IMG/VR virus record: IMGVR_UViG_3300030047_000014
Coordinates: 56,748-120,747 of that record
Strand: one strand, 5' to 3'
Source of the DNA: a virus
Length of the DNA: 64,000 nucleotides
The translations under genes and the position numbers were made by a program. Under the pieces are notes generated by a model. The model was not told the DNA's origin. It did no database searches and worked only from the letters and a program-made list of their open reading frames with translations. Below are positions 1 through 64,000 of the stretch, piece by piece (positions within the stretch are counted from its first letter, which is position 1; every line of letters starts with the position of its first letter).

Positions 1-299
1 AACCTTCTTTTGAATATCAGGAGACTTTTAATTATATTTCTTCAGATGAAATATCTATCTTTACAGATGGAACATTTACACCACTAAATTTATATTTATC
101 CTATATAAGATATCCTAAGTATATTGATAAAGAGGGTTATATAAAATTAAATGGTGTTGCTTCTCTTAATCAGGATTGTGAACTAAAGAATTATTTGGAA
201 GATGAATTAGTTGATCTTGCTGTTCAGAATATAGCAATGTATACTGAAAATTCTTCTGCAGTTCAAAATGCTAGATTAAGAATACTAACGAATGAATAA
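1..299 (+). CDS. Partial (5'-truncated) crAss-like ring/neck structural protein
   Basis: My translation of the frame starting at nt 3 reads PSFEYQETF...YIRYPKYID...DCELKNYLEDELVDLAVQ...TNE, with TAA at 297-299. The YxRYP...CEL...ELVDLAV pattern and the position fit crAss-like ring proteins. Confidence 0.6.
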   Translation, partial: PSFEYQETFNYISSDEISIFTDGTFTPLNLYLSYIRYPKYIDKEGYIKLNGVASLNQDCELKNYLEDELVDLAVQNIAMYTENSSAVQNARLRILTNE

Positions 300-330
300 T
301 TTTTATATATAAATTTAATAAATAAACAAA

Positions 331-1470
331 ATGGCTGATTACTCGTTGACTACGCTATTTGTAGTTCCAGTAGGGCAAACCGCACTCCCTAGCTCTGGTT
401 CTACACAAGATTTGGCTGCAGGCAATGTAGGTCTTTTTAGAAATGACTACAGTGTCGCTACTTCAGCAAATATTGCTGCTGCACCTTATTTCTATGTTGC
501 TCAGGGAAGAGCTAATACTTACCTTCAAGGTAGTAAAAAATCTGACAAAATTAAGAGCACGAATGTTATTGATTGGTACAAAGTAAATGGTTGTGCTACT
601 TCTCGTAACCAAATTATGGAAATAAGTGGTTGGAATGTAAAATGTGGTGAGGATGTAACTTTAACTTTACGTGCTCATTCTAGTTACATTGGAACTCTTT
701 ATTACAATGGTTTAACTCGTTCTGTAACTGTAAAGGCTCCTTGTTGCGATTGTGCAGGTGATCCTTGTGTTAATGTTGATGTTCCTGCATTAATTGATGC
801 TTTCATTGTTAAGCTTACTACTCAGGCTCCTGGTGCTAATCCAGATAATATCTTCCTGACTAAGTTCTTTAATTTTGAACGTATTGGTACTGGTACTACA
901 GCTATTCTTCGTATTCATGGTAAGGCTTTAACATCTTATGGTGTTCCTTGTGATGTCTCTGCATTCCCATACGAATATGATAGAATGTGGTTCAATACAT
1001 TCGTATATTCAGGTCCTCCTACTACTGTTGACTTCATTGTAAATGATTCTTGCAATATTGTAGCAAGTTCTGCCACTACACAGACTTCTACCTATCCTGT
1101 AGGAACTTCTGCAGAAGTAAAACAGTTGGAGAAAAACTTCCACAGCTATCAAGCTGCTTATCTTAAACATCTGTATAAGTTAGCAGGTTACAATGGTAAC
1201 TTTGAAAGCCAGGTAACTGATGGTACAGTGTATGACCTGTATTATATCAAATTTCTTGAATATGATAGGTCTGCTCATAATTGGGGAGATTATGTACCTA
1301 TTGATAGTACTGTTGTTATTGCCGCCACTACTGGAGGTGCATATGCATCAGCTCTTGAAACTGCTTTAGTTGCTGCTCTTGGTGCAGTTGTTAGTAACAA
1401 TACTTGTATTACTACTACGACAACCACTACTGTTGCTCCTACAACTACCACTACTACTTCACACGCATAG
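331..1470 (+). CDS. Virion structural protein (conserved crAss-like gene of the post-capsid block) with C-terminal poly-Thr tail
   Basis: 379-aa ORF followed by a strong hairpin; ends CITTTTTTTVAPTTTTTTTSHA. Call based on position in the structural block. Confidence 0.65.
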   Translation: MADYSLTTLFVVPVGQTALPSSGSTQDLAAGNVGLFRNDYSVATSANIAAAPYFYVAQGRANTYLQGSKKSDKIKSTNVIDWYKVNGCATSRNQIMEISGWNVKCGEDVTLTLRAHSSYIGTLYYNGLTRSVTVKAPCCDCAGDPCVNVDVPALIDAFIVKLTTQAPGANPDNIFLTKFFNFERIGTGTTAILRIHGKALTSYGVPCDVSAFPYEYDRMWFNTFVYSGPPTTVDFIVNDSCNIVASSATTQTSTYPVGTSAEVKQLEKNFHSYQAAYLKHLYKLAGYNGNFESQVTDGTVYDLYYIKFLEYDRSAHNWGDYVPIDSTVVIAATTGGAYASALETALVAALGAVVSNNTCITTTTTTTVAPTTTTTTSHA

Positions 1471-1493
1471 TAGTAGGCATTGTAATATAAACC

Positions 1494-1534
1494 TATGCCA
1501 GAGGTGAGAGGATCATCCTCTGGCATATTTATTT
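1494..1534 (+). terminator. Hairpin / probable intrinsic terminator or RNA stabilising stem
   Basis: TATGCCAGAGG-12 nt-CCTCTGGCATA followed by TTTATTT. Confidence 0.7.
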
Positions 1535-1541
1535 AAAATAT

Positions 1542-2123
1542 ATGACAGATCTAAAATTAGATATATTAGTAGTTCCTACATATAATACTAAGACTATGGG
1601 TATTGCAGATGCTTCTCGTTACCCTAATGATATGTCAGGTATTATGTCTCCGACTATTGAAATAACAATTCCTGGTTTTGGTAGAAAGATATTTCCTTTT
1701 AGTATTGATAACTTCACTATCTATTCATCTAGTACACTAGAACTTACAGAAGTAGGTGATGAAGATGTACCATTACCTGATGGTGTTTACTTCTTAAAAT
1801 ATTCAATTGCTCCTGCTTACATTAACTATGTAGAGAAATCTATAATGAGAGTAGATGTACTTCAGGAGAAGTTTGATGAAGCTTTTATGCATTTAGATTT
1901 TATGGATAGTAATCGTTCTATCAAGATGCAAACTAAAGTAGATCTAGACACTGTATATTACTTTATCCAGGGAGCTATTGCTGCAGCAAATAATGGTGCA
2001 GTAGATGAAGCTAGTAAGCTTTATACACAAGCAGATAAGATGCTTACTAGTATTATAGGTAACAATTGTGGATATTCTGAGAATAATTATATAACAAATT
2101 TTGGTATAAATGGCAACATGTGA
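1542..2123 (+). CDS. Conserved crAss-like structural protein
   Basis: 193 aa with an LPDGVYFLKYS motif, in the structural block. Confidence 0.55.
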   Translation: MTDLKLDILVVPTYNTKTMGIADASRYPNDMSGIMSPTIEITIPGFGRKIFPFSIDNFTIYSSSTLELTEVGDEDVPLPDGVYFLKYSIAPAYINYVEKSIMRVDVLQEKFDEAFMHLDFMDSNRSIKMQTKVDLDTVYYFIQGAIAAANNGAVDEASKLYTQADKMLTSIIGNNCGYSENNYITNFGINGNM

Positions 2124-2214
2124 TGCAGGAATTTATAGAATAGTTAATATCAAGCTCACACTAAAAATTATCATTTTAAATTTAAAGAAAAATAAATATG
2201 AGTGCAACATGTAA
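2110..2214 (+). pseudogene. Probable N-terminal remnant of a GIY-YIG homing endonuclease
   Basis: Translates MATCDAGIYRIVNIKLTLK...; GIYRIVN matches the GIY half-motif, but there is no YIG and the frame stops after 34 codons. Confidence 0.4.
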
Positions 2215-2296
2215 AAAATGTGGAGCTAATGTTGGATGTGGCTGTCAATTAGTTAATGGTCTATGTCCTGCATGTGCTGCTTTAGAAAAGAAATAG
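2198..2296 (+). CDS. 32-aa Cys-rich micro-protein (not in ORF track)
   Basis: MSATCKKCGANVGCGCQLVNGLCPACAALEKK; six Cys as CxxC, CxC, CxxC; A-rich leader before the ATG. Confidence 0.7.
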   Translation: MSATCKKCGANVGCGCQLVNGLCPACAALEKK

Positions 2297-2313
2297 ATTT
2301 AAACTAAAAAGTC

Positions 2314-2580
2314 ATGATAACTCCAAGACTTATAAATGGTTCAGAACATATTGAGATTATAGATTTATTGAATGATATTGATTGTAAAATTGCTATATTA
2401 GCAAAAGATTTCTACAATAATATTATATTCGCTTTGAATAGACCTGTATCACGTAATACTATGCGTGATCTTCTTCATTATAAAAGGATTTTAATATACA
2501 AATCATGTAATCGTCATTATGCTAGTCACTATACAGTGAAAATGATTGCAAGTAAAGTTAAACTTTTAAAATTTAGATAA
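2314..2580 (+). CDS. Hypothetical structural-module protein
   Basis: 88-aa ORF tightly packed with neighbours. Confidence 0.6.
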   Translation: MITPRLINGSEHIEIIDLLNDIDCKIAILAKDFYNNIIFALNRPVSRNTMRDLLHYKRILIYKSCNRHYASHYTVKMIASKVKLLKFR

Positions 2581-2582
2581 TA

Positions 2583-3704
2583 ATGTCAGACTGCAATAAT
2601 TGCTATAATGGATGTCCTGATATAAAATCAGATCAGTGTATTAGATACACAGGAATTGACATTCCTATTCTAGGGATAGAATCTGGTGACTCTCTCTCAT
2701 ATGTTGAGCAAACACTAATTCAGTATCTGCTGTCTACATTAGATGGAACAGGTATAAAACCAGATATTGATCCTGCACAACTTGGAACATTAGTAACAAG
2801 TTTTTTACTTGAGTGTAAAGATGTGTCAATTGTAGATTTATCTATAGCATTAGCAAAAGCTATAGTAAGTCTTGAAACTGATATTGATGGTCTTACATCA
2901 ACTGTAAATAGTATAAATGCTTCCTTTACTGTTTCATGCCTTTCAGATGTAACTGCAGAGTCTCATATTCATGAGGTTGTACAGTCAATAATTAATTCTC
3001 TTTGTACACTTAAAACTAATTTAGAGAACCTGGCTCATGATGTTGATGTTAACTACGTCAAACTTGATGAACTTAGCTCATTAATAGATGAACATATAGG
3101 CACTGGATCAACATTAATTAAGGATAAGATGGTTCCCTATGTTGCAGTAGAATACTATGGTCCACTTTCTAATTTTGATATATCAGGCGCAGGAACAGGA
3201 AATTGGATAGATATTTATCTATGTAATGGAAATCATAATACACCTGATAAAAGAGGAAGAATTCCAGTTGGTGCTACAACAGGTATGGGAGGTGGAACAT
3301 TTGATACCACAACAGATCCTGCAGTAGCTGGAAACCCCACCTATGTTCTTCTATCCAAAGGAGGAAGTAATAATATTACTCTTTCTGGCTCTCAATTACC
3401 TAGTCATACTCATTTAGCATCAGTAAAAGTAACTGAGGATGGTCACTACCATTATAGTTTTAATACAAGTACATTAAATGGAACTAATCTTAGTGCTTCT
3501 AATTTCCCTTTAAAAGGTTTTTCAACTGGTGGTAATATGGGTTATGAAATAGTAGCAGATAATGCTACTCCTACTATTGGTAAAACTAATTCTACAGTTA
3601 CAGGAGTTAAAGTAGCTGTAGACAATTCTACTGTAGGAGAGAATAAATCACATTCAAATATTCCTCCTGTATTAGCTTGTTATTATATAATTTACATCCC
3701 TTAA
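2583..3704 (+). CDS. Fibre protein with N-terminal Cys docking module, coiled coil and tail-collar-like C-terminal domain
   Basis: LCNG...PDKRGR...QLPSHTH...HYH...SHSNIPPVLACYYII is the phage tail-collar/short-fibre signature. Confidence 0.7.
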   Translation: MSDCNNCYNGCPDIKSDQCIRYTGIDIPILGIESGDSLSYVEQTLIQYLLSTLDGTGIKPDIDPAQLGTLVTSFLLECKDVSIVDLSIALAKAIVSLETDIDGLTSTVNSINASFTVSCLSDVTAESHIHEVVQSIINSLCTLKTNLENLAHDVDVNYVKLDELSSLIDEHIGTGSTLIKDKMVPYVAVEYYGPLSNFDISGAGTGNWIDIYLCNGNHNTPDKRGRIPVGATTGMGGGTFDTTTDPAVAGNPTYVLLSKGGSNNITLSGSQLPSHTHLASVKVTEDGHYHYSFNTSTLNGTNLSASNFPLKGFSTGGNMGYEIVADNATPTIGKTNSTVTGVKVAVDNSTVGENKSHSNIPPVLACYYIIYIP

Positions 3705-3715
3705 AAATCATTGTT

Positions 3716-3967
3716 ATGTCTGGATGCAATAGTGGAAGAAGTTATCAGAAAGTACTAGGTTCTGCCATAAGTAAAAGAGGTGGATGTGGTTGTAATGAGG
3801 ATCCATGTAAAGATACTTACCAGGGACCAAATCTACCCTGTACAGGCATAGAAACTTACACTTCTATGGAGGTAGTTATTCAGATGATTGATCAGAAGAT
3901 ATGTGAATTAACTGAATTGTTAAACACAATAACAACTACATCAACAACAACAACATTACCATTATGA
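3716..3967 (+). CDS. Small structural protein: Cys docking module plus poly-Thr tail
   Basis: ATG at 3716 is the likelier start; YQGPNLPCTGIET...IDQKIC then TTTSTTTTLPL. Confidence 0.65.
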   Translation: MSGCNSGRSYQKVLGSAISKRGGCGCNEDPCKDTYQGPNLPCTGIETYTSMEVVIQMIDQKICELTELLNTITTTSTTTTLPL

Positions 3968-4449
3968 GTGTTAAAATAACTCTTACAAATGTAGGTTCAA
4001 ATATAAGTCCTACTTTAGATATTTACTCTAATGCAACAGGTACTTGGGTATTCTTTAAAAATGTATCTGTTACAGATTTACTTGGAGGATATGTATTTAC
4101 TCCTCCTTTGAATGCAACTGGGTATCAAGTTAGAGATACAGGTGCGTGTGGAACTATTCTTGAATTATATTGTGAATATATTACAACCACTACCACTTAT
4201 AATCCTTCTTATACCACAACTACTACAACTACAGCAGCTCCTGTTTATTGGTATATTCTTAGTAAATGTATTCCTAATGGAACTGATTATTATGCAGGAC
4301 CATTTTATACTAACATGTACTCTATGGGGGATAGAGTAGAAGGTGCTACATCAACCTATTATGTTGTAATTGGTTCTTATACAACAGAGCCTGTTAATAG
4401 GGAGAAATTATCTGGAATTACTGGAACAGGCTATAGAGGCTGTCCATAA
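3964..4449 (+). CDS. Putative virion decoration protein with two poly-Thr tracts
   Basis: 161 aa; ITTTTTYNPSYTTTTTTTAAP linker between two small Cys-bounded domains. Confidence 0.6.
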   Translation: MSVKITLTNVGSNISPTLDIYSNATGTWVFFKNVSVTDLLGGYVFTPPLNATGYQVRDTGACGTILELYCEYITTTTTYNPSYTTTTTTTAAPVYWYILSKCIPNGTDYYAGPFYTNMYSMGDRVEGATSTYYVVIGSYTTEPVNREKLSGITGTGYRGCP

Positions 4450-4494
4450 CTAAAATAATCTTGGTAATTTTGTTGGTTTTATTATCAGGATGAG

Positions 4495-4526
4495 GCTCTC
4501 AGTATTTATTACTGGGAGCTTTTTTT
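4495..4526 (+). terminator. Rho-independent terminator
   Basis: GCTCTCAGTA-TTTAT-TACTGGGAGC followed by a T run. Confidence 0.8.
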
Positions 4527-4530
4527 AAAT

Positions 4531-4607
4531 TATAACTTATTTAGTTATAGTATATAATCTAGATAATTAAAAAAGTTTTGAAAATATAAAAAGATGGTAT
4601 ATCTTTA
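4531..4607 (+). promoter_or_regulatory. Palindromic operator-like site plus Bacteroidota-type promoter
   Basis: TATAACT-N5-AGTTATA at 4531-4549; TTTG at 4577 with TATCTTTA at 4600, 19-nt spacer, one mismatch to TAnnTTTG. Confidence 0.55.
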
Positions 4608-4631
4608 CCTGTAATTTAATTCTTCTTATTA

Positions 4632-5396
4632 ATGGCAACTCTCAGATATTTAGTTTCTTCTGTAAGATCAATGCATAAACTCTTATCCACAGATGCTACA
4701 ATAACGGATAGAGTAATAGCTGCTGAAATTAAAAGTAATGCTCGTTTACTTATAAAGAGAGATACAAATCTTAGGAAACTTTGGGCTACAGATACTATAT
4801 TTACAACAATCCCTTGTTTAGAAATGGAAGAAGTTCCTATTACAGAATGTTGTGATTATATAGATACTTGTACAATAGCTAGGACTAAGTATAAACTCCC
4901 ACGTATTTCTGAAGGTAATTATCAGTACATTATCCAAGGTGTCTATAGTATTAATGCTATGGGTGGTAAAGGAAAGAAGATAAAAGAGATATCTATTAAT
5001 AGGTATCTGAATCTTCTAAAACTTCCTATTATAAAGAAGGAAGCATACTTTTGGATATCTAATGATTACCTTTACGTAACTAATTCATCTATCCAGGCAA
5101 TAAGAGTAGCAGCTCTATTTGAAGAGGATATTCCTAATTTTATAATGTATTCTCCATGTGCATGTAAGACTACCAAGGTTACAGATGAGGATTGGTGTAG
5201 GAATCCATTAGATAAGGAATTTGCTTTGCCAGGATACCTAGAGAAACAAGTACTGGAATTGGCTTCACAAAAATTACTTAGTACCTATTTTAAAATTAAA
5301 TCTGATAATACACAGAATAGTGTGGATGATCAGTCTGCTATCCAACCTTCCAGATATTCACAACCTCAATCTTCAGGTAATGAGAGTCAAAGTTGA
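4632..5396 (+). CDS. Ring/neck structural protein
   Basis: 254 aa upstream of the IHF-like and tail-tube genes, matching crAss-like synteny. Confidence 0.55.
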   Translation: MATLRYLVSSVRSMHKLLSTDATITDRVIAAEIKSNARLLIKRDTNLRKLWATDTIFTTIPCLEMEEVPITECCDYIDTCTIARTKYKLPRISEGNYQYIIQGVYSINAMGGKGKKIKEISINRYLNLLKLPIIKKEAYFWISNDYLYVTNSSIQAIRVAALFEEDIPNFIMYSPCACKTTKVTDEDWCRNPLDKEFALPGYLEKQVLELASQKLLSTYFKIKSDNTQNSVDDQSAIQPSRYSQPQSSGNESQS

Positions 5397-5862
5397 TTGG
5401 AGAAGTGCTAGTAAAGAAAACTACAAAGATTTCTGCCATAGATATAGTAGTATAAATATATCCTTTGACACATGGCAAAACATACTATACTCTTATAATG
5501 ATCAGTTTAAGGAGTATATTCTTGAAACAGGAGAAAAAGCAAAACTTCCATTAGGACTTGGAGAGTTTTCAATTAATAAGAAGAAGAGAAAAAGAATAAA
5601 GGTAGATGTCAGACACAACAGAGAATTTATTAATCTACCAATTGATTGGCAAAAAACTAAAGCAAAAGGAAAAATAATCTATAATTTTAATTTCCATACA
5701 GAAGGTTTCTCTTTTAACTGGATTTGGTTTAAATCAAGTGCAATGTTTAAGCAATCTGATTTATGGAGATTTAAAGCAAGTAGAGTTACTTCCAGATTAT
5801 TAACTCATTATCTTAAGTCTGATAATAAATATCAGCATCTATATAGAGAATGGCAACACTAA
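5380..5862 (+). CDS. IHF/HU-like DNA-binding protein
   Basis: Basic; ILETGEKAKLPLGLGEFSINKKKRK resembles the HU/IHF arm. ATG at 5380 is the likelier start; position matches the crAss IHF-like gene. Confidence 0.65.
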   Translation: MRVKVDWRSASKENYKDFCHRYSSINISFDTWQNILYSYNDQFKEYILETGEKAKLPLGLGEFSINKKKRKRIKVDVRHNREFINLPIDWQKTKAKGKIIYNFNFHTEGFSFNWIWFKSSAMFKQSDLWRFKASRVTSRLLTHYLKSDNKYQHLYREWQH

Positions 5863-5880
5863 TTATATAAATTAATTGAG

Positions 5881-6825
5881 ATGTCTTACTATTACAAATA
5901 TAATTTTACCAGTCCAGAACTGGTATACTCTGTAGTTAAGGAGGAACTTAAGAGTTACTTTGATACAGGTGCTGTAGATGATTTACTATTTCCTACCTAT
6001 GTTGATAAATGTCTTCGTAAGTTAGGGAGATCTTCCTATGTAATTAGTGAAGAGATGATGACAATAGAAGATTTTGAATCAAGATTACCTGATAACTTCT
6101 ATGCTGTTAGAGAAGCTTGGTTATGCTCTGAAGTAAAAGGACCTATTACACAAGTACCTAGTGCTTATTATTCCCAATCTGATACTCAGGATACAACATT
6201 AATTGGTCCAATAACTACGGACGAAGTTGAGGATGAACATTGTTGCCACCATCATGATGATGAGGAATTACTTACCTACAAAACTAATTATCAGGAGTCA
6301 AAATCATACAAAAGACAATATCTTCTTAAACCAGGGAATATTTCTGCTAATAAGAATTGTGATGTGAATTACTCTAATGAATGGTCTTTCTTCTCTGAAA
6401 ATCCTTCTGGTTATGCTCCTGGCAATGCTGATTATGATTCATTTGATATTAGAGATAATAAATTCATTACCAATTTTAGAACTGCAGTAGTTTATTTAGT
6501 ATTCTATGCTACAGCATATGATGAATCAGAAAATCAATTAATACCTGATAATTACCGTATTAGGGAATATATTGAGAGTTTTATAAAATATAAAGTATTT
6601 GAGACTTTGTATAATCAGGTTAATGATGAAACATATAATCAGATAGAAAAAAAGATGATGCTTTATAAACAAGCTTCAGATGAAGCATTTATACTTGCAG
6701 ATATAGAGGTAAAGAAACAAACAGTATATCAGAAACAAAGAAGTATAAAGAATAATCTGAATAGGTTTCAGATGTATGAGTTACCCACACGAATCAGTAG
6801 AAATAGTTTAAGCAGAAATAGATAA
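5881..6825 (+). CDS. Tail tubular / ring protein
   Basis: 314 aa directly before the muzzle gene; RLPDNF and LIPDN motifs. Confidence 0.6.
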   Translation: MSYYYKYNFTSPELVYSVVKEELKSYFDTGAVDDLLFPTYVDKCLRKLGRSSYVISEEMMTIEDFESRLPDNFYAVREAWLCSEVKGPITQVPSAYYSQSDTQDTTLIGPITTDEVEDEHCCHHHDDEELLTYKTNYQESKSYKRQYLLKPGNISANKNCDVNYSNEWSFFSENPSGYAPGNADYDSFDIRDNKFITNFRTAVVYLVFYATAYDESENQLIPDNYRIREYIESFIKYKVFETLYNQVNDETYNQIEKKMMLYKQASDEAFILADIEVKKQTVYQKQRSIKNNLNRFQMYELPTRISRNSLSRNR

Positions 6826-6827
6826 TT

Positions 6828-9800
6828 ATGGCTACTTCAGAACAAGATAGTAATATCAAACAAGAGTTTAATACAGCTTCAGTTGGGTTAAACCAAGACC
6901 AATCTGCTAATCAGGTTAAAAAAGGTGCATTAACTTACGCCTTGAATGCTACTATTGAGAACTTTGATGCTAATTCTGTGTCTTATCAGAATGAGGGAGG
7001 TAATGAATTCTGCCTTAATTTCCCTGCTGATTTTGTTCTTATAGGCAAACATTTCATTCCTGAGAGAAATAAACATATATTCATGTTAGTTAATCCTGAA
7101 ACAGAAGAGAGTCAGATAGGATATATGGATAATACTGATTGTGTATATAGAACTTATGCAACTGGTGGGTGTTTGAATTTTAATGTAAACTATCCTATTC
7201 ACAAGATAGTTCATAAGATAACTAATTGCTCTACAGAGATTTACTGGGCAGACAGAAATGGTAGAAGATATATGGATCTTGATAATATTCCATATCTTCT
7301 TCAATCAGGGAGTACTTTATGTGATCCTAAATATGGTAAGGAATTAGATTGTAATCAACTTAAGTTACAGTCAAATTTCTCTATTCCTACTCTTGAGATT
7401 AAGGATGTTGTAAGTGGTGGAAATCTTATAGCAGGTACTGTTCAGTTTGGAATTCAATATTCTGATGCTAATGGTAATCCATATACATCTTATTATTCAA
7501 TTACTAATCCAACTTCTATTTCTGATCCTACCATAACAAGTATGAATTTTAATTATCCTGTTGGTAAATCAGTTATCGTTAATATATCTAATCTTGATTC
7601 AACTGGTCATTTTCAATACTTTAATCTTGTTGTTATTAAGACTATCAATGCTATAAGTACTCCAGAATTAGTTGGTACTTATTACATTGATAATACTCAA
7701 AAACAAGTAATTTATACTGGTCAGAATGTAGAAGCTATCAAACTCTCTATGGAAGAAGTATTTGAGAAATTTCCTACTTATGATATAGCTGAGGATGTAA
7801 CTACTGTCCAGGATGTTATTATATGGAGTGGTCTTACTTCTATTGATAGAATCAACTATCAGAGTATTGCTAATAAAATAAAGCTCTATTGGGAAACTTG
7901 GAGAATACCTTCTACTGAAAATTATGCTACAGAGTTAAATACTACTAATTTTAGATCCTATTTAAGAGATGAAGTATACCCATTTGAAGTAGTATTTCTA
8001 CTTGCTAATGGAAAACAGACAGATAGATTTCATATACCAGGCAGAGCATTAACTCCTGATGAAATTAATAAACCTGAGATATCTACTTTAAATGCTGATT
8101 TTGTAGGAACCCCTACATATTATGTAGATGATATTGGATTTTCTCCTTATTGGAAGATTTATAATACTTCTTCTGTATTAGGAACTTCTGAACAATTTAG
8201 TTCAGATCCAAAATATAAAGGATCTTATCAGTATGGTGAATTTGCTTATTGGGAATCAACTGAAGAGTATCCTTGTGATAAAGTTTTGTGGGGAGAGCTT
8301 GCAGGTAAAAAGATAAGACATCATAAGTTTCCAGATGTATCTGTATCTCCTATATTTGAATCAAAGACATTTACTAATGTAAATTCTATGGTAATGGGAA
8401 ATGATGCTATATTTCCTATTGGTGTAAAGATTGATGTTCAATATTTAAAATCCCTTATAAATAGTTCAGATCTAACAGATAGTCAGAAAAGTGACATAGT
8501 TGGATTTAAGATTGTGAGGGGAGACAGAAGCACAAATAAATCTGTAATAGCAAAAGGTATCTTAAGAAATGTAGGCATTTATGAGAGAGAAGATCAGAAA
8601 TTCTATTATCCTAACTATCCCTACAATGATCTAAATCAGGATCCATTTTTAACAAGTACTAATAATGCATTCTCACAGACATGTAATACCTACAATATAA
8701 ATATAAATCATCTTGAGCGTGATTCTTCTGGTGGTGCAGATTTTGCGGACATTCAGTATACTGATTGTAATACAAATAAACAGGCAGTAAAAAGATTCTA
8801 TTCAACTGATACATTTGAACTATGCTCAATTTCAAAACCCATCTTTTTGAATTCATCAGCAGGAGTAGTTAGTATAGCTACCTATGAAGAATGGAGAATT
8901 CAGATTAAGTTTGGTATAGGAACTGTTGGATGGGTAGATCCTGTCGATGGTTATAAAGAAATTCCTTTTGGTCCTGGTTATTCTTACTTGAATGTTGTAG
9001 TAGGAACAGGTGCACCTAAAGGTATCTCTGGTGCAGAAATATCTACTTTATATCTTGGTTTACATGCACCTTCCAGTATATGTAATAAGTATTCTGAGTT
9101 ACCTGCAATAAAGGATAATGAAACTCTTAAATATAGACAAGTATTTAATTCTCCAGAGACTTCTTTTGGTCAGCCTTTTCTTGGTGATACTCTTAAGTTA
9201 GAGAGTGTAATATTTGGAACAGGAAAAGCTCATTTTGTAGAGGTTAAGAATAATGCTAAGTATAAATTAATTACAGAACAAGCTCAAAGAAAAGCTCTGG
9301 ATAGCTCTAATAAACTGGGAGCTATTACTAGTGATTTCAATGCATCAGCAATGTTTGCAGCTTATCAGGCTTATCTTACTATTTATATAAATGGTATAAC
9401 AAGAAAGAACTTTGCTTACTCTTTTAATTCTATAGCAGATTATAATTATATGACAACTATTCCTAATGAATTAGGAATTAAACAAAGGAAATTAGATATT
9501 AAACGTTATCTAATACCTGGAGTACAATCTGTTAATGATGAGTTTACTATTAATAACTATGAGAGGGAATCTTCCATATATCTAAGAACAGATTTGGATA
9601 AGACTCCTTTACCTCATCCAGATAAAACACCTAATATGTTATTTGGTGATATAAGTCTGGTTTCGGATAAATCCAGATTTACTGTATCTGGAATAGGTAA
9701 TTGTAATAAACCAGGGAAGGAAGAACCAATTCAAGTTGTTTCCTATTATGCATCTCTTAAGAATGATATATTAAATCAGTGGGGACAGATATATTCTTAT

Positions 9801-12257
9801 GAGGCAATTGATACAGGGTTTCAAAGGATATTTAATAATCCTACTGATCAACCTGATGTTATATTTGGTGGGGATACATTTATTAATAGATTTGCTTTTA
9901 AAACTAAGTTACCATTCTTTATTGATAATAGAGTAGGAGCTCCTGATGATAGTGATATATTTTATGATGAAATAGGTAATATAGCTTATCCTAAATATTG
10001 GCACTCAGCTAGATCTATTCTGAAGGATTATATGTCTTCTGGAGGTTTATTATCTAATATTATCTCTTATAAAGCACATAATTTTGATTGTCCTAATGAT
10101 GTTGTTAATACTGTTATTGAAGCTATTCCTATTGGTTCAGAGACTTCTATTACAACAACAACTACAACAACTACATTAAAACCAGATGTTCCTGTTGATT
10201 CAGAGTTGACTTACTATGATGGGTATTTCTATTTATTTGCTTATGGTACACCTAATTTCTATTGTGAGAGTTCATATAATTTAGATCTTAGACAAGCTTT
10301 TAATAATAAAGAAGGTGATTTTTATCCTCATGTAAGTACTGGAATTCCTGATGAATGGGTACAGGAATCTTTTGTGTCTATTGCTATGGATAACACATAC
10401 TATTATAATACTACTTATTCTAAGCAAAACAAAGAGAATACTTTTACTAGTCTTCCTCCAGATTGGGAGGAAAAGTTGTGCTATACTCATTTTCCTTTTA
10501 GAAGTATATATTCTAATAAACAGGATACAAATGCAACTACTCATGTAAATAATTGGCTTGTATATTCTCCATTATCATATTTTGATTTTCCTCAGACTAA
10601 TGGTAAATTAATATCTTTAGATGGTATTCAGAATAAAGCTATATTAGCCAGGTTTGAGAATAAGAGTTTATTATATAATAATCTCTTAACTGTAAATACA
10701 AGTAATCCTCAAGCTGCCTATTTTGGTAATCCTGATATGTTTAAAGGTGCACCTCCTATTGATTTTGCAGAAACGGATCTTGGATATGTAGGAAGTCAGC
10801 ATAAGATGTTATTAAAGATACCTCAGGGTCAAGTAACTATAGATGCAAAAAGAGGTCAGATATTTCTAATTGAAGGAACTCAGATTTCTGAATTATCTAC
10901 ATTTGGCTCTGGAATGAATAGATTCTTTACAGATCATTTAGCATTTGAGATTCTAAGATATTATCCTGATGTAGATATAGATAATGCCTATAATTCTATA
11001 GGATTACATGGTGTATATGATTCTAAATTTGATAGACTTATAATTACTAAATTAGACTATATTCCTCTTAATAAAGAAATTAAGTATGATAGTTCTACTT
11101 TTAAATTTTATATAAATAAAAAGATAGGAAATGAGACTATAAAAGAGACAGTATTATTAACAGATACCGATTATTTCTGTAATAAATCCTGGACTTTATC
11201 CTATAACATGAATACTAGATCCTGGATTAGTTTTCATAGTTATATCCCTAATTTCTATATTGCAGAGAATAACTTCTTTTATTCAGGTATAAAAGGATGT
11301 TGTGATGAATTTGATGCTGTAGCAGTAGTTTCTGTTCCAGAACCAAGTACTTCAACAACTACTTCTACAACTACTATTGTATGTTCTTTGAATGCTGAAG
11401 TTATACCTATTACAACTACAACAACATCAAGTACTTCTACCACAACAACTACTAGTACAACTGCTTATATTACAACTACAACTACAACTACAGCACACCT
11501 ATGTTGGACTTGCCCAGAAGGTTATGTACCAATAATTAATGGATGTTATACAGAGGAAAGTATAACTCCTAATCCTCCTTCTGCAGCAGAAATCTTAGCT
11601 AATAAGACTTATGGTGGTTATGGAAAATCTGGAGGTAAATTCTATAGATTAGAAGGTGCTGACTATATTGAAGATGATACTATTCCTATTCTTACTACAG
11701 ATGTAGTATGGAAGAATACATCAGAGAATCTTACTGATGGGGTATTAAATAGATGTGGTGTCTGGTCTGCATTAGATGCTACTCCAGGACAATACATAGG
11801 TTTTGGTAGAGAAGTAGTAGCTCCAGTTGGTAAGATTTACTATGTAGGACTTGGTGCAGATAATTATATGTCTCTGGAAATTAATAACATATTAGTTAAG
11901 CAATTCCCATCTGGAGATACTATAAATGATCATTATGAGAGTTGGCATTTATTCCCTGTATATTTAAATGCAGGATCCAATCTTATTCATATGATTGGTT
12001 ATAATGATCTTGCCTTAGCTTGTATGGGAGCTGAAATTTATGATGCAACTCTATCTCAATTACAGAATGTTACTTCTGTAGCTGAATTGGATGCTCTAAC
12101 TATATTCTCTACTAAATCTTTAATAGGATCTTATGTAGAAGAAGGAAACTTTGGAACTGGATTTACATGTCCAGATGGCTATACTCTAGTTAATAGAGAT
12201 GGTGTTCTTACATGTGATAGGACAATTTATACAGATTGTGACGGAAATACTATATAA
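6828..12257 (+). CDS. Tail stabilization (muzzle) protein, N-terminal part, with poly-Thr linkers and an appended jelly-roll domain
   Basis: RSYLRDEVYPF, IRHHKFP, GGDTFINRF, GYVGSQH and SWTLSY...WISFHSYIP motifs of crAss-like tail stabilization proteins. Confidence 0.75.
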   Translation: MATSEQDSNIKQEFNTASVGLNQDQSANQVKKGALTYALNATIENFDANSVSYQNEGGNEFCLNFPADFVLIGKHFIPERNKHIFMLVNPETEESQIGYMDNTDCVYRTYATGGCLNFNVNYPIHKIVHKITNCSTEIYWADRNGRRYMDLDNIPYLLQSGSTLCDPKYGKELDCNQLKLQSNFSIPTLEIKDVVSGGNLIAGTVQFGIQYSDANGNPYTSYYSITNPTSISDPTITSMNFNYPVGKSVIVNISNLDSTGHFQYFNLVVIKTINAISTPELVGTYYIDNTQKQVIYTGQNVEAIKLSMEEVFEKFPTYDIAEDVTTVQDVIIWSGLTSIDRINYQSIANKIKLYWETWRIPSTENYATELNTTNFRSYLRDEVYPFEVVFLLANGKQTDRFHIPGRALTPDEINKPEISTLNADFVGTPTYYVDDIGFSPYWKIYNTSSVLGTSEQFSSDPKYKGSYQYGEFAYWESTEEYPCDKVLWGELAGKKIRHHKFPDVSVSPIFESKTFTNVNSMVMGNDAIFPIGVKIDVQYLKSLINSSDLTDSQKSDIVGFKIVRGDRSTNKSVIAKGILRNVGIYEREDQKFYYPNYPYNDLNQDPFLTSTNNAFSQTCNTYNININHLERDSSGGADFADIQYTDCNTNKQAVKRFYSTDTFELCSISKPIFLNSSAGVVSIATYEEWRIQIKFGIGTVGWVDPVDGYKEIPFGPGYSYLNVVVGTGAPKGISGAEISTLYLGLHAPSSICNKYSELPAIKDNETLKYRQVFNSPETSFGQPFLGDTLKLESVIFGTGKAHFVEVKNNAKYKLITEQAQRKALDSSNKLGAITSDFNASAMFAAYQAYLTIYINGITRKNFAYSFNSIADYNYMTTIPNELGIKQRKLDIKRYLIPGVQSVNDEFTINNYERESSIYLRTDLDKTPLPHPDKTPNMLFGDISLVSDKSRFTVSGIGNCNKPGKEEPIQVVSYYASLKNDILNQWGQIYSYEAIDTGFQRIFNNPTDQPDVIFGGDTFINRFAFKTKLPFFIDNRVGAPDDSDIFYDEIGNIAYPKYWHSARSILKDYMSSGGLLSNIISYKAHNFDCPNDVVNTVIEAIPIGSETSITTTTTTTTLKPDVPVDSELTYYDGYFYLFAYGTPNFYCESSYNLDLRQAFNNKEGDFYPHVSTGIPDEWVQESFVSIAMDNTYYYNTTYSKQNKENTFTSLPPDWEEKLCYTHFPFRSIYSNKQDTNATTHVNNWLVYSPLSYFDFPQTNGKLISLDGIQNKAILARFENKSLLYNNLLTVNTSNPQAAYFGNPDMFKGAPPIDFAETDLGYVGSQHKMLLKIPQGQVTIDAKRGQIFLIEGTQISELSTFGSGMNRFFTDHLAFEILRYYPDVDIDNAYNSIGLHGVYDSKFDRLIITKLDYIPLNKEIKYDSSTFKFYINKKIGNETIKETVLLTDTDYFCNKSWTLSYNMNTRSWISFHSYIPNFYIAENNFFYSGIKGCCDEFDAVAVVSVPEPSTSTTTSTTTIVCSLNAEVIPITTTTTSSTSTTTTTSTTAYITTTTTTTAHLCWTCPEGYVPIINGCYTEESITPNPPSAAEILANKTYGGYGKSGGKFYRLEGADYIEDDTIPILTTDVVWKNTSENLTDGVLNRCGVWSALDATPGQYIGFGREVVAPVGKIYYVGLGADNYMSLEINNILVKQFPSGDTINDHYESWHLFPVYLNAGSNLIHMIGYNDLALACMGAEIYDATLSQLQNVTSVAELDALTIFSTKSLIGSYVEEGNFGTGFTCPDGYTLVNRDGVLTCDRTIYTDCDGNTI

Positions 12258-12259
12258 TC

Positions 12260-14377
12260 ATGGGTCAAGTAAAATATCAAATAATAAGTGGGGCTCCTAA
12301 TTTTACTGTTAGTCTATCTCCTAAGCTTGTACCAGATCAGGTACAAAGTTCTCCAGGTATATACTTATTTGAGGATGTACCTATGGGAACTTATATTCTG
12401 ACTATTGTAGATGCTAATCTTTGTAAGTTTACTGCATCTGTAGATGTAGATATTTATCCTTGTATTCTTGAAGGTAAAATATTCTGCGGTGATGATTGTA
12501 CTATTACAGGGATTATAGATTGTAACTTTATTATTGATACAACTACCACAACTACAACATATTCGGGTCTATGCACTACTTGTCCTGAGGGTTATACTGC
12601 TACAGTAGATTCTTGTTATATTGAAGATATAATTTCTCCTTATAGTCCAACTAATCCTCAAACTCTCTTTGTAAAAAGTAATAAGAGATATGGTACAACT
12701 GGTACAATAGTATTTCAACCTGGATGGAATTATGATGGAAGTGGTAGTACATATAATGCTTATACAACAGGTAATTTCTGGATTAATCCTATGGTTGATT
12801 CTATTGGTGGTACAAATACAGATGGTATTATGAATAAGAATGCTGTTTGGTCTGGAGTTACTTTAGATGGACAAACAGTAGGATTTCCTATATGTATTGA
12901 TATCGCTCAGGAGAAAACTTATTTAGTAGGACTTGGATGTGATAATTATGCAGAAATAAAAATTGATGGGGTTTCTGTATTAATGCAGGACTATAATGCA
13001 TTATATACTATCTATGCTGATAATGGTTGGGATATTCCTTCCACTAAAGAAAGTACATTTAGACTTTGGTTTATATATCCTATTACACTTACTGCAGGAA
13101 AGCATATAATTGAACTTATAGGGCATAATGATACTAATGTTGCAGCAGTTGGACTAGATATATATGATATGTCTGAGAGTGCTTTAATGGCTTGTAATAG
13201 CTATGATGATATGGGTTCTGGATTATTATTTAGTACAAAAGACGAAGTTGGTAAACTAGTTAAGATAGGTAATGAAGGTCAAGGATATAGTTGTCCAGAA
13301 GGTTATGTTTTAGGATATTGTGATGATTATCCTATGTGTTATAAAATTGAGTATATACCTTGTAGTAGTCAGCCTCTTACTACTTCAACAACTACTACAG
13401 ATTGTATGCGTCCTACAGGATTATCCTCTGATGCTTTGCAATATAGAATAATGAATGATAGTGGTATAACTTATGATTGTTATGCTACACTTGATCTTGC
13501 AAATCAGGGTATAACAGATTTTATTATAACTGAAGAAAATACAACACAAATAATAGAATATACAAGTATAGCAGTGGGAGAGAAACTATATTATGATTTT
13601 GGAACAAATTGTGATGTAATGTTTGATGGATACTTTGCAGTTGTTAATACTCTATATGATACTACACCACAAATAGTTCATGTGATTAATGGAATAATTA
13701 CAGAGATATTTGATTATGCTCCTATTATTCAAAAATGCTATGGACTACTATATAATTGGTGGGTTGCTTCTTATAATACAGGTGGTGCTTCAATAGCTCC
13801 TATTGGATGGCATATTCCTACAGATACTGAGTGGAATACACTAGCAACTACTCTTGGAGGATTATCTATAGCGGGTGCTTCTATGAAAGAAGCAGGAACA
13901 GTTAATTGGGTAGCTCCTAATACTGGTGCAACTAATAGTAGTGGATTTACAGCATTACCAATTGGAGATAGAGACTGGATGGGAGGATTTGGTAATCAAG
14001 GATATTATGCAACTTGGTGGTCTTCCGCAGAAGCTTCTCCAGGAAATGGTAAAGACTATCATGTTGAGTTAAATTATAACTATCTTGGGTGGACAGGTCA
14101 AACTCCTAATATGGGTGCAGGTCTTAGGGCTATTAAAAATGATAATGTTATGTCTTCTGTAGAAGTAGTTGATTATGATGGTAATGTATATACACCAATT
14201 CAGATAGGATCTCAGATATGGACTCTTGAGAATCTTGTAGCTACACATTTTAGTAATGGTGTTGCTATTCCTAATTTATCAGATAGTACAGCTTGGAGTA
14301 CAACTACTGCTTTTGCATTATCTGCATATGATAATAACTGGATTGGTAATGCTTGTATTCCTGAACCACCTATTTAA
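12260..14377 (+). CDS. Modular tail-tip/adhesin protein: Ig-like start, poly-Thr, PA14-like domain, permuted Fib_succ_major (FISUMP) domain
   Basis: YGLLYNW...APIGWHIPTDTEW...NSSGFTALP...WWSS and DYDGNVY...IGSQIWTLENL motifs. Confidence 0.7.
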   Translation: MGQVKYQIISGAPNFTVSLSPKLVPDQVQSSPGIYLFEDVPMGTYILTIVDANLCKFTASVDVDIYPCILEGKIFCGDDCTITGIIDCNFIIDTTTTTTTYSGLCTTCPEGYTATVDSCYIEDIISPYSPTNPQTLFVKSNKRYGTTGTIVFQPGWNYDGSGSTYNAYTTGNFWINPMVDSIGGTNTDGIMNKNAVWSGVTLDGQTVGFPICIDIAQEKTYLVGLGCDNYAEIKIDGVSVLMQDYNALYTIYADNGWDIPSTKESTFRLWFIYPITLTAGKHIIELIGHNDTNVAAVGLDIYDMSESALMACNSYDDMGSGLLFSTKDEVGKLVKIGNEGQGYSCPEGYVLGYCDDYPMCYKIEYIPCSSQPLTTSTTTTDCMRPTGLSSDALQYRIMNDSGITYDCYATLDLANQGITDFIITEENTTQIIEYTSIAVGEKLYYDFGTNCDVMFDGYFAVVNTLYDTTPQIVHVINGIITEIFDYAPIIQKCYGLLYNWWVASYNTGGASIAPIGWHIPTDTEWNTLATTLGGLSIAGASMKEAGTVNWVAPNTGATNSSGFTALPIGDRDWMGGFGNQGYYATWWSSAEASPGNGKDYHVELNYNYLGWTGQTPNMGAGLRAIKNDNVMSSVEVVDYDGNVYTPIQIGSQIWTLENLVATHFSNGVAIPNLSDSTAWSTTTAFALSAYDNNWIGNACIPEPPI

Positions 14378-14388
14378 ATTTAAAAGCT

Positions 14389-15252
14389 ATGTCAAAAATT
14401 GTTCTTATAAAATTAACAAAAGCAAGTCCTAGAGTAGGACCATTCATACTTCTTAATCAGGTAGGAGAAACTATTGCTGAGAATTTATCCAGAGGAGCAT
14501 TGATTAGAGGAATCAATTTAAATCTGGAAGACAATATAACCTCTATCTTGATTAAGTCTATAGGAGATTGTGAGTACTCTAAAAGGGTACACATTGGTAC
14601 TGCTACACCTTCTCAACTTAAGAATATAAAATTTAAGGAGATTAATACAGCTTGTTTATGGAGACATCTTACAAATGCAAATGTCTATAATAACTTCTAT
14701 GGAAGAATTCATCCATATGTTATTGAATATGTATTCTCATATCAATATCAGGATCAAATACTACAGAATATTCAGGATTATACAAAGACTTATAAATATA
14801 GTTTAGATGATACTGGAGTATTTAGTTACAATAATAGAGTAGAAGTAGATGCCTTCTTTAATAAATCTGTTATTTATAATGGTCAGCAATCCTCTGGTAA
14901 TCTTGTATTAGTTCCAAAACCTAAGAACAATATGCAAGCTTACCTTAAATATCCTATATATGAAACTAATAGTAAGCAGATAATGGTTACTAAGAGTGAT
15001 AACTTTTATCAATATAATACTTTCTGGTCTATTGTTAAAGATAGTTCTCAACCTTTATTTATAACTCCATGTGATTCATTATCAGTACCTAAACAAGTAA
15101 ATGATGCTAATATGGATTATGGAATGAGATCCTTTAAGAAAGAACCTTTTAAAGCTAAGGAATTAAGAATTAGGCATACTCTGGATAATAGAGATGATAT
15201 TCATCTTGTTTCTCAATTCATTGTCATACCTACACAAATATCTTATAAGTAA
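14389..15252 (+). CDS. Tail stabilization (muzzle) protein, C-terminal part
   Basis: LWRH...YNNFYGRIHPYVIEY...FNKSVIYNGQQSSG reads as the continuation of the muzzle sequence. Confidence 0.6.
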   Translation: MSKIVLIKLTKASPRVGPFILLNQVGETIAENLSRGALIRGINLNLEDNITSILIKSIGDCEYSKRVHIGTATPSQLKNIKFKEINTACLWRHLTNANVYNNFYGRIHPYVIEYVFSYQYQDQILQNIQDYTKTYKYSLDDTGVFSYNNRVEVDAFFNKSVIYNGQQSSGNLVLVPKPKNNMQAYLKYPIYETNSKQIMVTKSDNFYQYNTFWSIVKDSSQPLFITPCDSLSVPKQVNDANMDYGMRSFKKEPFKAKELRIRHTLDNRDDIHLVSQFIVIPTQISYK

Positions 15253-17507
15253 TGGCAAAGAAACAGACAAATTGGTTAGAAAAGTATCTTCCATCTAAAG
15301 AAGAAGATCCTGAGATGTTATATAAGGACAGGTATAATACTCCCCTTAGTGAGAAAGAACAACCTCTTTTTAATCAGTGGGTGTCTGAAGAGTCTAAAAA
15401 GAGAAGAAGAGATATCTTAATGGATAAAGGTACTTATGATCTTCAAGGGTTTTGGAAGAATGACAGAACTATGGATTCAGATAGTCATGGTTCTGATAAA
15501 TGGAAAAAGCCCAATCATCCTACCTTTAGCATTGAGTCTATTTATAATGGTATGAATGGTAATCAGGCAGGTTCTTGGGGAGAGGATGGAAGTTACTACC
15601 CTTCAAGACAGACAAGAGATTTGTACAAAGAAGAGTACTATAAACAAATGTTTAACAGAGAACCAAACAGACCTGAGCATTTAAACCTGAATAAAAGCAC
15701 AAATTTATCTCCAAGTATATATGATGATGGTGGAAATATTACTCCTGCAAGAAAATGGTTAGAGGAAGATGATAGTCTAACTCCCCAGGAAAAAGTACTT
15801 AGGGCACATGCAAATGAACCTAATTTTGGACAACGTATGTCTGATGAAGCTTGGAGCACTATTAATACTATTGGTAGTCTTACTCCTGCATGGTCTTTGT
15901 TTGCTGCTAATCAGGCAGGTAGAAATATAGATAAAGGTAAATATATGGATGCAGCCATTGATGCTGCTATGATTACTGCTCCTTTAGCTATTAGTAAAGG
16001 AATTAAGTCTATCATTCCATATTTTAAAGATCCTAGTAAGATTAATCCATTAGCTTTTAAACCCTCTGAAGATATGATGTATAGAGGTATTGGAGAAGAA
16101 GGATATAAAGATGCTGTTAATTCTGGCGTATTTAGACCTCATCAGAATCCAGTAAAGAATGATATTAAGACTCCATCAGGTCGTACATTTACATTAGGAA
16201 AAACTTTTGATAAAACATACTATACAGATAAAGATCACTTTCATGTATTAAAGGATTATAATCCCTCTTATATAGCTGAGGTCCCTAGAAATGCTGCTGA
16301 ATTTAGAGCAAGATATGGGAGAAGAAATGACTGGTCTTGGCTTACAGAAGAACAGATTTCTGTTACTCAGGGTAAGATATATAAAAAGAATTGGTTACAG
16401 GGATACAAAGAAGTAACTCCTAAACTTGCTGATGGTGGAAATCTAACTGCCAAACAAGATGTTACAAGAGTAGTTGTACCTCATACTCAGAGATTTAATC
16501 AAGAGGAATATGATTACTATCATCCTGTTAAAGAGAAAGGAATTACCTCTGGAGATTGGAAACAGGATTTGTTATATAACAATCAATGGCTTATTAATGC
16601 TCCTGTTGTTGGAGATCAAGTTAAAAAGAAAGCAGAAGAAGTATCTAGAATTAGTGAGGGAAACTCTCAAGTAGTAAATATTACTAAAAATGATTCTCTT
16701 TATAAAGCAGGTGCATTAGAACCTTATACAGGAACAAGTGGAGGATATGGTGAAAAAAGATCTATAGATTTAGTTGATCAGTATTTTAATGAGAATAATT
16801 TGGAAAAATCTAAATATACCCCTAAATCAAATTATCTTCCTTTTCTTCCTTCTTATTCTATAAAGGGAAATGAGAATTTTAAGAATACTATTCCTGATGT
16901 GTTACATGATATTATATCAAATTCTCATAATAACACTGTTGTATCTGATTCCGCTTTTAATGCTACTTATAACAAATTTTTAGAAGATAAAAATCCTATT
17001 TATAGTCAACGTGATTATAGTTCTGAACTAATGCATTTAACAGGAACTAATCTTGGGGGTCATAAAACAGGATTAGCTTGGGATAAATCAGTAGACTTGC
17101 CTTATGCTTCTATATCAGATGCTTGGGATTTTGAACCAAATCATTATACAAAAAAATGGGCTTATGGAGATAATCCTAATAATTCTCCTGAAGTAAGAGA
17201 AGAAGCAGAAAGATTTAGACAACTTGCTAAGATACAATCTACTCTAATGCATAAAGCAGGAAAACCATTTAAGATTTATGATAGATTTTACTTTGATCCA
17301 AAGACTAAAGAATATATTCCTGATGATAGTATTCAGTCTATAAAGAAGAAAAAAGGTATAACTCCTTTACAAGATGAAATAATGAATAAAGACTACGATA
17401 AATATTTTAGTTTAGAGAATGGAGGACAGTTGACAAAGTTAGATCAACTTACTAATTTTTCATCATATGACAAATCTGTTAAAGGTGGATGGTTAGATAA
17501 GTATTAA
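15252..17507 (+). CDS. Multi-domain cargo/injected protein
   Basis: 751 aa, domains separated by DDGG/ADGG/ENGG; WLEKY near the N-terminus and WLDKY at the C-terminus. Confidence 0.55.
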   Translation: MAKKQTNWLEKYLPSKEEDPEMLYKDRYNTPLSEKEQPLFNQWVSEESKKRRRDILMDKGTYDLQGFWKNDRTMDSDSHGSDKWKKPNHPTFSIESIYNGMNGNQAGSWGEDGSYYPSRQTRDLYKEEYYKQMFNREPNRPEHLNLNKSTNLSPSIYDDGGNITPARKWLEEDDSLTPQEKVLRAHANEPNFGQRMSDEAWSTINTIGSLTPAWSLFAANQAGRNIDKGKYMDAAIDAAMITAPLAISKGIKSIIPYFKDPSKINPLAFKPSEDMMYRGIGEEGYKDAVNSGVFRPHQNPVKNDIKTPSGRTFTLGKTFDKTYYTDKDHFHVLKDYNPSYIAEVPRNAAEFRARYGRRNDWSWLTEEQISVTQGKIYKKNWLQGYKEVTPKLADGGNLTAKQDVTRVVVPHTQRFNQEEYDYYHPVKEKGITSGDWKQDLLYNNQWLINAPVVGDQVKKKAEEVSRISEGNSQVVNITKNDSLYKAGALEPYTGTSGGYGEKRSIDLVDQYFNENNLEKSKYTPKSNYLPFLPSYSIKGNENFKNTIPDVLHDIISNSHNNTVVSDSAFNATYNKFLEDKNPIYSQRDYSSELMHLTGTNLGGHKTGLAWDKSVDLPYASISDAWDFEPNHYTKKWAYGDNPNNSPEVREEAERFRQLAKIQSTLMHKAGKPFKIYDRFYFDPKTKEYIPDDSIQSIKKKKGITPLQDEIMNKDYDKYFSLENGGQLTKLDQLTNFSSYDKSVKGGWLDKY

Positions 17508-17526
17508 ATTTTATAAAAAAAATTTC

Positions 17527-18177
17527 ATGTTAGTATTAAGTCAAATATGTAAGATATGTAAGAAAGAATTACCTTTGAGTTCAGATTATTTTTGGGTAAG
17601 AAATGATTATAAGACAGGATTCTATAGCACATGTAAACAGTGTGTGTCTAATAAAGATAATATAAATGCACAAAAAACTCAGGACTTAAAAGATAATAAA
17701 TGGACTTGCACATCATGTAATAAAACATTAGATTTAAACTCTAAGAATTTTTATAAGAGAAATGATTCTTTTACAGGGTATCAATTTAGATGTAAGAGTT
17801 GTTTACGAAAAGATCCTAATAGATATGACAGATTAGTAAAGAAGGATGATTTACTTTATTTTCTAAAAGATTGTCTTAATGGGGCTAAGCATAGATCTTT
17901 ATATAAGAATATTGAGTTTGATCTAACTCTGGAATTCTTACAAGAGTTATGGAATAAACAAAATGGTCTGTGTGCTCTTACTAAAATTAATATGACACAT
18001 ACTATTTTAGAAGGAAAATTAAATACAAATTTGAGTATTGATAAAATAATACCTAAATTAGGATATATCAAAACTAATGTACAACTAGTTTGTATGTGTG
18101 TTAATAGAATGAAGAGTGATTTATCTATTGAGGAATTAAAATATTTTTGTAATTTAATACTACAAAACAATGACTAA
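17527..18177 (+). mobile_element. Free-standing HNH-type homing endonuclease with two Zn-ribbon repeats
   Basis: Two CxxC...CxxC units, then CALT...SIDKI...GYIKTNVQLVCMCVNRMKSD. Confidence 0.75.
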
Positions 18178-20452
18178 AGATCTATTCTTAAAAATATCCA
18201 AGATTAAGGATATAAATGAATTTTACTCTAAATTTCCTTCTGAAGAAGCATTCATGAAGGTGCATGGAAAAGCATTTAAGAAAGCCTTACTAGGAGCTAG
18301 TATAGACTCTGCTGAAAATGGTATAAACTATAAGTTTGGTCAGTATAGTAATACTCCTGGACAACTTGGATATAATCTATCTGGAGATGAGAATGGACAA
18401 CAGTTTAATCTGGAAGGACAACCAATGTCTAATAATTCTGTACAACAGTCAGTTGCAGGTAAATCAGATCCTACTATTATGGGAGATAGTAAACTTCAAA
18501 GTAATGTAATGCAAGGTGTAAATGCTGCAGGTGAACTTGTAGGAGGTATACGAGCATTATCAGGAGAGAAGAAGAAACTAAGAGGAGCTAAACAAATGCA
18601 GCAATTAAGTGATGTTGAACTCCTTGCTTCAAGAACTAGACCAGAAGAAGTTAGAAGAAGGTATGTTCGTCCTGAAGATATGATAACTTCAGGAGAAGAA
18701 TTATATCCTGCATATGGTACAGGTACTAATGTTCTTGGTAAAGATGGAGTTACTATTAGAAAAGCTGAGAATGGTTTTACTAATTTTATGAATTCAGGTG
18801 GAGAAGGATTTGCTAATAATATGGTAAAGAGTGCTTTCAATAATAATGCAGGGAGTCAGATTGGTGGAGCTGTTGGAGATGCAATTAAAATAATTCCTGG
18901 AGTTGGACCAATTATCAGTACTGTTGCTAAACCTATTCTTAGTGCTATAGGTGGTTTGATAGATAACAATGGTAGAAAGATAAAGAGAGCTCAGCAGGCT
19001 ACGGATAAGAATATTAGTAACATGAGTGTTAATAATAACATTCAAGATACGCAATATCAGAATTCTTCATATATGGAAGATGGAGGTAATATGAATGGAG
19101 ATCTTCAAACATATAAAGGTGGTTATGCAGAACCAATATCATATAATCCTTTCCTACCTGATAATGGTGAAACAGTAATGTTCAGAGGAGCTTCTCACGA
19201 TGATGGTGGAATAGAAGCTTCTTATGGAAATAATTCTGTAGAGGTAGAAGGTGGTGAACCTGCTACTAAATTAGAAGATGGTGGAGGAATGAATAACATG
19301 GTAGTATTTGGTAATCTACCTATCAGTAAAACTTTTGCAGATGCTTTAGGGGATCCTAGTGCAAAGAATAAAAAATTTAAAAACTATGTAGCTGATTTAT
19401 CTAAGACAGAAAGTAGACAGAATAATATAGTTGAAAATTCTGTTGATAAATTAGATGGTTTAGAACTATCAACACCATTTAGTAAACTGGAACTTAATGC
19501 CCATAAAGCAAATATATTAGGAGCTAATATGAAATTAAAGGAAATTGCTGAAAAGAAAAATAGAGCTTCTGCTCTACAAGAAGCTATAAATAGTGTTGCT
19601 GAAGAGCATGGTATTATAGCTGAAGATTTTGCTAAAGGTAAAATTACTAAAGCTAAAAAAGGAGCTACAATTCCTACAGGTGATAGTAATTCAAAGTTTC
19701 CCTGGATGGAAGCTATTAATGCTACTGTACCTTATTTTAGACCAAGTAATGCAGAACCATTAGATGCTAATCAATTAACAGGAGAAATGTTTGCTCTTAG
19801 TAATAATCAACTGGAACCAGTGCAGGCTCAGACATATACTCCTCAATTAGATACTCCTTATGATGTATCTTATCAAGATATTCGTAATAATAATCAAGCT
19901 GATTATAATGCCTCAAAAAGAATAGTAGGAAACAATCCTGAAGCTATTTCTATTTTAAATGCTCAGAAATATAATGCTAATGAGAAAGTTGGTGCAGAAG
20001 AGTTTAGAGCTAATCAAGAAATGAGAAATAAAGTGTATGCTGGTAACAGAGCTACTATGAATGATGCACGACTTAAGAATCTTGGTATCTATGACCAACA
20101 GTATACAAGACAAGCAAATGCTCAAACCAATACAAAGAATGTAGCCCAGGTTGCTATTAGTTCTATTTCTGATAAACAGGCAAAGAATAAACTGGAGAAC
20201 AAAACTCTTCAGACTTATGAGAATCTATATAACTATAGGTATGATAATCAGGGTAGAGCTATTAATATGAATCCTCTGGCTACTTTTAATACCTCAGGAA
20301 CTAATTTGACAGGTAATAATCTCAATCTACCAGAGGGTTATGAGTATACTTACAGAACTGTTAATGGAAAATTAGTACCTGATGATATTAAGAAGAAGGT
20401 TAAAGATAAAAGTAGAAATGGTGCTATTGTTAATGCCATTAAGAATCTATAA
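18170..20452 (+). CDS. Cargo/ejection protein
   Basis: 760 aa; GASHDDGG...VEVEGGE motif, Gly-rich hydrophobic segments, repeated AENG/EDGG motifs, upstream of the RNAP. Confidence 0.6.
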   Translation: MTKDLFLKISKIKDINEFYSKFPSEEAFMKVHGKAFKKALLGASIDSAENGINYKFGQYSNTPGQLGYNLSGDENGQQFNLEGQPMSNNSVQQSVAGKSDPTIMGDSKLQSNVMQGVNAAGELVGGIRALSGEKKKLRGAKQMQQLSDVELLASRTRPEEVRRRYVRPEDMITSGEELYPAYGTGTNVLGKDGVTIRKAENGFTNFMNSGGEGFANNMVKSAFNNNAGSQIGGAVGDAIKIIPGVGPIISTVAKPILSAIGGLIDNNGRKIKRAQQATDKNISNMSVNNNIQDTQYQNSSYMEDGGNMNGDLQTYKGGYAEPISYNPFLPDNGETVMFRGASHDDGGIEASYGNNSVEVEGGEPATKLEDGGGMNNMVVFGNLPISKTFADALGDPSAKNKKFKNYVADLSKTESRQNNIVENSVDKLDGLELSTPFSKLELNAHKANILGANMKLKEIAEKKNRASALQEAINSVAEEHGIIAEDFAKGKITKAKKGATIPTGDSNSKFPWMEAINATVPYFRPSNAEPLDANQLTGEMFALSNNQLEPVQAQTYTPQLDTPYDVSYQDIRNNNQADYNASKRIVGNNPEAISILNAQKYNANEKVGAEEFRANQEMRNKVYAGNRATMNDARLKNLGIYDQQYTRQANAQTNTKNVAQVAISSISDKQAKNKLENKTLQTYENLYNYRYDNQGRAINMNPLATFNTSGTNLTGNNLNLPEGYEYTYRTVNGKLVPDDIKKKVKDKSRNGAIVNAIKNL

Positions 20453-20524
20453 CTAATTTAGTTATAGTAATTACTTAAATTTATTATTCTCTGTTGGAAT
20501 ATATAATATTTCCTATTACATTTG
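20447..20524 (+). promoter_or_regulatory. Second palindromic operator-like site plus Bacteroidota-type promoter
   Basis: CTATAACTA-ATT-TAGTTATAG at 20447-20467; GTTG at 20493 and TACATTTG at 20517 with a 20-nt spacer. Confidence 0.6.
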
Positions 20525-20540
20525 AAAATTAAACAACGCT

Positions 20541-23108
20541 ATGGCTAATTGGACAGATAATAGACCCCCAGTGTTTAATCCCTACGTACAGCAATTGCCT
20601 GTTGAGGCAATGACTCAAGTTGGTGTGGAAAAACAGAAACGCTATGATGAGGGTGTTCAGAAAATTCAGACTGAAGTTGATAATATTGCAGGACTTGACA
20701 TCATAAGAGATGTGGATAAGAACTATCTGCAATCTAAACTAAATCAGTTAGGTACTAATCTTAAATCAGTTACTGCAGCAGATTTTTCTAACTTCCAATT
20801 AGTTAACTCTGTAGGAGGAATGGCTAATCAGATAGCAAAGGATAGAAATATTCTAAATGCTGTTAGCTCAACTGCTAGATTTAGAAAAGAACAAGCCTTT
20901 GGTGAAACTCTAAAGAAAGAAGGTAAATCCTCAGTTAATAGAGAATATGATTTCAATAAGTCTGTTAATGACTGGTTGAATAATACTGATCTAAATGCTT
21001 CTTTTAATGGACAATATAAAGAGCATATTGATGTCAATAAAAAAGTGCTTGAGATAATTGGAAAAATTAATCCAAACGCTAAACAAGAGGATCTTGTTAA
21101 TGCTGTAAGATCTGATGGTACAATTAATTATAAACAGATGGCTGATGTAATGCAACGTAGAGGTATTACAGAAGTTAGTGAAGGTCAGATTAAAACAGCA
21201 GTTAATTCAATGTTGGATGCTAATGACATGGATGAGTTATATAGCCAGGGAAGATATGCATATAAAGATTATACGCCTGCAGCATTACAAGCTGAGAGTA
21301 CCAGAACGTATGAACTTGGTAAAAGAAGTTATCAAAGTAAGCTTGAAGAGTTACAGAGACAACTCCTTGTAACTACAGATATTACACAACAGCATGACAT
21401 TAATGATACAATTGAATATTACAAAACCTTATTAGGAGACTCAAAAAATAATATCCCTAGTCTTCTTGAAAAGACTCATAATTCTATACTAGAAAATATA
21501 ATGACTAATCCTGATGAAGCAAGATCTTCCTTATATACAAGAAATTGGTTGGATGAAATTGCTAATGGATTTGCTCATAGAGAAATTAAAGATGAGGTAC
21601 TTGCTTCTCCATATAAGGAAAATGAATGGAAGCGTCTTGCTTATAATTTAGATTTATTACAAGAAAGTCATTTACAATCATATAGAAATGCTCAATTAGA
21701 AATTGACAAAGAGAGATTAGGAATTGATAGAGATAAACTTGCACTTGAAAGAGAAAAACTTTCTCCTGGTATACCTTATTACAAAAGAACTGGTGATGCA
21801 TCTACACAAGAGCAAGAATCTTTAAAAAACTTTGCTAATTATAATAATGAATTAAAGACAAGGAATGAGACTATTCTTAATGAGTATGCTGATAGTCGAT
21901 CAAGTATGGATACTAAGGTTAAACCTTCTGATATTCTTAGAAATATAGAATTGTATAAGAGTAACAAATATACTCCTAAAACAAAAGATGAGGAAGTTGA
22001 TTTTAATGAATACATTAAAAATAGTAATCTTCTGGCTACACAATCCAGAATTTTAGCAAAAAAAACTGATGAAGCTTACAGAGAAGTAACAGGAGGTATT
22101 GCTCAAAGAGATCTATTGTCTTCTCAGTTAAAAGGTAAAGCAGATATTGATATTGTTAAAGATGGTATTAATTATCATTTTACTCCTAAAGAAATCTATG
22201 ATTATATCTCTAAAGAAGAAAAATATACAAAAAGTTACAACATGTATGGAGGTGGATATTCAATGTCACCTGGATCAAAGCTCTCAGATAAAGAAAGAGT
22301 ACTAGCAAATGAAATTGAAGGAAGATATAGTGGTTCTACTAAAGCTATTAATACACAGTTAAATGAGTATTTAAACAGTTATTCCTCTATTGCGAAACAG
22401 ACAAGAGATATTGATCTTCAAGTAACAAAACGTGTTTCTGAAAAAATGAAAGACATCACAGGTATATTTGCTACAGAGCAAGCTGCTGTTCATTTTAAAG
22501 ATACTGACGAAGAAAAGAACTTCATTAGAGATCTAACTACTATAGTACAGGCAGATATGGGAGCTAAATCAGGAGCATTAGGATATGATACTGAAAAATC
22601 TTTAGATTTTCTAACTAAAACTGGAGGCACAGATGTTGAAGCACAGCATGTTAGACAAGGTGATAAGAATTTCATCCAACTTACTAATAAGAAAAGTAAG
22701 AAAACAGAACTTATTCCTGTTACTCCAGAATTTGTTTTAAGAAATAAAAATCTAGGAGAAAAGTATTTAAATAAGAACTTAGATTTTGCAATGGTGTTAT
22801 TGACAAATAACGGATCTACAAATATTTTTAAAGACTATGATAATGCATATTATAACTCTGGATTATTTGGAGGATATGATGTAAAAGGAAAGAGAACAGT
22901 TAAAATGCCAATAGTAGCTGATTTAGAGAGAGGTAGGAGTGGTGCATTCTATCCTGTTCTTAAAAGAAAAACAAAAGACGGAAAGATAGAAGTGTTACCT
23001 TACCCACATGCAACAACTAAAGAAGAGTTTGAAGCTTGGCTTCCTACTCTTACTGATGAAAAAATAGAGATGTTATTTAATGATAATAAAAAGAATACAA
23101 ACCAGTAA
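20541..23108 (+). CDS. Cargo/ejection protein preceding the virion RNAP
   Basis: 855 aa, helical/coiled-coil; FNPYVQQLP start; synteny. Confidence 0.6.
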   Translation: MANWTDNRPPVFNPYVQQLPVEAMTQVGVEKQKRYDEGVQKIQTEVDNIAGLDIIRDVDKNYLQSKLNQLGTNLKSVTAADFSNFQLVNSVGGMANQIAKDRNILNAVSSTARFRKEQAFGETLKKEGKSSVNREYDFNKSVNDWLNNTDLNASFNGQYKEHIDVNKKVLEIIGKINPNAKQEDLVNAVRSDGTINYKQMADVMQRRGITEVSEGQIKTAVNSMLDANDMDELYSQGRYAYKDYTPAALQAESTRTYELGKRSYQSKLEELQRQLLVTTDITQQHDINDTIEYYKTLLGDSKNNIPSLLEKTHNSILENIMTNPDEARSSLYTRNWLDEIANGFAHREIKDEVLASPYKENEWKRLAYNLDLLQESHLQSYRNAQLEIDKERLGIDRDKLALEREKLSPGIPYYKRTGDASTQEQESLKNFANYNNELKTRNETILNEYADSRSSMDTKVKPSDILRNIELYKSNKYTPKTKDEEVDFNEYIKNSNLLATQSRILAKKTDEAYREVTGGIAQRDLLSSQLKGKADIDIVKDGINYHFTPKEIYDYISKEEKYTKSYNMYGGGYSMSPGSKLSDKERVLANEIEGRYSGSTKAINTQLNEYLNSYSSIAKQTRDIDLQVTKRVSEKMKDITGIFATEQAAVHFKDTDEEKNFIRDLTTIVQADMGAKSGALGYDTEKSLDFLTKTGGTDVEAQHVRQGDKNFIQLTNKKSKKTELIPVTPEFVLRNKNLGEKYLNKNLDFAMVLLTNNGSTNIFKDYDNAYYNSGLFGGYDVKGKRTVKMPIVADLERGRSGAFYPVLKRKTKDGKIEVLPYPHATTKEEFEAWLPTLTDEKIEMLFNDNKKNTNQ

Positions 23109-23122
23109 TATCCCAATAAGAC

Positions 23123-26100
23123 ATGCCTATAAATGATTTAAGTCCTTTGACTGAAAACATACTACCAACAAGTAGACCTCAATCTGTAGGTAACTCAATT
23201 CCTAATCCATATATGGAAGGTAGTGGTAATGGTGATAGTGGAAGTAAACGTCCTGATTACTTACCTCCTCTTGCTTCAGGAAAGGATGAGATGCCTATTA
23301 CAGCAACCTCTGGACAGTTGCATGATGCAAGAAAGTTTTCTGTCTTTGATCCTACAAAGACAGAGAATGAGTTTGCTTATGGACAAGGATTTGTTTCTAA
23401 GATGGTTAGTGGTGTTGGTAAGGGATTATTACTTACAGGTACTACATTTCTACAGACTACTGCAGGATTAATAAATGGTTTATATCAATGGAATAAAACA
23501 GGGAAAGCATCTTCTTTCTATGATAATCCTCTTAATAAATGGGTAGATGATGTAAATGCAGAAGCTGAGAACAGATTACCTAATCTTTACACAAATATTG
23601 AGAAAGATGCTAATTGGTATTCTCCTAAATATTTATTAACAGGTAATTTCTTATGGGATGGTATTGTAAAGAATCTTGGATTCTCTGCAGGTGCTGCATT
23701 GTCAGGAATGGCATTTGCAGGAGCTTTAAGAGCTCTTCCTCTTACATCTAAGTTATTCTCTATTGGTAAAGGAGCTGAAGCTCTTGCAGCCACAGAAGAA
23801 GGAGTATCAGCATCTACAGCAGCAGGTAATGCTGCAGAAACTTATGGAAAGATCAAAGAGCAATCTGATAAATTCTTAGGATCATTTAAATTACTAAATC
23901 CTGGTGGTAGAGCTTTAATAGCAGGTTTATCTACTTCTGGAGAAGCTAGTTTTGAGTCATATCAGAATCTTAATCAATTCAGGAATGATGAAATAAAGAA
24001 ATATCAAGATACACATGATGGAGAGAAACCTACTGGAGAGGATCTTAAGAAGATTAATGATAATGCAGAACATGTTGGAAATGTGTCCTATCTGTCTAAT
24101 GTGGCTCTTCTTAGTGTTACTAATTATATACAGTTTCCTAAAATATTAGGATCTTCTTATAAAGCTGAGAAGGGAATGATTAATTCCTTAACCAAAGAAA
24201 CAGGAGATATAATTGGAACAGAAGGAAAATATCTTGTAAAGCCTGCAGGAAATAAGATTCTCTCAACTCTAAATAAGATTAGACCCTATACATTCTCTAC
24301 TTCAGAAGGATTTGAAGAGGGTGCACAGTATGTAATTCAGGAAGGTACTCAGAACTACTATGATAAAAAGTATAATAATACTCCAACTGATTTTCTAACC
24401 AGTCTTTTAGAAGGAGTTAAAAAGACTGTTGGTACTAATGAAGGTATGAAGAATATCTTAATTGGTGGATTATCAGGATCTATAATGATGGGTAGAGGAA
24501 GGTTCAGAGAAAATAGTGAGAAAGATAGAAATACTCAGGAAGCTGTTACAGCATTCAATAAAACTAAATTTTCTGATTTTACTCAGGAAACATTAGATGC
24601 TGTTAATAGAGGAACAACTCTTCAGGAAGAGAGAGAAGCTGCTCTAAAGAGTGGTGATATACTAAATAGTAAAGATAAAGAAGCTGATTATATAATCAAC
24701 TATCTTACACCACGTATTAAATATGGGAGGTTTGATTTAATTAAATCAGATATATCTGATTATAAACAACTTGCAAGCACTGATGAAGGTTTTGCTCAAT
24801 TACAATCTGAAGGTAAAGCCTTAACAACAGATACTAAGGAAGCTTATATTCAGAGATTATCTGCATTAGAAGCTACTGCTGAGAATGTAAAATCATTATA
24901 TCAATCTCTTAATCTTCGATATGGTGCACAAATAGATGAAAAAGGTAAACCTATCTACTCTCCTGCAGTTATGGACAAGATGGTTTATGCAGCATCTAAA
25001 GTAGCTGACTATGATAAACGAATTCCAGAATTAACTAATACATTAATACAAAGTAATATTGATGTTAATGCTGTAGTTAAAGATGTACTATTGGGTAAAT
25101 CAGACAGTTTTAATGAAGCTATGGATTCTATCAGCAAGATGGATATCTTAGATGAAGAAAAAACTTCTCTTAGTGAAGCTTTGGAAGATATAAGTGAACT
25201 TAGTCTTCGTAGAAATAAATTTCTAAAAGAATATACTGAGATAAAGAACAATCCTAAAAAATATCAGGAACAAAAAGCAGAAGATATCCAACCTCCTGTT
25301 GGTGAAGAGAATAGGATAATTGCTATTAAAACTAAGACAGGAGATAAGGAATTAACTATTGGTAAGGAGTACTTTATAGGTAAGGGATTTGACTATGATA
25401 AAGATGGTCTGGAGACTCCTGTTACTATTTCTAAACTTACTATTCTTAGTGAGAATGAGGATGGTACAATCAAAGTAAAAGGAAATAATGGTAAAGTAAT
25501 GGATATATCTAAGGATCAATTACTTGACTATAAAGTTACACCTGCTGAACAATTAAAAGCTAATAAGACTGCTAATTATTTCTTTAATCATAGGAATGAG
25601 TTGTTTGAGATTAATTTGGGTAAGAAATATGGTGGAAAGAAAACTGGTAGAATTGAATTCAAAGAAGGCAAACTCTTTATTGTATATAAAGGAGTTAATG
25701 GCAAACTTATTCACAAAGAGATAAATAATAGTTTCTTTGTTCCTCAAAAGGAATATAATGAACCAAGAATCAGAATTACAGGTAAAATTGAAACTGCAGA
25801 ACAGAAAGTAGCCAGGGAAGAATTCACTTCAGCAAAAGAATTAGAGGCACAGAAACAAACTGCTTCTCAGAATAGAGATACACGTATTGAAATTCTGACA
25901 CAGTTGTTTGATGATATCTCTACTAAGCAGGAAGATACCAATAAGTTACTGACTCAGAAGAAATCTGAATTAACAAATATTAAAGAGGAATTATCTAAAC
26001 TTGAGGAGAATATCCTTAATACTCAGAATGATGTAGATAAGAGATTTAAAAAAGTAACTTTCAGAGCTACTACCAGAAAAGCATTAGCTACTGCTTCTCG

Positions 26101-29100
26101 TTTGTCCAGAATGCAAGATCAGTTAGAAAAAGAGATAAAAGATCTTGAGACTCAGAGAGAAGAGTTAGATATTGATTTGTCTTATATTTCTGATATGGCT
26201 CAGAATATTGATGAGCTTCCTACAGATAGTAAGGAGTTTCTTAATGAGCTGAAATCTCATAAAGCATTATTGGAAGATATGCTTCTTAATACAGAAATTC
26301 AAATTGAGGAGACTAACAACATTATTAGCAAGGTAAAGGCAGCTTTAGATTCAGCTATGGATTTCTTATCAGATGTGATAGGTAAGTTTCAGCAGAAGTT
26401 TCCTAAAGTTCCGCTTGCTCTTGGTAGTGAATGGATTGAGTTTCTAAAAAATAATCCTAACTTTCTTAAGCGTAAACCTAACTATAAGGAAGAATTACAA
26501 CAGCTTGATGATTTAGTAGCTCAAGTTGAGGATATGGATATTATTCCTGGGGAGCGTACTATAAAAGAATTAAATGAGAAACTTGCAGAATTACAGGAAG
26601 CCTTATCTCCACTAGAAAGAGAATTAAAAGCAAGTAATGTTATATTGGATAGGTTTAGGGAAATTGCTAAAAAATCCAGGGAAGTAAAAGCTGAAGAGAA
26701 AGCTATGTCTGTAAAGGATGAGTTTTTAAAAAAGGCTCTTGGTACAGATAAGAGTGGTATCCAGAACAGAGAATTTGATAAGGATTATGAGCCTGAGGCT
26801 AAGAAGCCTACAGAGTTCATATGGAGAAGTACTATCACAACAGGAGATAAACCTCATGCCATTAGATCTAATAAATTTGGAGCTAATCTGAATTCATTTC
26901 CTAATAGAGATAAAATACGTGGGGTATATATAACTTTTAAAAATGAAGATCAGATACTACCAGGATTAATTGATCATTTAAGGACAGATGAAAATGGTAA
27001 TGTAGACAACTCTATAAATAGAGAGGATGTCATTGTATTAGTAATGACTGATGAGGATGGTAATCTGATTGATGAAAATGGTAAACTTGTACAGAATAAT
27101 GCTGACAAATTAAATACAGCTATATATCAAGTATTTCCAGAAGCTAAATTAGCTTGGAGTGAAAAGTATGGTAATGCATCAATGTTTAGGAAAGATACTC
27201 CTCAAGATGTAGTGGACTCTGTTAAGAAACAGTATGCTGATTGGAGAAAAGATATTTTAGAGAACACAACTGATTTAAGTAATAGTCATACTATTGATGC
27301 CTCTTTTGGATTTCCTGAGTATGAAACTGAACTGGATGAAAATCAAGTACCACAGAGGATTTATTCTACTAAGACATCTGTACAAGAAGCAGGTTTGGTT
27401 ACTGAAGATGAATTAGAAGCTTCTCCAGTAATTACTATTCCTACAACCAATAGTATTGTTGGTAAGGGCACTGTTTCCTTTACTAATGCTATTGGTAAAG
27501 TATTTCTTGAATTAAAGAATGGTCTGATACCACTACAGAATAGAAAACATACTAGTGAAGAGGCAGAGTTAATATATCAGTCTATCTATCACTTAGCTAA
27601 GAATATGCTTAAAGGTGAACTTAAGTCTGATGCTTCTGAGAACTTATTTAATTATCTTCGATCAGTAGTCTATTGGGGAATTCCTACAGATCAACAAGGT
27701 AATAGAAAAGAGACTAAAGGATATAATAGTATCTTCTGGGAGAAAGATCCTGTATCTGGAAAGTTCATGTTATCAATGTCAGGAAAAGGAATGAACTTTG
27801 TATTCACTCCTTCTGCACTGGAACAATATAAAGCAGATATAATTGCTATGTTAGAGGGGATGTATAATAACATTAACTCCTCTATGATTAAAGGTAATAA
27901 TGCTATTAATGAGAAATATCATGAACCATTATCTATAAATGCTGATGGTACTTTCAATACAAGAGAATGGAATAACTACCAGACTTATTTGTTATCAAGT
28001 ACAACTCCTGATGGTAAACCACGTAAAAACATTCCTCTTACTACATTAATGAAACCTCTTGCTAATAAGGAAGATGTAAATAGAAAAGGAATATATTTTT
28101 ATACTACTGATACAGCAGATGATATTGTTCTTCCTACTAAAAAACCTTTAGCAGCATCTAAAATGCTTCCAGGTAAATTACAGGAAGCTCTACAGAAAAC
28201 ACAAAAGTTTGTATTAGGTAGAAATAATTTAAATATATTTACTACAGATGCAGGAAAACAATTAAAGTTTATAGTTAGTGAGAAAGTTAATGCTAATAAC
28301 TTTATGCAGGAGATTAGTATTCTTCAAGGCGGTGATCTTGTAGAATTAATGGATATTATTAAAAAAGCAGGATTAGATCCTGCAAAGGTTCTTAAAAGAC
28401 GTATATTTAAAGCACTTGAGCCTCAATTAAATGATACAAATACTGAAGAGAAAGAAGATATCTTTAGAGTTCCTGATGATGAGGATGATACTAAAATACC
28501 TACACAGAAAGATAATAGAAAAACATCTAATGAAGATGATGAAGAGATGGAAGTCTTTCATGTTCCAGATGATATAGATGAGGATATTAAGAAGGCTTTA
28601 AATCGTGTGTCTAATGATTCTGATTTAGCAGCAACTCGTCTTGTTTTAAAACAGATGTTAGATGATTATAAAGAAGAGGACTGGACTAAAATAGAACAAT
28701 GGTTAAGAAATAATTTTCCTAACTTTCCTTTCTATAGGGTAAAGAATGTAATCCAGGTTACTAATGGAAGACAAGCTTGGGGTATGTTCAAACAGGCTGC
28801 TTTGTATGTATATCAACATGCAGAATCAGGTACATCATATCATGAGGTCTTTCATGCAGTATGGAGGATGTTCGTAGGTCCAGATGAACAATCTGCTATT
28901 GAAGATGAATTCACTTCCAGAAAAGGTAGTTTTATTGATAGAGCTACACAGAAGACAATAAAATACTCAGATGCTAATGCTAAAGAAATAGATGAGAAAT
29001 TAGCAGAAGAATTTAGAAATTATATTCAGGAAGGTAAAATCCCTGGTAAACCAGAGAAAGGAAGACCATTTATTCTTAAAATGTTTATAGACTTGGTAAA

Positions 29101-32100
29101 GTTTATTAAAACCTTCTTTGTTGGAAATGAAGGTATTAGTAATACAGAAAATCTATTTAAGCATATAAATGAGGGATACTATAAAAAAGTAATTCCTTAC
29201 ACAGCAAGTTTATCCTTGGCTAATAAAGGTATAATAAATATTAATAATGCAATTGCTACTACAGAAGACAATCTCAGTGTAGTATCTATCACAGATAAAC
29301 AACGTAGTGATATTATTCAGGAAATGACTTATCAAACTCTCAAGGAATTGATAGAGTCTGATAAGAGTTTATTTACTGTTCCTAATTTAAAGAAATCAGA
29401 ATTATATAGTAGACTGAAATCCAAGTTACTAGATACTCTTAGTAGAGATATAAAGAATTCTAAGAAACTAATTGCTAAAGGAGAATTTACAGAGAATCAA
29501 TTAGCTCCTTTAATGTATGAACGTCTTTCATTAATGCAAAATGTTGCTACACAATGGGATGCTATAGTTGCTAAGCATCAGGAGTATCTTAGGGGATATT
29601 CTATTGAGTTTGATGATAATGATAGTCTTCAGATAAATGATGAGGATAAGATCAAAAATAGTGATTTTGTAGATGCTACTAAAATAGATAGCTTTAAGAA
29701 AGCTAATAGTGCTATTAAACTACTCCTGGCAACTTTACCAAAGGTAGATGGAAATAATAGATTAATACCATCTTCTATTGGTGGAGCACAATTACTCCCT
29801 ATAAGTCAGACCTATATTAGTCTGATGAATAGGTTATATAACTCTAAGAGTATTGAAGATATGATGTCCAGACTTAAGGATATGGCTACTAATGATGTAA
29901 ATTACAGAACATTATACAAACGTCTTACTAAATCAGACTGGAAAACTAAAGGAATAGATATTAGTAAGATCAATACTACTTATGGTGCACAACTCCTTGG
30001 TTCTTTCTGGAAGACATTCAAGAAACAAAATCCAGATGTAAAGAATGTATTTATATTTGAGAATGGTGAGATAGTTATAGGAGATAGTAATTTATCGAGT
30101 GTAGCTAGTCAACTTAGAAATGAATATATTAATGACATTATCCTAACAGCAAAGAAGGATAATAGTTATTTTAAATATGATGAAAAGGAAAAAGTATTCA
30201 GAGGAGATGCTGTTGCTATCAAAAATGTAAAACTAGATACATTAACATCCTACTCAGAATTTCTTAATAAACTTGGTATTGTATTTACTGTACCTCAGAT
30301 CCAGAAATTAGGTTCTCATCTAAAAGATTTCAAGGAGACTGTTTCAGGTATACGAGCTAGTATTGCTGCAAATGAAAAAATTGCAACATTTTCTGGTAAG
30401 GTTTTAAATATTAATGGTCGTCTGCTTGAACTTGGTATTGCTAAAGCAGTTATTGATAATCCTGAATTTGATAGTACTTTCTTTAATGTTACTGGTGAAC
30501 GTACTCAATCATTTATTGGTGTTAATCCTGCTGATGCCTTATATAACTTTCTCTCTTCAATTGAGAAATTTGATGATGCTAATGTTCTTGACAGCGAATA
30601 TAGATATCTTAAAACAGATGCTTTCGCAAAAGGTTCCAATATTCTACAAAGAATGTTTACTTCTGAAGGTACACGTAAACATGGTTCTGAGGATCTTATG
30701 AAAGTAGGGTATGTTAGTGGTACTATTGATGAGAAGAAAGGTAAACAGAAAGCATCTGCCAGATTAAACTATAAAGAAAGACTTATTCAGGAGATCAATC
30801 TTAATCTAAAAGGATGGTATCTTAATTTAGTTCCTGCTGATGCAACTATGGAGTGGATGCTTAATACTGGGAATGCTATATCAGTAGCCTCTATATCTAA
30901 AGGACTTTCTGATGTAAATGCTATCTTTAAGAATTACTTCATCTCCGAGATGGATCTTGTTAAGGATAATAGGAAGATCAATAGCCATAGAGATGCTAAG
31001 GAAGCAAAAGAAATGAGGTTCTTTAAATCTATTCTTGGAGAAGAACTACATAATAAGATAGTTAAAGATAAAAGAGACTCTGAAGAAATATATGCTGATT
31101 ATGAATCTAAGATAAACTCTGCCCTGGAGAAATATATTAATAATGAAACTTCTAAGTTTCAGAAGAATTTAACTACTTGGGGAGTATTAACTGAGGATGA
31201 TCTTGGTCATACCTTGGAGAATATTAATCTTCCAGAGAATATGTCTATGGAAGAATTAGTTAGACAATTGAAAGCTCTTACAATTAATTTTATGATTTCT
31301 AATATTGAAATGCATAAACTACTGTATGCAGATCCTTATCAATACTATCAGGAATTAAAACGTATTAAGAACTTCAATTCACCTAGGCAGACTCTTATTA
31401 ATAACTCTCCTCAGATGAATGCAGTATTTAATTCTGTTTGGAATGAGAATTATAAAAAAGGAGATATTGGATATACTAACTTTCGTCAAGATTACTTTAG
31501 ATCAGCTACTCATAAAGATACCTTTGGGGTAATTGATTTACTTGGATATACAGATTTTGAAGAGACGGATGGTGCAGGTATTATTGGAATGAGAGCATAT
31601 CGCCAGTTTAGAATTAGAAGTGGAGATTGGAACGATAATGAAGAAAGTCAATATAGGTATGATATAGCCTGGGAGAAGAGAGATAAAGATTTTTCATTGT
31701 CTGCCAGTGAGGTAGCATTATTAGAAAAAGGAAATCCTGCTATTCAAAGTGCATATGTTAATATTAAACCTATTGTAGCAGGTAATAGACTGAATAGTAA
31801 GGGAAATGCAAATGATATCAATGATGTCTTATTGGATAAGTTTGCTCTATATCCTCTATCATATCGTATTATGAAAGAGATAAATCCTAATGCAAATGCT
31901 ATAAAGCTTTATGATAAAATGCAGAAGGAAGATATTGATTATATGGTATTTGAGAAAAGTAGAGTAGTAGGTGCAAGAGATCCTCATGATACATATAATG
32001 CTGATGGTTCTTTTAATACTAAGCCATATTCCGGGGAGAATGTGATCAATGTACCTTTTAGTATCATGAGTGTACAATCTGAAGTACCATCAAAAGAGAA

Positions 32101-35100
32101 AGCTCTTACTACACGTGGATCCCAGATTACAAAACTTGTAACTATGGACTTTATGGAAGCAGGTGTTCCACTTGATTTTGATAAAGAAAGTAGTTTCTTA
32201 AATAGATATAAGGCTTGGTATAAACTATCTGAAGATCAGAAATTAGCAACTTCTCCTTTATATAAAGATATAATGAATAATCAGGATCTCCTTGAGTTAA
32301 TGATGGAGCATGGTTATCAAACTCTTCTTAATAGGTTGGGTATCAAGGAAAGTAATGGTAAATTTAGTATTGAAGATTTATCCGATGCTGTTTCTACTCT
32401 TAGGGAGGAAGTATTAAAAAGAGAAGTAAATGACAACATTAGTGATGCTCTTACAGGTTTCTTGGAGGGTCAGTCTATTCTTGAGGCTACTCCTGCGTAT
32501 CAGCAGATAAGGAATATTCTTTATTCAATTGCTGATAAAGAGATTATATCCCCTAAAATTAGTGGAGGTATGAAAGTACAAATTCCTTCTACAATGATGG
32601 AATCTGTTAGAGCAGAAGAAACTACTATTAATGGTAAGAGAGGATTTACCTCTGACTTCCTAAACTTCTATAAAGATGAAGATGGAAAGAGAGTATGTGA
32701 AATAATGATAGGTAGATGGTTTAAGAGTAGTATGTCTGATGCTGAGTTACTTGACTATTTGAATAACTCAGAAGAAGGTAAATCTATTCTATCTGGTTTA
32801 GGATTTCGTATTCCTACCCAGAAACAGAACTCAATCGATAATTTTGTTATTAAACAATTCCTTCCTAAAGAGTTTGGTGATTCTGTTGTTATACCTGCAG
32901 CACTTGTACAGAAAGCAGGATCTGACTTTGACATTGATAAATTATCAGTCTACTTAAAAAACATCTTCAAAGATGTCAATGGAGACATTAGATTAGTTTC
33001 ATACAAAGGATCTGAGAAAGCTACTAAGGATTATTATAGTGAAGTATTCTCGGATAAAATTGAGAAACAAATAGAAAACCTTGAGAAACAGGATGATAAG
33101 AATGACATGATAATGGATGTCATGAGTAAGCTAGAAACTCTTCCAGATATCACTATATCTTCAGCTAAAGCTGTATTGGGTAAAGAGGAATATCATTTCT
33201 ATGCTAATAACTTAGATCTACTTTATGATATACTTGAAAGAGCTGATGAACAGGAGATTTCTGGTACTGAGTATATTCAGGGCAGATTAAATGAGTCTGG
33301 TGAGAAGAAAGCAGAATTATTTACAAAACTATTACTTGAGGATTTAAGAAAAGGGTACATAGATAGGATGTATAAAAAATCCTTAGAGAATGCTTATATT
33401 CAATCCTCTCAGAATCTCGTATCTCATAAGCTTAATTTTGACAAGCTTATTAAACCTAACTCTGCAGACCAAATGAAGAAATTATCAGCAGAGATTGCAA
33501 AGAAGACTCTAGGTTCTACTTTTGATTATAATGATGTAGGTAATATGCTAGATAGGGGATTTATGTCCAGACTTAGACATGCTTTTGTATCTGGTAAGTA
33601 TGCTATTGGTATAGCCGCTGTAAATCAGACTAATCATTCCCTGAATCAAAGACAACCTATCTACATTGATAAAAATAGATTCAATAAGCTTAGTGAGGAA
33701 GATAAGTACTGGTTAGTAGATGGTGAAGTAAGATTTGATAAATTTAATAGAATTGAAGTTAATGGTAAGATAGTACCTACATTATCTATGATTAAGAATG
33801 TAGATGGTCAGTATATATCTGATATCATCTCTCAGTTTATTGATGGATATGTGGATATTGCTAAAGGTCCTTGGATTATGGAATTAGGAGCTACACCTAA
33901 TGTTGCTTCAACCTTTATGTTCCTGGCTAAATTAGGAGTTCCTATTGATACTGTATCTTATTTTATGAATCAACCTATTATTCGTGATTATCTATCTAAG
34001 ATTAGTAATGCAGGGTACTCATGGTTATTCATTGATAATTTCGTTGAGGAGTTAAAACAAGATGCTAAATGGTCTGTTGATGATCGTAAGGAAGCTGATT
34101 TAGAAACAGTTGGATTTAAAGGGATGGGTTTAAATCAAATTCCTAGTAAATCTACATTAAAAAATAATATTGGGAAAGAGGATTTTAATGCACAGGAGAG
34201 ATTAGAACAACGCTTTATTCTTCAGGAATTTCTAAAGTATGCTAAGATGGCTGAGCATATGTTCTTGGTTACACAGGGATCTAATTTTGATACTGCTAAC
34301 TTCAACGATCCATATCTTGTATTTAAGAAATTTAAACAGTTAGAGAAGGCTCAGAATACAATCATTAGTGATGTGAATACTCTTTTGAATAACTCTTTCG
34401 TAGGACAGCTTAGTGAGACTATTAAGAAAACAAGAAATGCTTTGGCTACTATTCTTAAATCAGATCAGGATAATGTTAGAAGAGTTATTCAGAAAGTATT
34501 GGAGCCTTATGTCAATATGAACAATAATGACTTTGTTAAACTTGCTCAGAAGGCTGTTAATGATTTATTTGACTGGGCTGTTCAAACAGGAGATGAGAAG
34601 TTAAATGCTGATATTCGTAATGTATTGATTACTAATGGTGGTGTGGGTGCAGAAGTTATGGAGTTTGTAAATAGTATTAAAGTTAATTCTTCTCATCCTC
34701 TGCATGATAATCATGTCATTAATATTATACAGGCAATACCATCACCAAGGGCAGAACAAGGAGGAGTTAATAATCTGAAAGTAAAAGGTACAGACAATAA
34801 GGTTTATGACCAGAATAATATTATATATGGGTTTAGAGAGATAAGAGAGTATTTAAAAGACAAAAATAGTAAGTTATATGATAGGATTAAATTACTTGCT
34901 GTATTACAGAGTGGTTTGTCTAATTCAGCTATTTCCTTTACCTCACTTCTACCATATGAAGATTTTGCAGAATTATATAATAAAACTTTGTCTAGTTTAG
35001 AGAAACTTCCTAATTTAGAGGAGTTTTTCAAGCTTGGTGTGTTTGAGAGAAATAATTGGAATAATGATGATATAATCCCATATACTAAAGCCAGAATAAT

Positions 35101-35809
35101 TAAAACAGCAAGTAGATCCTATTATAATCCTGCGATGGAATTTCTGGATAAAAATGTAAAAGAAGCTGTAAGGAATAAAAAAATTCCTCCAGTAATGACT
35201 TTATCTACTCGTAATAGGGAAGCTAATTCTGATCATATAGTATTTACATGGGAGAAACAAGAAGACTTACTAACTGAAGCTGAAAAGTCAGAAGCTAATA
35301 AGAATAGAACTTCTTTCTATAAAGCTGTACAACAGAAGAAATTAAATATGAGGAAGATAGGAGATTACTCTTTTATACAGAAGGGCTTATTCAAGAAAAT
35401 ATATGATAACTTTGGAACTGCTCTTCAGACTACAGATAAAAAAGGTACTCCTTATTTTGTATACAAGGCTATTAATGCCTGGGGAGATAGTTATAGAGCT
35501 AATGAATTCTATACAACTGATCATCATTCTGTAATTGAGAATGGTTTTATTAAGGTGGAAGATGTTGATAATAATAGGATTATAGATTTATTTAATAAAG
35601 AAGAAAAAACAACTGCAGTATCTTCTTTAAAAAGAAATGAGTTATTAGAAGATTATTCTCAGAAAACAGGAGAGATTCTTGGAGTAGTACCTATAAAAAC
35701 TCTTAAAGATGGTAAAACATATACGTTTGCTCAAATAAATAGTAAGATGCTTGAGGAGATGAAATATACTCCTAATCAAATAGGTGAAATTTTAAAATCA
35801 ATCTGTTAA
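23123..35809 (+). CDS. Virion-packaged single-chain DNA-dependent RNA polymerase (crAss-like) with fused zincin-like domain
   Basis: 4228 aa; GSDFDIDKL catalytic motif (DFDID as in phi14:2 gp66), GFRIPTQ, ETDGAG; HEVFH (HExxH); N-terminal hydrophobic Gly/Ala helices and long coiled coil. Confidence 0.9.
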   Translation: MPINDLSPLTENILPTSRPQSVGNSIPNPYMEGSGNGDSGSKRPDYLPPLASGKDEMPITATSGQLHDARKFSVFDPTKTENEFAYGQGFVSKMVSGVGKGLLLTGTTFLQTTAGLINGLYQWNKTGKASSFYDNPLNKWVDDVNAEAENRLPNLYTNIEKDANWYSPKYLLTGNFLWDGIVKNLGFSAGAALSGMAFAGALRALPLTSKLFSIGKGAEALAATEEGVSASTAAGNAAETYGKIKEQSDKFLGSFKLLNPGGRALIAGLSTSGEASFESYQNLNQFRNDEIKKYQDTHDGEKPTGEDLKKINDNAEHVGNVSYLSNVALLSVTNYIQFPKILGSSYKAEKGMINSLTKETGDIIGTEGKYLVKPAGNKILSTLNKIRPYTFSTSEGFEEGAQYVIQEGTQNYYDKKYNNTPTDFLTSLLEGVKKTVGTNEGMKNILIGGLSGSIMMGRGRFRENSEKDRNTQEAVTAFNKTKFSDFTQETLDAVNRGTTLQEEREAALKSGDILNSKDKEADYIINYLTPRIKYGRFDLIKSDISDYKQLASTDEGFAQLQSEGKALTTDTKEAYIQRLSALEATAENVKSLYQSLNLRYGAQIDEKGKPIYSPAVMDKMVYAASKVADYDKRIPELTNTLIQSNIDVNAVVKDVLLGKSDSFNEAMDSISKMDILDEEKTSLSEALEDISELSLRRNKFLKEYTEIKNNPKKYQEQKAEDIQPPVGEENRIIAIKTKTGDKELTIGKEYFIGKGFDYDKDGLETPVTISKLTILSENEDGTIKVKGNNGKVMDISKDQLLDYKVTPAEQLKANKTANYFFNHRNELFEINLGKKYGGKKTGRIEFKEGKLFIVYKGVNGKLIHKEINNSFFVPQKEYNEPRIRITGKIETAEQKVAREEFTSAKELEAQKQTASQNRDTRIEILTQLFDDISTKQEDTNKLLTQKKSELTNIKEELSKLEENILNTQNDVDKRFKKVTFRATTRKALATASRLSRMQDQLEKEIKDLETQREELDIDLSYISDMAQNIDELPTDSKEFLNELKSHKALLEDMLLNTEIQIEETNNIISKVKAALDSAMDFLSDVIGKFQQKFPKVPLALGSEWIEFLKNNPNFLKRKPNYKEELQQLDDLVAQVEDMDIIPGERTIKELNEKLAELQEALSPLERELKASNVILDRFREIAKKSREVKAEEKAMSVKDEFLKKALGTDKSGIQNREFDKDYEPEAKKPTEFIWRSTITTGDKPHAIRSNKFGANLNSFPNRDKIRGVYITFKNEDQILPGLIDHLRTDENGNVDNSINREDVIVLVMTDEDGNLIDENGKLVQNNADKLNTAIYQVFPEAKLAWSEKYGNASMFRKDTPQDVVDSVKKQYADWRKDILENTTDLSNSHTIDASFGFPEYETELDENQVPQRIYSTKTSVQEAGLVTEDELEASPVITIPTTNSIVGKGTVSFTNAIGKVFLELKNGLIPLQNRKHTSEEAELIYQSIYHLAKNMLKGELKSDASENLFNYLRSVVYWGIPTDQQGNRKETKGYNSIFWEKDPVSGKFMLSMSGKGMNFVFTPSALEQYKADIIAMLEGMYNNINSSMIKGNNAINEKYHEPLSINADGTFNTREWNNYQTYLLSSTTPDGKPRKNIPLTTLMKPLANKEDVNRKGIYFYTTDTADDIVLPTKKPLAASKMLPGKLQEALQKTQKFVLGRNNLNIFTTDAGKQLKFIVSEKVNANNFMQEISILQGGDLVELMDIIKKAGLDPAKVLKRRIFKALEPQLNDTNTEEKEDIFRVPDDEDDTKIPTQKDNRKTSNEDDEEMEVFHVPDDIDEDIKKALNRVSNDSDLAATRLVLKQMLDDYKEEDWTKIEQWLRNNFPNFPFYRVKNVIQVTNGRQAWGMFKQAALYVYQHAESGTSYHEVFHAVWRMFVGPDEQSAIEDEFTSRKGSFIDRATQKTIKYSDANAKEIDEKLAEEFRNYIQEGKIPGKPEKGRPFILKMFIDLVKFIKTFFVGNEGISNTENLFKHINEGYYKKVIPYTASLSLANKGIININNAIATTEDNLSVVSITDKQRSDIIQEMTYQTLKELIESDKSLFTVPNLKKSELYSRLKSKLLDTLSRDIKNSKKLIAKGEFTENQLAPLMYERLSLMQNVATQWDAIVAKHQEYLRGYSIEFDDNDSLQINDEDKIKNSDFVDATKIDSFKKANSAIKLLLATLPKVDGNNRLIPSSIGGAQLLPISQTYISLMNRLYNSKSIEDMMSRLKDMATNDVNYRTLYKRLTKSDWKTKGIDISKINTTYGAQLLGSFWKTFKKQNPDVKNVFIFENGEIVIGDSNLSSVASQLRNEYINDIILTAKKDNSYFKYDEKEKVFRGDAVAIKNVKLDTLTSYSEFLNKLGIVFTVPQIQKLGSHLKDFKETVSGIRASIAANEKIATFSGKVLNINGRLLELGIAKAVIDNPEFDSTFFNVTGERTQSFIGVNPADALYNFLSSIEKFDDANVLDSEYRYLKTDAFAKGSNILQRMFTSEGTRKHGSEDLMKVGYVSGTIDEKKGKQKASARLNYKERLIQEINLNLKGWYLNLVPADATMEWMLNTGNAISVASISKGLSDVNAIFKNYFISEMDLVKDNRKINSHRDAKEAKEMRFFKSILGEELHNKIVKDKRDSEEIYADYESKINSALEKYINNETSKFQKNLTTWGVLTEDDLGHTLENINLPENMSMEELVRQLKALTINFMISNIEMHKLLYADPYQYYQELKRIKNFNSPRQTLINNSPQMNAVFNSVWNENYKKGDIGYTNFRQDYFRSATHKDTFGVIDLLGYTDFEETDGAGIIGMRAYRQFRIRSGDWNDNEESQYRYDIAWEKRDKDFSLSASEVALLEKGNPAIQSAYVNIKPIVAGNRLNSKGNANDINDVLLDKFALYPLSYRIMKEINPNANAIKLYDKMQKEDIDYMVFEKSRVVGARDPHDTYNADGSFNTKPYSGENVINVPFSIMSVQSEVPSKEKALTTRGSQITKLVTMDFMEAGVPLDFDKESSFLNRYKAWYKLSEDQKLATSPLYKDIMNNQDLLELMMEHGYQTLLNRLGIKESNGKFSIEDLSDAVSTLREEVLKREVNDNISDALTGFLEGQSILEATPAYQQIRNILYSIADKEIISPKISGGMKVQIPSTMMESVRAEETTINGKRGFTSDFLNFYKDEDGKRVCEIMIGRWFKSSMSDAELLDYLNNSEEGKSILSGLGFRIPTQKQNSIDNFVIKQFLPKEFGDSVVIPAALVQKAGSDFDIDKLSVYLKNIFKDVNGDIRLVSYKGSEKATKDYYSEVFSDKIEKQIENLEKQDDKNDMIMDVMSKLETLPDITISSAKAVLGKEEYHFYANNLDLLYDILERADEQEISGTEYIQGRLNESGEKKAELFTKLLLEDLRKGYIDRMYKKSLENAYIQSSQNLVSHKLNFDKLIKPNSADQMKKLSAEIAKKTLGSTFDYNDVGNMLDRGFMSRLRHAFVSGKYAIGIAAVNQTNHSLNQRQPIYIDKNRFNKLSEEDKYWLVDGEVRFDKFNRIEVNGKIVPTLSMIKNVDGQYISDIISQFIDGYVDIAKGPWIMELGATPNVASTFMFLAKLGVPIDTVSYFMNQPIIRDYLSKISNAGYSWLFIDNFVEELKQDAKWSVDDRKEADLETVGFKGMGLNQIPSKSTLKNNIGKEDFNAQERLEQRFILQEFLKYAKMAEHMFLVTQGSNFDTANFNDPYLVFKKFKQLEKAQNTIISDVNTLLNNSFVGQLSETIKKTRNALATILKSDQDNVRRVIQKVLEPYVNMNNNDFVKLAQKAVNDLFDWAVQTGDEKLNADIRNVLITNGGVGAEVMEFVNSIKVNSSHPLHDNHVINIIQAIPSPRAEQGGVNNLKVKGTDNKVYDQNNIIYGFREIREYLKDKNSKLYDRIKLLAVLQSGLSNSAISFTSLLPYEDFAELYNKTLSSLEKLPNLEEFFKLGVFERNNWNNDDIIPYTKARIIKTASRSYYNPAMEFLDKNVKEAVRNKKIPPVMTLSTRNREANSDHIVFTWEKQEDLLTEAEKSEANKNRTSFYKAVQQKKLNMRKIGDYSFIQKGLFKKIYDNFGTALQTTDKKGTPYFVYKAINAWGDSYRANEFYTTDHHSVIENGFIKVEDVDNNRIIDLFNKEEKTTAVSSLKRNELLEDYSQKTGEILGVVPIKTLKDGKTYTFAQINSKMLEEMKYTPNQIGEILKSIC

Positions 35810-35811
35810 TC

Positions 35812-36531
35812 ATGGAAATCTGTAGAGAAATAAAGATTTATTCCTTATCTGATCCAGATACTAAAAAAATTAGATATGTTGGAAAGACTATTAGAAGTCT
35901 AGGAGTTAGATATTCTCAACATTTAAGTCAAGCTAAATACACTATTAAAAAGGATTATGCACATTGTTGGATAAAATCTTTATTAAATAAAAATAAAAAA
36001 CCTATTATAAATCTAATAGAGCTTTGTAAAGATATAAATAGAGAAGAATATTGGATAAACTACTATAGAAAACAAGATAAGATTTTAACTAACATTAATA
36101 GGGGAGGAGAACAAGATGGATCAGGAACAACAAGAACTGAAGAACAAAGAAGAAATATATCTGATGGAAAATTATCCTCTAGAAAATTTGAGATTTATGA
36201 ACTAGATGATCAAAAAAATATTATCAGGACTTGGTATAATTATCAACCTCTTAGTAAATATTTAGATTGCTCTTTAGCTCAAGTACACACTGCAATAAAA
36301 AGAAAAGTTAAAATATATAATAAATTTTTTCTTTTGAAAACAGATTATGAAAAGATTATTCCATTATTTATAGTACAAGATGTTTTAGAAAATCAAGTAC
36401 TTAAATTTTATAATTGGAAAGATATAATGAATTTTTTTAATCTAAATAGTCCTGGTACTATTGGAAAGAATTCAAATAAGAATAAAATATATAGAGACAG
36501 ATATATAATTACTCATAATAAAAAAATATAA
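35812..36531 (+). mobile_element. Free-standing GIY-YIG homing endonuclease
   Basis: KIYSL...RYVGKT...RYSQHL...REEYWI...LTNINRGG; NUMOD3-like RTEEQRRNIS. Confidence 0.8.
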
Positions 36532-36532
36532 A

Positions 36533-39500
36533 ATGGCTACTTGTCCTAACATCAATCATCCTGACTGGCAGAAACTTGTAGATATACATGGGACTAATCT
36601 TTCTTATTATCTTTGGGATAAACATGAAGGAGAAGTTCCAGAACAGGAATTCAGACCTTCTAAGTCTTCTCCAGAAACTCTTAACAAAGTAAAAGAAGTT
36701 GCTAAGAAAATGGGTGTGGATATTCAGAAGTTAACTGATTATGCTAAAAAAACAGGAGTGAGTCTTACATCTAATGATGTAAATGGTGTAGCTAATCTTG
36801 CTCTTGGAGTAATTGCTATTGCTGAGGGTAGAGAAGATATTGCTCTTACAGAGGAGGTTGTTCATATTGCTACTGCAATACTAGAACAAACCAATCCTAC
36901 TATGGTAACAGAAATGATATCCAAGATAGATAGGTTTGCTATATATAAACAAACTCTAAATGCTTATAAGGATGATAAAGACTATCAATTAGAAAATGGT
37001 AAGCCTAATATTCGACTTATAAAAAAAGAAGCTGTTGATAAACTTATTGCTGAACTTATTGTGAATCAATCAGAAGGATCAACTGAGTTTCCTGAGTTAA
37101 TGCAGGAGGTTAACAGATCTGTTATTAGAACATGGTGGAATGCTATCTTAGATACTATACGTGGTATTTATAAAAAAGCTAACATAGATATATTTGGACA
37201 AGTTGCTAATAAAATTCTATCTAATAATGTAGAAGGTAATATAGAAGATCTAAATTCTGATAATGTATTATATCAATTATCTAAACCTCAATTAGATATA
37301 CAAGCAAAACTTCAAAATACTAAGAATACTATAAGAAAAGTAGAATCTACTGAATCTGTAGATCCTATGTTCATGGATACAGAGGAAGCTAATAACTGGT
37401 ATGAAATACAGCAACCAGATGGAACATGGGAAAGAATTAAGAAACGTGTAACAGATAGAGTTAAGGCTTGGTATAAACAAAGATTTCCTGGGAAGACATT
37501 TACTCCTGAAGAAAAAGCATTTAATGAGTTTAAAAGACAATTAGGTGTACAAGGTCATGCTTACTTTGAAGAGATACATAGTAGATACTTTAATGATGAT
37601 GGTACTAGAAAAGTTACTATACAACCACGCTCTGTAAAGTTATCTCCTTCTGATGAAGACATCTATGATAAATTGGAAGCCTATTACTCAGATTTAATTA
37701 ATAAGTATTCTAAAGATGGTAAGACTCCTTTAGTATTCTCTGAAGTAAAGGTATATGATCCTAAGGAAAAGGAAGCAGGAACCATAGATTTACTTATTAT
37801 AGAGGAATCAGGTAAAGCTCATATTATAGACTGGAAATTTATGAGTATTGGTAATGATGCTAAAGATATTGCCTGGTACAAACAGGGTGCTTATAATATT
37901 CAGTTAGGAAGATACAAGGATATTCTTATACAACGTTATGGTATAAAGGAGATTGGTATGAATAGAGCTATTCCTATCCTTATGGATTTGAAGAAGGAAA
38001 ATCCTAAAGACTTGAAATCTCATAAAATGGTATTGAAAGGAATAGCTATTGGTACTGTTGATACATCTAAGATTGAGGATATAAGATTGATGCCAGTATC
38101 AGAGCAAATAGAAACTACAGGTGAAAAAGCTCTTGATAAGCTTCTTGTAAAACTTAATTCTGTTTACAAACAGATTAATAAGAAGACAGCCACTAGTGAT
38201 GAGGAAAGAGAATTTAAATCTGAACGTCTGAATATAATTAAGAGAACCATTCGTTTAGCTCAAGGTAGTCAGAATATTGCTCCCTTGGTAGAAGTTATTC
38301 ATAGTATGAGACAAGAAGGTCAAATGATTATGGATGATTATAACACTATATATAAGAATGCATCTGATATTGGTTCTTTCTCTGAAAGACAATTATCAGA
38401 TTTTGCTGAAGAGATTAGGGAGTATCTTGCAGTAGCAGAGGTATTTGGAGAAGTTCCAGATACAATAGGGAAGTTAGTTTATGATCCTAAGATGGAGAAT
38501 GATGCTACTACTGAAGAAGAAGTAGAAGAGCTTGCAGGGCGTAAGTTGGTTCTTAATAATATTAAGGATGAAGCAGAAATGATCAGAGCTTCCAGAAGAG
38601 AATTAGATGAAGCTTCAAAGGAATTTGCTGATAAGTTTATAGGAGAACGTAATTTAGTGACAGGTCTTCTTAATTCAGAAGCTGTTATAAAAGGGCTTGC
38701 TGCTACATTCAGAGGTATATCAGAATTACCTTCTGCTTCTTTGAAAGTACTATTTAAGATAGTAGAAAATGCAAAATCAATTGCTTCACAAACTGCTCTA
38801 AAAGAAGTTGATGAACTTCTTGAGATAAGAAAAAGATTATCAGATAGAGGAGGAGATTTAAGAAAGATAGTCCAACAGATCTATCAAAAAGATGATAAAG
38901 ATAAGATAACCAATAAGTTAATCTATAAATATAGCAAGGATTTCTTTACTACTATTGATGAGAATGCTAAATCAGATACTCCTAGTATGCAGATATTAAG
39001 GGATAGCATTGATGTTGAGGCTTATAAAGCAGAAGCTATTAAGCATATGGAGGAGAGAATTGCTTACGTAGAGAAAAAACATAGCGAAGATGATGAAACC
39101 TTAGATAGACTTATTGCTGAGGAAAGACATAAATGGGATATAGATAATAAGGCTTTTAATGGTTGGAATAACTATATTCTTAAAAGACACCCAAAAGAAG
39201 CATGGTTATCTAAAGAGTACAAAGAATTATCAAAAGATAAGGATCTTCTAGAGTTATATAATTTTATTTCTGGAGTAAATAAGAAAGCTACAGAAGCGGG
39301 TTATTTACAAAACAAAGGAGCATCTACCTTTCTTCCATTTGTAAGAAAGAGTATGGCAGAGAGTATTGCCTGGGATTTTAGTCTTACTACCATTAAGAAT
39401 TGGGGAGATAGTTTTAAAGGTAGAGCTGATGATGTAGGTTATGGTTCTATAAATGAACTCACTGGAGAAATGGAACATTCTATTCCTAAATATTATACAT

Positions 39501-41404
39501 CTGATTTTTCTACAAAAGAAGATGGAACTCATGATTATAGTGATGTAAGTGAGGACCTCTTTAAGAATATGATTCTATACATTAACCACGTAGAGAAATA
39601 TAAACATCTATCTGATGTTGAAGGTCAGTTACAATTGGTTAAAACTATTGAAACTTTTAAAGGTCATTTAAATACAAGTAGAAATGGTGATGTAATATTT
39701 GAAGATAACAATCCAAAAGAGTTCATTGGTAATGAAGAGAATGCAAAATTATTTGATGATTTCTTAAGAGCCTTATTATATGAGCAGAAATATCCTTTAT
39801 CAAGTAGTGATATTCCTTTAGGTGTTGGAAAGGTTATGAACTTTATGAAACAAGCTGTTAACAATGTAGCTGGTTCAGAAGTTTTTACAATTAATGATAA
39901 TCCTTCAGCATTATCTCTTGTTAAGACAATGGATAGTGCAAATAGATGGTTTCAGGTTAAAACACTAGGATTTGAATTTATATCAGGAGCTGTAAATATA
40001 TTTGGAGGAAACATTCAGGTAGCTACACAAGCAGGTAATTATTTTAAAACTAGAGAATTCTTGGCAAATGAGTCTAAACTAATTGGTAATAGCTTTAGAA
40101 ATGATGATGAGAGAAAGATGTTCATGCAACTCGTAGATAAATTCATGCCTTTAAAAGATGATCCTACCTATGAAAAAATAAATAAAGCAGGAATGTCTGT
40201 ACTTACTCAGCATAATTTCGTAGACTGGCTAATGGTTGCTATGAGAAAACCTGAAGAACATCTTGAGAAATCTGTATTTCTAACTCTTCTTGATAATACT
40301 ATGGTTGAGGATGGAAGACTTATAAGTATTAGAGAATATGTCAAAAGTAAACACCCTGAGAGATTCACATCCGCTACTGTATATAAAGGAACTTCTATTG
40401 AGATGAATAATGAAATAGAGGAACTAAAGAAAACAAGGTCTATTAGTGCTATTAAGAAGATGGAAGAGGGTAAATTAGTAATACCTGGATTTGATCTGGA
40501 CAATACAAAAGAGACTCAACGACTTACTAATCTTACCAGAATGATATCAAGAAATGCAACAGGTGCATTGTCTAATTCTGATCTTAATAGAATGGGAATG
40601 AATATCTGGACTAAGAGTATGATGGTATTCAAAAATTGGATACCTAAACTTGTTGATACTCGTTTCTCTGAGTTTAGAAAAATTAGTGATGATTTCTCTG
40701 TAGTTATTGGAGAAAATGGTTTAACAACAGGTGAAAAATATGATATAGGAAGAATTCGACTATGGGGATATGTAATAGGTACATCTATAAGAGATAAAAC
40801 TTCTAATCTATATAATATTATTAGTCTGAATGACAAGGGGTTACTAGCATTAGATAAAATGTATGAGGATTTTGGTGAGAAGTATAAATTAAGAACTGGA
40901 CAAGAATTAAATATGTCTAAAGAAGATTTTATAGATCTCATCAGAACTAATTTACAGAATCAGGTAAAGGAATTAGCAATGCTTCTTTCTTTATTTGGTG
41001 CAATGATGGCTTTAGGCTTAATGGTTCCTGATGATGATGATGATAAGGCTATTAAGAATTTCTATCGTTATTCTCAAAGAGTAGTAGATAAATTCATTAC
41101 TGAGCTCTCATTCTTCTATAATCCTGCAGAGTTCCAAAGAATACTAAGTGGTAGTGTATTTCCTGCTATTGGTATCTTTACAGATGTTGAGAAATTCATA
41201 TCTAATTTTATGATGGAAACAACAGGAATGGATATTACTAACTCTGCACTGACACCTGAAGAAGTAATGAAGAAAGCACAACCAGTTAAGTACCTTGCTA
41301 AGATGTTTCCTATAACTAAATCAGTTATTACATATATGTCTTTGTTTGATTCTGATTTTGCTAAGGAATATAATATTACAGTACAGAAACAGATTAATAG
41401 ATAA
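36533..41404 (+). CDS. Large cargo protein with degenerate zincin and PD-(D/E)XK nuclease domains
   Basis: LTEEVVHIA (EExxH); GVQGH...SEVKV...AGTIDLL...IIDWKF...YNIQLGRY; hydrophobic helix near the C-terminus. Confidence 0.75.
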   Translation: MATCPNINHPDWQKLVDIHGTNLSYYLWDKHEGEVPEQEFRPSKSSPETLNKVKEVAKKMGVDIQKLTDYAKKTGVSLTSNDVNGVANLALGVIAIAEGREDIALTEEVVHIATAILEQTNPTMVTEMISKIDRFAIYKQTLNAYKDDKDYQLENGKPNIRLIKKEAVDKLIAELIVNQSEGSTEFPELMQEVNRSVIRTWWNAILDTIRGIYKKANIDIFGQVANKILSNNVEGNIEDLNSDNVLYQLSKPQLDIQAKLQNTKNTIRKVESTESVDPMFMDTEEANNWYEIQQPDGTWERIKKRVTDRVKAWYKQRFPGKTFTPEEKAFNEFKRQLGVQGHAYFEEIHSRYFNDDGTRKVTIQPRSVKLSPSDEDIYDKLEAYYSDLINKYSKDGKTPLVFSEVKVYDPKEKEAGTIDLLIIEESGKAHIIDWKFMSIGNDAKDIAWYKQGAYNIQLGRYKDILIQRYGIKEIGMNRAIPILMDLKKENPKDLKSHKMVLKGIAIGTVDTSKIEDIRLMPVSEQIETTGEKALDKLLVKLNSVYKQINKKTATSDEEREFKSERLNIIKRTIRLAQGSQNIAPLVEVIHSMRQEGQMIMDDYNTIYKNASDIGSFSERQLSDFAEEIREYLAVAEVFGEVPDTIGKLVYDPKMENDATTEEEVEELAGRKLVLNNIKDEAEMIRASRRELDEASKEFADKFIGERNLVTGLLNSEAVIKGLAATFRGISELPSASLKVLFKIVENAKSIASQTALKEVDELLEIRKRLSDRGGDLRKIVQQIYQKDDKDKITNKLIYKYSKDFFTTIDENAKSDTPSMQILRDSIDVEAYKAEAIKHMEERIAYVEKKHSEDDETLDRLIAEERHKWDIDNKAFNGWNNYILKRHPKEAWLSKEYKELSKDKDLLELYNFISGVNKKATEAGYLQNKGASTFLPFVRKSMAESIAWDFSLTTIKNWGDSFKGRADDVGYGSINELTGEMEHSIPKYYTSDFSTKEDGTHDYSDVSEDLFKNMILYINHVEKYKHLSDVEGQLQLVKTIETFKGHLNTSRNGDVIFEDNNPKEFIGNEENAKLFDDFLRALLYEQKYPLSSSDIPLGVGKVMNFMKQAVNNVAGSEVFTINDNPSALSLVKTMDSANRWFQVKTLGFEFISGAVNIFGGNIQVATQAGNYFKTREFLANESKLIGNSFRNDDERKMFMQLVDKFMPLKDDPTYEKINKAGMSVLTQHNFVDWLMVAMRKPEEHLEKSVFLTLLDNTMVEDGRLISIREYVKSKHPERFTSATVYKGTSIEMNNEIEELKKTRSISAIKKMEEGKLVIPGFDLDNTKETQRLTNLTRMISRNATGALSNSDLNRMGMNIWTKSMMVFKNWIPKLVDTRFSEFRKISDDFSVVIGENGLTTGEKYDIGRIRLWGYVIGTSIRDKTSNLYNIISLNDKGLLALDKMYEDFGEKYKLRTGQELNMSKEDFIDLIRTNLQNQVKELAMLLSLFGAMMALGLMVPDDDDDKAIKNFYRYSQRVVDKFITELSFFYNPAEFQRILSGSVFPAIGIFTDVEKFISNFMMETTGMDITNSALTPEEVMKKAQPVKYLAKMFPITKSVITYMSLFDSDFAKEYNITVQKQINR

Positions 41405-41460
41405 TTGCTATATTATGGCATTTATTTTATCTTTTTTTTCTTACAATAGTGTTTAATAAT

Positions 41461-41468
41461 TAAATTTG
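41461..41468 (+). promoter_or_regulatory. Bacteroidota -7 promoter element
   Basis: TAAATTTG just upstream of the fibre gene block; no clear -33 box. Confidence 0.35.
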
Positions 41469-41474
41469 TATATT

Positions 41475-41645
41475 ATGAGAACAGCTAGAATTTGCCCAAC
41501 ATGCCCAGAATATCTGAATGCTAAATGCAGTCTCTATAATGGCGAATATTTATCTGCATTAGATGTACATCCTGGCGAATCAATAGAGGATATACTTGTT
41601 AAAATAAATGCATTAATAGCTACATTACTTCCACCTACTACATAA
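41475..41645 (+). CDS. 56-aa stand-alone Cys docking-module protein (not in ORF track)
   Basis: [56 protein letters not shown]; paralogous to the N-termini of the next two genes. Confidence 0.75.
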
Positions 41646-41655
41646 TATTATCATC

Positions 41656-43113
41656 ATGAGCTCATGTCGTAAAGTAAAATGTCGTATTAATTTAGATTCT
41701 GCATGTGTATTCTATGAAGGTCCTAATATGCCTTTCTCTGGAGTAAATACTAATGATACATTAGAAGTTGCTTTAGAAAAATTTGATAAACTAGGAGCAG
41801 AAATTCATGGTACATCAGGAACCTCTGGTACTTCTGGCAAAACAGGTACTAGTGGTTTAGCAGGTACATCAGGAACTAGTGGTATATCCTCAACTAGTGG
41901 AACATCAGGCACTTCTACATTTAGTACTAGTGGAACATCTGGAACATCAGGTTTAACAGGAACTAGTGGAGTTAATGGTACTTCAGGAGTAAATGGTAGC
42001 TCTGGTATGTCAGGAAGTTCTGGAAGTAGTGGTACAAGAGGAACCTCAGGAACCTCTGGGAGTTCTGGTCTTACAAGTACATCAGGTGTGTCAGGAACAA
42101 GTGGAATAAGTGGAAGTTCAGGTACATCTGCTACTAGTGGTACTAGTGGCTTAACTGGATCAAGTGGTACTTCTGGAGTTAATGGAACTTCAGGTACAAG
42201 TGGTACTTCAGGTTATAATGGTGATAGATTTAGAACTACTTCAACCACATCTATTGCTACAGGAACAGGTAGTAAAACATTAACTGTTGATCTGAATTTA
42301 TCCTACTCAGCAGGACAATCATTAGTAATAGCTAATGGTAGTTTGTCTAAGATGGAAGGAACAGTTGTATCTTATGTACCTGGTACTGGTGTATTAGTAG
42401 GGATGATTACTACAGTAACAGGTGGAGGTAGTTACTCAACATGGGATGTTAACTTAGGAGGTGCTGTAGGTGCTAATGGTACAAATGGTACTTCTGGTAC
42501 TTCTGGAACCTCTGGATTTAATGGTAGTAGTGGAACTAGTGGTATTGCAGGTACACATGGTACTAGTGGAACTTCTGCCATTAATGGCACATCAGGATTT
42601 ACTGGAACAAGTGGTACTAGTGGATATACAGGAACTTCTGGTACTAGTGGTATTAGTGGTGGAGATACTTCTTTATATGCTATTTCAACAACTCCAAGTT
42701 ATATAACATCCAATACTTTTGTAGATGTTCCTGAATTATCTATTGCTCTTATGACTAATTCTATTTATGAAGTATATTTTCAATTACTTGTAGGAATAGA
42801 AGATGATGCTGATGGTATGGGGGTTGGATTAAATCTTACCAATCTTGTAGGAGCTTCTATGGGTGGTCTAATTCAAGGTACTCAATCTTATGGTTTAACT
42901 GCAACTTCTGCTATATTTGTATTTGATGGTCCTTCTGGTGGTTTTTTAGAAGGTGCTCCCTCATATGGGGCTATTTCATTTAGAGGAGTTGTATATGCAG
43001 GATCAAATCCTTCTACATTATCTGTTAGAGTATTAAAAGCTACAGCAGGAACAATTGTAATATATAGTCCTTCATTACTTGAAGTGAAAAGAATAGGTGA
43101 TCATTATTCATAA
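41656..43113 (+). CDS. Fibre protein with Gly-Thr/Ser-Ser triplet repeats and globular C-terminal domain
   Basis: Two long (G-X-S)n tracts around an ~80-aa insert; Cys docking N-terminus. Confidence 0.75.
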
Positions 43114-43122
43114 ATATATATC

Positions 43123-45588
43123 ATGAAAATACGTGATGATTCTTTTTGTGCTTGTCCAATACTATTAAGTAGTACTTGTGTTTATTATGAAGGAGAAAAT
43201 CTAGTGTATTCTGGTATTAATACCAATGATACAATAGAAGTTGTTGTTCAGAAATTAGATGCATGGTTACATAAAGGAACTAGTGGTACTTCTGGAACAA
43301 GTGGCACATCTGCTATTAATGGAACCTCTGGAACAAGTGGTATATCAGGTACATCTGGTACTACTGGCTCAAGTGGTACATCAGGTATTACTGTTAGTGG
43401 AACATCAGGAACTACAGGTACATCTGGTAGTAGTGGTGTAAATGGCACAAGTGGAAGCTCAGGTATTAGTAGTACTCATGGCACAAGTGGATCTAGCGGA
43501 ACATCCTCTACTTCAGGTAGTTCAGGTACTTCAGGATTAACTGGTACAAGCGGTATTGATGGAACATCAGGGAGTAGTGGAATTAGTAGTACCAACGGTA
43601 CTTCAGGTATTAACGGAACTCATGGTACGAGTGGTACAAGTGGAAGTTCAGGTGTTAGTGGAACTTCAGGAAATACAGGAAGTAGTGGAGTTTCTGGAAC
43701 TAGTGGTAGTTCTGGTACTAGTGGAATTACTATAAGTGGTACTTCAGGATCAAGTGGAATCACTGTAAGTGGAACTAGTGGTACATCAGGTACATCGGGT
43801 ACATCTGGTGTTTCAGGTAGTTCAGGTGTTAGTGGGTCTAGTGGTACTTCAGGAACAACAGGAACTTCAGGAACTTCTGCTACAAGTGGAACTTCAGGAA
43901 CAAATGGTGCTGCAGGAGATAAATATAAAACAACTTCAACTACCTCTTTAGCAATAGGTACAGGATCAAAGAGTTTAACTGTAGGTTCAGGATTATCATA
44001 TACTCCAGGGCAATCTTTAATTATTGCTAATAGTGGTACAAATTATATGACAGGTACAGTTACCTCATATAGTGGAACTTCTTTAGTAGGAAATATTACT
44101 GCTGTTGTAGGTTCTGGAACATATACAGCCTGGGATGTTAATCTTGGTGGAGCTATTGGTGCAAATGGTACTAATGGTACATCTGGAACTTCAGGTACTT
44201 CAGGCACTACAGGAACCAGTGGGACTAGTGGATTAACAGGTACTAGTGGAACATCAGCTACTAGTGGAACTTCTGGGATTACTGTAAGTGGTACATCTGG
44301 AGTAAGTGGTACTAGTGGCACTAGTGGACAGACTATTAATGGTACAAGTGGTGTTAGTGGTACAAGTGGTATATCAGGAACCAGTGGTTATAGTGGAAGT
44401 TCAGGAACTTCTGGAACATCAGGTTATAGTGGGAGTTCAGGCTATAGTGGTACTAGTGGTTATAGTGGAACAAGTGGAGTTAGTGGAACCAGTGGAACTT
44501 CAGGATATAATGGTACATCAGGAGTTAATGGTACTAGTGGGTATAGTGGTACATCTGGTTATAGTGGTACATCAGGGGTTAGTGGAAGTAGTGGAGTATC
44601 AGGTACTTCTGGATACAGTGGTACATCGGGTGTGAGTGGTACATCAGGAAGAGATGGATTAACTACTTCTGTAAATTGGGTTTATCAGATCGGTGGTAAT
44701 GTTACTCTAACAAAAGCTGATATAGGTCTTCCATATGCAGAAAATACATATGATAGGGATAAAAATGTTGCTACAGCAGTAGCTCTTTCTACAACTAGGC
44801 TTACATATAGAGGAGTTACTGATGGAAATGTTGTAGGTCAATTAATGTGGAAGAATTATGGTAATGGTCATACAATATTTGATGTTTCTAATGGTACAGC
44901 TCCAGACGGTTCTACACGTAGTAATTCTATTCCTGAAGTAGCATGGTCTCCAACTTATCCTACATTAATGGGTTGGAATGGTTCTAATACCTATGGTGTA
45001 AAGGTTAATAAATCAGATAATGCAGATCTGGCTATTACAGCTAATAACTCCTATTATCTAAATAATAGGAATGACTATTATCATCCAGGGAACGCTAATA
45101 ATCCTTCTGTTGACTGGACAGGTAATGCTTTTAATGTAAAGGCTCTTGCATTTTATAATGATGGGCCTCATTATTTGAAATCTAATACTTCTAATGTTCT
45201 AATATTTAGAAATGGTTCTAATGGAGATGTAGCATCTATAAATACTGCAGATGGTGTTATTAGTGCTATAGGAAATATGTATGCCCCTAATTTTGTTCTT
45301 TCCTCTGATAGAAGACAGAAAAGAGCTATAAAAGATATACAGAACTTATCTAAAGTTGATGATATAAAATTTAAACAGGCTATATTTAAGAATGATAAGG
45401 AAAATAGAGTTAGATATGTTGTTATAGCTCAGGATGTTGAAGAGAGTATGCCTGAATTGGTATATACTAATGCTAAGGGTTCCAAATCTGTAGCATATAC
45501 TGATTTACTTGTTGCAAAAATGGCTAGAATGGAAGAAATAATTAGTAAGATAGAAGATAGAATTAAAAAATTAGAAGATGGCAACTAG
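43123..45588 (+). CDS. Tail fibre with Gly-Thr/Ser-Ser repeats and C-terminal intramolecular chaperone (peptidase S74)
   Basis: SSDRRQKRAIKDI...VIAQDVEESMPELV...VAYTDL plus terminal coiled coil. Confidence 0.8.
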   Translation: MKIRDDSFCACPILLSSTCVYYEGENLVYSGINTNDTIEVVVQKLDAWLHKGTSGTSGTSGTSAINGTSGTSGISGTSGTTGSSGTSGITVSGTSGTTGTSGSSGVNGTSGSSGISSTHGTSGSSGTSSTSGSSGTSGLTGTSGIDGTSGSSGISSTNGTSGINGTHGTSGTSGSSGVSGTSGNTGSSGVSGTSGSSGTSGITISGTSGSSGITVSGTSGTSGTSGTSGVSGSSGVSGSSGTSGTTGTSGTSATSGTSGTNGAAGDKYKTTSTTSLAIGTGSKSLTVGSGLSYTPGQSLIIANSGTNYMTGTVTSYSGTSLVGNITAVVGSGTYTAWDVNLGGAIGANGTNGTSGTSGTSGTTGTSGTSGLTGTSGTSATSGTSGITVSGTSGVSGTSGTSGQTINGTSGVSGTSGISGTSGYSGSSGTSGTSGYSGSSGYSGTSGYSGTSGVSGTSGTSGYNGTSGVNGTSGYSGTSGYSGTSGVSGSSGVSGTSGYSGTSGVSGTSGRDGLTTSVNWVYQIGGNVTLTKADIGLPYAENTYDRDKNVATAVALSTTRLTYRGVTDGNVVGQLMWKNYGNGHTIFDVSNGTAPDGSTRSNSIPEVAWSPTYPTLMGWNGSNTYGVKVNKSDNADLAITANNSYYLNNRNDYYHPGNANNPSVDWTGNAFNVKALAFYNDGPHYLKSNTSNVLIFRNGSNGDVASINTADGVISAIGNMYAPNFVLSSDRRQKRAIKDIQNLSKVDDIKFKQAIFKNDKENRVRYVVIAQDVEESMPELVYTNAKGSKSVAYTDLLVAKMARMEEIISKIEDRIKKLEDGN

Positions 45589-46537
45589 TGTACCAGATAC
45601 TAATACTTTTTCTTTACAAAATGTAGTTGCTGTTGTAGGTGGCTCAGATCTTATAACTGCCTATGCTAATTCAATAGATAGTTATTTTGATCCTGTTTAT
45701 AAGGGTAGTAAGAATAGTCTCTATAATTTTAGAAATTATCAAATACCTGCAGAATGTCATAGACCGGGTGGTTTAACCACAACAACAATATACTACAATG
45801 TAGGATCAGCAACTTTAGAAGATCAAGCAAGAGGTTTATTTTATTATGTAACAGGTGCTCCTTTCTCATCAATGTCTTCTATTAATGGTCAAATGGCTGA
45901 TCACAACGTAGGAACTATTGTATATGCAGGAACAGGAACAGATTGTACAGTTATAGCTGATGGATATTACGTTATTGAAAGATCTTCTTTAAATGATCTT
46001 ATCTATCACATTGTTGGAGGAGTAATAGTTTCTAAATCATCTATTCTTATTATAGGGTATCATTTAGGTGGTGGAGTATTAGCCTATGTTTTACAGTATG
46101 GAGATCCTGGATATGACGCTTATAGTCCACATGGTCTTATTATACCAGAGTCTGATCAGTCTTCAGGTATATTCTGGCATAGTACAAATGCTCTTATTTA
46201 TTCTGCTTACTTAAATGGAATAGGTGCAGGTACAGCAAATACAAACGATATTATTGCTGCTTATGGCACAGAGAGTAATGCTGCAAGACTTTGTTATGAT
46301 TTAAGTTCTGGAGGATATACAGATTGGATTTTACCAAGTTGGCAAGATTTGATAGCAATACATCTTAATATAGATTTACTTCCTAATTTTGCCTATAACC
46401 AATATTATTGGAGTTCAAATGCAGAAATCCCTTATTCAGGTCAAGGTGCTGTTACAGTAAAAATGTTTCCTTATGATCCAGGTCAGGCATTAGTAAAAAC
46501 CTCATCTGCCAGAGTAAGAGCAGCTAGATATTTTTAA
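45578..46537 (+). CDS. Putative receptor-binding protein with C-terminal DUF1566-like (C-type lectin fold) domain
   Basis: GAGTANT...AARLC...GGYTDWILPS...YYWSS...RVRAARYF. Confidence 0.7.
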   Translation: MATSVPDTNTFSLQNVVAVVGGSDLITAYANSIDSYFDPVYKGSKNSLYNFRNYQIPAECHRPGGLTTTTIYYNVGSATLEDQARGLFYYVTGAPFSSMSSINGQMADHNVGTIVYAGTGTDCTVIADGYYVIERSSLNDLIYHIVGGVIVSKSSILIIGYHLGGGVLAYVLQYGDPGYDAYSPHGLIIPESDQSSGIFWHSTNALIYSAYLNGIGAGTANTNDIIAAYGTESNAARLCYDLSSGGYTDWILPSWQDLIAIHLNIDLLPNFAYNQYYWSSNAEIPYSGQGAVTVKMFPYDPGQALVKTSSARVRAARYF

Positions 46538-46555
46538 CTTTTAAATATACATGTT

Positions 46556-48709
46556 ATGAGTACTTATTATGTGTCTACAACTGGAAGTGATAGTAACCCA
46601 GGATCTTTAGGATATCCCTGGGCTTCATTCTCACATGCAAATGCTCAAGTAGCTCCTGGTGATACAGTTATATTTGAAGATGGTGTATATACTGCAGGTG
46701 TTGATTATTTTGCTTTATTAAATGTAAGTGGGACAGCAGGTGCTTACATTACTTATAAAGCAAGAAATATTGGTGGTGCAATATTGGATGGTCAGAGTAA
46801 TTATACTAATATGGGTTTAAGTATATGGGCTAATTATCTTAATATAGAAGGATTTGAAATTAGAAACTTAGCAGGTACAGCAATAGCAACAGGTGAAGCA
46901 CATAATCATGTAAATTTTAGATATTTATGGATACACCATATTGGTAGAATTTGTACTACTACCTCATTTGGATTAGATGGAGTTTATTTACATCAAGCAT
47001 CTTATTTCTTTTTTGATAGATGTAAATTTAATGATATAGGTAGACTTAGAGTAGCTGATGGTTGTCCTAGTGATACTGGAACTGGGTTAGATCAAGGATT
47101 ATATTTAGATGGATGCTCTTATATTACTGCTCAAAATTGTATATTTTATCATATTGGAAATGGTTTTGCTCTTCAAATTTATTCAAGTGGTAGTCTTACA
47201 TCAGATCATATTTCTTTTATAAATAATACATGTAACAATAATAACTTTGCACATTATGCAGGGCATATAATTTTATGGAGTAATATGAATAATGTCCTTA
47301 TTGTGAATAATATATTAAAAGGACATGGACAATATGCTATGCAGATCTATCAAGGAGAAGGATATGTTTATAGTGCTAATATAATTGCCAACAATATATA
47401 CTATGGAGGAAATAATATCTTCTATGTTGGAACAACAACAGGTATTACTTTATCAAGTAACACAAATCAAGATCCTAGATTTGTTAATGAGGCTTCTTAT
47501 AATTATAATCTATTATCAGCATCTCCTGCAAGAGATGCAGGATATGCAACAGGTCTTACATATGACTATGCTAATAATCCCAGAGTAGGTACAATGGATA
47601 TTGGTGCTTATGAGTATGTTTCTGGTGTTACAACTACAACTACTACAACTACTACACCAACTACAACCACCACAACTACACATCCTACCACTACAACAAC
47701 AACCACACATGCCACAACTACGACTACTACCACCAGACCTATAACCACCACAACTACTTCTACTACAGTAGCTCTAACAACTACGACTACTTCTACTACT
47801 CGTACAACTACTACAACCACTACTCAACCACCTACTACTACGACTACTACTACTCGTCCTATTACAACAACAACTACTAGTACTACTGTAGCCCCAACAA
47901 CCACTACAACAACTACCAAACCTATTACAACTACTACGACTACTACAACAGTAGCCCCTACCACTACTACGACTACAACTCATTCAACTACTACAACTAC
48001 AACTACACATCCTCCAACAACTACTACTACCACTACTACTCAACCACCAACGACTACTAGTACAACTACTACGGTTGCACCTACTATAACTACTACTTCT
48101 ACAAGTACTACACAACCTCCTACAACCACTACATCAACTACCACTGTAGCCCCAACAACCACTACATCGACTTCTAGTACAACTACTAGTACTACTACTA
48201 CTATTCCTCCTACAACAACTACCTCTACCACTAGGAGAATAACTACTACCACTACTACAAGTACAACAGTATATCAATCAACATATTGGAATGTAGAACT
48301 TAGTGAGGATGTATATAAGAATAATTGTCCTGTACACTTTAAATCAACAATGGAAACTTATACTGTTCATGCTCATACATATAGTTCTAATAGAAGTCAG
48401 GAGGATGCAGATAATAAAGCATTAAAAGAAATTGCAAGGAATAAACAAGCCTATGCAAATAAAAATTGCAGTTGTATTCCTAAACCGTTGTATTATAATT
48501 TTAGAGTACAGGATAGTGCAGTAAAAACAGATTGTCCTGAAGGTTATATTGGATCAACAGTATTATATGTTGTTCCTGCAGGAAAATATAGTTCTACAAT
48601 TAGCCAGGCTGAAGTTGATACTGAGGCAATAAATGACCTCAATACCAACAAACAGACCTATGCTAAAAACTGTGGAAAGTGTAGAAAGCCAAGGGTAAAG
48701 AAATGTTAG
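46556..48709 (+). CDS. Mucin-like protein: right-handed beta-helix, ~210-aa Thr/Pro stalk, two DUF5977-like repeats
   Basis: YYVSTTGSDSNPGS...PW, SPARDAG...DIGAYEY; Thr-rich tract; two YxN...KxxC...YxVxAxxYSSxxSQxxxDxxA repeats. Confidence 0.8.
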   Translation: MSTYYVSTTGSDSNPGSLGYPWASFSHANAQVAPGDTVIFEDGVYTAGVDYFALLNVSGTAGAYITYKARNIGGAILDGQSNYTNMGLSIWANYLNIEGFEIRNLAGTAIATGEAHNHVNFRYLWIHHIGRICTTTSFGLDGVYLHQASYFFFDRCKFNDIGRLRVADGCPSDTGTGLDQGLYLDGCSYITAQNCIFYHIGNGFALQIYSSGSLTSDHISFINNTCNNNNFAHYAGHIILWSNMNNVLIVNNILKGHGQYAMQIYQGEGYVYSANIIANNIYYGGNNIFYVGTTTGITLSSNTNQDPRFVNEASYNYNLLSASPARDAGYATGLTYDYANNPRVGTMDIGAYEYVSGVTTTTTTTTTPTTTTTTTHPTTTTTTTHATTTTTTTRPITTTTTSTTVALTTTTTSTTRTTTTTTTQPPTTTTTTTRPITTTTTSTTVAPTTTTTTTKPITTTTTTTTVAPTTTTTTTHSTTTTTTTHPPTTTTTTTTQPPTTTSTTTTVAPTITTTSTSTTQPPTTTTSTTTVAPTTTTSTSSTTTSTTTTIPPTTTTSTTRRITTTTTTSTTVYQSTYWNVELSEDVYKNNCPVHFKSTMETYTVHAHTYSSNRSQEDADNKALKEIARNKQAYANKNCSCIPKPLYYNFRVQDSAVKTDCPEGYIGSTVLYVVPAGKYSSTISQAEVDTEAINDLNTNKQTYAKNCGKCRKPRVKKC
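47629..48268 (+). repeat. Imperfect ACN-codon repeat encoding the poly-Thr stalk
   Basis: Units of about 6-9 Thr separated by P, HP, RPI, VAP or QPP; all four Thr codons are used. Confidence 0.95.
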
Positions 48710-51690
48710 ATACCAAATATTTTTATCTGTTCTATAACCATTTCTGCTGTGATTGATTTTTGACATTCAAATTGTCTTGGTGTATCTTTATAAATGGGAC
48801 ACCAATTCCAATCTCCTTTGTCAAATTTGAAGTTACGATTGTTCCAACAACCATGACATACATTCTTATTAGAAATCCTAATACAATTAGACTGGAACTC
48901 ATGAAGTGTTTCTGTAAAATTAGCTATCATTACAACTGAAGTATCTAATGCCCAGGCTAACCAACTAAGACCACTTGATAAACCAATAAAATAGTCACTA
49001 TGATTTATTACTCTTATAGTATTCTCTAAAGAATTATCAGATAATTGATCTACATTATTTAATGTGTTCTCTTCTTTAGAAACATTAATTACTACATACT
49101 CCATTTCTATCAGATAATCAACCAATTTCTGCCATTCTTCCTGTCTCCAATATTTACATCCTGCTGTAGAATCTGGAGCTATAGTAATGTATTTCTTATT
49201 GCAAGGAGAACTACTTATTTCAAAATGAATTCTTGGTACTATCTCTTCATATTTTAGTCCTAGAATATTAGTTGCAGTCTTTTGAAGAGGAATTGTATTA
49301 GGAATTTCTGGTTCCTTGTCTTTATCATAGAACCAACCTAGTCTATATAAAGCATATAAATCATATACAACAGTACCTGGTTCTACAAACTGTAGTTCTG
49401 GATATGCTTTTTGAAATAAGAAATTCTTAAATGTAGATACTACTACCTGACATTTATGTTTTTCCTGAAATTTTAATACATAAGGCATCCAGGCTATTGT
49501 ATCTCCTAGAGATGAGCTCTCAAATACTATGAATACTTTTCTATTCTTTAAAGAGAATATATTCTCATAGATAAGATTTTTATCTTGAAACACCTGTGTT
49601 GTCCAAGATGTAAAGTAACTACGACTAAGTTTTATCCAGTGATTTGTTCCTATAGTCTCTTCATATTGACAGATTCCTTTCTCATCAAGAAATTTTACTA
49701 GAAAATTAGCTTCTTCATTACCGGTTATTTCTATAAAAGGTTGATCTACAAAATGTTGTGTTATTTGTACATTCTTTTTAACTTTTTTTTGTGGTTTAAT
49801 TTCTTTATTCATAATTTCATTATAAAAGTTTAAATGTTTTTCTGCAAATTCTTTAGAAGTATTATTTGTAGGAATCTCATAAAATGCTTTAACATATCTT
49901 ATATCAGTAGAAGCTAAGTCATAGATATAAGAGTTAAACATTCCTTCATACTGTAACAGATTTCTAGCCATAATAGGAAGACCATAAGAGATAGCCTCTC
50001 TTAGCACAATAGGATTACATTCATTTTTAGAATTAAACATGAAGATATCACATGCAACAAAGAATCTATCAGTATCGTTTCTTTCTCCCCACACGGTAAC
50101 ATTAGGAGGAAGATCTTGCATAAGAGGTTCCCAATATTCTTTAAAGTTAGGAGCTTGATTTCCTACAAAATGAAAACGCATATCTGGATGATTTTTAGCT
50201 ATTAATATTCCCTCTGCTTGATTCTTTCCTGGAGTCCATAAACCTACATTAAGAACGTGGATTCTCTGTTGTTCCATTCCAAGGGAATTTCTAATATATC
50301 TCTTAGACCATTCCTTAACTGAAGGAATCCACTTATCAATAGGATACTCTATTGACTCTTTATATGAAGGAAGATCTTTAAACGTTCTTAAATGATATGG
50401 AGTACAGAAAGCATAAGCATCTGGATGAAATACTTTAGTTTTAGGATCAAAACTTATATCATGACAGATCTCTACAATTCTATAAGATCTATCATTAGAA
50501 TATAACTGATTGATCATTTCTCTATCTAATCTCTCAGACATTTCATCTATATGAATTATATCTGGTTTATTATCTTTAATAATTCCAAATAGGTCAAGTT
50601 TATTTTCTCCTAAAGTATAAAACTTATCCACAATTTTCTTTATTTTATCTCTTTGTACCACATAATCAAGACTATAGTTTTGATACTCTACTACAGATAT
50701 TTCTACTTTTGTAAAGTTTTGTAAACATTCTATTCTTTTTAATAAGAATTGAGGCATACCTCCAGTTGATAAATGAGGAGCCAAAAACATTATTTTTAAC
50801 TTTTTTTGTTTTAAATACTCAATCATTTTTTCCATTATTATAGGATCTTTCTCTCCGTGTATAAATAACAATTCTTGTGATGATTTAGGAATCTTAAACC
50901 AGGGTCTAATTTCTTTACCCCAATTATCTTGTTCATAAATTTCAGGAAGATCTTTTAAACTAGCATTTGTATAAATATAAGGAAGTCCACAGAAAAATTC
51001 ATACTTCCATAATAATACATTAGCAATAGTCTCCTCATGGTAAGGAGCATATAAAGTATGATTCTCTATTACTTTAGGGTTAGAACACATATTATACCAT
51101 GTATTTAAGAATGGTATTGTCTCTTGTCCTGCTACAAAGAAACCTGTTTGTCTATATGTTTGTCTAACATATTGATTTACATTAAATAAATCACATGCAG
51201 GAGCTTCTAATGTGGTTGACATATCTTCCCTGGTATCTGCACCACCTCTTCCATCAATATGAAGGTAGTCATAAATACCCTCTACAAAATGAGGAATTCT
51301 ACTCCACTCAGAATAATAATCAAATATATTATCCACATATTGAGTAGCAACACAATCTGCATCTATAAAAGCAACTGTTTCTGCATAATTCTCTAGACAG
51401 TCCTTTACAATTAAAGGACGTTGAATCATCATCTTATAAATATCTGGATCCGCTCTATCAATAAACTTCTCTTGTTTTTTTATATTAGGAGCATCACATT
51501 CCCAGCCAAAAGTAGTTGCTCCTAACATAGGAATATGACAATTAATCATATATACATAGATGGGAAGTTTGCTAAAGGTTCTTAGAGAATTTACACAAGC
51601 CTGAACTGTTTCATGATAACTTGCTGTTGCATAAAGGATGTAAGCTCTTTTATCTTTTTCAATTGATGGTAATAAAGTATCTGTCTGCAT
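48706..51690 (-). CDS. Three-domain glycosyltransferase: GT-A, GT4-like GT-B and TibC/AAH-like protein O-heptosyltransferase domain
   Basis: FIDADC (DxD); APHLSTGGMPQ and ECNPIVLREAISYG; SSSLGDTIAWMPY...FIGLSSGLSWLAWA...CHGCWN...WCP...FECQKSIT. Confidence 0.8.
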   Translation of the reverse strand: MQTDTLLPSIEKDKRAYILYATASYHETVQACVNSLRTFSKLPIYVYMINCHIPMLGATTFGWECDAPNIKKQEKFIDRADPDIYKMMIQRPLIVKDCLENYAETVAFIDADCVATQYVDNIFDYYSEWSRIPHFVEGIYDYLHIDGRGGADTREDMSTTLEAPACDLFNVNQYVRQTYRQTGFFVAGQETIPFLNTWYNMCSNPKVIENHTLYAPYHEETIANVLLWKYEFFCGLPYIYTNASLKDLPEIYEQDNWGKEIRPWFKIPKSSQELLFIHGEKDPIIMEKMIEYLKQKKLKIMFLAPHLSTGGMPQFLLKRIECLQNFTKVEISVVEYQNYSLDYVVQRDKIKKIVDKFYTLGENKLDLFGIIKDNKPDIIHIDEMSERLDREMINQLYSNDRSYRIVEICHDISFDPKTKVFHPDAYAFCTPYHLRTFKDLPSYKESIEYPIDKWIPSVKEWSKRYIRNSLGMEQQRIHVLNVGLWTPGKNQAEGILIAKNHPDMRFHFVGNQAPNFKEYWEPLMQDLPPNVTVWGERNDTDRFFVACDIFMFNSKNECNPIVLREAISYGLPIMARNLLQYEGMFNSYIYDLASTDIRYVKAFYEIPTNNTSKEFAEKHLNFYNEIMNKEIKPQKKVKKNVQITQHFVDQPFIEITGNEEANFLVKFLDEKGICQYEETIGTNHWIKLSRSYFTSWTTQVFQDKNLIYENIFSLKNRKVFIVFESSSLGDTIAWMPYVLKFQEKHKCQVVVSTFKNFLFQKAYPELQFVEPGTVVYDLYALYRLGWFYDKDKEPEIPNTIPLQKTATNILGLKYEEIVPRIHFEISSSPCNKKYITIAPDSTAGCKYWRQEEWQKLVDYLIEMEYVVINVSKEENTLNNVDQLSDNSLENTIRVINHSDYFIGLSSGLSWLAWALDTSVVMIANFTETLHEFQSNCIRISNKNVCHGCWNNRNFKFDKGDWNWCPIYKDTPRQFECQKSITAEMVIEQIKIFGI

Positions 51691-51725
51691 ATTTATTTGG
51701 TTTATGAGATAAAAATAATAAAAAA

Positions 51726-51757
51726 TTTGGAAGTAATAAAATTAATTTATAGTTTTG
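51726..51757 (+). promoter_or_regulatory. Bacteroidota-type promoter of the lysis block
   Basis: TTTG-N20-TAGTTTTG in the divergent intergenic gap. Confidence 0.65.
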
Positions 51758-51895
51758 GTAGCGAAATATATTTTTTCTACCACTCCTATAAAAACTCCAT
51801 TATTAAAAGTAATTTTAGTCTTTACAGGTAGGTTATATGTGTATTTTATTTATTTAGGAGTGATACTATAACAGATTTTAAATACTAATAAATAA

Positions 51896-52129
51896 ATGAT
51901 AAACGCAATGGTTGATAAAATTAAGTCCACAATTGAAGTACCAGTATGGGTACTGATGCTCTTAGTTCCTATATTAGTAACTATTTGCATAACACTAATT
52001 ACTATTACCATGTCACAAAGTAATACTATTACTAAGTTACAGGTAGAGAGTGAAACTACAAAATCTAATGTAGAGATGTTAAAGAATACTAAAGTTGATA
52101 TTCAGGTATTTAGCTTGATGCTTATATGA
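51896..52129 (+). CDS. Small membrane protein (holin/antiholin-like), C-terminus possibly disrupted
   Basis: One hydrophobic helix followed by a short coiled coil; first gene of the lysis block. Confidence 0.5.
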   Translation: MINAMVDKIKSTIEVPVWVLMLLVPILVTICITLITITMSQSNTITKLQVESETTKSNVEMLKNTKVDIQVFSLMLI

Positions 52130-52149
52130 ATAAGCCAAATCCTTAAAAA

Positions 52150-52755
52150 ATGGAATTTATAAAAAAGTATTTCTTATTTCTAGTAATAGCTATTCTAGTG
52201 TTACTACTTTTCTTAGGACGCTGTAGTAAAAAAGTGATCTCTGAAGCTCCTATTATCAAACATGATACTGTTTGGGTTAAACATGATAGTATTATTACAA
52301 GTAAACCTTTGATTATTTATACAAAACCTCCTCCTCCAGAAGTTATTAAAGAGTATCTTCCTGATACAAATTACAATAAATTAGTAATTCAATACAATAA
52401 TCTATTAACTTTGTATCTTAATAAAAATACAGAGAAAGATAGTCTTAAATTAGATAGTTTAGGGTATGTATATGTTACAGATATTGTATATAAGAACTTG
52501 ATAGATAGTAGATCTTATCATTACAATATTAAATATCCTAAAATAACAACAACAATTACATTACCTGCTCCTAAGAAGAACCAGATATATATTGGAGGTG
52601 CATTAGAAGGTAATACTTCCAGTATAGTTAATCAATTAAATGCAGGGTTTCTTTTAAAGAACAGAAAGGATCAGATTTATGGAGTATATAGTGGTATAAA
52701 TAAAGATGGTCAGTTACAATTTGGTATTCAGTCATATTGGAAAATAAGTTTTTAA
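52150..52755 (+). CDS. Spanin-like membrane/lipoprotein
   Basis: N-terminal hydrophobic helix ending LGRC; HDTVWVKHDS; C-terminal beta-strands ending YWKISF. Confidence 0.5.
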   Translation: MEFIKKYFLFLVIAILVLLLFLGRCSKKVISEAPIIKHDTVWVKHDSIITSKPLIIYTKPPPPEVIKEYLPDTNYNKLVIQYNNLLTLYLNKNTEKDSLKLDSLGYVYVTDIVYKNLIDSRSYHYNIKYPKITTTITLPAPKKNQIYIGGALEGNTSSIVNQLNAGFLLKNRKDQIYGVYSGINKDGQLQFGIQSYWKISF

Positions 52756-53066
52756 TGATTTTAAAGATATTTAAATATGTTGAACCTATTTGGTTAGATG
52801 ATACTACTAATAGATTATCTATTAGAAGGATATTAGCTTTAATATTTTCTATTGATTTTGTACGAAACACATCTTTTGTAGTTCGTATTTGGGAATTAGG
52901 TAAATCTTATTCAGATGCAGCTATTTTATTAGGTGTTGAAGCAGGTTTAATTACAGCACTTCTTTCACTAACAACATATTCTAATATCATAAAAGCTAAA
53001 ATAGATGCAGGTCCTAATAATGGAGCAAATCAAGCTCCTCCTATTCCTCCTCAACCCTTAAATTAA
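52755..53066 (+). CDS. Holin-like membrane protein
   Basis: RLSIRRILAL plus two hydrophobic segments directly before the endolysin; ATG at 52755 overlaps the upstream stop. Confidence 0.55.
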   Translation: MILKIFKYVEPIWLDDTTNRLSIRRILALIFSIDFVRNTSFVVRIWELGKSYSDAAILLGVEAGLITALLSLTTYSNIIKAKIDAGPNNGANQAPPIPPQPLN

Positions 53067-53070
53067 TAAC

Positions 53071-53535
53071 ATGACTACTCAAGAAATCATAGAAAAATAT
53101 GGATATCCTAATGAAACAGGTAAGGGATATTTAGTTCCTATTACATTACCTTATTCTATGAGAATAGCCTGGGATCTTACTCATAGTATCAACTCTTTTA
53201 GCTGTCATAAATTAGTTGCTAATAATTTCAAATTAATATTCTCTGATATTCTTGATTACTATGGAATAGATAAACTAAGAGAATCAGGAATAGATCTATA
53301 TGGAGGATGTTTTAACTTTAGAAAGATGAGAGGTGGAGATTTCTGGAGTATGCATTCATGGGGAATAGCAGTTGATTTAGATCCTTCAAGAAATCTTTTA
53401 AGTGAGAATTCTTCTACAGCAAGATTTGCAAGACCCGAATACAAAGCTATGATAGATATATTCTATTCTTATAATTTTGAGAGTTTAGGCAGAGAGAAGA
53501 ATTATGACTGGATGCACTTTCAAGTAAGAGATTAA
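53071..53535 (+). CDS. Endolysin, peptidase M15 family
   Basis: FNFRKMRGG...SMHSWGIAVD...DWMHFQ Zn-binding motifs. Confidence 0.85.
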   Translation: MTTQEIIEKYGYPNETGKGYLVPITLPYSMRIAWDLTHSINSFSCHKLVANNFKLIFSDILDYYGIDKLRESGIDLYGGCFNFRKMRGGDFWSMHSWGIAVDLDPSRNLLSENSSTARFARPEYKAMIDIFYSYNFESLGREKNYDWMHFQVRD

Positions 53536-53554
53536 TAATTAAATATATAATGTC

Positions 53555-53746
53555 ATGAAAATAGAAGAGATCAGAACTGGATGGTTCAAGCAAAAATGGT
53601 CTTTTAGAATTAAGGCCAGTAATGGAAAAGTTATAGCTACCTCTGAGAAGTACTATAATTATAAAGACATGAAAGATACTATTTGTCTCTTACAAAAAGA
53701 TTTACCTACTGCAGAATTAATAAAAGTTAATAAAATTAAACCCTAA
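53555..53746 (+). CDS. YegP/DUF1508-family protein
   Basis: WSFRIKASNGKVIATSEKY motif. Confidence 0.75.
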   Translation: MKIEEIRTGWFKQKWSFRIKASNGKVIATSEKYYNYKDMKDTICLLQKDLPTAELIKVNKIKP

Positions 53747-53859
53747 TGGCAAACACAGCTTTTACTGATAAAAAAATTAAAGTACCTCATAAAAAGACAT
53801 CTAAGACTCCTGGTCCAAAAGAGAAAAAGGTTTCTGTTTATAGGGGACAAGGAAAATAA
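53746..53859 (+). CDS. 37-aa basic micro-protein (not in ORF track)
   Basis: MANTAFTDKKIKVPHKKTSKTPGPKEKKVSVYRGQGK; start overlaps the upstream stop (TAATG). Confidence 0.65.
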   Translation: MANTAFTDKKIKVPHKKTSKTPGPKEKKVSVYRGQGK

Positions 53860-53901
53860 GATTAGTTTTTTAAATTTAATAATATTTTAAAAATTACTAT
53901 T

Positions 53902-54225
53902 ATGAATAAACAGATAGGGCAAAGTCAGGAAGCTAATCTACTGTATGAGATAATACAAAGATTAGACAGATTAATCAAACTAAGTGGTAATTCTGTTAAT
54001 GGAGTATATGGCAATTCTGTTATAGCAACATTGTCTGATAGTACTGATTTAGTTAATCCAGGTTATATACAGCCTAGATTATTAGCAGGAAATATAAAAG
54101 TAACAGATATGGGTGGTAATATTAGTACACTTGCTTTTGATCAAAAAGAAGTATCTCTCTTTAAGGTCAAACGAGTTTGGTCTACAGGAACAACTGCAAA
54201 TATGGGAATTGTAGTTTTATATTAA
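53902..54225 (+). CDS. Putative head-spike base protein (RcGTA Rcc01079-like C-terminus)
   Basis: AGNIKVTDMGG...FKVKRVWSTGTTANMGIVVLY. Confidence 0.55.
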   Translation: MNKQIGQSQEANLLYEIIQRLDRLIKLSGNSVNGVYGNSVIATLSDSTDLVNPGYIQPRLLAGNIKVTDMGGNISTLAFDQKEVSLFKVKRVWSTGTTANMGIVVLY

Positions 54226-54236
54226 AAATTACAATC

Positions 54237-54308
54237 ATGCTAACAAGATCATTAGGATTAGGAATACAAAATAGAGTTCAGCAAGGGTCATTTTTGAATA
54301 TTTTTTAA
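54237..54308 (+). pseudogene. Possible truncated head-fibre gene (docking peptide only)
   Basis: MLTRSLGLGIQNRVQQGSFLNIF then stop; LGLGI resembles head-fibre N-termini. Confidence 0.4.
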
Positions 54309-54360
54309 TTATATATTTATATAGAAATTAATTATCTTTGTTTTATAAAACCAATTACAT

Positions 54361-55377
54361 ATGAAGGAATTAAAATTTATTTGCGCCCAACCTGATAATG
54401 CCTATTATACCTGGCAAGTTAATCTATGGTTGGAAAGTTTAAAAGCAATAGGTCATTCAGATAAAGCTATTGTTTTAGTATTTACTCCAATGGGAAGAGA
54501 ACAGAATAAGAATTGGAAGCAAGTAATGGATTTGTACCCAGAAACAGAATTTAATTTTATCATTGATGAGGATGAAGTAAGCTTACTATTAGGAATATAT
54601 ATTCCTCTAATAAGACCCTATAGTTTGTGGAGATATTTCAGAGATCATCCTGATATGAAAGATAAAGGAGTATTCTATTGTGATTCAGATATTTTATTTA
54701 TGCCTGGGTTTAATGTTGATCAGTATCTTCAGGATGATGTTTGTTATTTATCTGATACTAATGGTTATATAAATGCTACTTACTTTGATAGTAAGATTAA
54801 GGATGTAATACCTGATAGATTGGAAGAGTATAAGAAGAGAGATATCCTACAAGAGCTATCAAATCTTATTGGAATAAATAGAGAAATTTGTGAAGCAAAT
54901 AATTTACATTCTGGAGGAGCTCAGTATTTTTTAAAGAATATTGATGCTTCTTTTTGGAGTAAAGTACAAGGAGATTGTCTTATTATACGTACCTTCTTAG
55001 GTAGAGTTAATTCAGAGTTCTTTGAAGATGAAAGTAAAGGATTTCAGTCTTGGTGTGCAGATATGTGGGCTATTTTATGGAATTTATGGTTAAGAAATCA
55101 AGAGACAAAATGTATTCCTGAGATGGAATTTGCCTGGGCAACAGATCCTATTGTAAAATTAGATACTCTTAAGATATTTCATAATGCAGGAGTAGCTGAG
55201 ACAGTACAGAATGGAATTCCCTTCTTTTATAAGGGTAAGTATCATACAGGAGATGATCCCACAAAAGATCCTTTTCTAGATGATATTTTAAATCATGAGG
55301 AAAGTAAAAAATTCTGTACATGGTATTATACAGCAAAGATTAAAGAATTGAGTAACAAGTATAAACTTAATTATTAA
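54361..55377 (+). CDS. GT-A glycosyltransferase resembling HPAT/peptidyl-serine galactosyltransferase (GT95/GT96-like)
   Basis: YYTWQ...YIPLIRPYSL...YCDSDILF...WCADMWA...IFH motif order; TATCTTTG -7 box at 54333. Confidence 0.6.
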   Translation: MKELKFICAQPDNAYYTWQVNLWLESLKAIGHSDKAIVLVFTPMGREQNKNWKQVMDLYPETEFNFIIDEDEVSLLLGIYIPLIRPYSLWRYFRDHPDMKDKGVFYCDSDILFMPGFNVDQYLQDDVCYLSDTNGYINATYFDSKIKDVIPDRLEEYKKRDILQELSNLIGINREICEANNLHSGGAQYFLKNIDASFWSKVQGDCLIIRTFLGRVNSEFFEDESKGFQSWCADMWAILWNLWLRNQETKCIPEMEFAWATDPIVKLDTLKIFHNAGVAETVQNGIPFFYKGKYHTGDDPTKDPFLDDILNHEESKKFCTWYYTAKIKELSNKYKLNY

Positions 55378-56087
55378 TGAAAGAATATAATGGTATAATT
55401 AATATTAGTAAGTTAGATGATGATTATATTATATATAAAATGTATTCTTCAAATCAGAATGATAAATCAATTTATATAGGGGTTACTTCAAACTATAAAG
55501 AAAGGATTTATAAACATTCTATGAATAGATATTATAAACGATATAGTAATAAACCTTTATACATTTGGATAAATAATGTATTAGATAAACAAAAAGAAAA
55601 AGTTATCTTTGAGATTATAAAGAAAGAATTAAGTGAAGAAATAGCTTTTAATAAAGAAGTGGAGTATATTCAAAAATATAAAGATTTAGATTATTTAGTA
55701 TTAAATATTTCAGAAGGAGGAAGAGGAAATACAGGAAGTATTCCTTGGAATAAAGGAAAAATAATGAATAATGAATGGATTAAAATGATGTCTACGGCTC
55801 ATATAGGATCATTTGGAGATATGACAGATAAACATCATACACAAGAAACTAAAGATATCATTTCTTTAAAAAGTCACAAAAGAAAAGAAAGAGGATGGAG
55901 AAATCCAAGAAAAAATAAAGTTTATAAATATACTTTAGATGGTAAACTTATTATAGTTTACTCATGTTTGGAAGAAGCTGCATTTAAGGAAAATACTAAT
56001 TCTACAAGTATTGGAGAATGGTGTAGAGGAACAAAGAAACCAAGAAATAATTTTACTTGGTCTTATAAAGAGATTATAAACAATTAA
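55377..56087 (+). mobile_element. Free-standing GIY-YIG homing endonuclease with NUMOD3/NUMOD1-like domains
   Basis: IIYKM...IYIGVT...RIYKH...KEVEYI...LNISEGG; PWNKG; KHHTQETKDIIS; C-terminal HTH. Confidence 0.8.
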
Positions 56088-56098
56088 ATTTAAACAAA

Positions 56099-56278
56099 AT
56101 GACAACTATTAAAAAAAGAGATTTAAAAGGCTTTGTTCGTTTTGACGCACAAGGAAGACTTATTGCAGGCAGCCTAATTATGAGGAGAAAAGCTCCTAAA
56201 GTTGGTAAGTGGCAGGAAATAACAGCATATCGTTGCTGTAACTTTACTACTACAACTACCACAACTACAGCACATTAA
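56099..56278 (+). CDS. 59-aa protein with C-terminal poly-Thr tag (not in ORF track)
   Basis: MTTIKKRDLKGFVRFDAQGRLIAGSLIMRRKAPKVGKWQEITAYRCCNFTTTTTTTTAH. Confidence 0.75.
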   Translation: MTTIKKRDLKGFVRFDAQGRLIAGSLIMRRKAPKVGKWQEITAYRCCNFTTTTTTTTAH

Positions 56279-56289
56279 ATCTATATATC

Positions 56290-56703
56290 ATGAATTTGTT
56301 TCCTGAAAATATGCTTAATAGTTCTGGAGAGGTTCTCTCTCTGGATACAATAAAGGCTAAACTCTCCTATTTTGAGTTACAACTGCATGAATTACATTGG
56401 CAGACTACCTCATTAGCAGAGCATTTAGCTCTTGGTGATGCATATGACCTTATCTTTAAACTAAAAGACGAGATTGTAGAGAAGATAATGGGATATACAG
56501 GAGTAAGAACAAAGGCTATGCCTGTAGATACCATTAAGAATTATGCTCCAGGTGTACCTGATATAACAATAAGAGAAATCTTAATGTTTGCAAAGCAATT
56601 AGAGAGTTTTGGTAGTATTAATAATATGCCAGATATTGAGAATATTGCTCAGAGTTTATCAGGAGATATATCACAAATTAAATACAGATTAACTCTTTCG
56701 TAA
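56290..56703 (+). CDS. Ferritin/Dps-like four-helix protein
   Basis: LHELHWQT...EHLALGDAYD...DEIVE...KYRLTLS. Confidence 0.7.
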   Translation: MNLFPENMLNSSGEVLSLDTIKAKLSYFELQLHELHWQTTSLAEHLALGDAYDLIFKLKDEIVEKIMGYTGVRTKAMPVDTIKNYAPGVPDITIREILMFAKQLESFGSINNMPDIENIAQSLSGDISQIKYRLTLS

Positions 56704-56990
56704 TGCAGATCAATAAAAGATTCTTTCCAGAAGTAATGTTAGACAATGAGATGCTTTATTTTGCATATCTGGAAGGAGTCTTAAGCTCTGTTGATGAACT
56801 ATCAAGTCTTGAGATTGTAAAATCTATAAATGCTTATCATTTTAGATTAGCTCCTAGTACTCCTAAATATGGTAAGATACTATTTCAGGAGATATTAAAA
56901 ATGCATAACTTCTTCAGTATAAAATTAGATCTCTCTAAATCTATCAAGACTTCAGGAACAATTACATTTAGTATTGAATTAAACAATTAA
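56703..56990 (+). CDS. Hypothetical protein
   Basis: 95-aa ORF translationally coupled to the previous gene. Confidence 0.6.
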   Translation: MQINKRFFPEVMLDNEMLYFAYLEGVLSSVDELSSLEIVKSINAYHFRLAPSTPKYGKILFQEILKMHNFFSIKLDLSKSIKTSGTITFSIELNN

Positions 56991-57002
56991 AATATACATG
57001 TC

Positions 57003-57434
57003 ATGCCTACATTTATAAAAACAGGATTATGGGAGAAAGCATCAAAGAGTTTTAAAGGTTGGTTGAATCTAGATCAACTAATCCAGGATAATGTATCCTC
57101 TAATAAGAATAAAAAGATATATACTGCTATAATCTCTCAAACAGGAACTTCAGCACCAGTTGTTAATACTTTATTAGAAGATGGTATTTCATCTCCTGTA
57201 TGGAGTTATTCTGCTGTTGGTACATTTCTATTAACCAAAACAGGAGCATTTACAGTGAATAAGACTGTTCCTTCTAAAATTGATGCTGGATATGATGCTT
57301 CAGGTAATCTATTTACACTTGAAAGAACAAGTGTGGATGTAATGACTCTTAAAACATATGCAGCAGTAGATACTTCTACTCTTGCTAATGGTGTATTAGT
57401 AAATCAATTCATCAATATAGAAATCTATATATAA
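57003..57434 (+). CDS. Hypothetical, probably structural, protein
   Basis: 143 aa; KIYTAIISQTGTSAP...INIEIY beta-rich domain. Confidence 0.55.
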   Translation: MPTFIKTGLWEKASKSFKGWLNLDQLIQDNVSSNKNKKIYTAIISQTGTSAPVVNTLLEDGISSPVWSYSAVGTFLLTKTGAFTVNKTVPSKIDAGYDASGNLFTLERTSVDVMTLKTYAAVDTSTLANGVLVNQFINIEIYI

Positions 57435-59713
57435 TGGGAACATTTAGTAAAACATTTAGTAAAACATTTGGAGTAGTTCACAGTGGGTCATTGTTGAACC
57501 AAATACCATTCAAGTCAGACGCTCTTGTTTGGTTGGATGGAACAATTTCAGGCAACAACTTTGTCGATAAAATAAGCGGTAAATTATTTCCCATCACAGG
57601 CAAAGATTTTGACGCAAATTGGACAAAGGGATTTCCTTATAAATCAGCCGCAACCATTTCCGCACCTGTTGGGGATGCCACTTTAATCGCTGCCGATTTG
57701 AATAGTTATTGGTACACCGCCGGTACACCTAACCAAATACCTGTTGTTAGCTTGTTTCAAGACGTTGACTACGAGCATAAATTCTTTTGCAGGCATTCGC
57801 CTCAGGTAACTGATTCAAATGGAGTGGAAACATTCGAACCGCGTGTTTCTGATATTGTGATTTATAGTACAGTAAAAACAAGCACTGATTTAGTTAAGTG
57901 TCAAACTTATTTTGGTGTTCCGACTGAAGATTTAACTGCGTTGTGGGTTGCATCTGGTGGATCAGACGCAACAGGGACAGGAACTAAGGCTAAGCCCTAT
58001 CAAACAATACAGGCAGGGAATAATGTCGGAACAAGCGGGAAAACTGTTTACGTAAAAGGTAATGGAACATTCAGGGAGCAACAAAATGGAGCATCCTTGT
58101 ATCTGTTTTTATCAAAATCAATTACGTTCATATCGCTTGGTCATAATACCATTGTTGCCAATAGCGCGATCAGAAAAGTATATGTAAATAGTGGAGATAA
58201 TATATTAAAAGGGTTTGTTTTAGATGGAGAAAATACAGCAGGCGATTTATTCAACTTCGCTGCGGCAAATATCAAAACAACAACATTAGATAAGTGCCTC
58301 TTAAAAAATGTTCCTACGCAATATCTATACTCAACCGGAGCAAACGATAATATAATTCTCAAAAATTGTGTAATAGCCGCAAATTCAGCAGGCACGCAAA
58401 TCAACAGTATGTCGTGTTCTTTGATTGATACCTGTTATTTATTGAATATTTCAACGTACTTAAATACAATTGATTGTATTTTTATAAATAACAAAGTACC
58501 AACGTGCAACAAAACAAACATATTACTATTATATGGAGTTGGGCTAAATGCTTATGGAAATGACCTTAATTACAAAACCAATAGCCTATCTCAGTTGGCT
58601 AATTACACCGTAGCAAAGACTATAACAATAAAGTATAATAAATTTCATCAAAGTGACACGGCAACCGCAGGAGGGACGGGAGTGTATTTTACTGGCACGA
58701 TTACATTTAAGTGCTCAAACAACAAATTTGAATCTACAATAACTTCCGCATTGTCTTCTATATCATACTTTATTCGTTCAACTTCAAATGGACAAGAAAT
58801 AAAGAATAATTCTTTTTTAAGTAAAACACAATCTGAGTTTCAACACATCAATGCAGTTGGAGCAGCTTCATTGATTCAAAATAATTGGAGCAAGTCAAAT
58901 TCTATTATTGGAATACAGCTCGGTCTTGGTGCGGAAGTGGCAAGCGCAGGGTTAAACGATAATTCAATTGTTATAAATAATCGTTTAATTGGTTATAAAG
59001 TTGACTATCCAGATGTTGTGGGTGCAACTATTCATCAGATGTTTGTTTCATCAGGCATAAACATTAAGATTGCATATAATCACAACTCGCATTCTTGCAT
59101 TGGACTGGTTGTAAAAACCGATTCTACATCAAGAACTTATACGTCGGAAGGTGTATATTATAATCTTTTTGAGGAATGCAGAAACGGAATTGGGATAGGT
59201 GGTGTTGTTGGAATAAACATTTTTAATAATGTAATAAAACGATCATCCTACGCCTATTCAGAGCCGATTGTTGGGCAGATTATGGCAATAGAGAATACCG
59301 CAATTGTTGGTAATCAATATTGCTCTAATATTGTAATAAAAAACAATATCATAATATCGCAACTCGCAAATGATAAGTTGCTTTATTTTGAAACCGGATC
59401 AGAATCAGGATGTATTGCACAAAACAATGTTCTTATTGGAACGATACTATTAACGGCTGGACTGACAAATTACACCGATTTAGCAACTGCGCAAGCAGCC
59501 GGAAAACTATTGGGTTGTATTGTTTCTGATCCGCTTTTGGATGCAAACTTAATCCCTTCATCTCCGATTGTAATAGGTGAAAACTTAGGGGTGAATTACA
59601 AAGATGCTTTAGATATTACAACGACATGGGGAAGCGAAACAACAACTCCGGGGATTGTAACTAAAAAGCAACCAGCAGCTGGAAATTGGCAAGTTGGGGC
59701 GTATGTAGTTTAG
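57434..59713 (+). CDS. Right-handed beta-helix (tailspike/depolymerase-like) protein, apparently recently acquired
   Basis: WVASGGSDATGTGTKAKPYQTI, Asn ladders, WQVGAYV end; CG-rich codon usage unlike the flanks. Confidence 0.7.
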   Translation: MGTFSKTFSKTFGVVHSGSLLNQIPFKSDALVWLDGTISGNNFVDKISGKLFPITGKDFDANWTKGFPYKSAATISAPVGDATLIAADLNSYWYTAGTPNQIPVVSLFQDVDYEHKFFCRHSPQVTDSNGVETFEPRVSDIVIYSTVKTSTDLVKCQTYFGVPTEDLTALWVASGGSDATGTGTKAKPYQTIQAGNNVGTSGKTVYVKGNGTFREQQNGASLYLFLSKSITFISLGHNTIVANSAIRKVYVNSGDNILKGFVLDGENTAGDLFNFAAANIKTTTLDKCLLKNVPTQYLYSTGANDNIILKNCVIAANSAGTQINSMSCSLIDTCYLLNISTYLNTIDCIFINNKVPTCNKTNILLLYGVGLNAYGNDLNYKTNSLSQLANYTVAKTITIKYNKFHQSDTATAGGTGVYFTGTITFKCSNNKFESTITSALSSISYFIRSTSNGQEIKNNSFLSKTQSEFQHINAVGAASLIQNNWSKSNSIIGIQLGLGAEVASAGLNDNSIVINNRLIGYKVDYPDVVGATIHQMFVSSGINIKIAYNHNSHSCIGLVVKTDSTSRTYTSEGVYYNLFEECRNGIGIGGVVGINIFNNVIKRSSYAYSEPIVGQIMAIENTAIVGNQYCSNIVIKNNIIISQLANDKLLYFETGSESGCIAQNNVLIGTILLTAGLTNYTDLATAQAAGKLLGCIVSDPLLDANLIPSSPIVIGENLGVNYKDALDITTTWGSETTTPGIVTKKQPAAGNWQVGAYVV

Positions 59714-59748
59714 TTCACATAGAGAAGCAATTTGAAATCTTAAATAAA

Positions 59749-59780
59749 TTTGGAGAAATCATTAGATTTTTATATTTTTG
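59749..59780 (+). promoter_or_regulatory. Bacteroidota-type promoter
   Basis: TTTG-N20-TATTTTTG upstream of 59808. Confidence 0.65.
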
Positions 59781-59807
59781 ATGAGTTAAACCAATAAATT
59801 TATTGCT

Positions 59808-60077
59808 ATGATGAAGATTGTTAAGGATGATGATAATGAGGACAATGTTGTAAAAAAAGAAGTTGTTAATAAGTATGATAGAAGTAAACGTTATACCTGG
59901 ACTCCTGAGGATAAATTTGAATTATCAGGTGAGCAATTTGGTTCTGTTATTAATGCTCTTAGAGCTATAGCCCAGATCTTTCCTATGGAACTTATACAGA
60001 TGGCTAATGCAGGAATTGAGCAGGTAATGATGGATAGTGTAAATAAAGACATTATAAAAGAAGTAATAGAAGAATAA
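59808..60077 (+). CDS. Hypothetical protein
   Basis: 89-aa ORF downstream of a promoter. Confidence 0.6.
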   Translation: MMKIVKDDDNEDNVVKKEVVNKYDRSKRYTWTPEDKFELSGEQFGSVINALRAIAQIFPMELIQMANAGIEQVMMDSVNKDIIKEVIEE

Positions 60078-60081
60078 GATC

Positions 60082-60231
60082 ATGTCAGACAAAAAATGGA
60101 TACAGAAAGCTTTTGCTTCCATAAAAAAGTAGAGGTACAGCAGGTAAATGTACACCAATAACAAAGCCAGGATGTACTGGAGAGCTAAAGCATTAGCTCA
60201 GACATTCAAGAAAATGAGTAAAAATAAATAG
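60082..60231 (+). pseudogene. Small basic protein gene with two compensating frameshifts (or sequence error)
   Basis: Correcting one extra A and one missing base gives MSDKKWIQKAFASIKSRGTAGKCTPITKPGCTGRAKALAQTFKKMSKNK. Confidence 0.55.
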
Positions 60232-60234
60232 ATT

Positions 60235-60303
60235 ATGACAAACACTAAGAAAAAACCTACTATGACAAAATGTTGTGGAGGTGGTAAAATCAAAAAGAAA
60301 TGA
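60235..60303 (+). CDS. 22-aa basic micro-protein
   Basis: MTNTKKKPTMTKCCGGGKIKKK; ATGA overlap with the next ORF. Confidence 0.4.
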   Translation: MTNTKKKPTMTKCCGGGKIKKK

Positions 60304-60434
60304 AACAAGGGAAACCTCAGAAAGCACCAAAGGTTCCTATACTTGATCCTAAAAAGAATCATATGAGGGAAACTGATGTTATTAAAAAGAATAAGTCTCC
60401 GATGTCTCCGTTAACTAGAAAACGATTGTCTTAG
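60300..60434 (+). CDS. 44-aa basic micro-protein
   Basis: MKQGKPQKAPKVPILDPKKNHMRETDVIKKNKSPMSPLTRKRLS, ending just before the terminator. Confidence 0.55.
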   Translation: MKQGKPQKAPKVPILDPKKNHMRETDVIKKNKSPMSPLTRKRLS

Positions 60435-60441
60435 TAAAAGT

Positions 60442-60477
60442 AAGAACCTCTCCTTAAGCAAGAGAGGTTCTTTTTTT
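60442..60477. terminator. Intrinsic terminator at the junction of convergent gene blocks
   Basis: AAGAACCTCTC-9 nt-GAGAGGTTCTT followed by a T run. Confidence 0.85.
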
Positions 60478-61138
60478 ATAGTCCTAAGAAGTTTTTATAA
60501 GAAGAAGAACTTGAGGCATGTTCAATATAGTATTTAAACTCCTCATTTTTTAAATATTCTTCTTTTGTTAATTCCCAGGGATAATGTCTGGCTACATATG
60601 GAAATGTTGCAGAGGATCCTCCAATAAAATAATCTCTTCTTTTATATAGAGCAAATGTAGTATCAATTGGTACTTCTGTATATACATCTATCTTTACGTC
60701 AGAGTTAACCCATCTGCTCTTCTCATACCCTTGCATATGATCATAGTAGGGGGATTCAGGAGTAACTCTCTGCCAGTCTAAGCCAAGTCCTATTTTAGAG
60801 ATATGCCATTGTCCTAAAGCAACTATTCTATTAAAAAGGTAATCTAATGTATCAGAAGGAGTATTCTCTAATCCTAGATCAGAATCAGATGTTACATAGT
60901 AATCTGATTTTAAAGCTTCCACACATCCAGAATCCCAAGGTGCTGTATGACCCATATTCTTATTTAGTTTTAATACTGTACAAGGATTTGTTTCATACCA
61001 CTCCAGAAGAGGTTCATATGTGGAATCATTATCTAATATAATGATTTCTCCTACATTATTATATGTCTTAATCTTCTCTATCATAGCTTTAGTCCAGGTA
61101 AGAAGATCTCTATTATTAATGATTACAGGTATTTTCAT
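60476..61138 (-). CDS. GT2-like glycosyltransferase
   Basis: VIINNRD...IIILDNDST...NMGH...YVTSDSDL...IDTTFALY. Confidence 0.75.
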   Translation of the reverse strand: MKIPVIINNRDLLTWTKAMIEKIKTYNNVGEIIILDNDSTYEPLLEWYETNPCTVLKLNKNMGHTAPWDSGCVEALKSDYYVTSDSDLGLENTPSDTLDYLFNRIVALGQWHISKIGLGLDWQRVTPESPYYDHMQGYEKSRWVNSDVKIDVYTEVPIDTTFALYKRRDYFIGGSSATFPYVARHYPWELTKEEYLKNEEFKYYIEHASSSSSYKNFLGL

Positions 61139-61701
61139 TTCTGAATGATTAAAAGTTTATCATCACAAAGGATTTGATACTTTTTAAAATAAGACATTGC
61201 ACCTTCTGCAGTAATTCCTTGATGGATATAAAACATTTCTCTGAATAACTTGCCTATTTGTGCTTGTGGGGCGTGAAGATCCTCTATGAAGTAATATCCC
61301 CCTTCTTTTAATAAAGGATAAAGAGCTTTAAAAGAAGCTACAATATCATCATAGTTATGACTTCCATCATCTACAATAAAATCATATCTGAAATCTCTGA
61401 ATTCTGCATTTATATATGCAGGATCTGCAGCATTCCCAATATTAACTCTTAGGTTCTTATTCTCCCAGGTAACAAAGTTTAATACTCCTGCATCAATATC
61501 AATACCAGTAATATCTAATTCAGGATTATATTCATACCACATTCTAAGAGAATCTCCATGCCATATCCCTATTTCAAAAAGATCATATTTACCTGTCTCA
61601 GGAATAATCTTTCCATATTCTTCTGTATAACCATGAGCTTCATAAGCTAATGTGCCTTTGTCACAGTTATATTTATTTGCTAATTCTGTAAGTCTATTCA
61701 T
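61135..61701 (-). CDS. Class I SAM O-methyltransferase (MycE/TylE-like sugar O-methyltransferase motifs)
   Basis: DKG...HGYT...FEIGI...GDSLRMW...GIDI...DFIVDDGSH...GGYYFIEDL. Confidence 0.75.
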   Translation of the reverse strand: MNRLTELANKYNCDKGTLAYEAHGYTEEYGKIIPETGKYDLFEIGIWHGDSLRMWYEYNPELDITGIDIDAGVLNFVTWENKNLRVNIGNAADPAYINAEFRDFRYDFIVDDGSHNYDDIVASFKALYPLLKEGGYYFIEDLHAPQAQIGKLFREMFYIHQGITAEGAMSYFKKYQILCDDKLLIIQK

Positions 61702-61880
61702 CTACTGTAATTATCATCAATTATTTTTCTAATCTCTGTAATTCCTTCAATAATTTTTTTGAAATAAGCATCTAAGATTCTAGGATCATCATAGAATATA
61801 TGTCCATAATCCTGAATAAAATAATAGAAATCTATTATTTCTCCCATTTCTTGTTTTTTTATTTCATTTATATCAGCCAT
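61698..61880 (-). CDS. Hypothetical protein
   Basis: 60 aa, tightly coupled within the - strand operon. Confidence 0.5.
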   Translation of the reverse strand: MADINEIKKQEMGEIIDFYYFIQDYGHIFYDDPRILDAYFKKIIEGITEIRKIIDDNYSR

Positions 61881-61881
61881 A

Positions 61882-62463
61882 TTAATTGTGTATAAAAAGT
61901 ACCTTGTTAATTTTTACTATTCTCTCATTAGGAAACTTAGTTTTAAAAGCTTCCACAAATAAACCATCAGCAGCATATTGTACTCCTAAAGGAATTTGTT
62001 GTGCTAAATCTCTACGTGTAGCAAAAGCTCCCATATCAATCTGATTGAATCCTGGCTCACATTTGAAATATTGATAGTCATAATGACTATGTACCATATC
62101 CCAATAGATCATTCCTGGAGCTCCTTTATTAGCAGCTTTAATTAACTCTTCTACAAAATTGGGAGTATAATAGTTATCATCTCCTGTCATTATAATATAG
62201 TCTGCAGTAGATAATTGTTTTCCTATTTCTCTTGGTGTATGTCCCCAGTCATTATAGCTGTGTTCTGTAAACTCAGCATAAATACGAGAATCATCTTGAG
62301 TAACTATAGTTTCCCATATTTTATTATCCCATCTATCCTCAAAACATCCATCCACAACTACCATAGCACTCCAATCTGAATTACCTTGAGCTAATAGAGA
62401 GGATAACATACATCTTAATAAATCTACTCTATCATATGTAGGTATTATGAATTCAACTTTCAT
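61882..62463 (-). CDS. GT2 glycosyltransferase
   Basis: FIIPTYDR...VVVDG...WGHTPR...TGDDNYY...ADG. Confidence 0.85.
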   Translation of the reverse strand: MKVEFIIPTYDRVDLLRCMLSSLLAQGNSDWSAMVVVDGCFEDRWDNKIWETIVTQDDSRIYAEFTEHSYNDWGHTPREIGKQLSTADYIIMTGDDNYYTPNFVEELIKAANKGAPGMIYWDMVHSHYDYQYFKCEPGFNQIDMGAFATRRDLAQQIPLGVQYAADGLFVEAFKTKFPNERIVKINKVLFIHN

Positions 62464-62677
62464 ATTTTATCATTTTAAGAGTTTCCTTAAGTATTTCTAC
62501 TTTCCTATATATAAGATTAAAATAAGCAACATTATTAAATTCTCTTTCTTCAGCTATCTTATTTATATCTTCTAACATTTTAATTTCATCCTCCATCATT
62601 CTTTCTTTAATTTTCTTTGAAGCATCTATAGGATCTTTACTATGTACATTAATGTCCATAATTTCGTGTAGTGTCAT
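62453..62677 (-). CDS. Hypothetical protein
   Basis: 74 aa overlapping both neighbours. Confidence 0.5.
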   Translation of the reverse strand: MTLHEIMDINVHSKDPIDASKKIKERMMEDEIKMLEDINKIAEEREFNNVAYFNLIYRKVEILKETLKMIKYES

Positions 62678-63417
62678 TTTAAAAAATCTTTTAGTTTCTG
62701 AATATAATCATATTTCCAATGTGGATTTAAATGAATATCTCCAGTAGGAATATTTCCTATCACTCTTTGATATTCAATATGTGCACTATGTCTTTGGATA
62801 ACATTAGGTCTTGTTCCATCATCCGTTCCCATTCCTGACATATGATACCCACGATTTCCCCAAACATATATCCAACTAACATTTTCATCAGTAGGATCTG
62901 CAAATACAATGTTCCTGGATGTCTCCTTTATCTTTATAACAAAGCTCATATCATATCCTGCATTCTCAAGAGGATATCCACCTATTTTTTCCCAGATCTT
63001 CCTACTAAATACAATACCTGAATTACCTACACCTGTTATAGCTTGAATATCTGGGGCATTCATAAGAATAGCCCTATGCCAGTGTAAAAGATCTGAATCA
63101 GGGATAAAATACTTAGATATATTACTAAGATGGTTAGGCAAAGCCAAATCATCATCATCCCACTGAGCAATAATATCCCCTTTACAACAACTGACTGCAA
63201 AATTTTCTTTCTCTCCAATAGTAGTGAATGTTTCATCTAAATTAATTATTCGTACATTAGGATGATCATATATTAATTTCTGAAGAGGATAATCATTCAC
63301 TATTACTAGTTCTCTTCCTCCAGGATAATCTTGCTGAAGAAAAGACTGAATAGACTCTTCAAGAAACTCTACTCTGCCATATGTTATACATTTGCAGCTA
63401 ATAAAAGGATATTCCAT
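62674..63417 (-). CDS. GT2 glycosyltransferase
   Basis: ITYGRVEFLEESIQSFLQQDY...IVND...QWDDDD...IGGYP...GYD. Confidence 0.85.
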   Translation of the reverse strand: MEYPFISCKCITYGRVEFLEESIQSFLQQDYPGGRELVIVNDYPLQKLIYDHPNVRIINLDETFTTIGEKENFAVSCCKGDIIAQWDDDDLALPNHLSNISKYFIPDSDLLHWHRAILMNAPDIQAITGVGNSGIVFSRKIWEKIGGYPLENAGYDMSFVIKIKETSRNIVFADPTDENVSWIYVWGNRGYHMSGMGTDDGTRPNVIQRHSAHIEYQRVIGNIPTGDIHLNPHWKYDYIQKLKDFLK

Positions 63418-63419
63418 AA

Positions 63420-63614
63420 TTATTTACGCTCTATATAAATTACAGATGTATCATCTGTTCTTAGAGGACCATAACAGAATCCTGCTATATCTCCTAGTTT
63501 ATGACATCTAGGAATAGAGGCTCCTTTATAAATACATCCTGAACAATCTTCACCAGGTACTACTACTAGATTTCTTCCATTATCAAGGAAGGTTTCATTA
63601 ACTTTCTTTTCCAT
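63420..63614 (-). CDS. Small Cys-containing hypothetical protein
   Basis: CSGCIY...C...C...RTD pattern. Confidence 0.55.
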   Translation of the reverse strand: MEKKVNETFLDNGRNLVVVPGEDCSGCIYKGASIPRCHKLGDIAGFCYGPLRTDDTSVIYIERK

Positions 63615-64000
63615 TATAAATTGTATTTGATTTTTAAGTATTCTCTGCGTTTATTAATCTCTGGATATCTATATATATCATTTCCTACATTAGTATGCTC
63701 ATCAAGAGTAAGAAGAATGATATTCTCTTCATTAAGTTTAGCTTCTTCATGTTTTTCTTTCTCTAGAATGTGGTGAAAGAAGACTGTTAAAGGTTCTCTT
63801 CCTAAATATGTACCTGAGATTTCTGATTCATGTTTTCTTTTATTCCAAATAGAAAGAAAAAAAGCTCTCATCTCAAGTACATCATCAAATATCTTAGACA
63901 TTTCTTCCTTTGAAGGAACTTTAGAATAGATTCTCTTTCGTGGTATGTGATTTTTACACAGACCATTTGACCATATATTATTATTACAATTCTCTATTTT
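63614..64000 (-). CDS. Partial HNH-like nuclease (frame stays open to the window edge)
   Basis: Upstream in-frame KIENCNNNIWSNGLCKNH, then EISG...FHHILEK...NIILLTLDEH. Confidence 0.55.
   Translation of the reverse strand, partial: KIENCNNNIWSNGLCKNHIPRKRIYSKVPSKEEMSKIFDDVLEMRAFFLSIWNKRKHESEISGTYLGREPLTVFFHHILEKEKHEEAKLNEENIILLTLDEHTNVGNDIYRYPEINKRREYLKIKYNL

Follow-up and report, generated by a model that had tools for sequence, protein, structure and literature searches.

A phage glycosyltransferase family linked to poly-threonine tags, and its probable role in sugar-coating the virus particle

Does a crAss-like phage that carries a glycosyltransferase gene among its virion genes sugar-coat its own particle, and is the encoded enzyme kin to the plant enzymes HPAT (GT95) and SGT1 (GT96), which prime glycans on repetitive peptides? 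These questions are raised by one gene in 64,000 nt of the record IMGVR_UViG_3300030047_000014; this whole stretch is called the window here. A sequence-only reading of the window had taken the gene product for a candidate homologue of HPAT and SGT1 and had named it the best candidate for the enzyme that primes glycans on poly-threonine (poly-Thr). The features of the window on which our analysis draws are collected in Table 1.

Table 1. Features of the window, with positions counted from its first nucleotide.
Feature	Position	Strand	Remarks
379-aa virion-module protein, candidate acceptor	331..1470	+	ends ...ITTTTTTTVAPTTTTTTSHA
96-aa ORF, candidate acceptor	3677..3967	+	ends ...TITTTSTTTTLPL
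161-aa protein, candidate acceptor	3964..4449	+	internal T5 + T7 tract
1809-aa virion protein, candidate acceptor	6828..12257	+	four poly-Thr/Ser linkers
705-aa protein, candidate acceptor	12260..14377	+	two poly-Thr linkers, Fib_succ_major domain
717-aa beta-helix protein, likely acceptor	46556..48709	+	Beta_helix 1.3e-12, DUF5977 8.6e-38
994-aa multi-domain glycosyltransferase	48706..51690	-	GT4-like middle, TibC/GT9-like C-terminus
Glycosyltransferase gene under study	54361..55377	+	ATG ORF, 338 aa
GIY-YIG homing-endonuclease gene	55377..56087	+	PF01541 E 2.7e-5; between glycosyltransferase and micro-protein genes
59-aa micro-protein, likely acceptor	56099..56278	+	ends ...CCNFTTTTTTTTAH; C-terminal T8 tag
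220-aa protein, part of glycan-tailoring cluster	60476..61138	-	weak GT2, PF00535 E 0.0069, below cut-off
Methyltransferase	61135..61701	-	Methyltransf_24; weak rhamnosyl O-methyltransferase/CmcI match
GT2 glycosyltransferase, 193 aa	61882..62463	-	PF00535 E 1.2e-8
GT2 glycosyltransferase, 247 aa	62674..63417	-	PF00535 E 1.6e-9

The gene lies on the virion strand, as had been described, and a scripted motif search found each of the five motifs named by the sequence-only reading exactly once and in the order given there: YYTWQ (residue 15), YIPLIRPY (80), DSDILF (108), WCADMWA (231) and IFH (272). These motifs are conserved and not a product of chance. The window protein was aligned with 40 single-domain, nearly full-length sequences drawn from the 150 listed representatives of 50% clusters, an alignment that reaches down to 30% identity. 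Ten residues (Y80, D108, D110, Y136, G186, Q229, F257, H274, K291 and Y323) are invariant in these 41 sequences and six others (P11, R85, Y106, W231, D234 and I272) are kept in at least 90% of them; the DxD and the His were again invariant in a second set of 49 further sequences. The family comprises 1386 proteins at E ≤ 0.001, falling into 756 representative clusters. The window protein matches phrog_4417 (E 2.8e-54), a group of unknown function, but no Pfam family (hmmscan against Pfam-A, E ≤ 1) and no NCBIfam family, and PDB sequence searches by phmmer and with the 41-sequence profile returned chance-level matches only, such as Imp3 and TAL-effector repeats. No published description of the family was found in the openly accessible literature searched.

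The AlphaFold2 model of the protein (pLDDT 97.1, pTM 0.93) shows one GT-A-type domain, Rossmann-like and of alpha/beta/alpha architecture, in which D108-S-D110 follows strand 103–107. Foldseek returned 248 matches at E ≤ 0.001, with WbbM and glycogenin at E ~1e-6, and 107 PDB representatives reached Z ≥ 8, the top 18 matches listed all being glycosyltransferases with the GT8 type leading. The highest VIA-align Z values were those of LgtC (14.3), glycogenin (14.2), AgtA (14.1), WbbM (13.7), UGGT (13.4) and GlyE (13.0). Together with the invariant D108, D110 and H274, these matches bear out the assignment to the DxD GT-A glycosyltransferases. On the reading that we prefer, the protein belongs to a phage-rich family of GT-A glycosyltransferases, depends on a metal (DxD) and works as a soluble enzyme in the cytoplasm. 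As its nearest folds are all retaining (GT8, GT24, GT77 and GT6), an alpha linkage is predicted for the first sugar.

With LgtC (1g9r), glycogenin (1zcu, 3u2t), the Skp1 enzyme AgtA (6mw8), the UGGT catalytic domain (6fsn) and GlyE (5gvv) the fold is common over nearly the whole protein (Z 13.0–14.3, 211–249 residues aligned, rmsd 3.5–4.2 Å), and the DxD and a later conserved His are shared as well; H274 may correspond to the third metal-ligand His of GT8 enzymes and Q229 to their catalytic-face Gln/Asp. In contrast to these allies, the phage protein has extra helical insertions (model residues ~134–180 and ~196–244) and a predicted poly-Thr acceptor, and its sequence identity to them is only 8–12%. 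The Pfam family Glyco_transf_8 matched neither the window protein (E ≤ 1) nor any relative in the scanned sets of 41, 75 and 49. The sequence-only reading held that best matches to GT-A families acting on non-peptide acceptors, together with a lack of peptide activity, would speak against it; the matches are mixed in this respect. LgtC and WbbM use non-peptide acceptors, lipo-oligosaccharide and O-antigen, respectively, whereas glycogenin, AgtA, UGGT and GlyE act on proteins or protein-bound glycans, as PDB titles also indicate.

The neighbouring genes point to an acceptor. The micro-protein encoded downstream was modelled as a small beta domain (residues 10–41; three strands with pLDDT ~90) followed by a disordered C-terminal tail (pLDDT ~56) that carries the T8 tag. 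A search with this model found only its own homologue from Virus NIOZ-UU157 (E 8e-6), and nothing in the PDB exceeded Z 2.3. We compared 80 IMG/VR loci of the same clade, whose glycosyltransferases show 63–69% identity. In 71 of them the micro-protein gene starts within 100 bp downstream of the glycosyltransferase gene, which leaves no room for a GIY-YIG gene, and in six more it starts at 200–747 bp. GIY-YIG homologues, beginning 2–5 bp past the glycosyltransferase gene, occupy this junction in 6/80 loci, so that the two genes of the window are indeed one endonuclease insertion apart, as had been proposed. The micro-protein family is present in 77/80 loci, with at least one poly-Thr copy in 76 of these 77, and a run of at least five Thr or Ser residues follows the CC motif in 107 of 152 copies. 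A complex prediction for the glycosyltransferase (41 rows) and the micro-protein (45–46 rows), made without controls, reached scores of 0.01 and 0.02, the mark being 0.32, and is evidence neither for binding nor against it.

The same association recurs in phages of other hosts. Among 27 loci with tail-tube homologues of the Enterococcus phage phiFL1A type, 12 encode poly-Thr-tailed proteins, all with the glycosyltransferase gene 0–7 bp downstream, and the remaining 15 have neither the tail nor the gene within ~6 kb. Of 75 loci with Lactobacillus PLE3-type capsid homologues we left out three with an open-ended capsid gene and two with less than 2.5 kb downstream; 37 of the 70 retained are poly-Thr-tailed, all with the glycosyltransferase gene 69–571 bp downstream, and the other 33 have neither. 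The set includes capsids that are 94–99% identical and differ only in the poly-Thr tail. These co-variation tables overstate independence: in trees of the tail-less proteins (one row per set dropped by a start-of-alignment filter), tag and gene both change only four times per set, and with only two independent pairs on supported branches for the tail tube and one for the capsid a sign test cannot reach significance. In a distant set of 47 viral loci, with glycosyltransferases 30–43% identical to the family member P0212, a poly-Thr ORF occurs at gene position −1 in 27/44, at −2 in 10/42 and at −3 in 7/36 cases, against 2/307 at positions +1 to +8 and 0/52 at −5 to −8. Two of the 47 loci were inspected by eye and both had poly-Thr at position −1; no poly-Thr ORF was found near the gene in 12. 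Poly-Thr proteins beside the gene further include a tail protein of Lactococcus phage 1706, gp08, capsid and tail tube of PLE3, a neighbour in a Chryseobacterium phage and, in a 371-kb phage, a T22 protein after which two paralogues stand in tandem. The earlier proposal of a tie to poly-Thr proteins is thereby extended from one gene pair to the micro-protein, tail-tube and capsid sets, and the link of the family to poly-Thr, as judged from gene neighbourhoods, is strong.

Bacterial relatives are found in bacteriocin-like clusters, where leader peptides are followed by Thr-rich cores. The glycosyltransferase domain lies beside double-glycine-leader peptides of 66–100 aa, with cores that start Thr/Ser-rich, in 11/26 loci, and a C39 ABC exporter was present within three of the four loci tested. 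By the criterion used for the distant viral loci, 20 of the 26 have no poly-Thr ORF; hence poly-Thr is not the sole context of the family. PDB sequence searches with a bacterial glycosyltransferase fusion and its neighbour yielded nothing useful. To judge from these relatives, Bacteroidota may possess a class of glycosylated bacteriocin-like peptides that has so far gone unrecognised.

Our main reading, to which we assign a probability of about 0.78, is that the enzyme transfers a sugar onto poly-Thr tags and linkers of particle proteins late in infection and so contributes to a mucin-like coat of the virion; that the particle is sugar-coated by the phage itself is very probable. The ORF, the fold, the conserved DxD and His, the linkage of the genes and their co-variation with poly-Thr are observed; threonine as the acceptor, the identity of the donor sugar and what the coat does are inferred. 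Before or during particle assembly, the sugar of a nucleotide sugar would be passed to threonine hydroxyls of the 59-aa micro-protein, of the mucin-like beta-helix protein and of several large virion proteins. Poly-Thr runs in the phage genome are confined to plus-strand ORFs of the virion module. The beta-helix protein has 20 such runs by a stricter count, forming a mucin-like stalk of T7–8 units parted by xAP/xPP, in addition to its DUF5977 repeats. Elongation and capping of the glycan would then fall to the methyltransferase and the two or three GT2 enzymes encoded at 60476–63417, and the virion would end up with a mucin-like sugar coat. A homologue of the 247-aa GT2 enzyme occurs in 32 of 45 related loci having at least 9 kb downstream.

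Whether the enzyme adds the first sugar is a narrower matter, for which we consider the chances about even. The tie to poly-Thr in the earlier claim stood and a priming role is plausible, but the ranking of this gene product as best candidate is put in question by the TibC-like glycosyltransferase encoded in the same phage. This 994-aa protein carries Pfam matches to Glyco_transf_9 (1.1e-9) and Glycos_transf_1 (1e-8), its residues 684–985 match the protein O-heptosyltransferase TibC (PDB 4rap; E 3.7e-47), and its gene stands tail-to-tail with that of the mucin-like 717-aa protein, the two stops overlapping. It may be a rival or a partner in protein glycosylation and could be the initiating enzyme. 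The enzyme under study would then extend a glycan whose first sugar is set by the TibC-like domain here and by a host enzyme in the small Firmicute phages, a course of events that we regard as unlikely yet the most serious alternative. It would accord with the close folds of AgtA, GlyE and UGGT, which act on sugars already attached to protein; glycogenin, an equally close fold, glycosylates a protein side chain directly. It would also accord with the frequent fusion of the family's domain to other glycosyltransferase domains: among the 75 representatives scanned, of 150 listed, we found fusions to GT2 (five), GT6 (two) and Glyco_transf_7C (two), and further ones to PF11397, GT29, O-FucT and methyltransferases, Methyltransf_24 being the partner in P0132 and P0174. 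The TibC-like gene, however, is present in only 29 of the 54 related loci with at least 6 kb of upstream sequence. No GT2 or GT1 family gene was found in phiFL1A and 1706 and none is annotated in phiFL1A and PLE3, so that the enzyme is the only recognisable phage glycosyltransferase there. Moreover, tag and gene are gained or lost as one cassette, which is simplest if the enzyme recognises the naked tag.

The domain fusions also parallel the stand-alone GT2 and Methyltransf_24 genes of the window.

Far less probable is an acceptor other than protein, for example the modified DNA of the phage, a surface polysaccharide of the host or a carrier lipid, with the nearness to poly-Thr a result of cassette hitch-hiking. 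According to section 12 of PMC12619734, it is for glucosylating DNA and converting serotypes that glycosyltransferases of phages are best known, and LgtC and WbbM are among the top fold matches; the 12 viral and 20 bacterial loci without poly-Thr neighbours could be read in the same way. Several points speak against such an acceptor. In phiFL1A, PLE3 and 1706 the gene belongs to the head or tail module and not to one for replication or lysogeny. Its presence varies together with that of a short tag at the C-terminus of capsids that are nearly identical in all else. No base-hypermodification genes are annotated in phiFL1A and PLE3, and the bacterial context consists of peptide clusters, not of polysaccharide clusters. 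On these grounds we set aside DNA glucosylation and serotype conversion. A catalytically inactive protein that retains the fold and serves as chaperone or assembly factor for poly-Thr-tailed proteins can practically be dismissed, as the 41 sequences all keep the DxD, H274, Q229 and K291 and vary little at other pocket-type positions, with DxD and His invariant also in the 49, a pattern typical of active enzymes.

Of the proposed homology with HPAT and SGT1, the GT-A DxD enzyme and the motif order were borne out; plant homology was not, the Pfam family PF23452 (HPAT) remaining below threshold and confined to one clade. Neither the window protein nor any relative in the scanned sets of 41, 75 and 49 was matched by it. 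Within one clade of the family, PF23452 alone among Pfam families turns up repeatedly and in colinear order, matching four of ten members, each time below its gathering score of 23.9 bits: the best, P0272, reached 17.1 bits (E 0.0038), the three others E 0.05–0.12, and one match pairs residues 6–226 with model positions 6–218. Of the 30 best neighbour clusters with a name in the ESM Atlas, 22 carry PF23452; in two of these it stands on 10% and 58% of the members. Searches for PF23452 found none in the window's genome or in 401 Bacteroidota genomes; five bacterial genomes gave only a match of 8.7 bits (E 2) elsewhere in the genome, and four viral records (that of locus L119 left out) gave one sub-threshold match of 16.4 bits, to a paralogue in the 371-kb phage, among whose 82 listed relatives none has a precomputed Pfam domain. 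GT95 and GT96 structures are absent from the fold search matches, and the comparison with HPAT made here is one of sequences and ESM Atlas clusters. HPAT has a type II Golgi membrane anchor; the phage protein, in contrast, has no N-terminal anchor, its model opening with the catalytic strand 4–11, which leaves no room for one, and its homologues align from residue 1–6 with no N-terminal extension. The predicted acceptor is Thr and not Hyp or Ser. Kinship with the plant enzymes is thus suggested only as a weak lead.

A wider proposal, which we put forward tentatively and at somewhat less than even odds, is that the family comprises the initiating peptidyl-threonine O-glycosyltransferases of a portable cassette of poly-Thr tag and enzyme, and is the sister group, in viruses and bacteria, of the GT95/GT96 peptide glycosyltransferases that plants and algae possess. 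If so, phages of Bacteroidota and Firmicutes would make any particle protein mucin-like by appending T7–8 units, Bacteroidota would use the family on the Thr-rich cores of double-glycine-leader bacteriocin-like peptides, sugar-coated virions would be widespread well beyond mycobacteriophages, and the tag–enzyme pair would be a minimal, transplantable O-glycosylation system. Family and acceptor tag span crAss-like, Enterococcus, Lactobacillus, Lactococcus, Staphylococcus and jumbo phages; if the two travel together, virion sugar coats would be common and predictable from sequence as tag plus enzyme. This question is testable in cultured phages such as phiFL1A, PLE3 or 1706. It bears on phage therapy, through antibody recognition, on the adherence of gut phages to mucus and, since the system would pair one soluble enzyme with a short tag, on glyco-engineering.

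Known systems resemble the one proposed here in different respects. TibC/AAH autotransporter heptosyltransferases are cytoplasmic protein O-glycosyltransferases, as we propose for the phage enzyme, but are of unrelated fold and family; their homologue in the window is the neighbouring 994-aa protein and not the enzyme under study. The serine-rich repeat adhesins of Gram-positive bacteria likewise combine a low-complexity Ser/Thr tract with dedicated cytoplasmic enzymes encoded beside the substrate gene. In that pathway GtfA/B, a GT-B enzyme, primes, and GlyE and others follow; GlyE is a close fold to the phage enzyme, as its Z value indicates. The adhesin substrates are secreted bacterial proteins and not virion proteins. 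For virions, the nearest precedent is that of mycobacteriophages, whose particles were shown by experiment to be glycosylated, with glycans said to shield against anti-phage responses (PMC12619734, section 12). Subunits of the capsid and of the tail tube are said to bear these glycans at their C-terminal ends (Freeman et al. 2023, Cell Host Microbe, as cited in PMC12619734). In both cases phage-encoded glycosyltransferases are held to decorate the particle, here as a prediction from sequence, models and gene context, and the glycan sites compare with the poly-Thr tags at the C-termini of capsid and tail-tube proteins encoded beside members of the family. The hosts differ, those here being of a Bacteroidota-type crAss-like phage and of Firmicute phages, and the predicted acceptor, unlike that of mycobacteriophages, is an explicit and portable poly-Thr tag.

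The 64 kb of the window make up the right-hand end of an IMG/VR virus record of 120,747 bp; a crAss-type major capsid gene lies immediately outside it (PF23898, E 3.8e-26) and crAss tail-ring proteins are encoded within it. The sequence-only reading had proposed, from the order of five motifs, that the ORF at 54361-55377 may encode a glycosyltransferase (GT) homologous to plant-type peptidyl O-glycosyltransferases (HPAT/SGT1). This ORF (plus strand, 338 aa) was present as stated, and each motif occurred once, in the claimed order, at residues 15, 80, 108, 231 and 272. The GT protein matched no Pfam family at E ≤ 1 and no NCBIfam model; its sole library match was the unannotated phrog_4417 (E 2.8e-54). 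The GT family comprises 1386 proteins at E ≤ 0.001 in a 90%-clustered collection and 756 clusters at 50% identity. Alignment of the window protein with 40 of 150 listed 50%-identity representatives revealed the invariant residues D108, D110, H274, Q229, K291, Y80, Y136, G186, F257 and Y323.

The AlphaFold model computed from this alignment is of very high confidence (pLDDT 97.1, pTM 0.93) and shows a GT-A glycosyltransferase; it was compared by fold with 48,161 PDB representatives. The top matches were LgtC (Z 14.3), glycogenin (14.2 and 14.1), the Skp1 glycan galactosyltransferase AgtA (14.1), WbbM (13.7), the UGGT catalytic domain (13.4) and GlyE (13.0). Lower scores went to GT6 enzymes and to many further GT-A enzymes, among them the PBCV-1 capsid glycosyltransferase (10.9). 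Foldseek gave a concordant result, and a fold search of viral models returned two GT family members first and then giant-virus GT8-like enzymes. As the nearest folds (CAZy GT8, GT24, GT77 and GT6) are all known from retaining enzymes, retention of the anomeric configuration is predicted. In the model the first strand begins at residue 4, and the alignments to homologues start at residue 1–6; the protein is therefore soluble and lacks a membrane anchor.

Kinship with plant HPAT/SGT1 is a weak lead. The HPAT family PF23452 matched neither the window protein nor any of 41, 75 and 49 GT family members scanned, and no GT95 or GT96 structure was found among the fold-search matches. Sub-threshold, colinear PF23452 matches were obtained for 4 of 10 members of one clade, that of a jumbo-phage paralogue which itself gave the best HPAT match seen (17.1 bits, E 0.0038). 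In the ESM Atlas, PF23452 occurred in 22 of the 30 best named neighbour clusters, with shares of 10% and 58% of members in the two such clusters shown.

Poly-Thr runs in the whole virus genome were confined to plus-strand ORFs of the virion module, which are listed below with the other features discussed.

Poly-Thr carriers, glycosyltransferase genes and further features (window positions unless a locus is named)
Feature	Position	Strand	Remark
379-aa protein	start 331	+	poly-Thr run at C-terminus
ORF	start 3677	+	poly-Thr run
ORF	start 3964	+	poly-Thr run
1809-aa protein		+	poly-Thr run
705-aa protein		+	poly-Thr run
717-aa beta-helix protein	46556-48709	+	poly-Thr, mucin-like stalk
Micro-protein, 59 aa	56099-56278	+	poly-Thr run
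GT gene	54361-55377	+	338 aa
GIY-YIG gene	55377-56087	+	
994-aa protein	48706-51690	-	GT4(-like) and GT9 domains
Two collagen-like tail-fibre proteins	41656-45588	+	Gly-X-Ser/Thr triplet
DUF5856/Dps-like protein, 137 aa	56290-56703	+	PHROG 'starvation-inducible regulator'
PLE3 gp08, 125 aa	L003:4620-4997		annotated 'major tail protein'
Jumbo-phage T22 protein and GT paralogues	L166:74-3318		371-kb record
Bacterial small peptide	L254:4169-4471		example site
Bacterial small peptide	L252:1994-2230		example site
Bacterial small peptide	L248:3357-3557		example site

The own clade was represented by 80 related IMG/VR loci (L005-L084) whose GT is 63–69% identical to that of the window. The micro-protein family was found in 77 of them: in 71, a copy begins no more than 100 bp downstream of the GT gene, and in six more 200–747 bp downstream; of the three loci that gave no match, two break off less than 800 bp from the GT gene. 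A Thr/Ser run follows a conserved CC motif in 107 of 152 micro-protein copies, and 76 of the 77 loci hold at least one such copy. The untagged copies and some tagged ones carry large variable C-terminal domains behind a shared 48-residue N-terminal module, KRDLKAYVRFDGSGR...PKVGKW.EI.AYECC, encoded just downstream of the GT gene. Structure modelling gave a small three-stranded domain for the module and a disordered Thr tail. The module heads tandem paralogues that vary in their C-terminal parts from a bare poly-Thr tag to large domains, such as repeats several hundred residues long, and it seems to serve as a dock to which exchangeable decorations are attached.

Homologues of the window's GIY-YIG endonuclease gene (51–61% identical) occupy the same GT/micro-protein junction in six of the 80 loci (L014, L017, L030, L033, L034 and L035), the pattern to be expected if a homing element has a fixed target. 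The earlier remark that both genes stand one endonuclease insertion apart is therefore correct. Many further selfish elements were detected in a Pfam scan covering 103 ORFs of the virus genome, with the 56.7 kb upstream of the window included: two HNH_3, a LAGLIDADG, an intein splicing domain, NUMOD4 and endonuclease VII. Of the 80 loci, 74 conserve the DUF5856 gene in the neighbourhood of the GT gene. The second collagen-like fibre has a C-terminal end of the endosialidase-chaperone (Peptidase_S74) type.

Among 50,697 phage records, tblastn identified the GT family in 77, mostly Lactobacillus, Enterococcus, Staphylococcus and Lactococcus phages. In Enterococcus phage phiFL1A the GT gene stands behind that of the major tail protein, whose sequence ends in a run of ~25 Thr/Ser. 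In Lactobacillus phage PLE3 it stands behind the gene of a 125-aa protein that contains five poly-Thr units, and ...TTTTTTTSK is the ending of both the capsid and the tail-tube protein of this phage. In Lactococcus phage 1706 a tail protein ending ...TTTTTTTTTTHHD precedes it. In a Chryseobacterium phage, the protein upstream of the GT gene contains a poly-Thr linker, and in the jumbo-phage record a 469-aa protein with a T22 run is directly followed by two tandem GT paralogues, the first being the one with the best PF23452 match. In the 125-aa PLE3 protein, gp08, the poly-Thr units make up the C-terminal half as T6-T12 runs with VKP/VAP/EAPP between them; a decoration protein that carries glycans is a likelier identity for it than a major tail protein.

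In a reverse test, the substrate proteins instead of the enzyme served as queries. Among 27 IMG/VR loci that encode phiFL1A-type tail-tube homologues, 12 have the poly-Thr tail, all with a GT gene 0–7 bp downstream, and the other 15 have neither. PLE3-type capsid homologues, including some 94–99% identical that differ at their last residues only, have both poly-Thr tail and GT gene (69–571 bp downstream) in 37 of 70 evaluable loci and neither in 33. In a more distant set of 47 loci, a poly-Thr ORF occurs at position -1 in 27/44, -2 in 10/42 and -3 in 7/36, compared with 2/307 at +1 to +8; altogether 35 loci have a poly-Thr gene just upstream (two scored by eye) and 12 have none.

Trees were built from the tail-tube and capsid proteins without their tails. 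In both sets enzyme and tag each change state four times, always jointly, and contrasts on supported branches number only two (tail tube) and one (capsid). The loci counted in the two co-variation sets are thus not independent events, and the strength of the case therefore lies in the recurrence of the pairing across unrelated lineages and protein classes (micro-protein, capsid, tail tube and fibre-like proteins, and also in the jumbo phage), not in raw counts.

The GT domain was also found in 26 bacterial contigs (L246-L271), mostly of Sphingobacterium, Pedobacter, Chryseobacterium and Chitinophaga, only six with a poly-Thr ORF nearby. It forms the N-terminus of a 439–591 aa protein in four of five loci inspected, and the fusion to a C-terminal extension is seen in chromosomes of Sphingobacterium, Pedobacter and Chryseobacterium. 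In 11 of the 26 it adjoins one or two ORFs of 66–100 aa with a double-glycine leader, directly followed by a Thr/Ser/Gly/Pro-rich stretch and a Cys-rich body, a pattern seen in 0 of 127 viral loci. Four bacterial loci were tested, of which three contain a C39-peptidase ABC exporter and two a LanC-like gene. The small peptides are candidate glycosylated bacteriocin-like peptides, and the clusters provide an independent context for a peptide acceptor, again Thr-rich.

We consider the odds about even that the GT protein is the priming enzyme, as had been proposed for the poly-Thr tags. In favour, tag and GT gene move as one cassette; no GT2 or GT1 family gene was found in phiFL1A and 1706, and no glycosyltransferase annotation in phiFL1A or PLE3. 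Against it, this genome encodes the 994-aa protein, a rival for priming whose last 300 residues match the autotransporter O-heptosyltransferase TibC (PDB 4rap, E 3.7e-47) and whose gene overlaps, stop to stop, the mucin-like gene; however, only 29 of the 54 related loci that reach far enough upstream contain this TibC-like gene. Domain fusions were surveyed in 75 of the 150 listed representatives (47 of at least 400 aa and 28 more distant single-domain ones). Domains fused to the GT domain were GT2 (five proteins), GT6 (two), Glyco_transf_7C (two), PF11397, a sialyltransferase domain, O-FucT and several methyltransferases. The same partner types occur as separate minus-strand genes at the right end of the window, namely two clear and one weak GT2 enzyme and a Methyltransf_24 protein that weakly matches a rhamnosyl O-methyltransferase.

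No description of the GT family or of phage poly-Thr tags was found in the literature searched. The closest described system is found in mycobacteriophages, whose capsid and tail-tube subunits are reported to be glycosylated at their C-termini (cited in PMC12619734). We class the poly-Thr/GT pairing as a probable case of phage virion glycosylation in which the enzyme family is undescribed and the acceptor tag is explicit.
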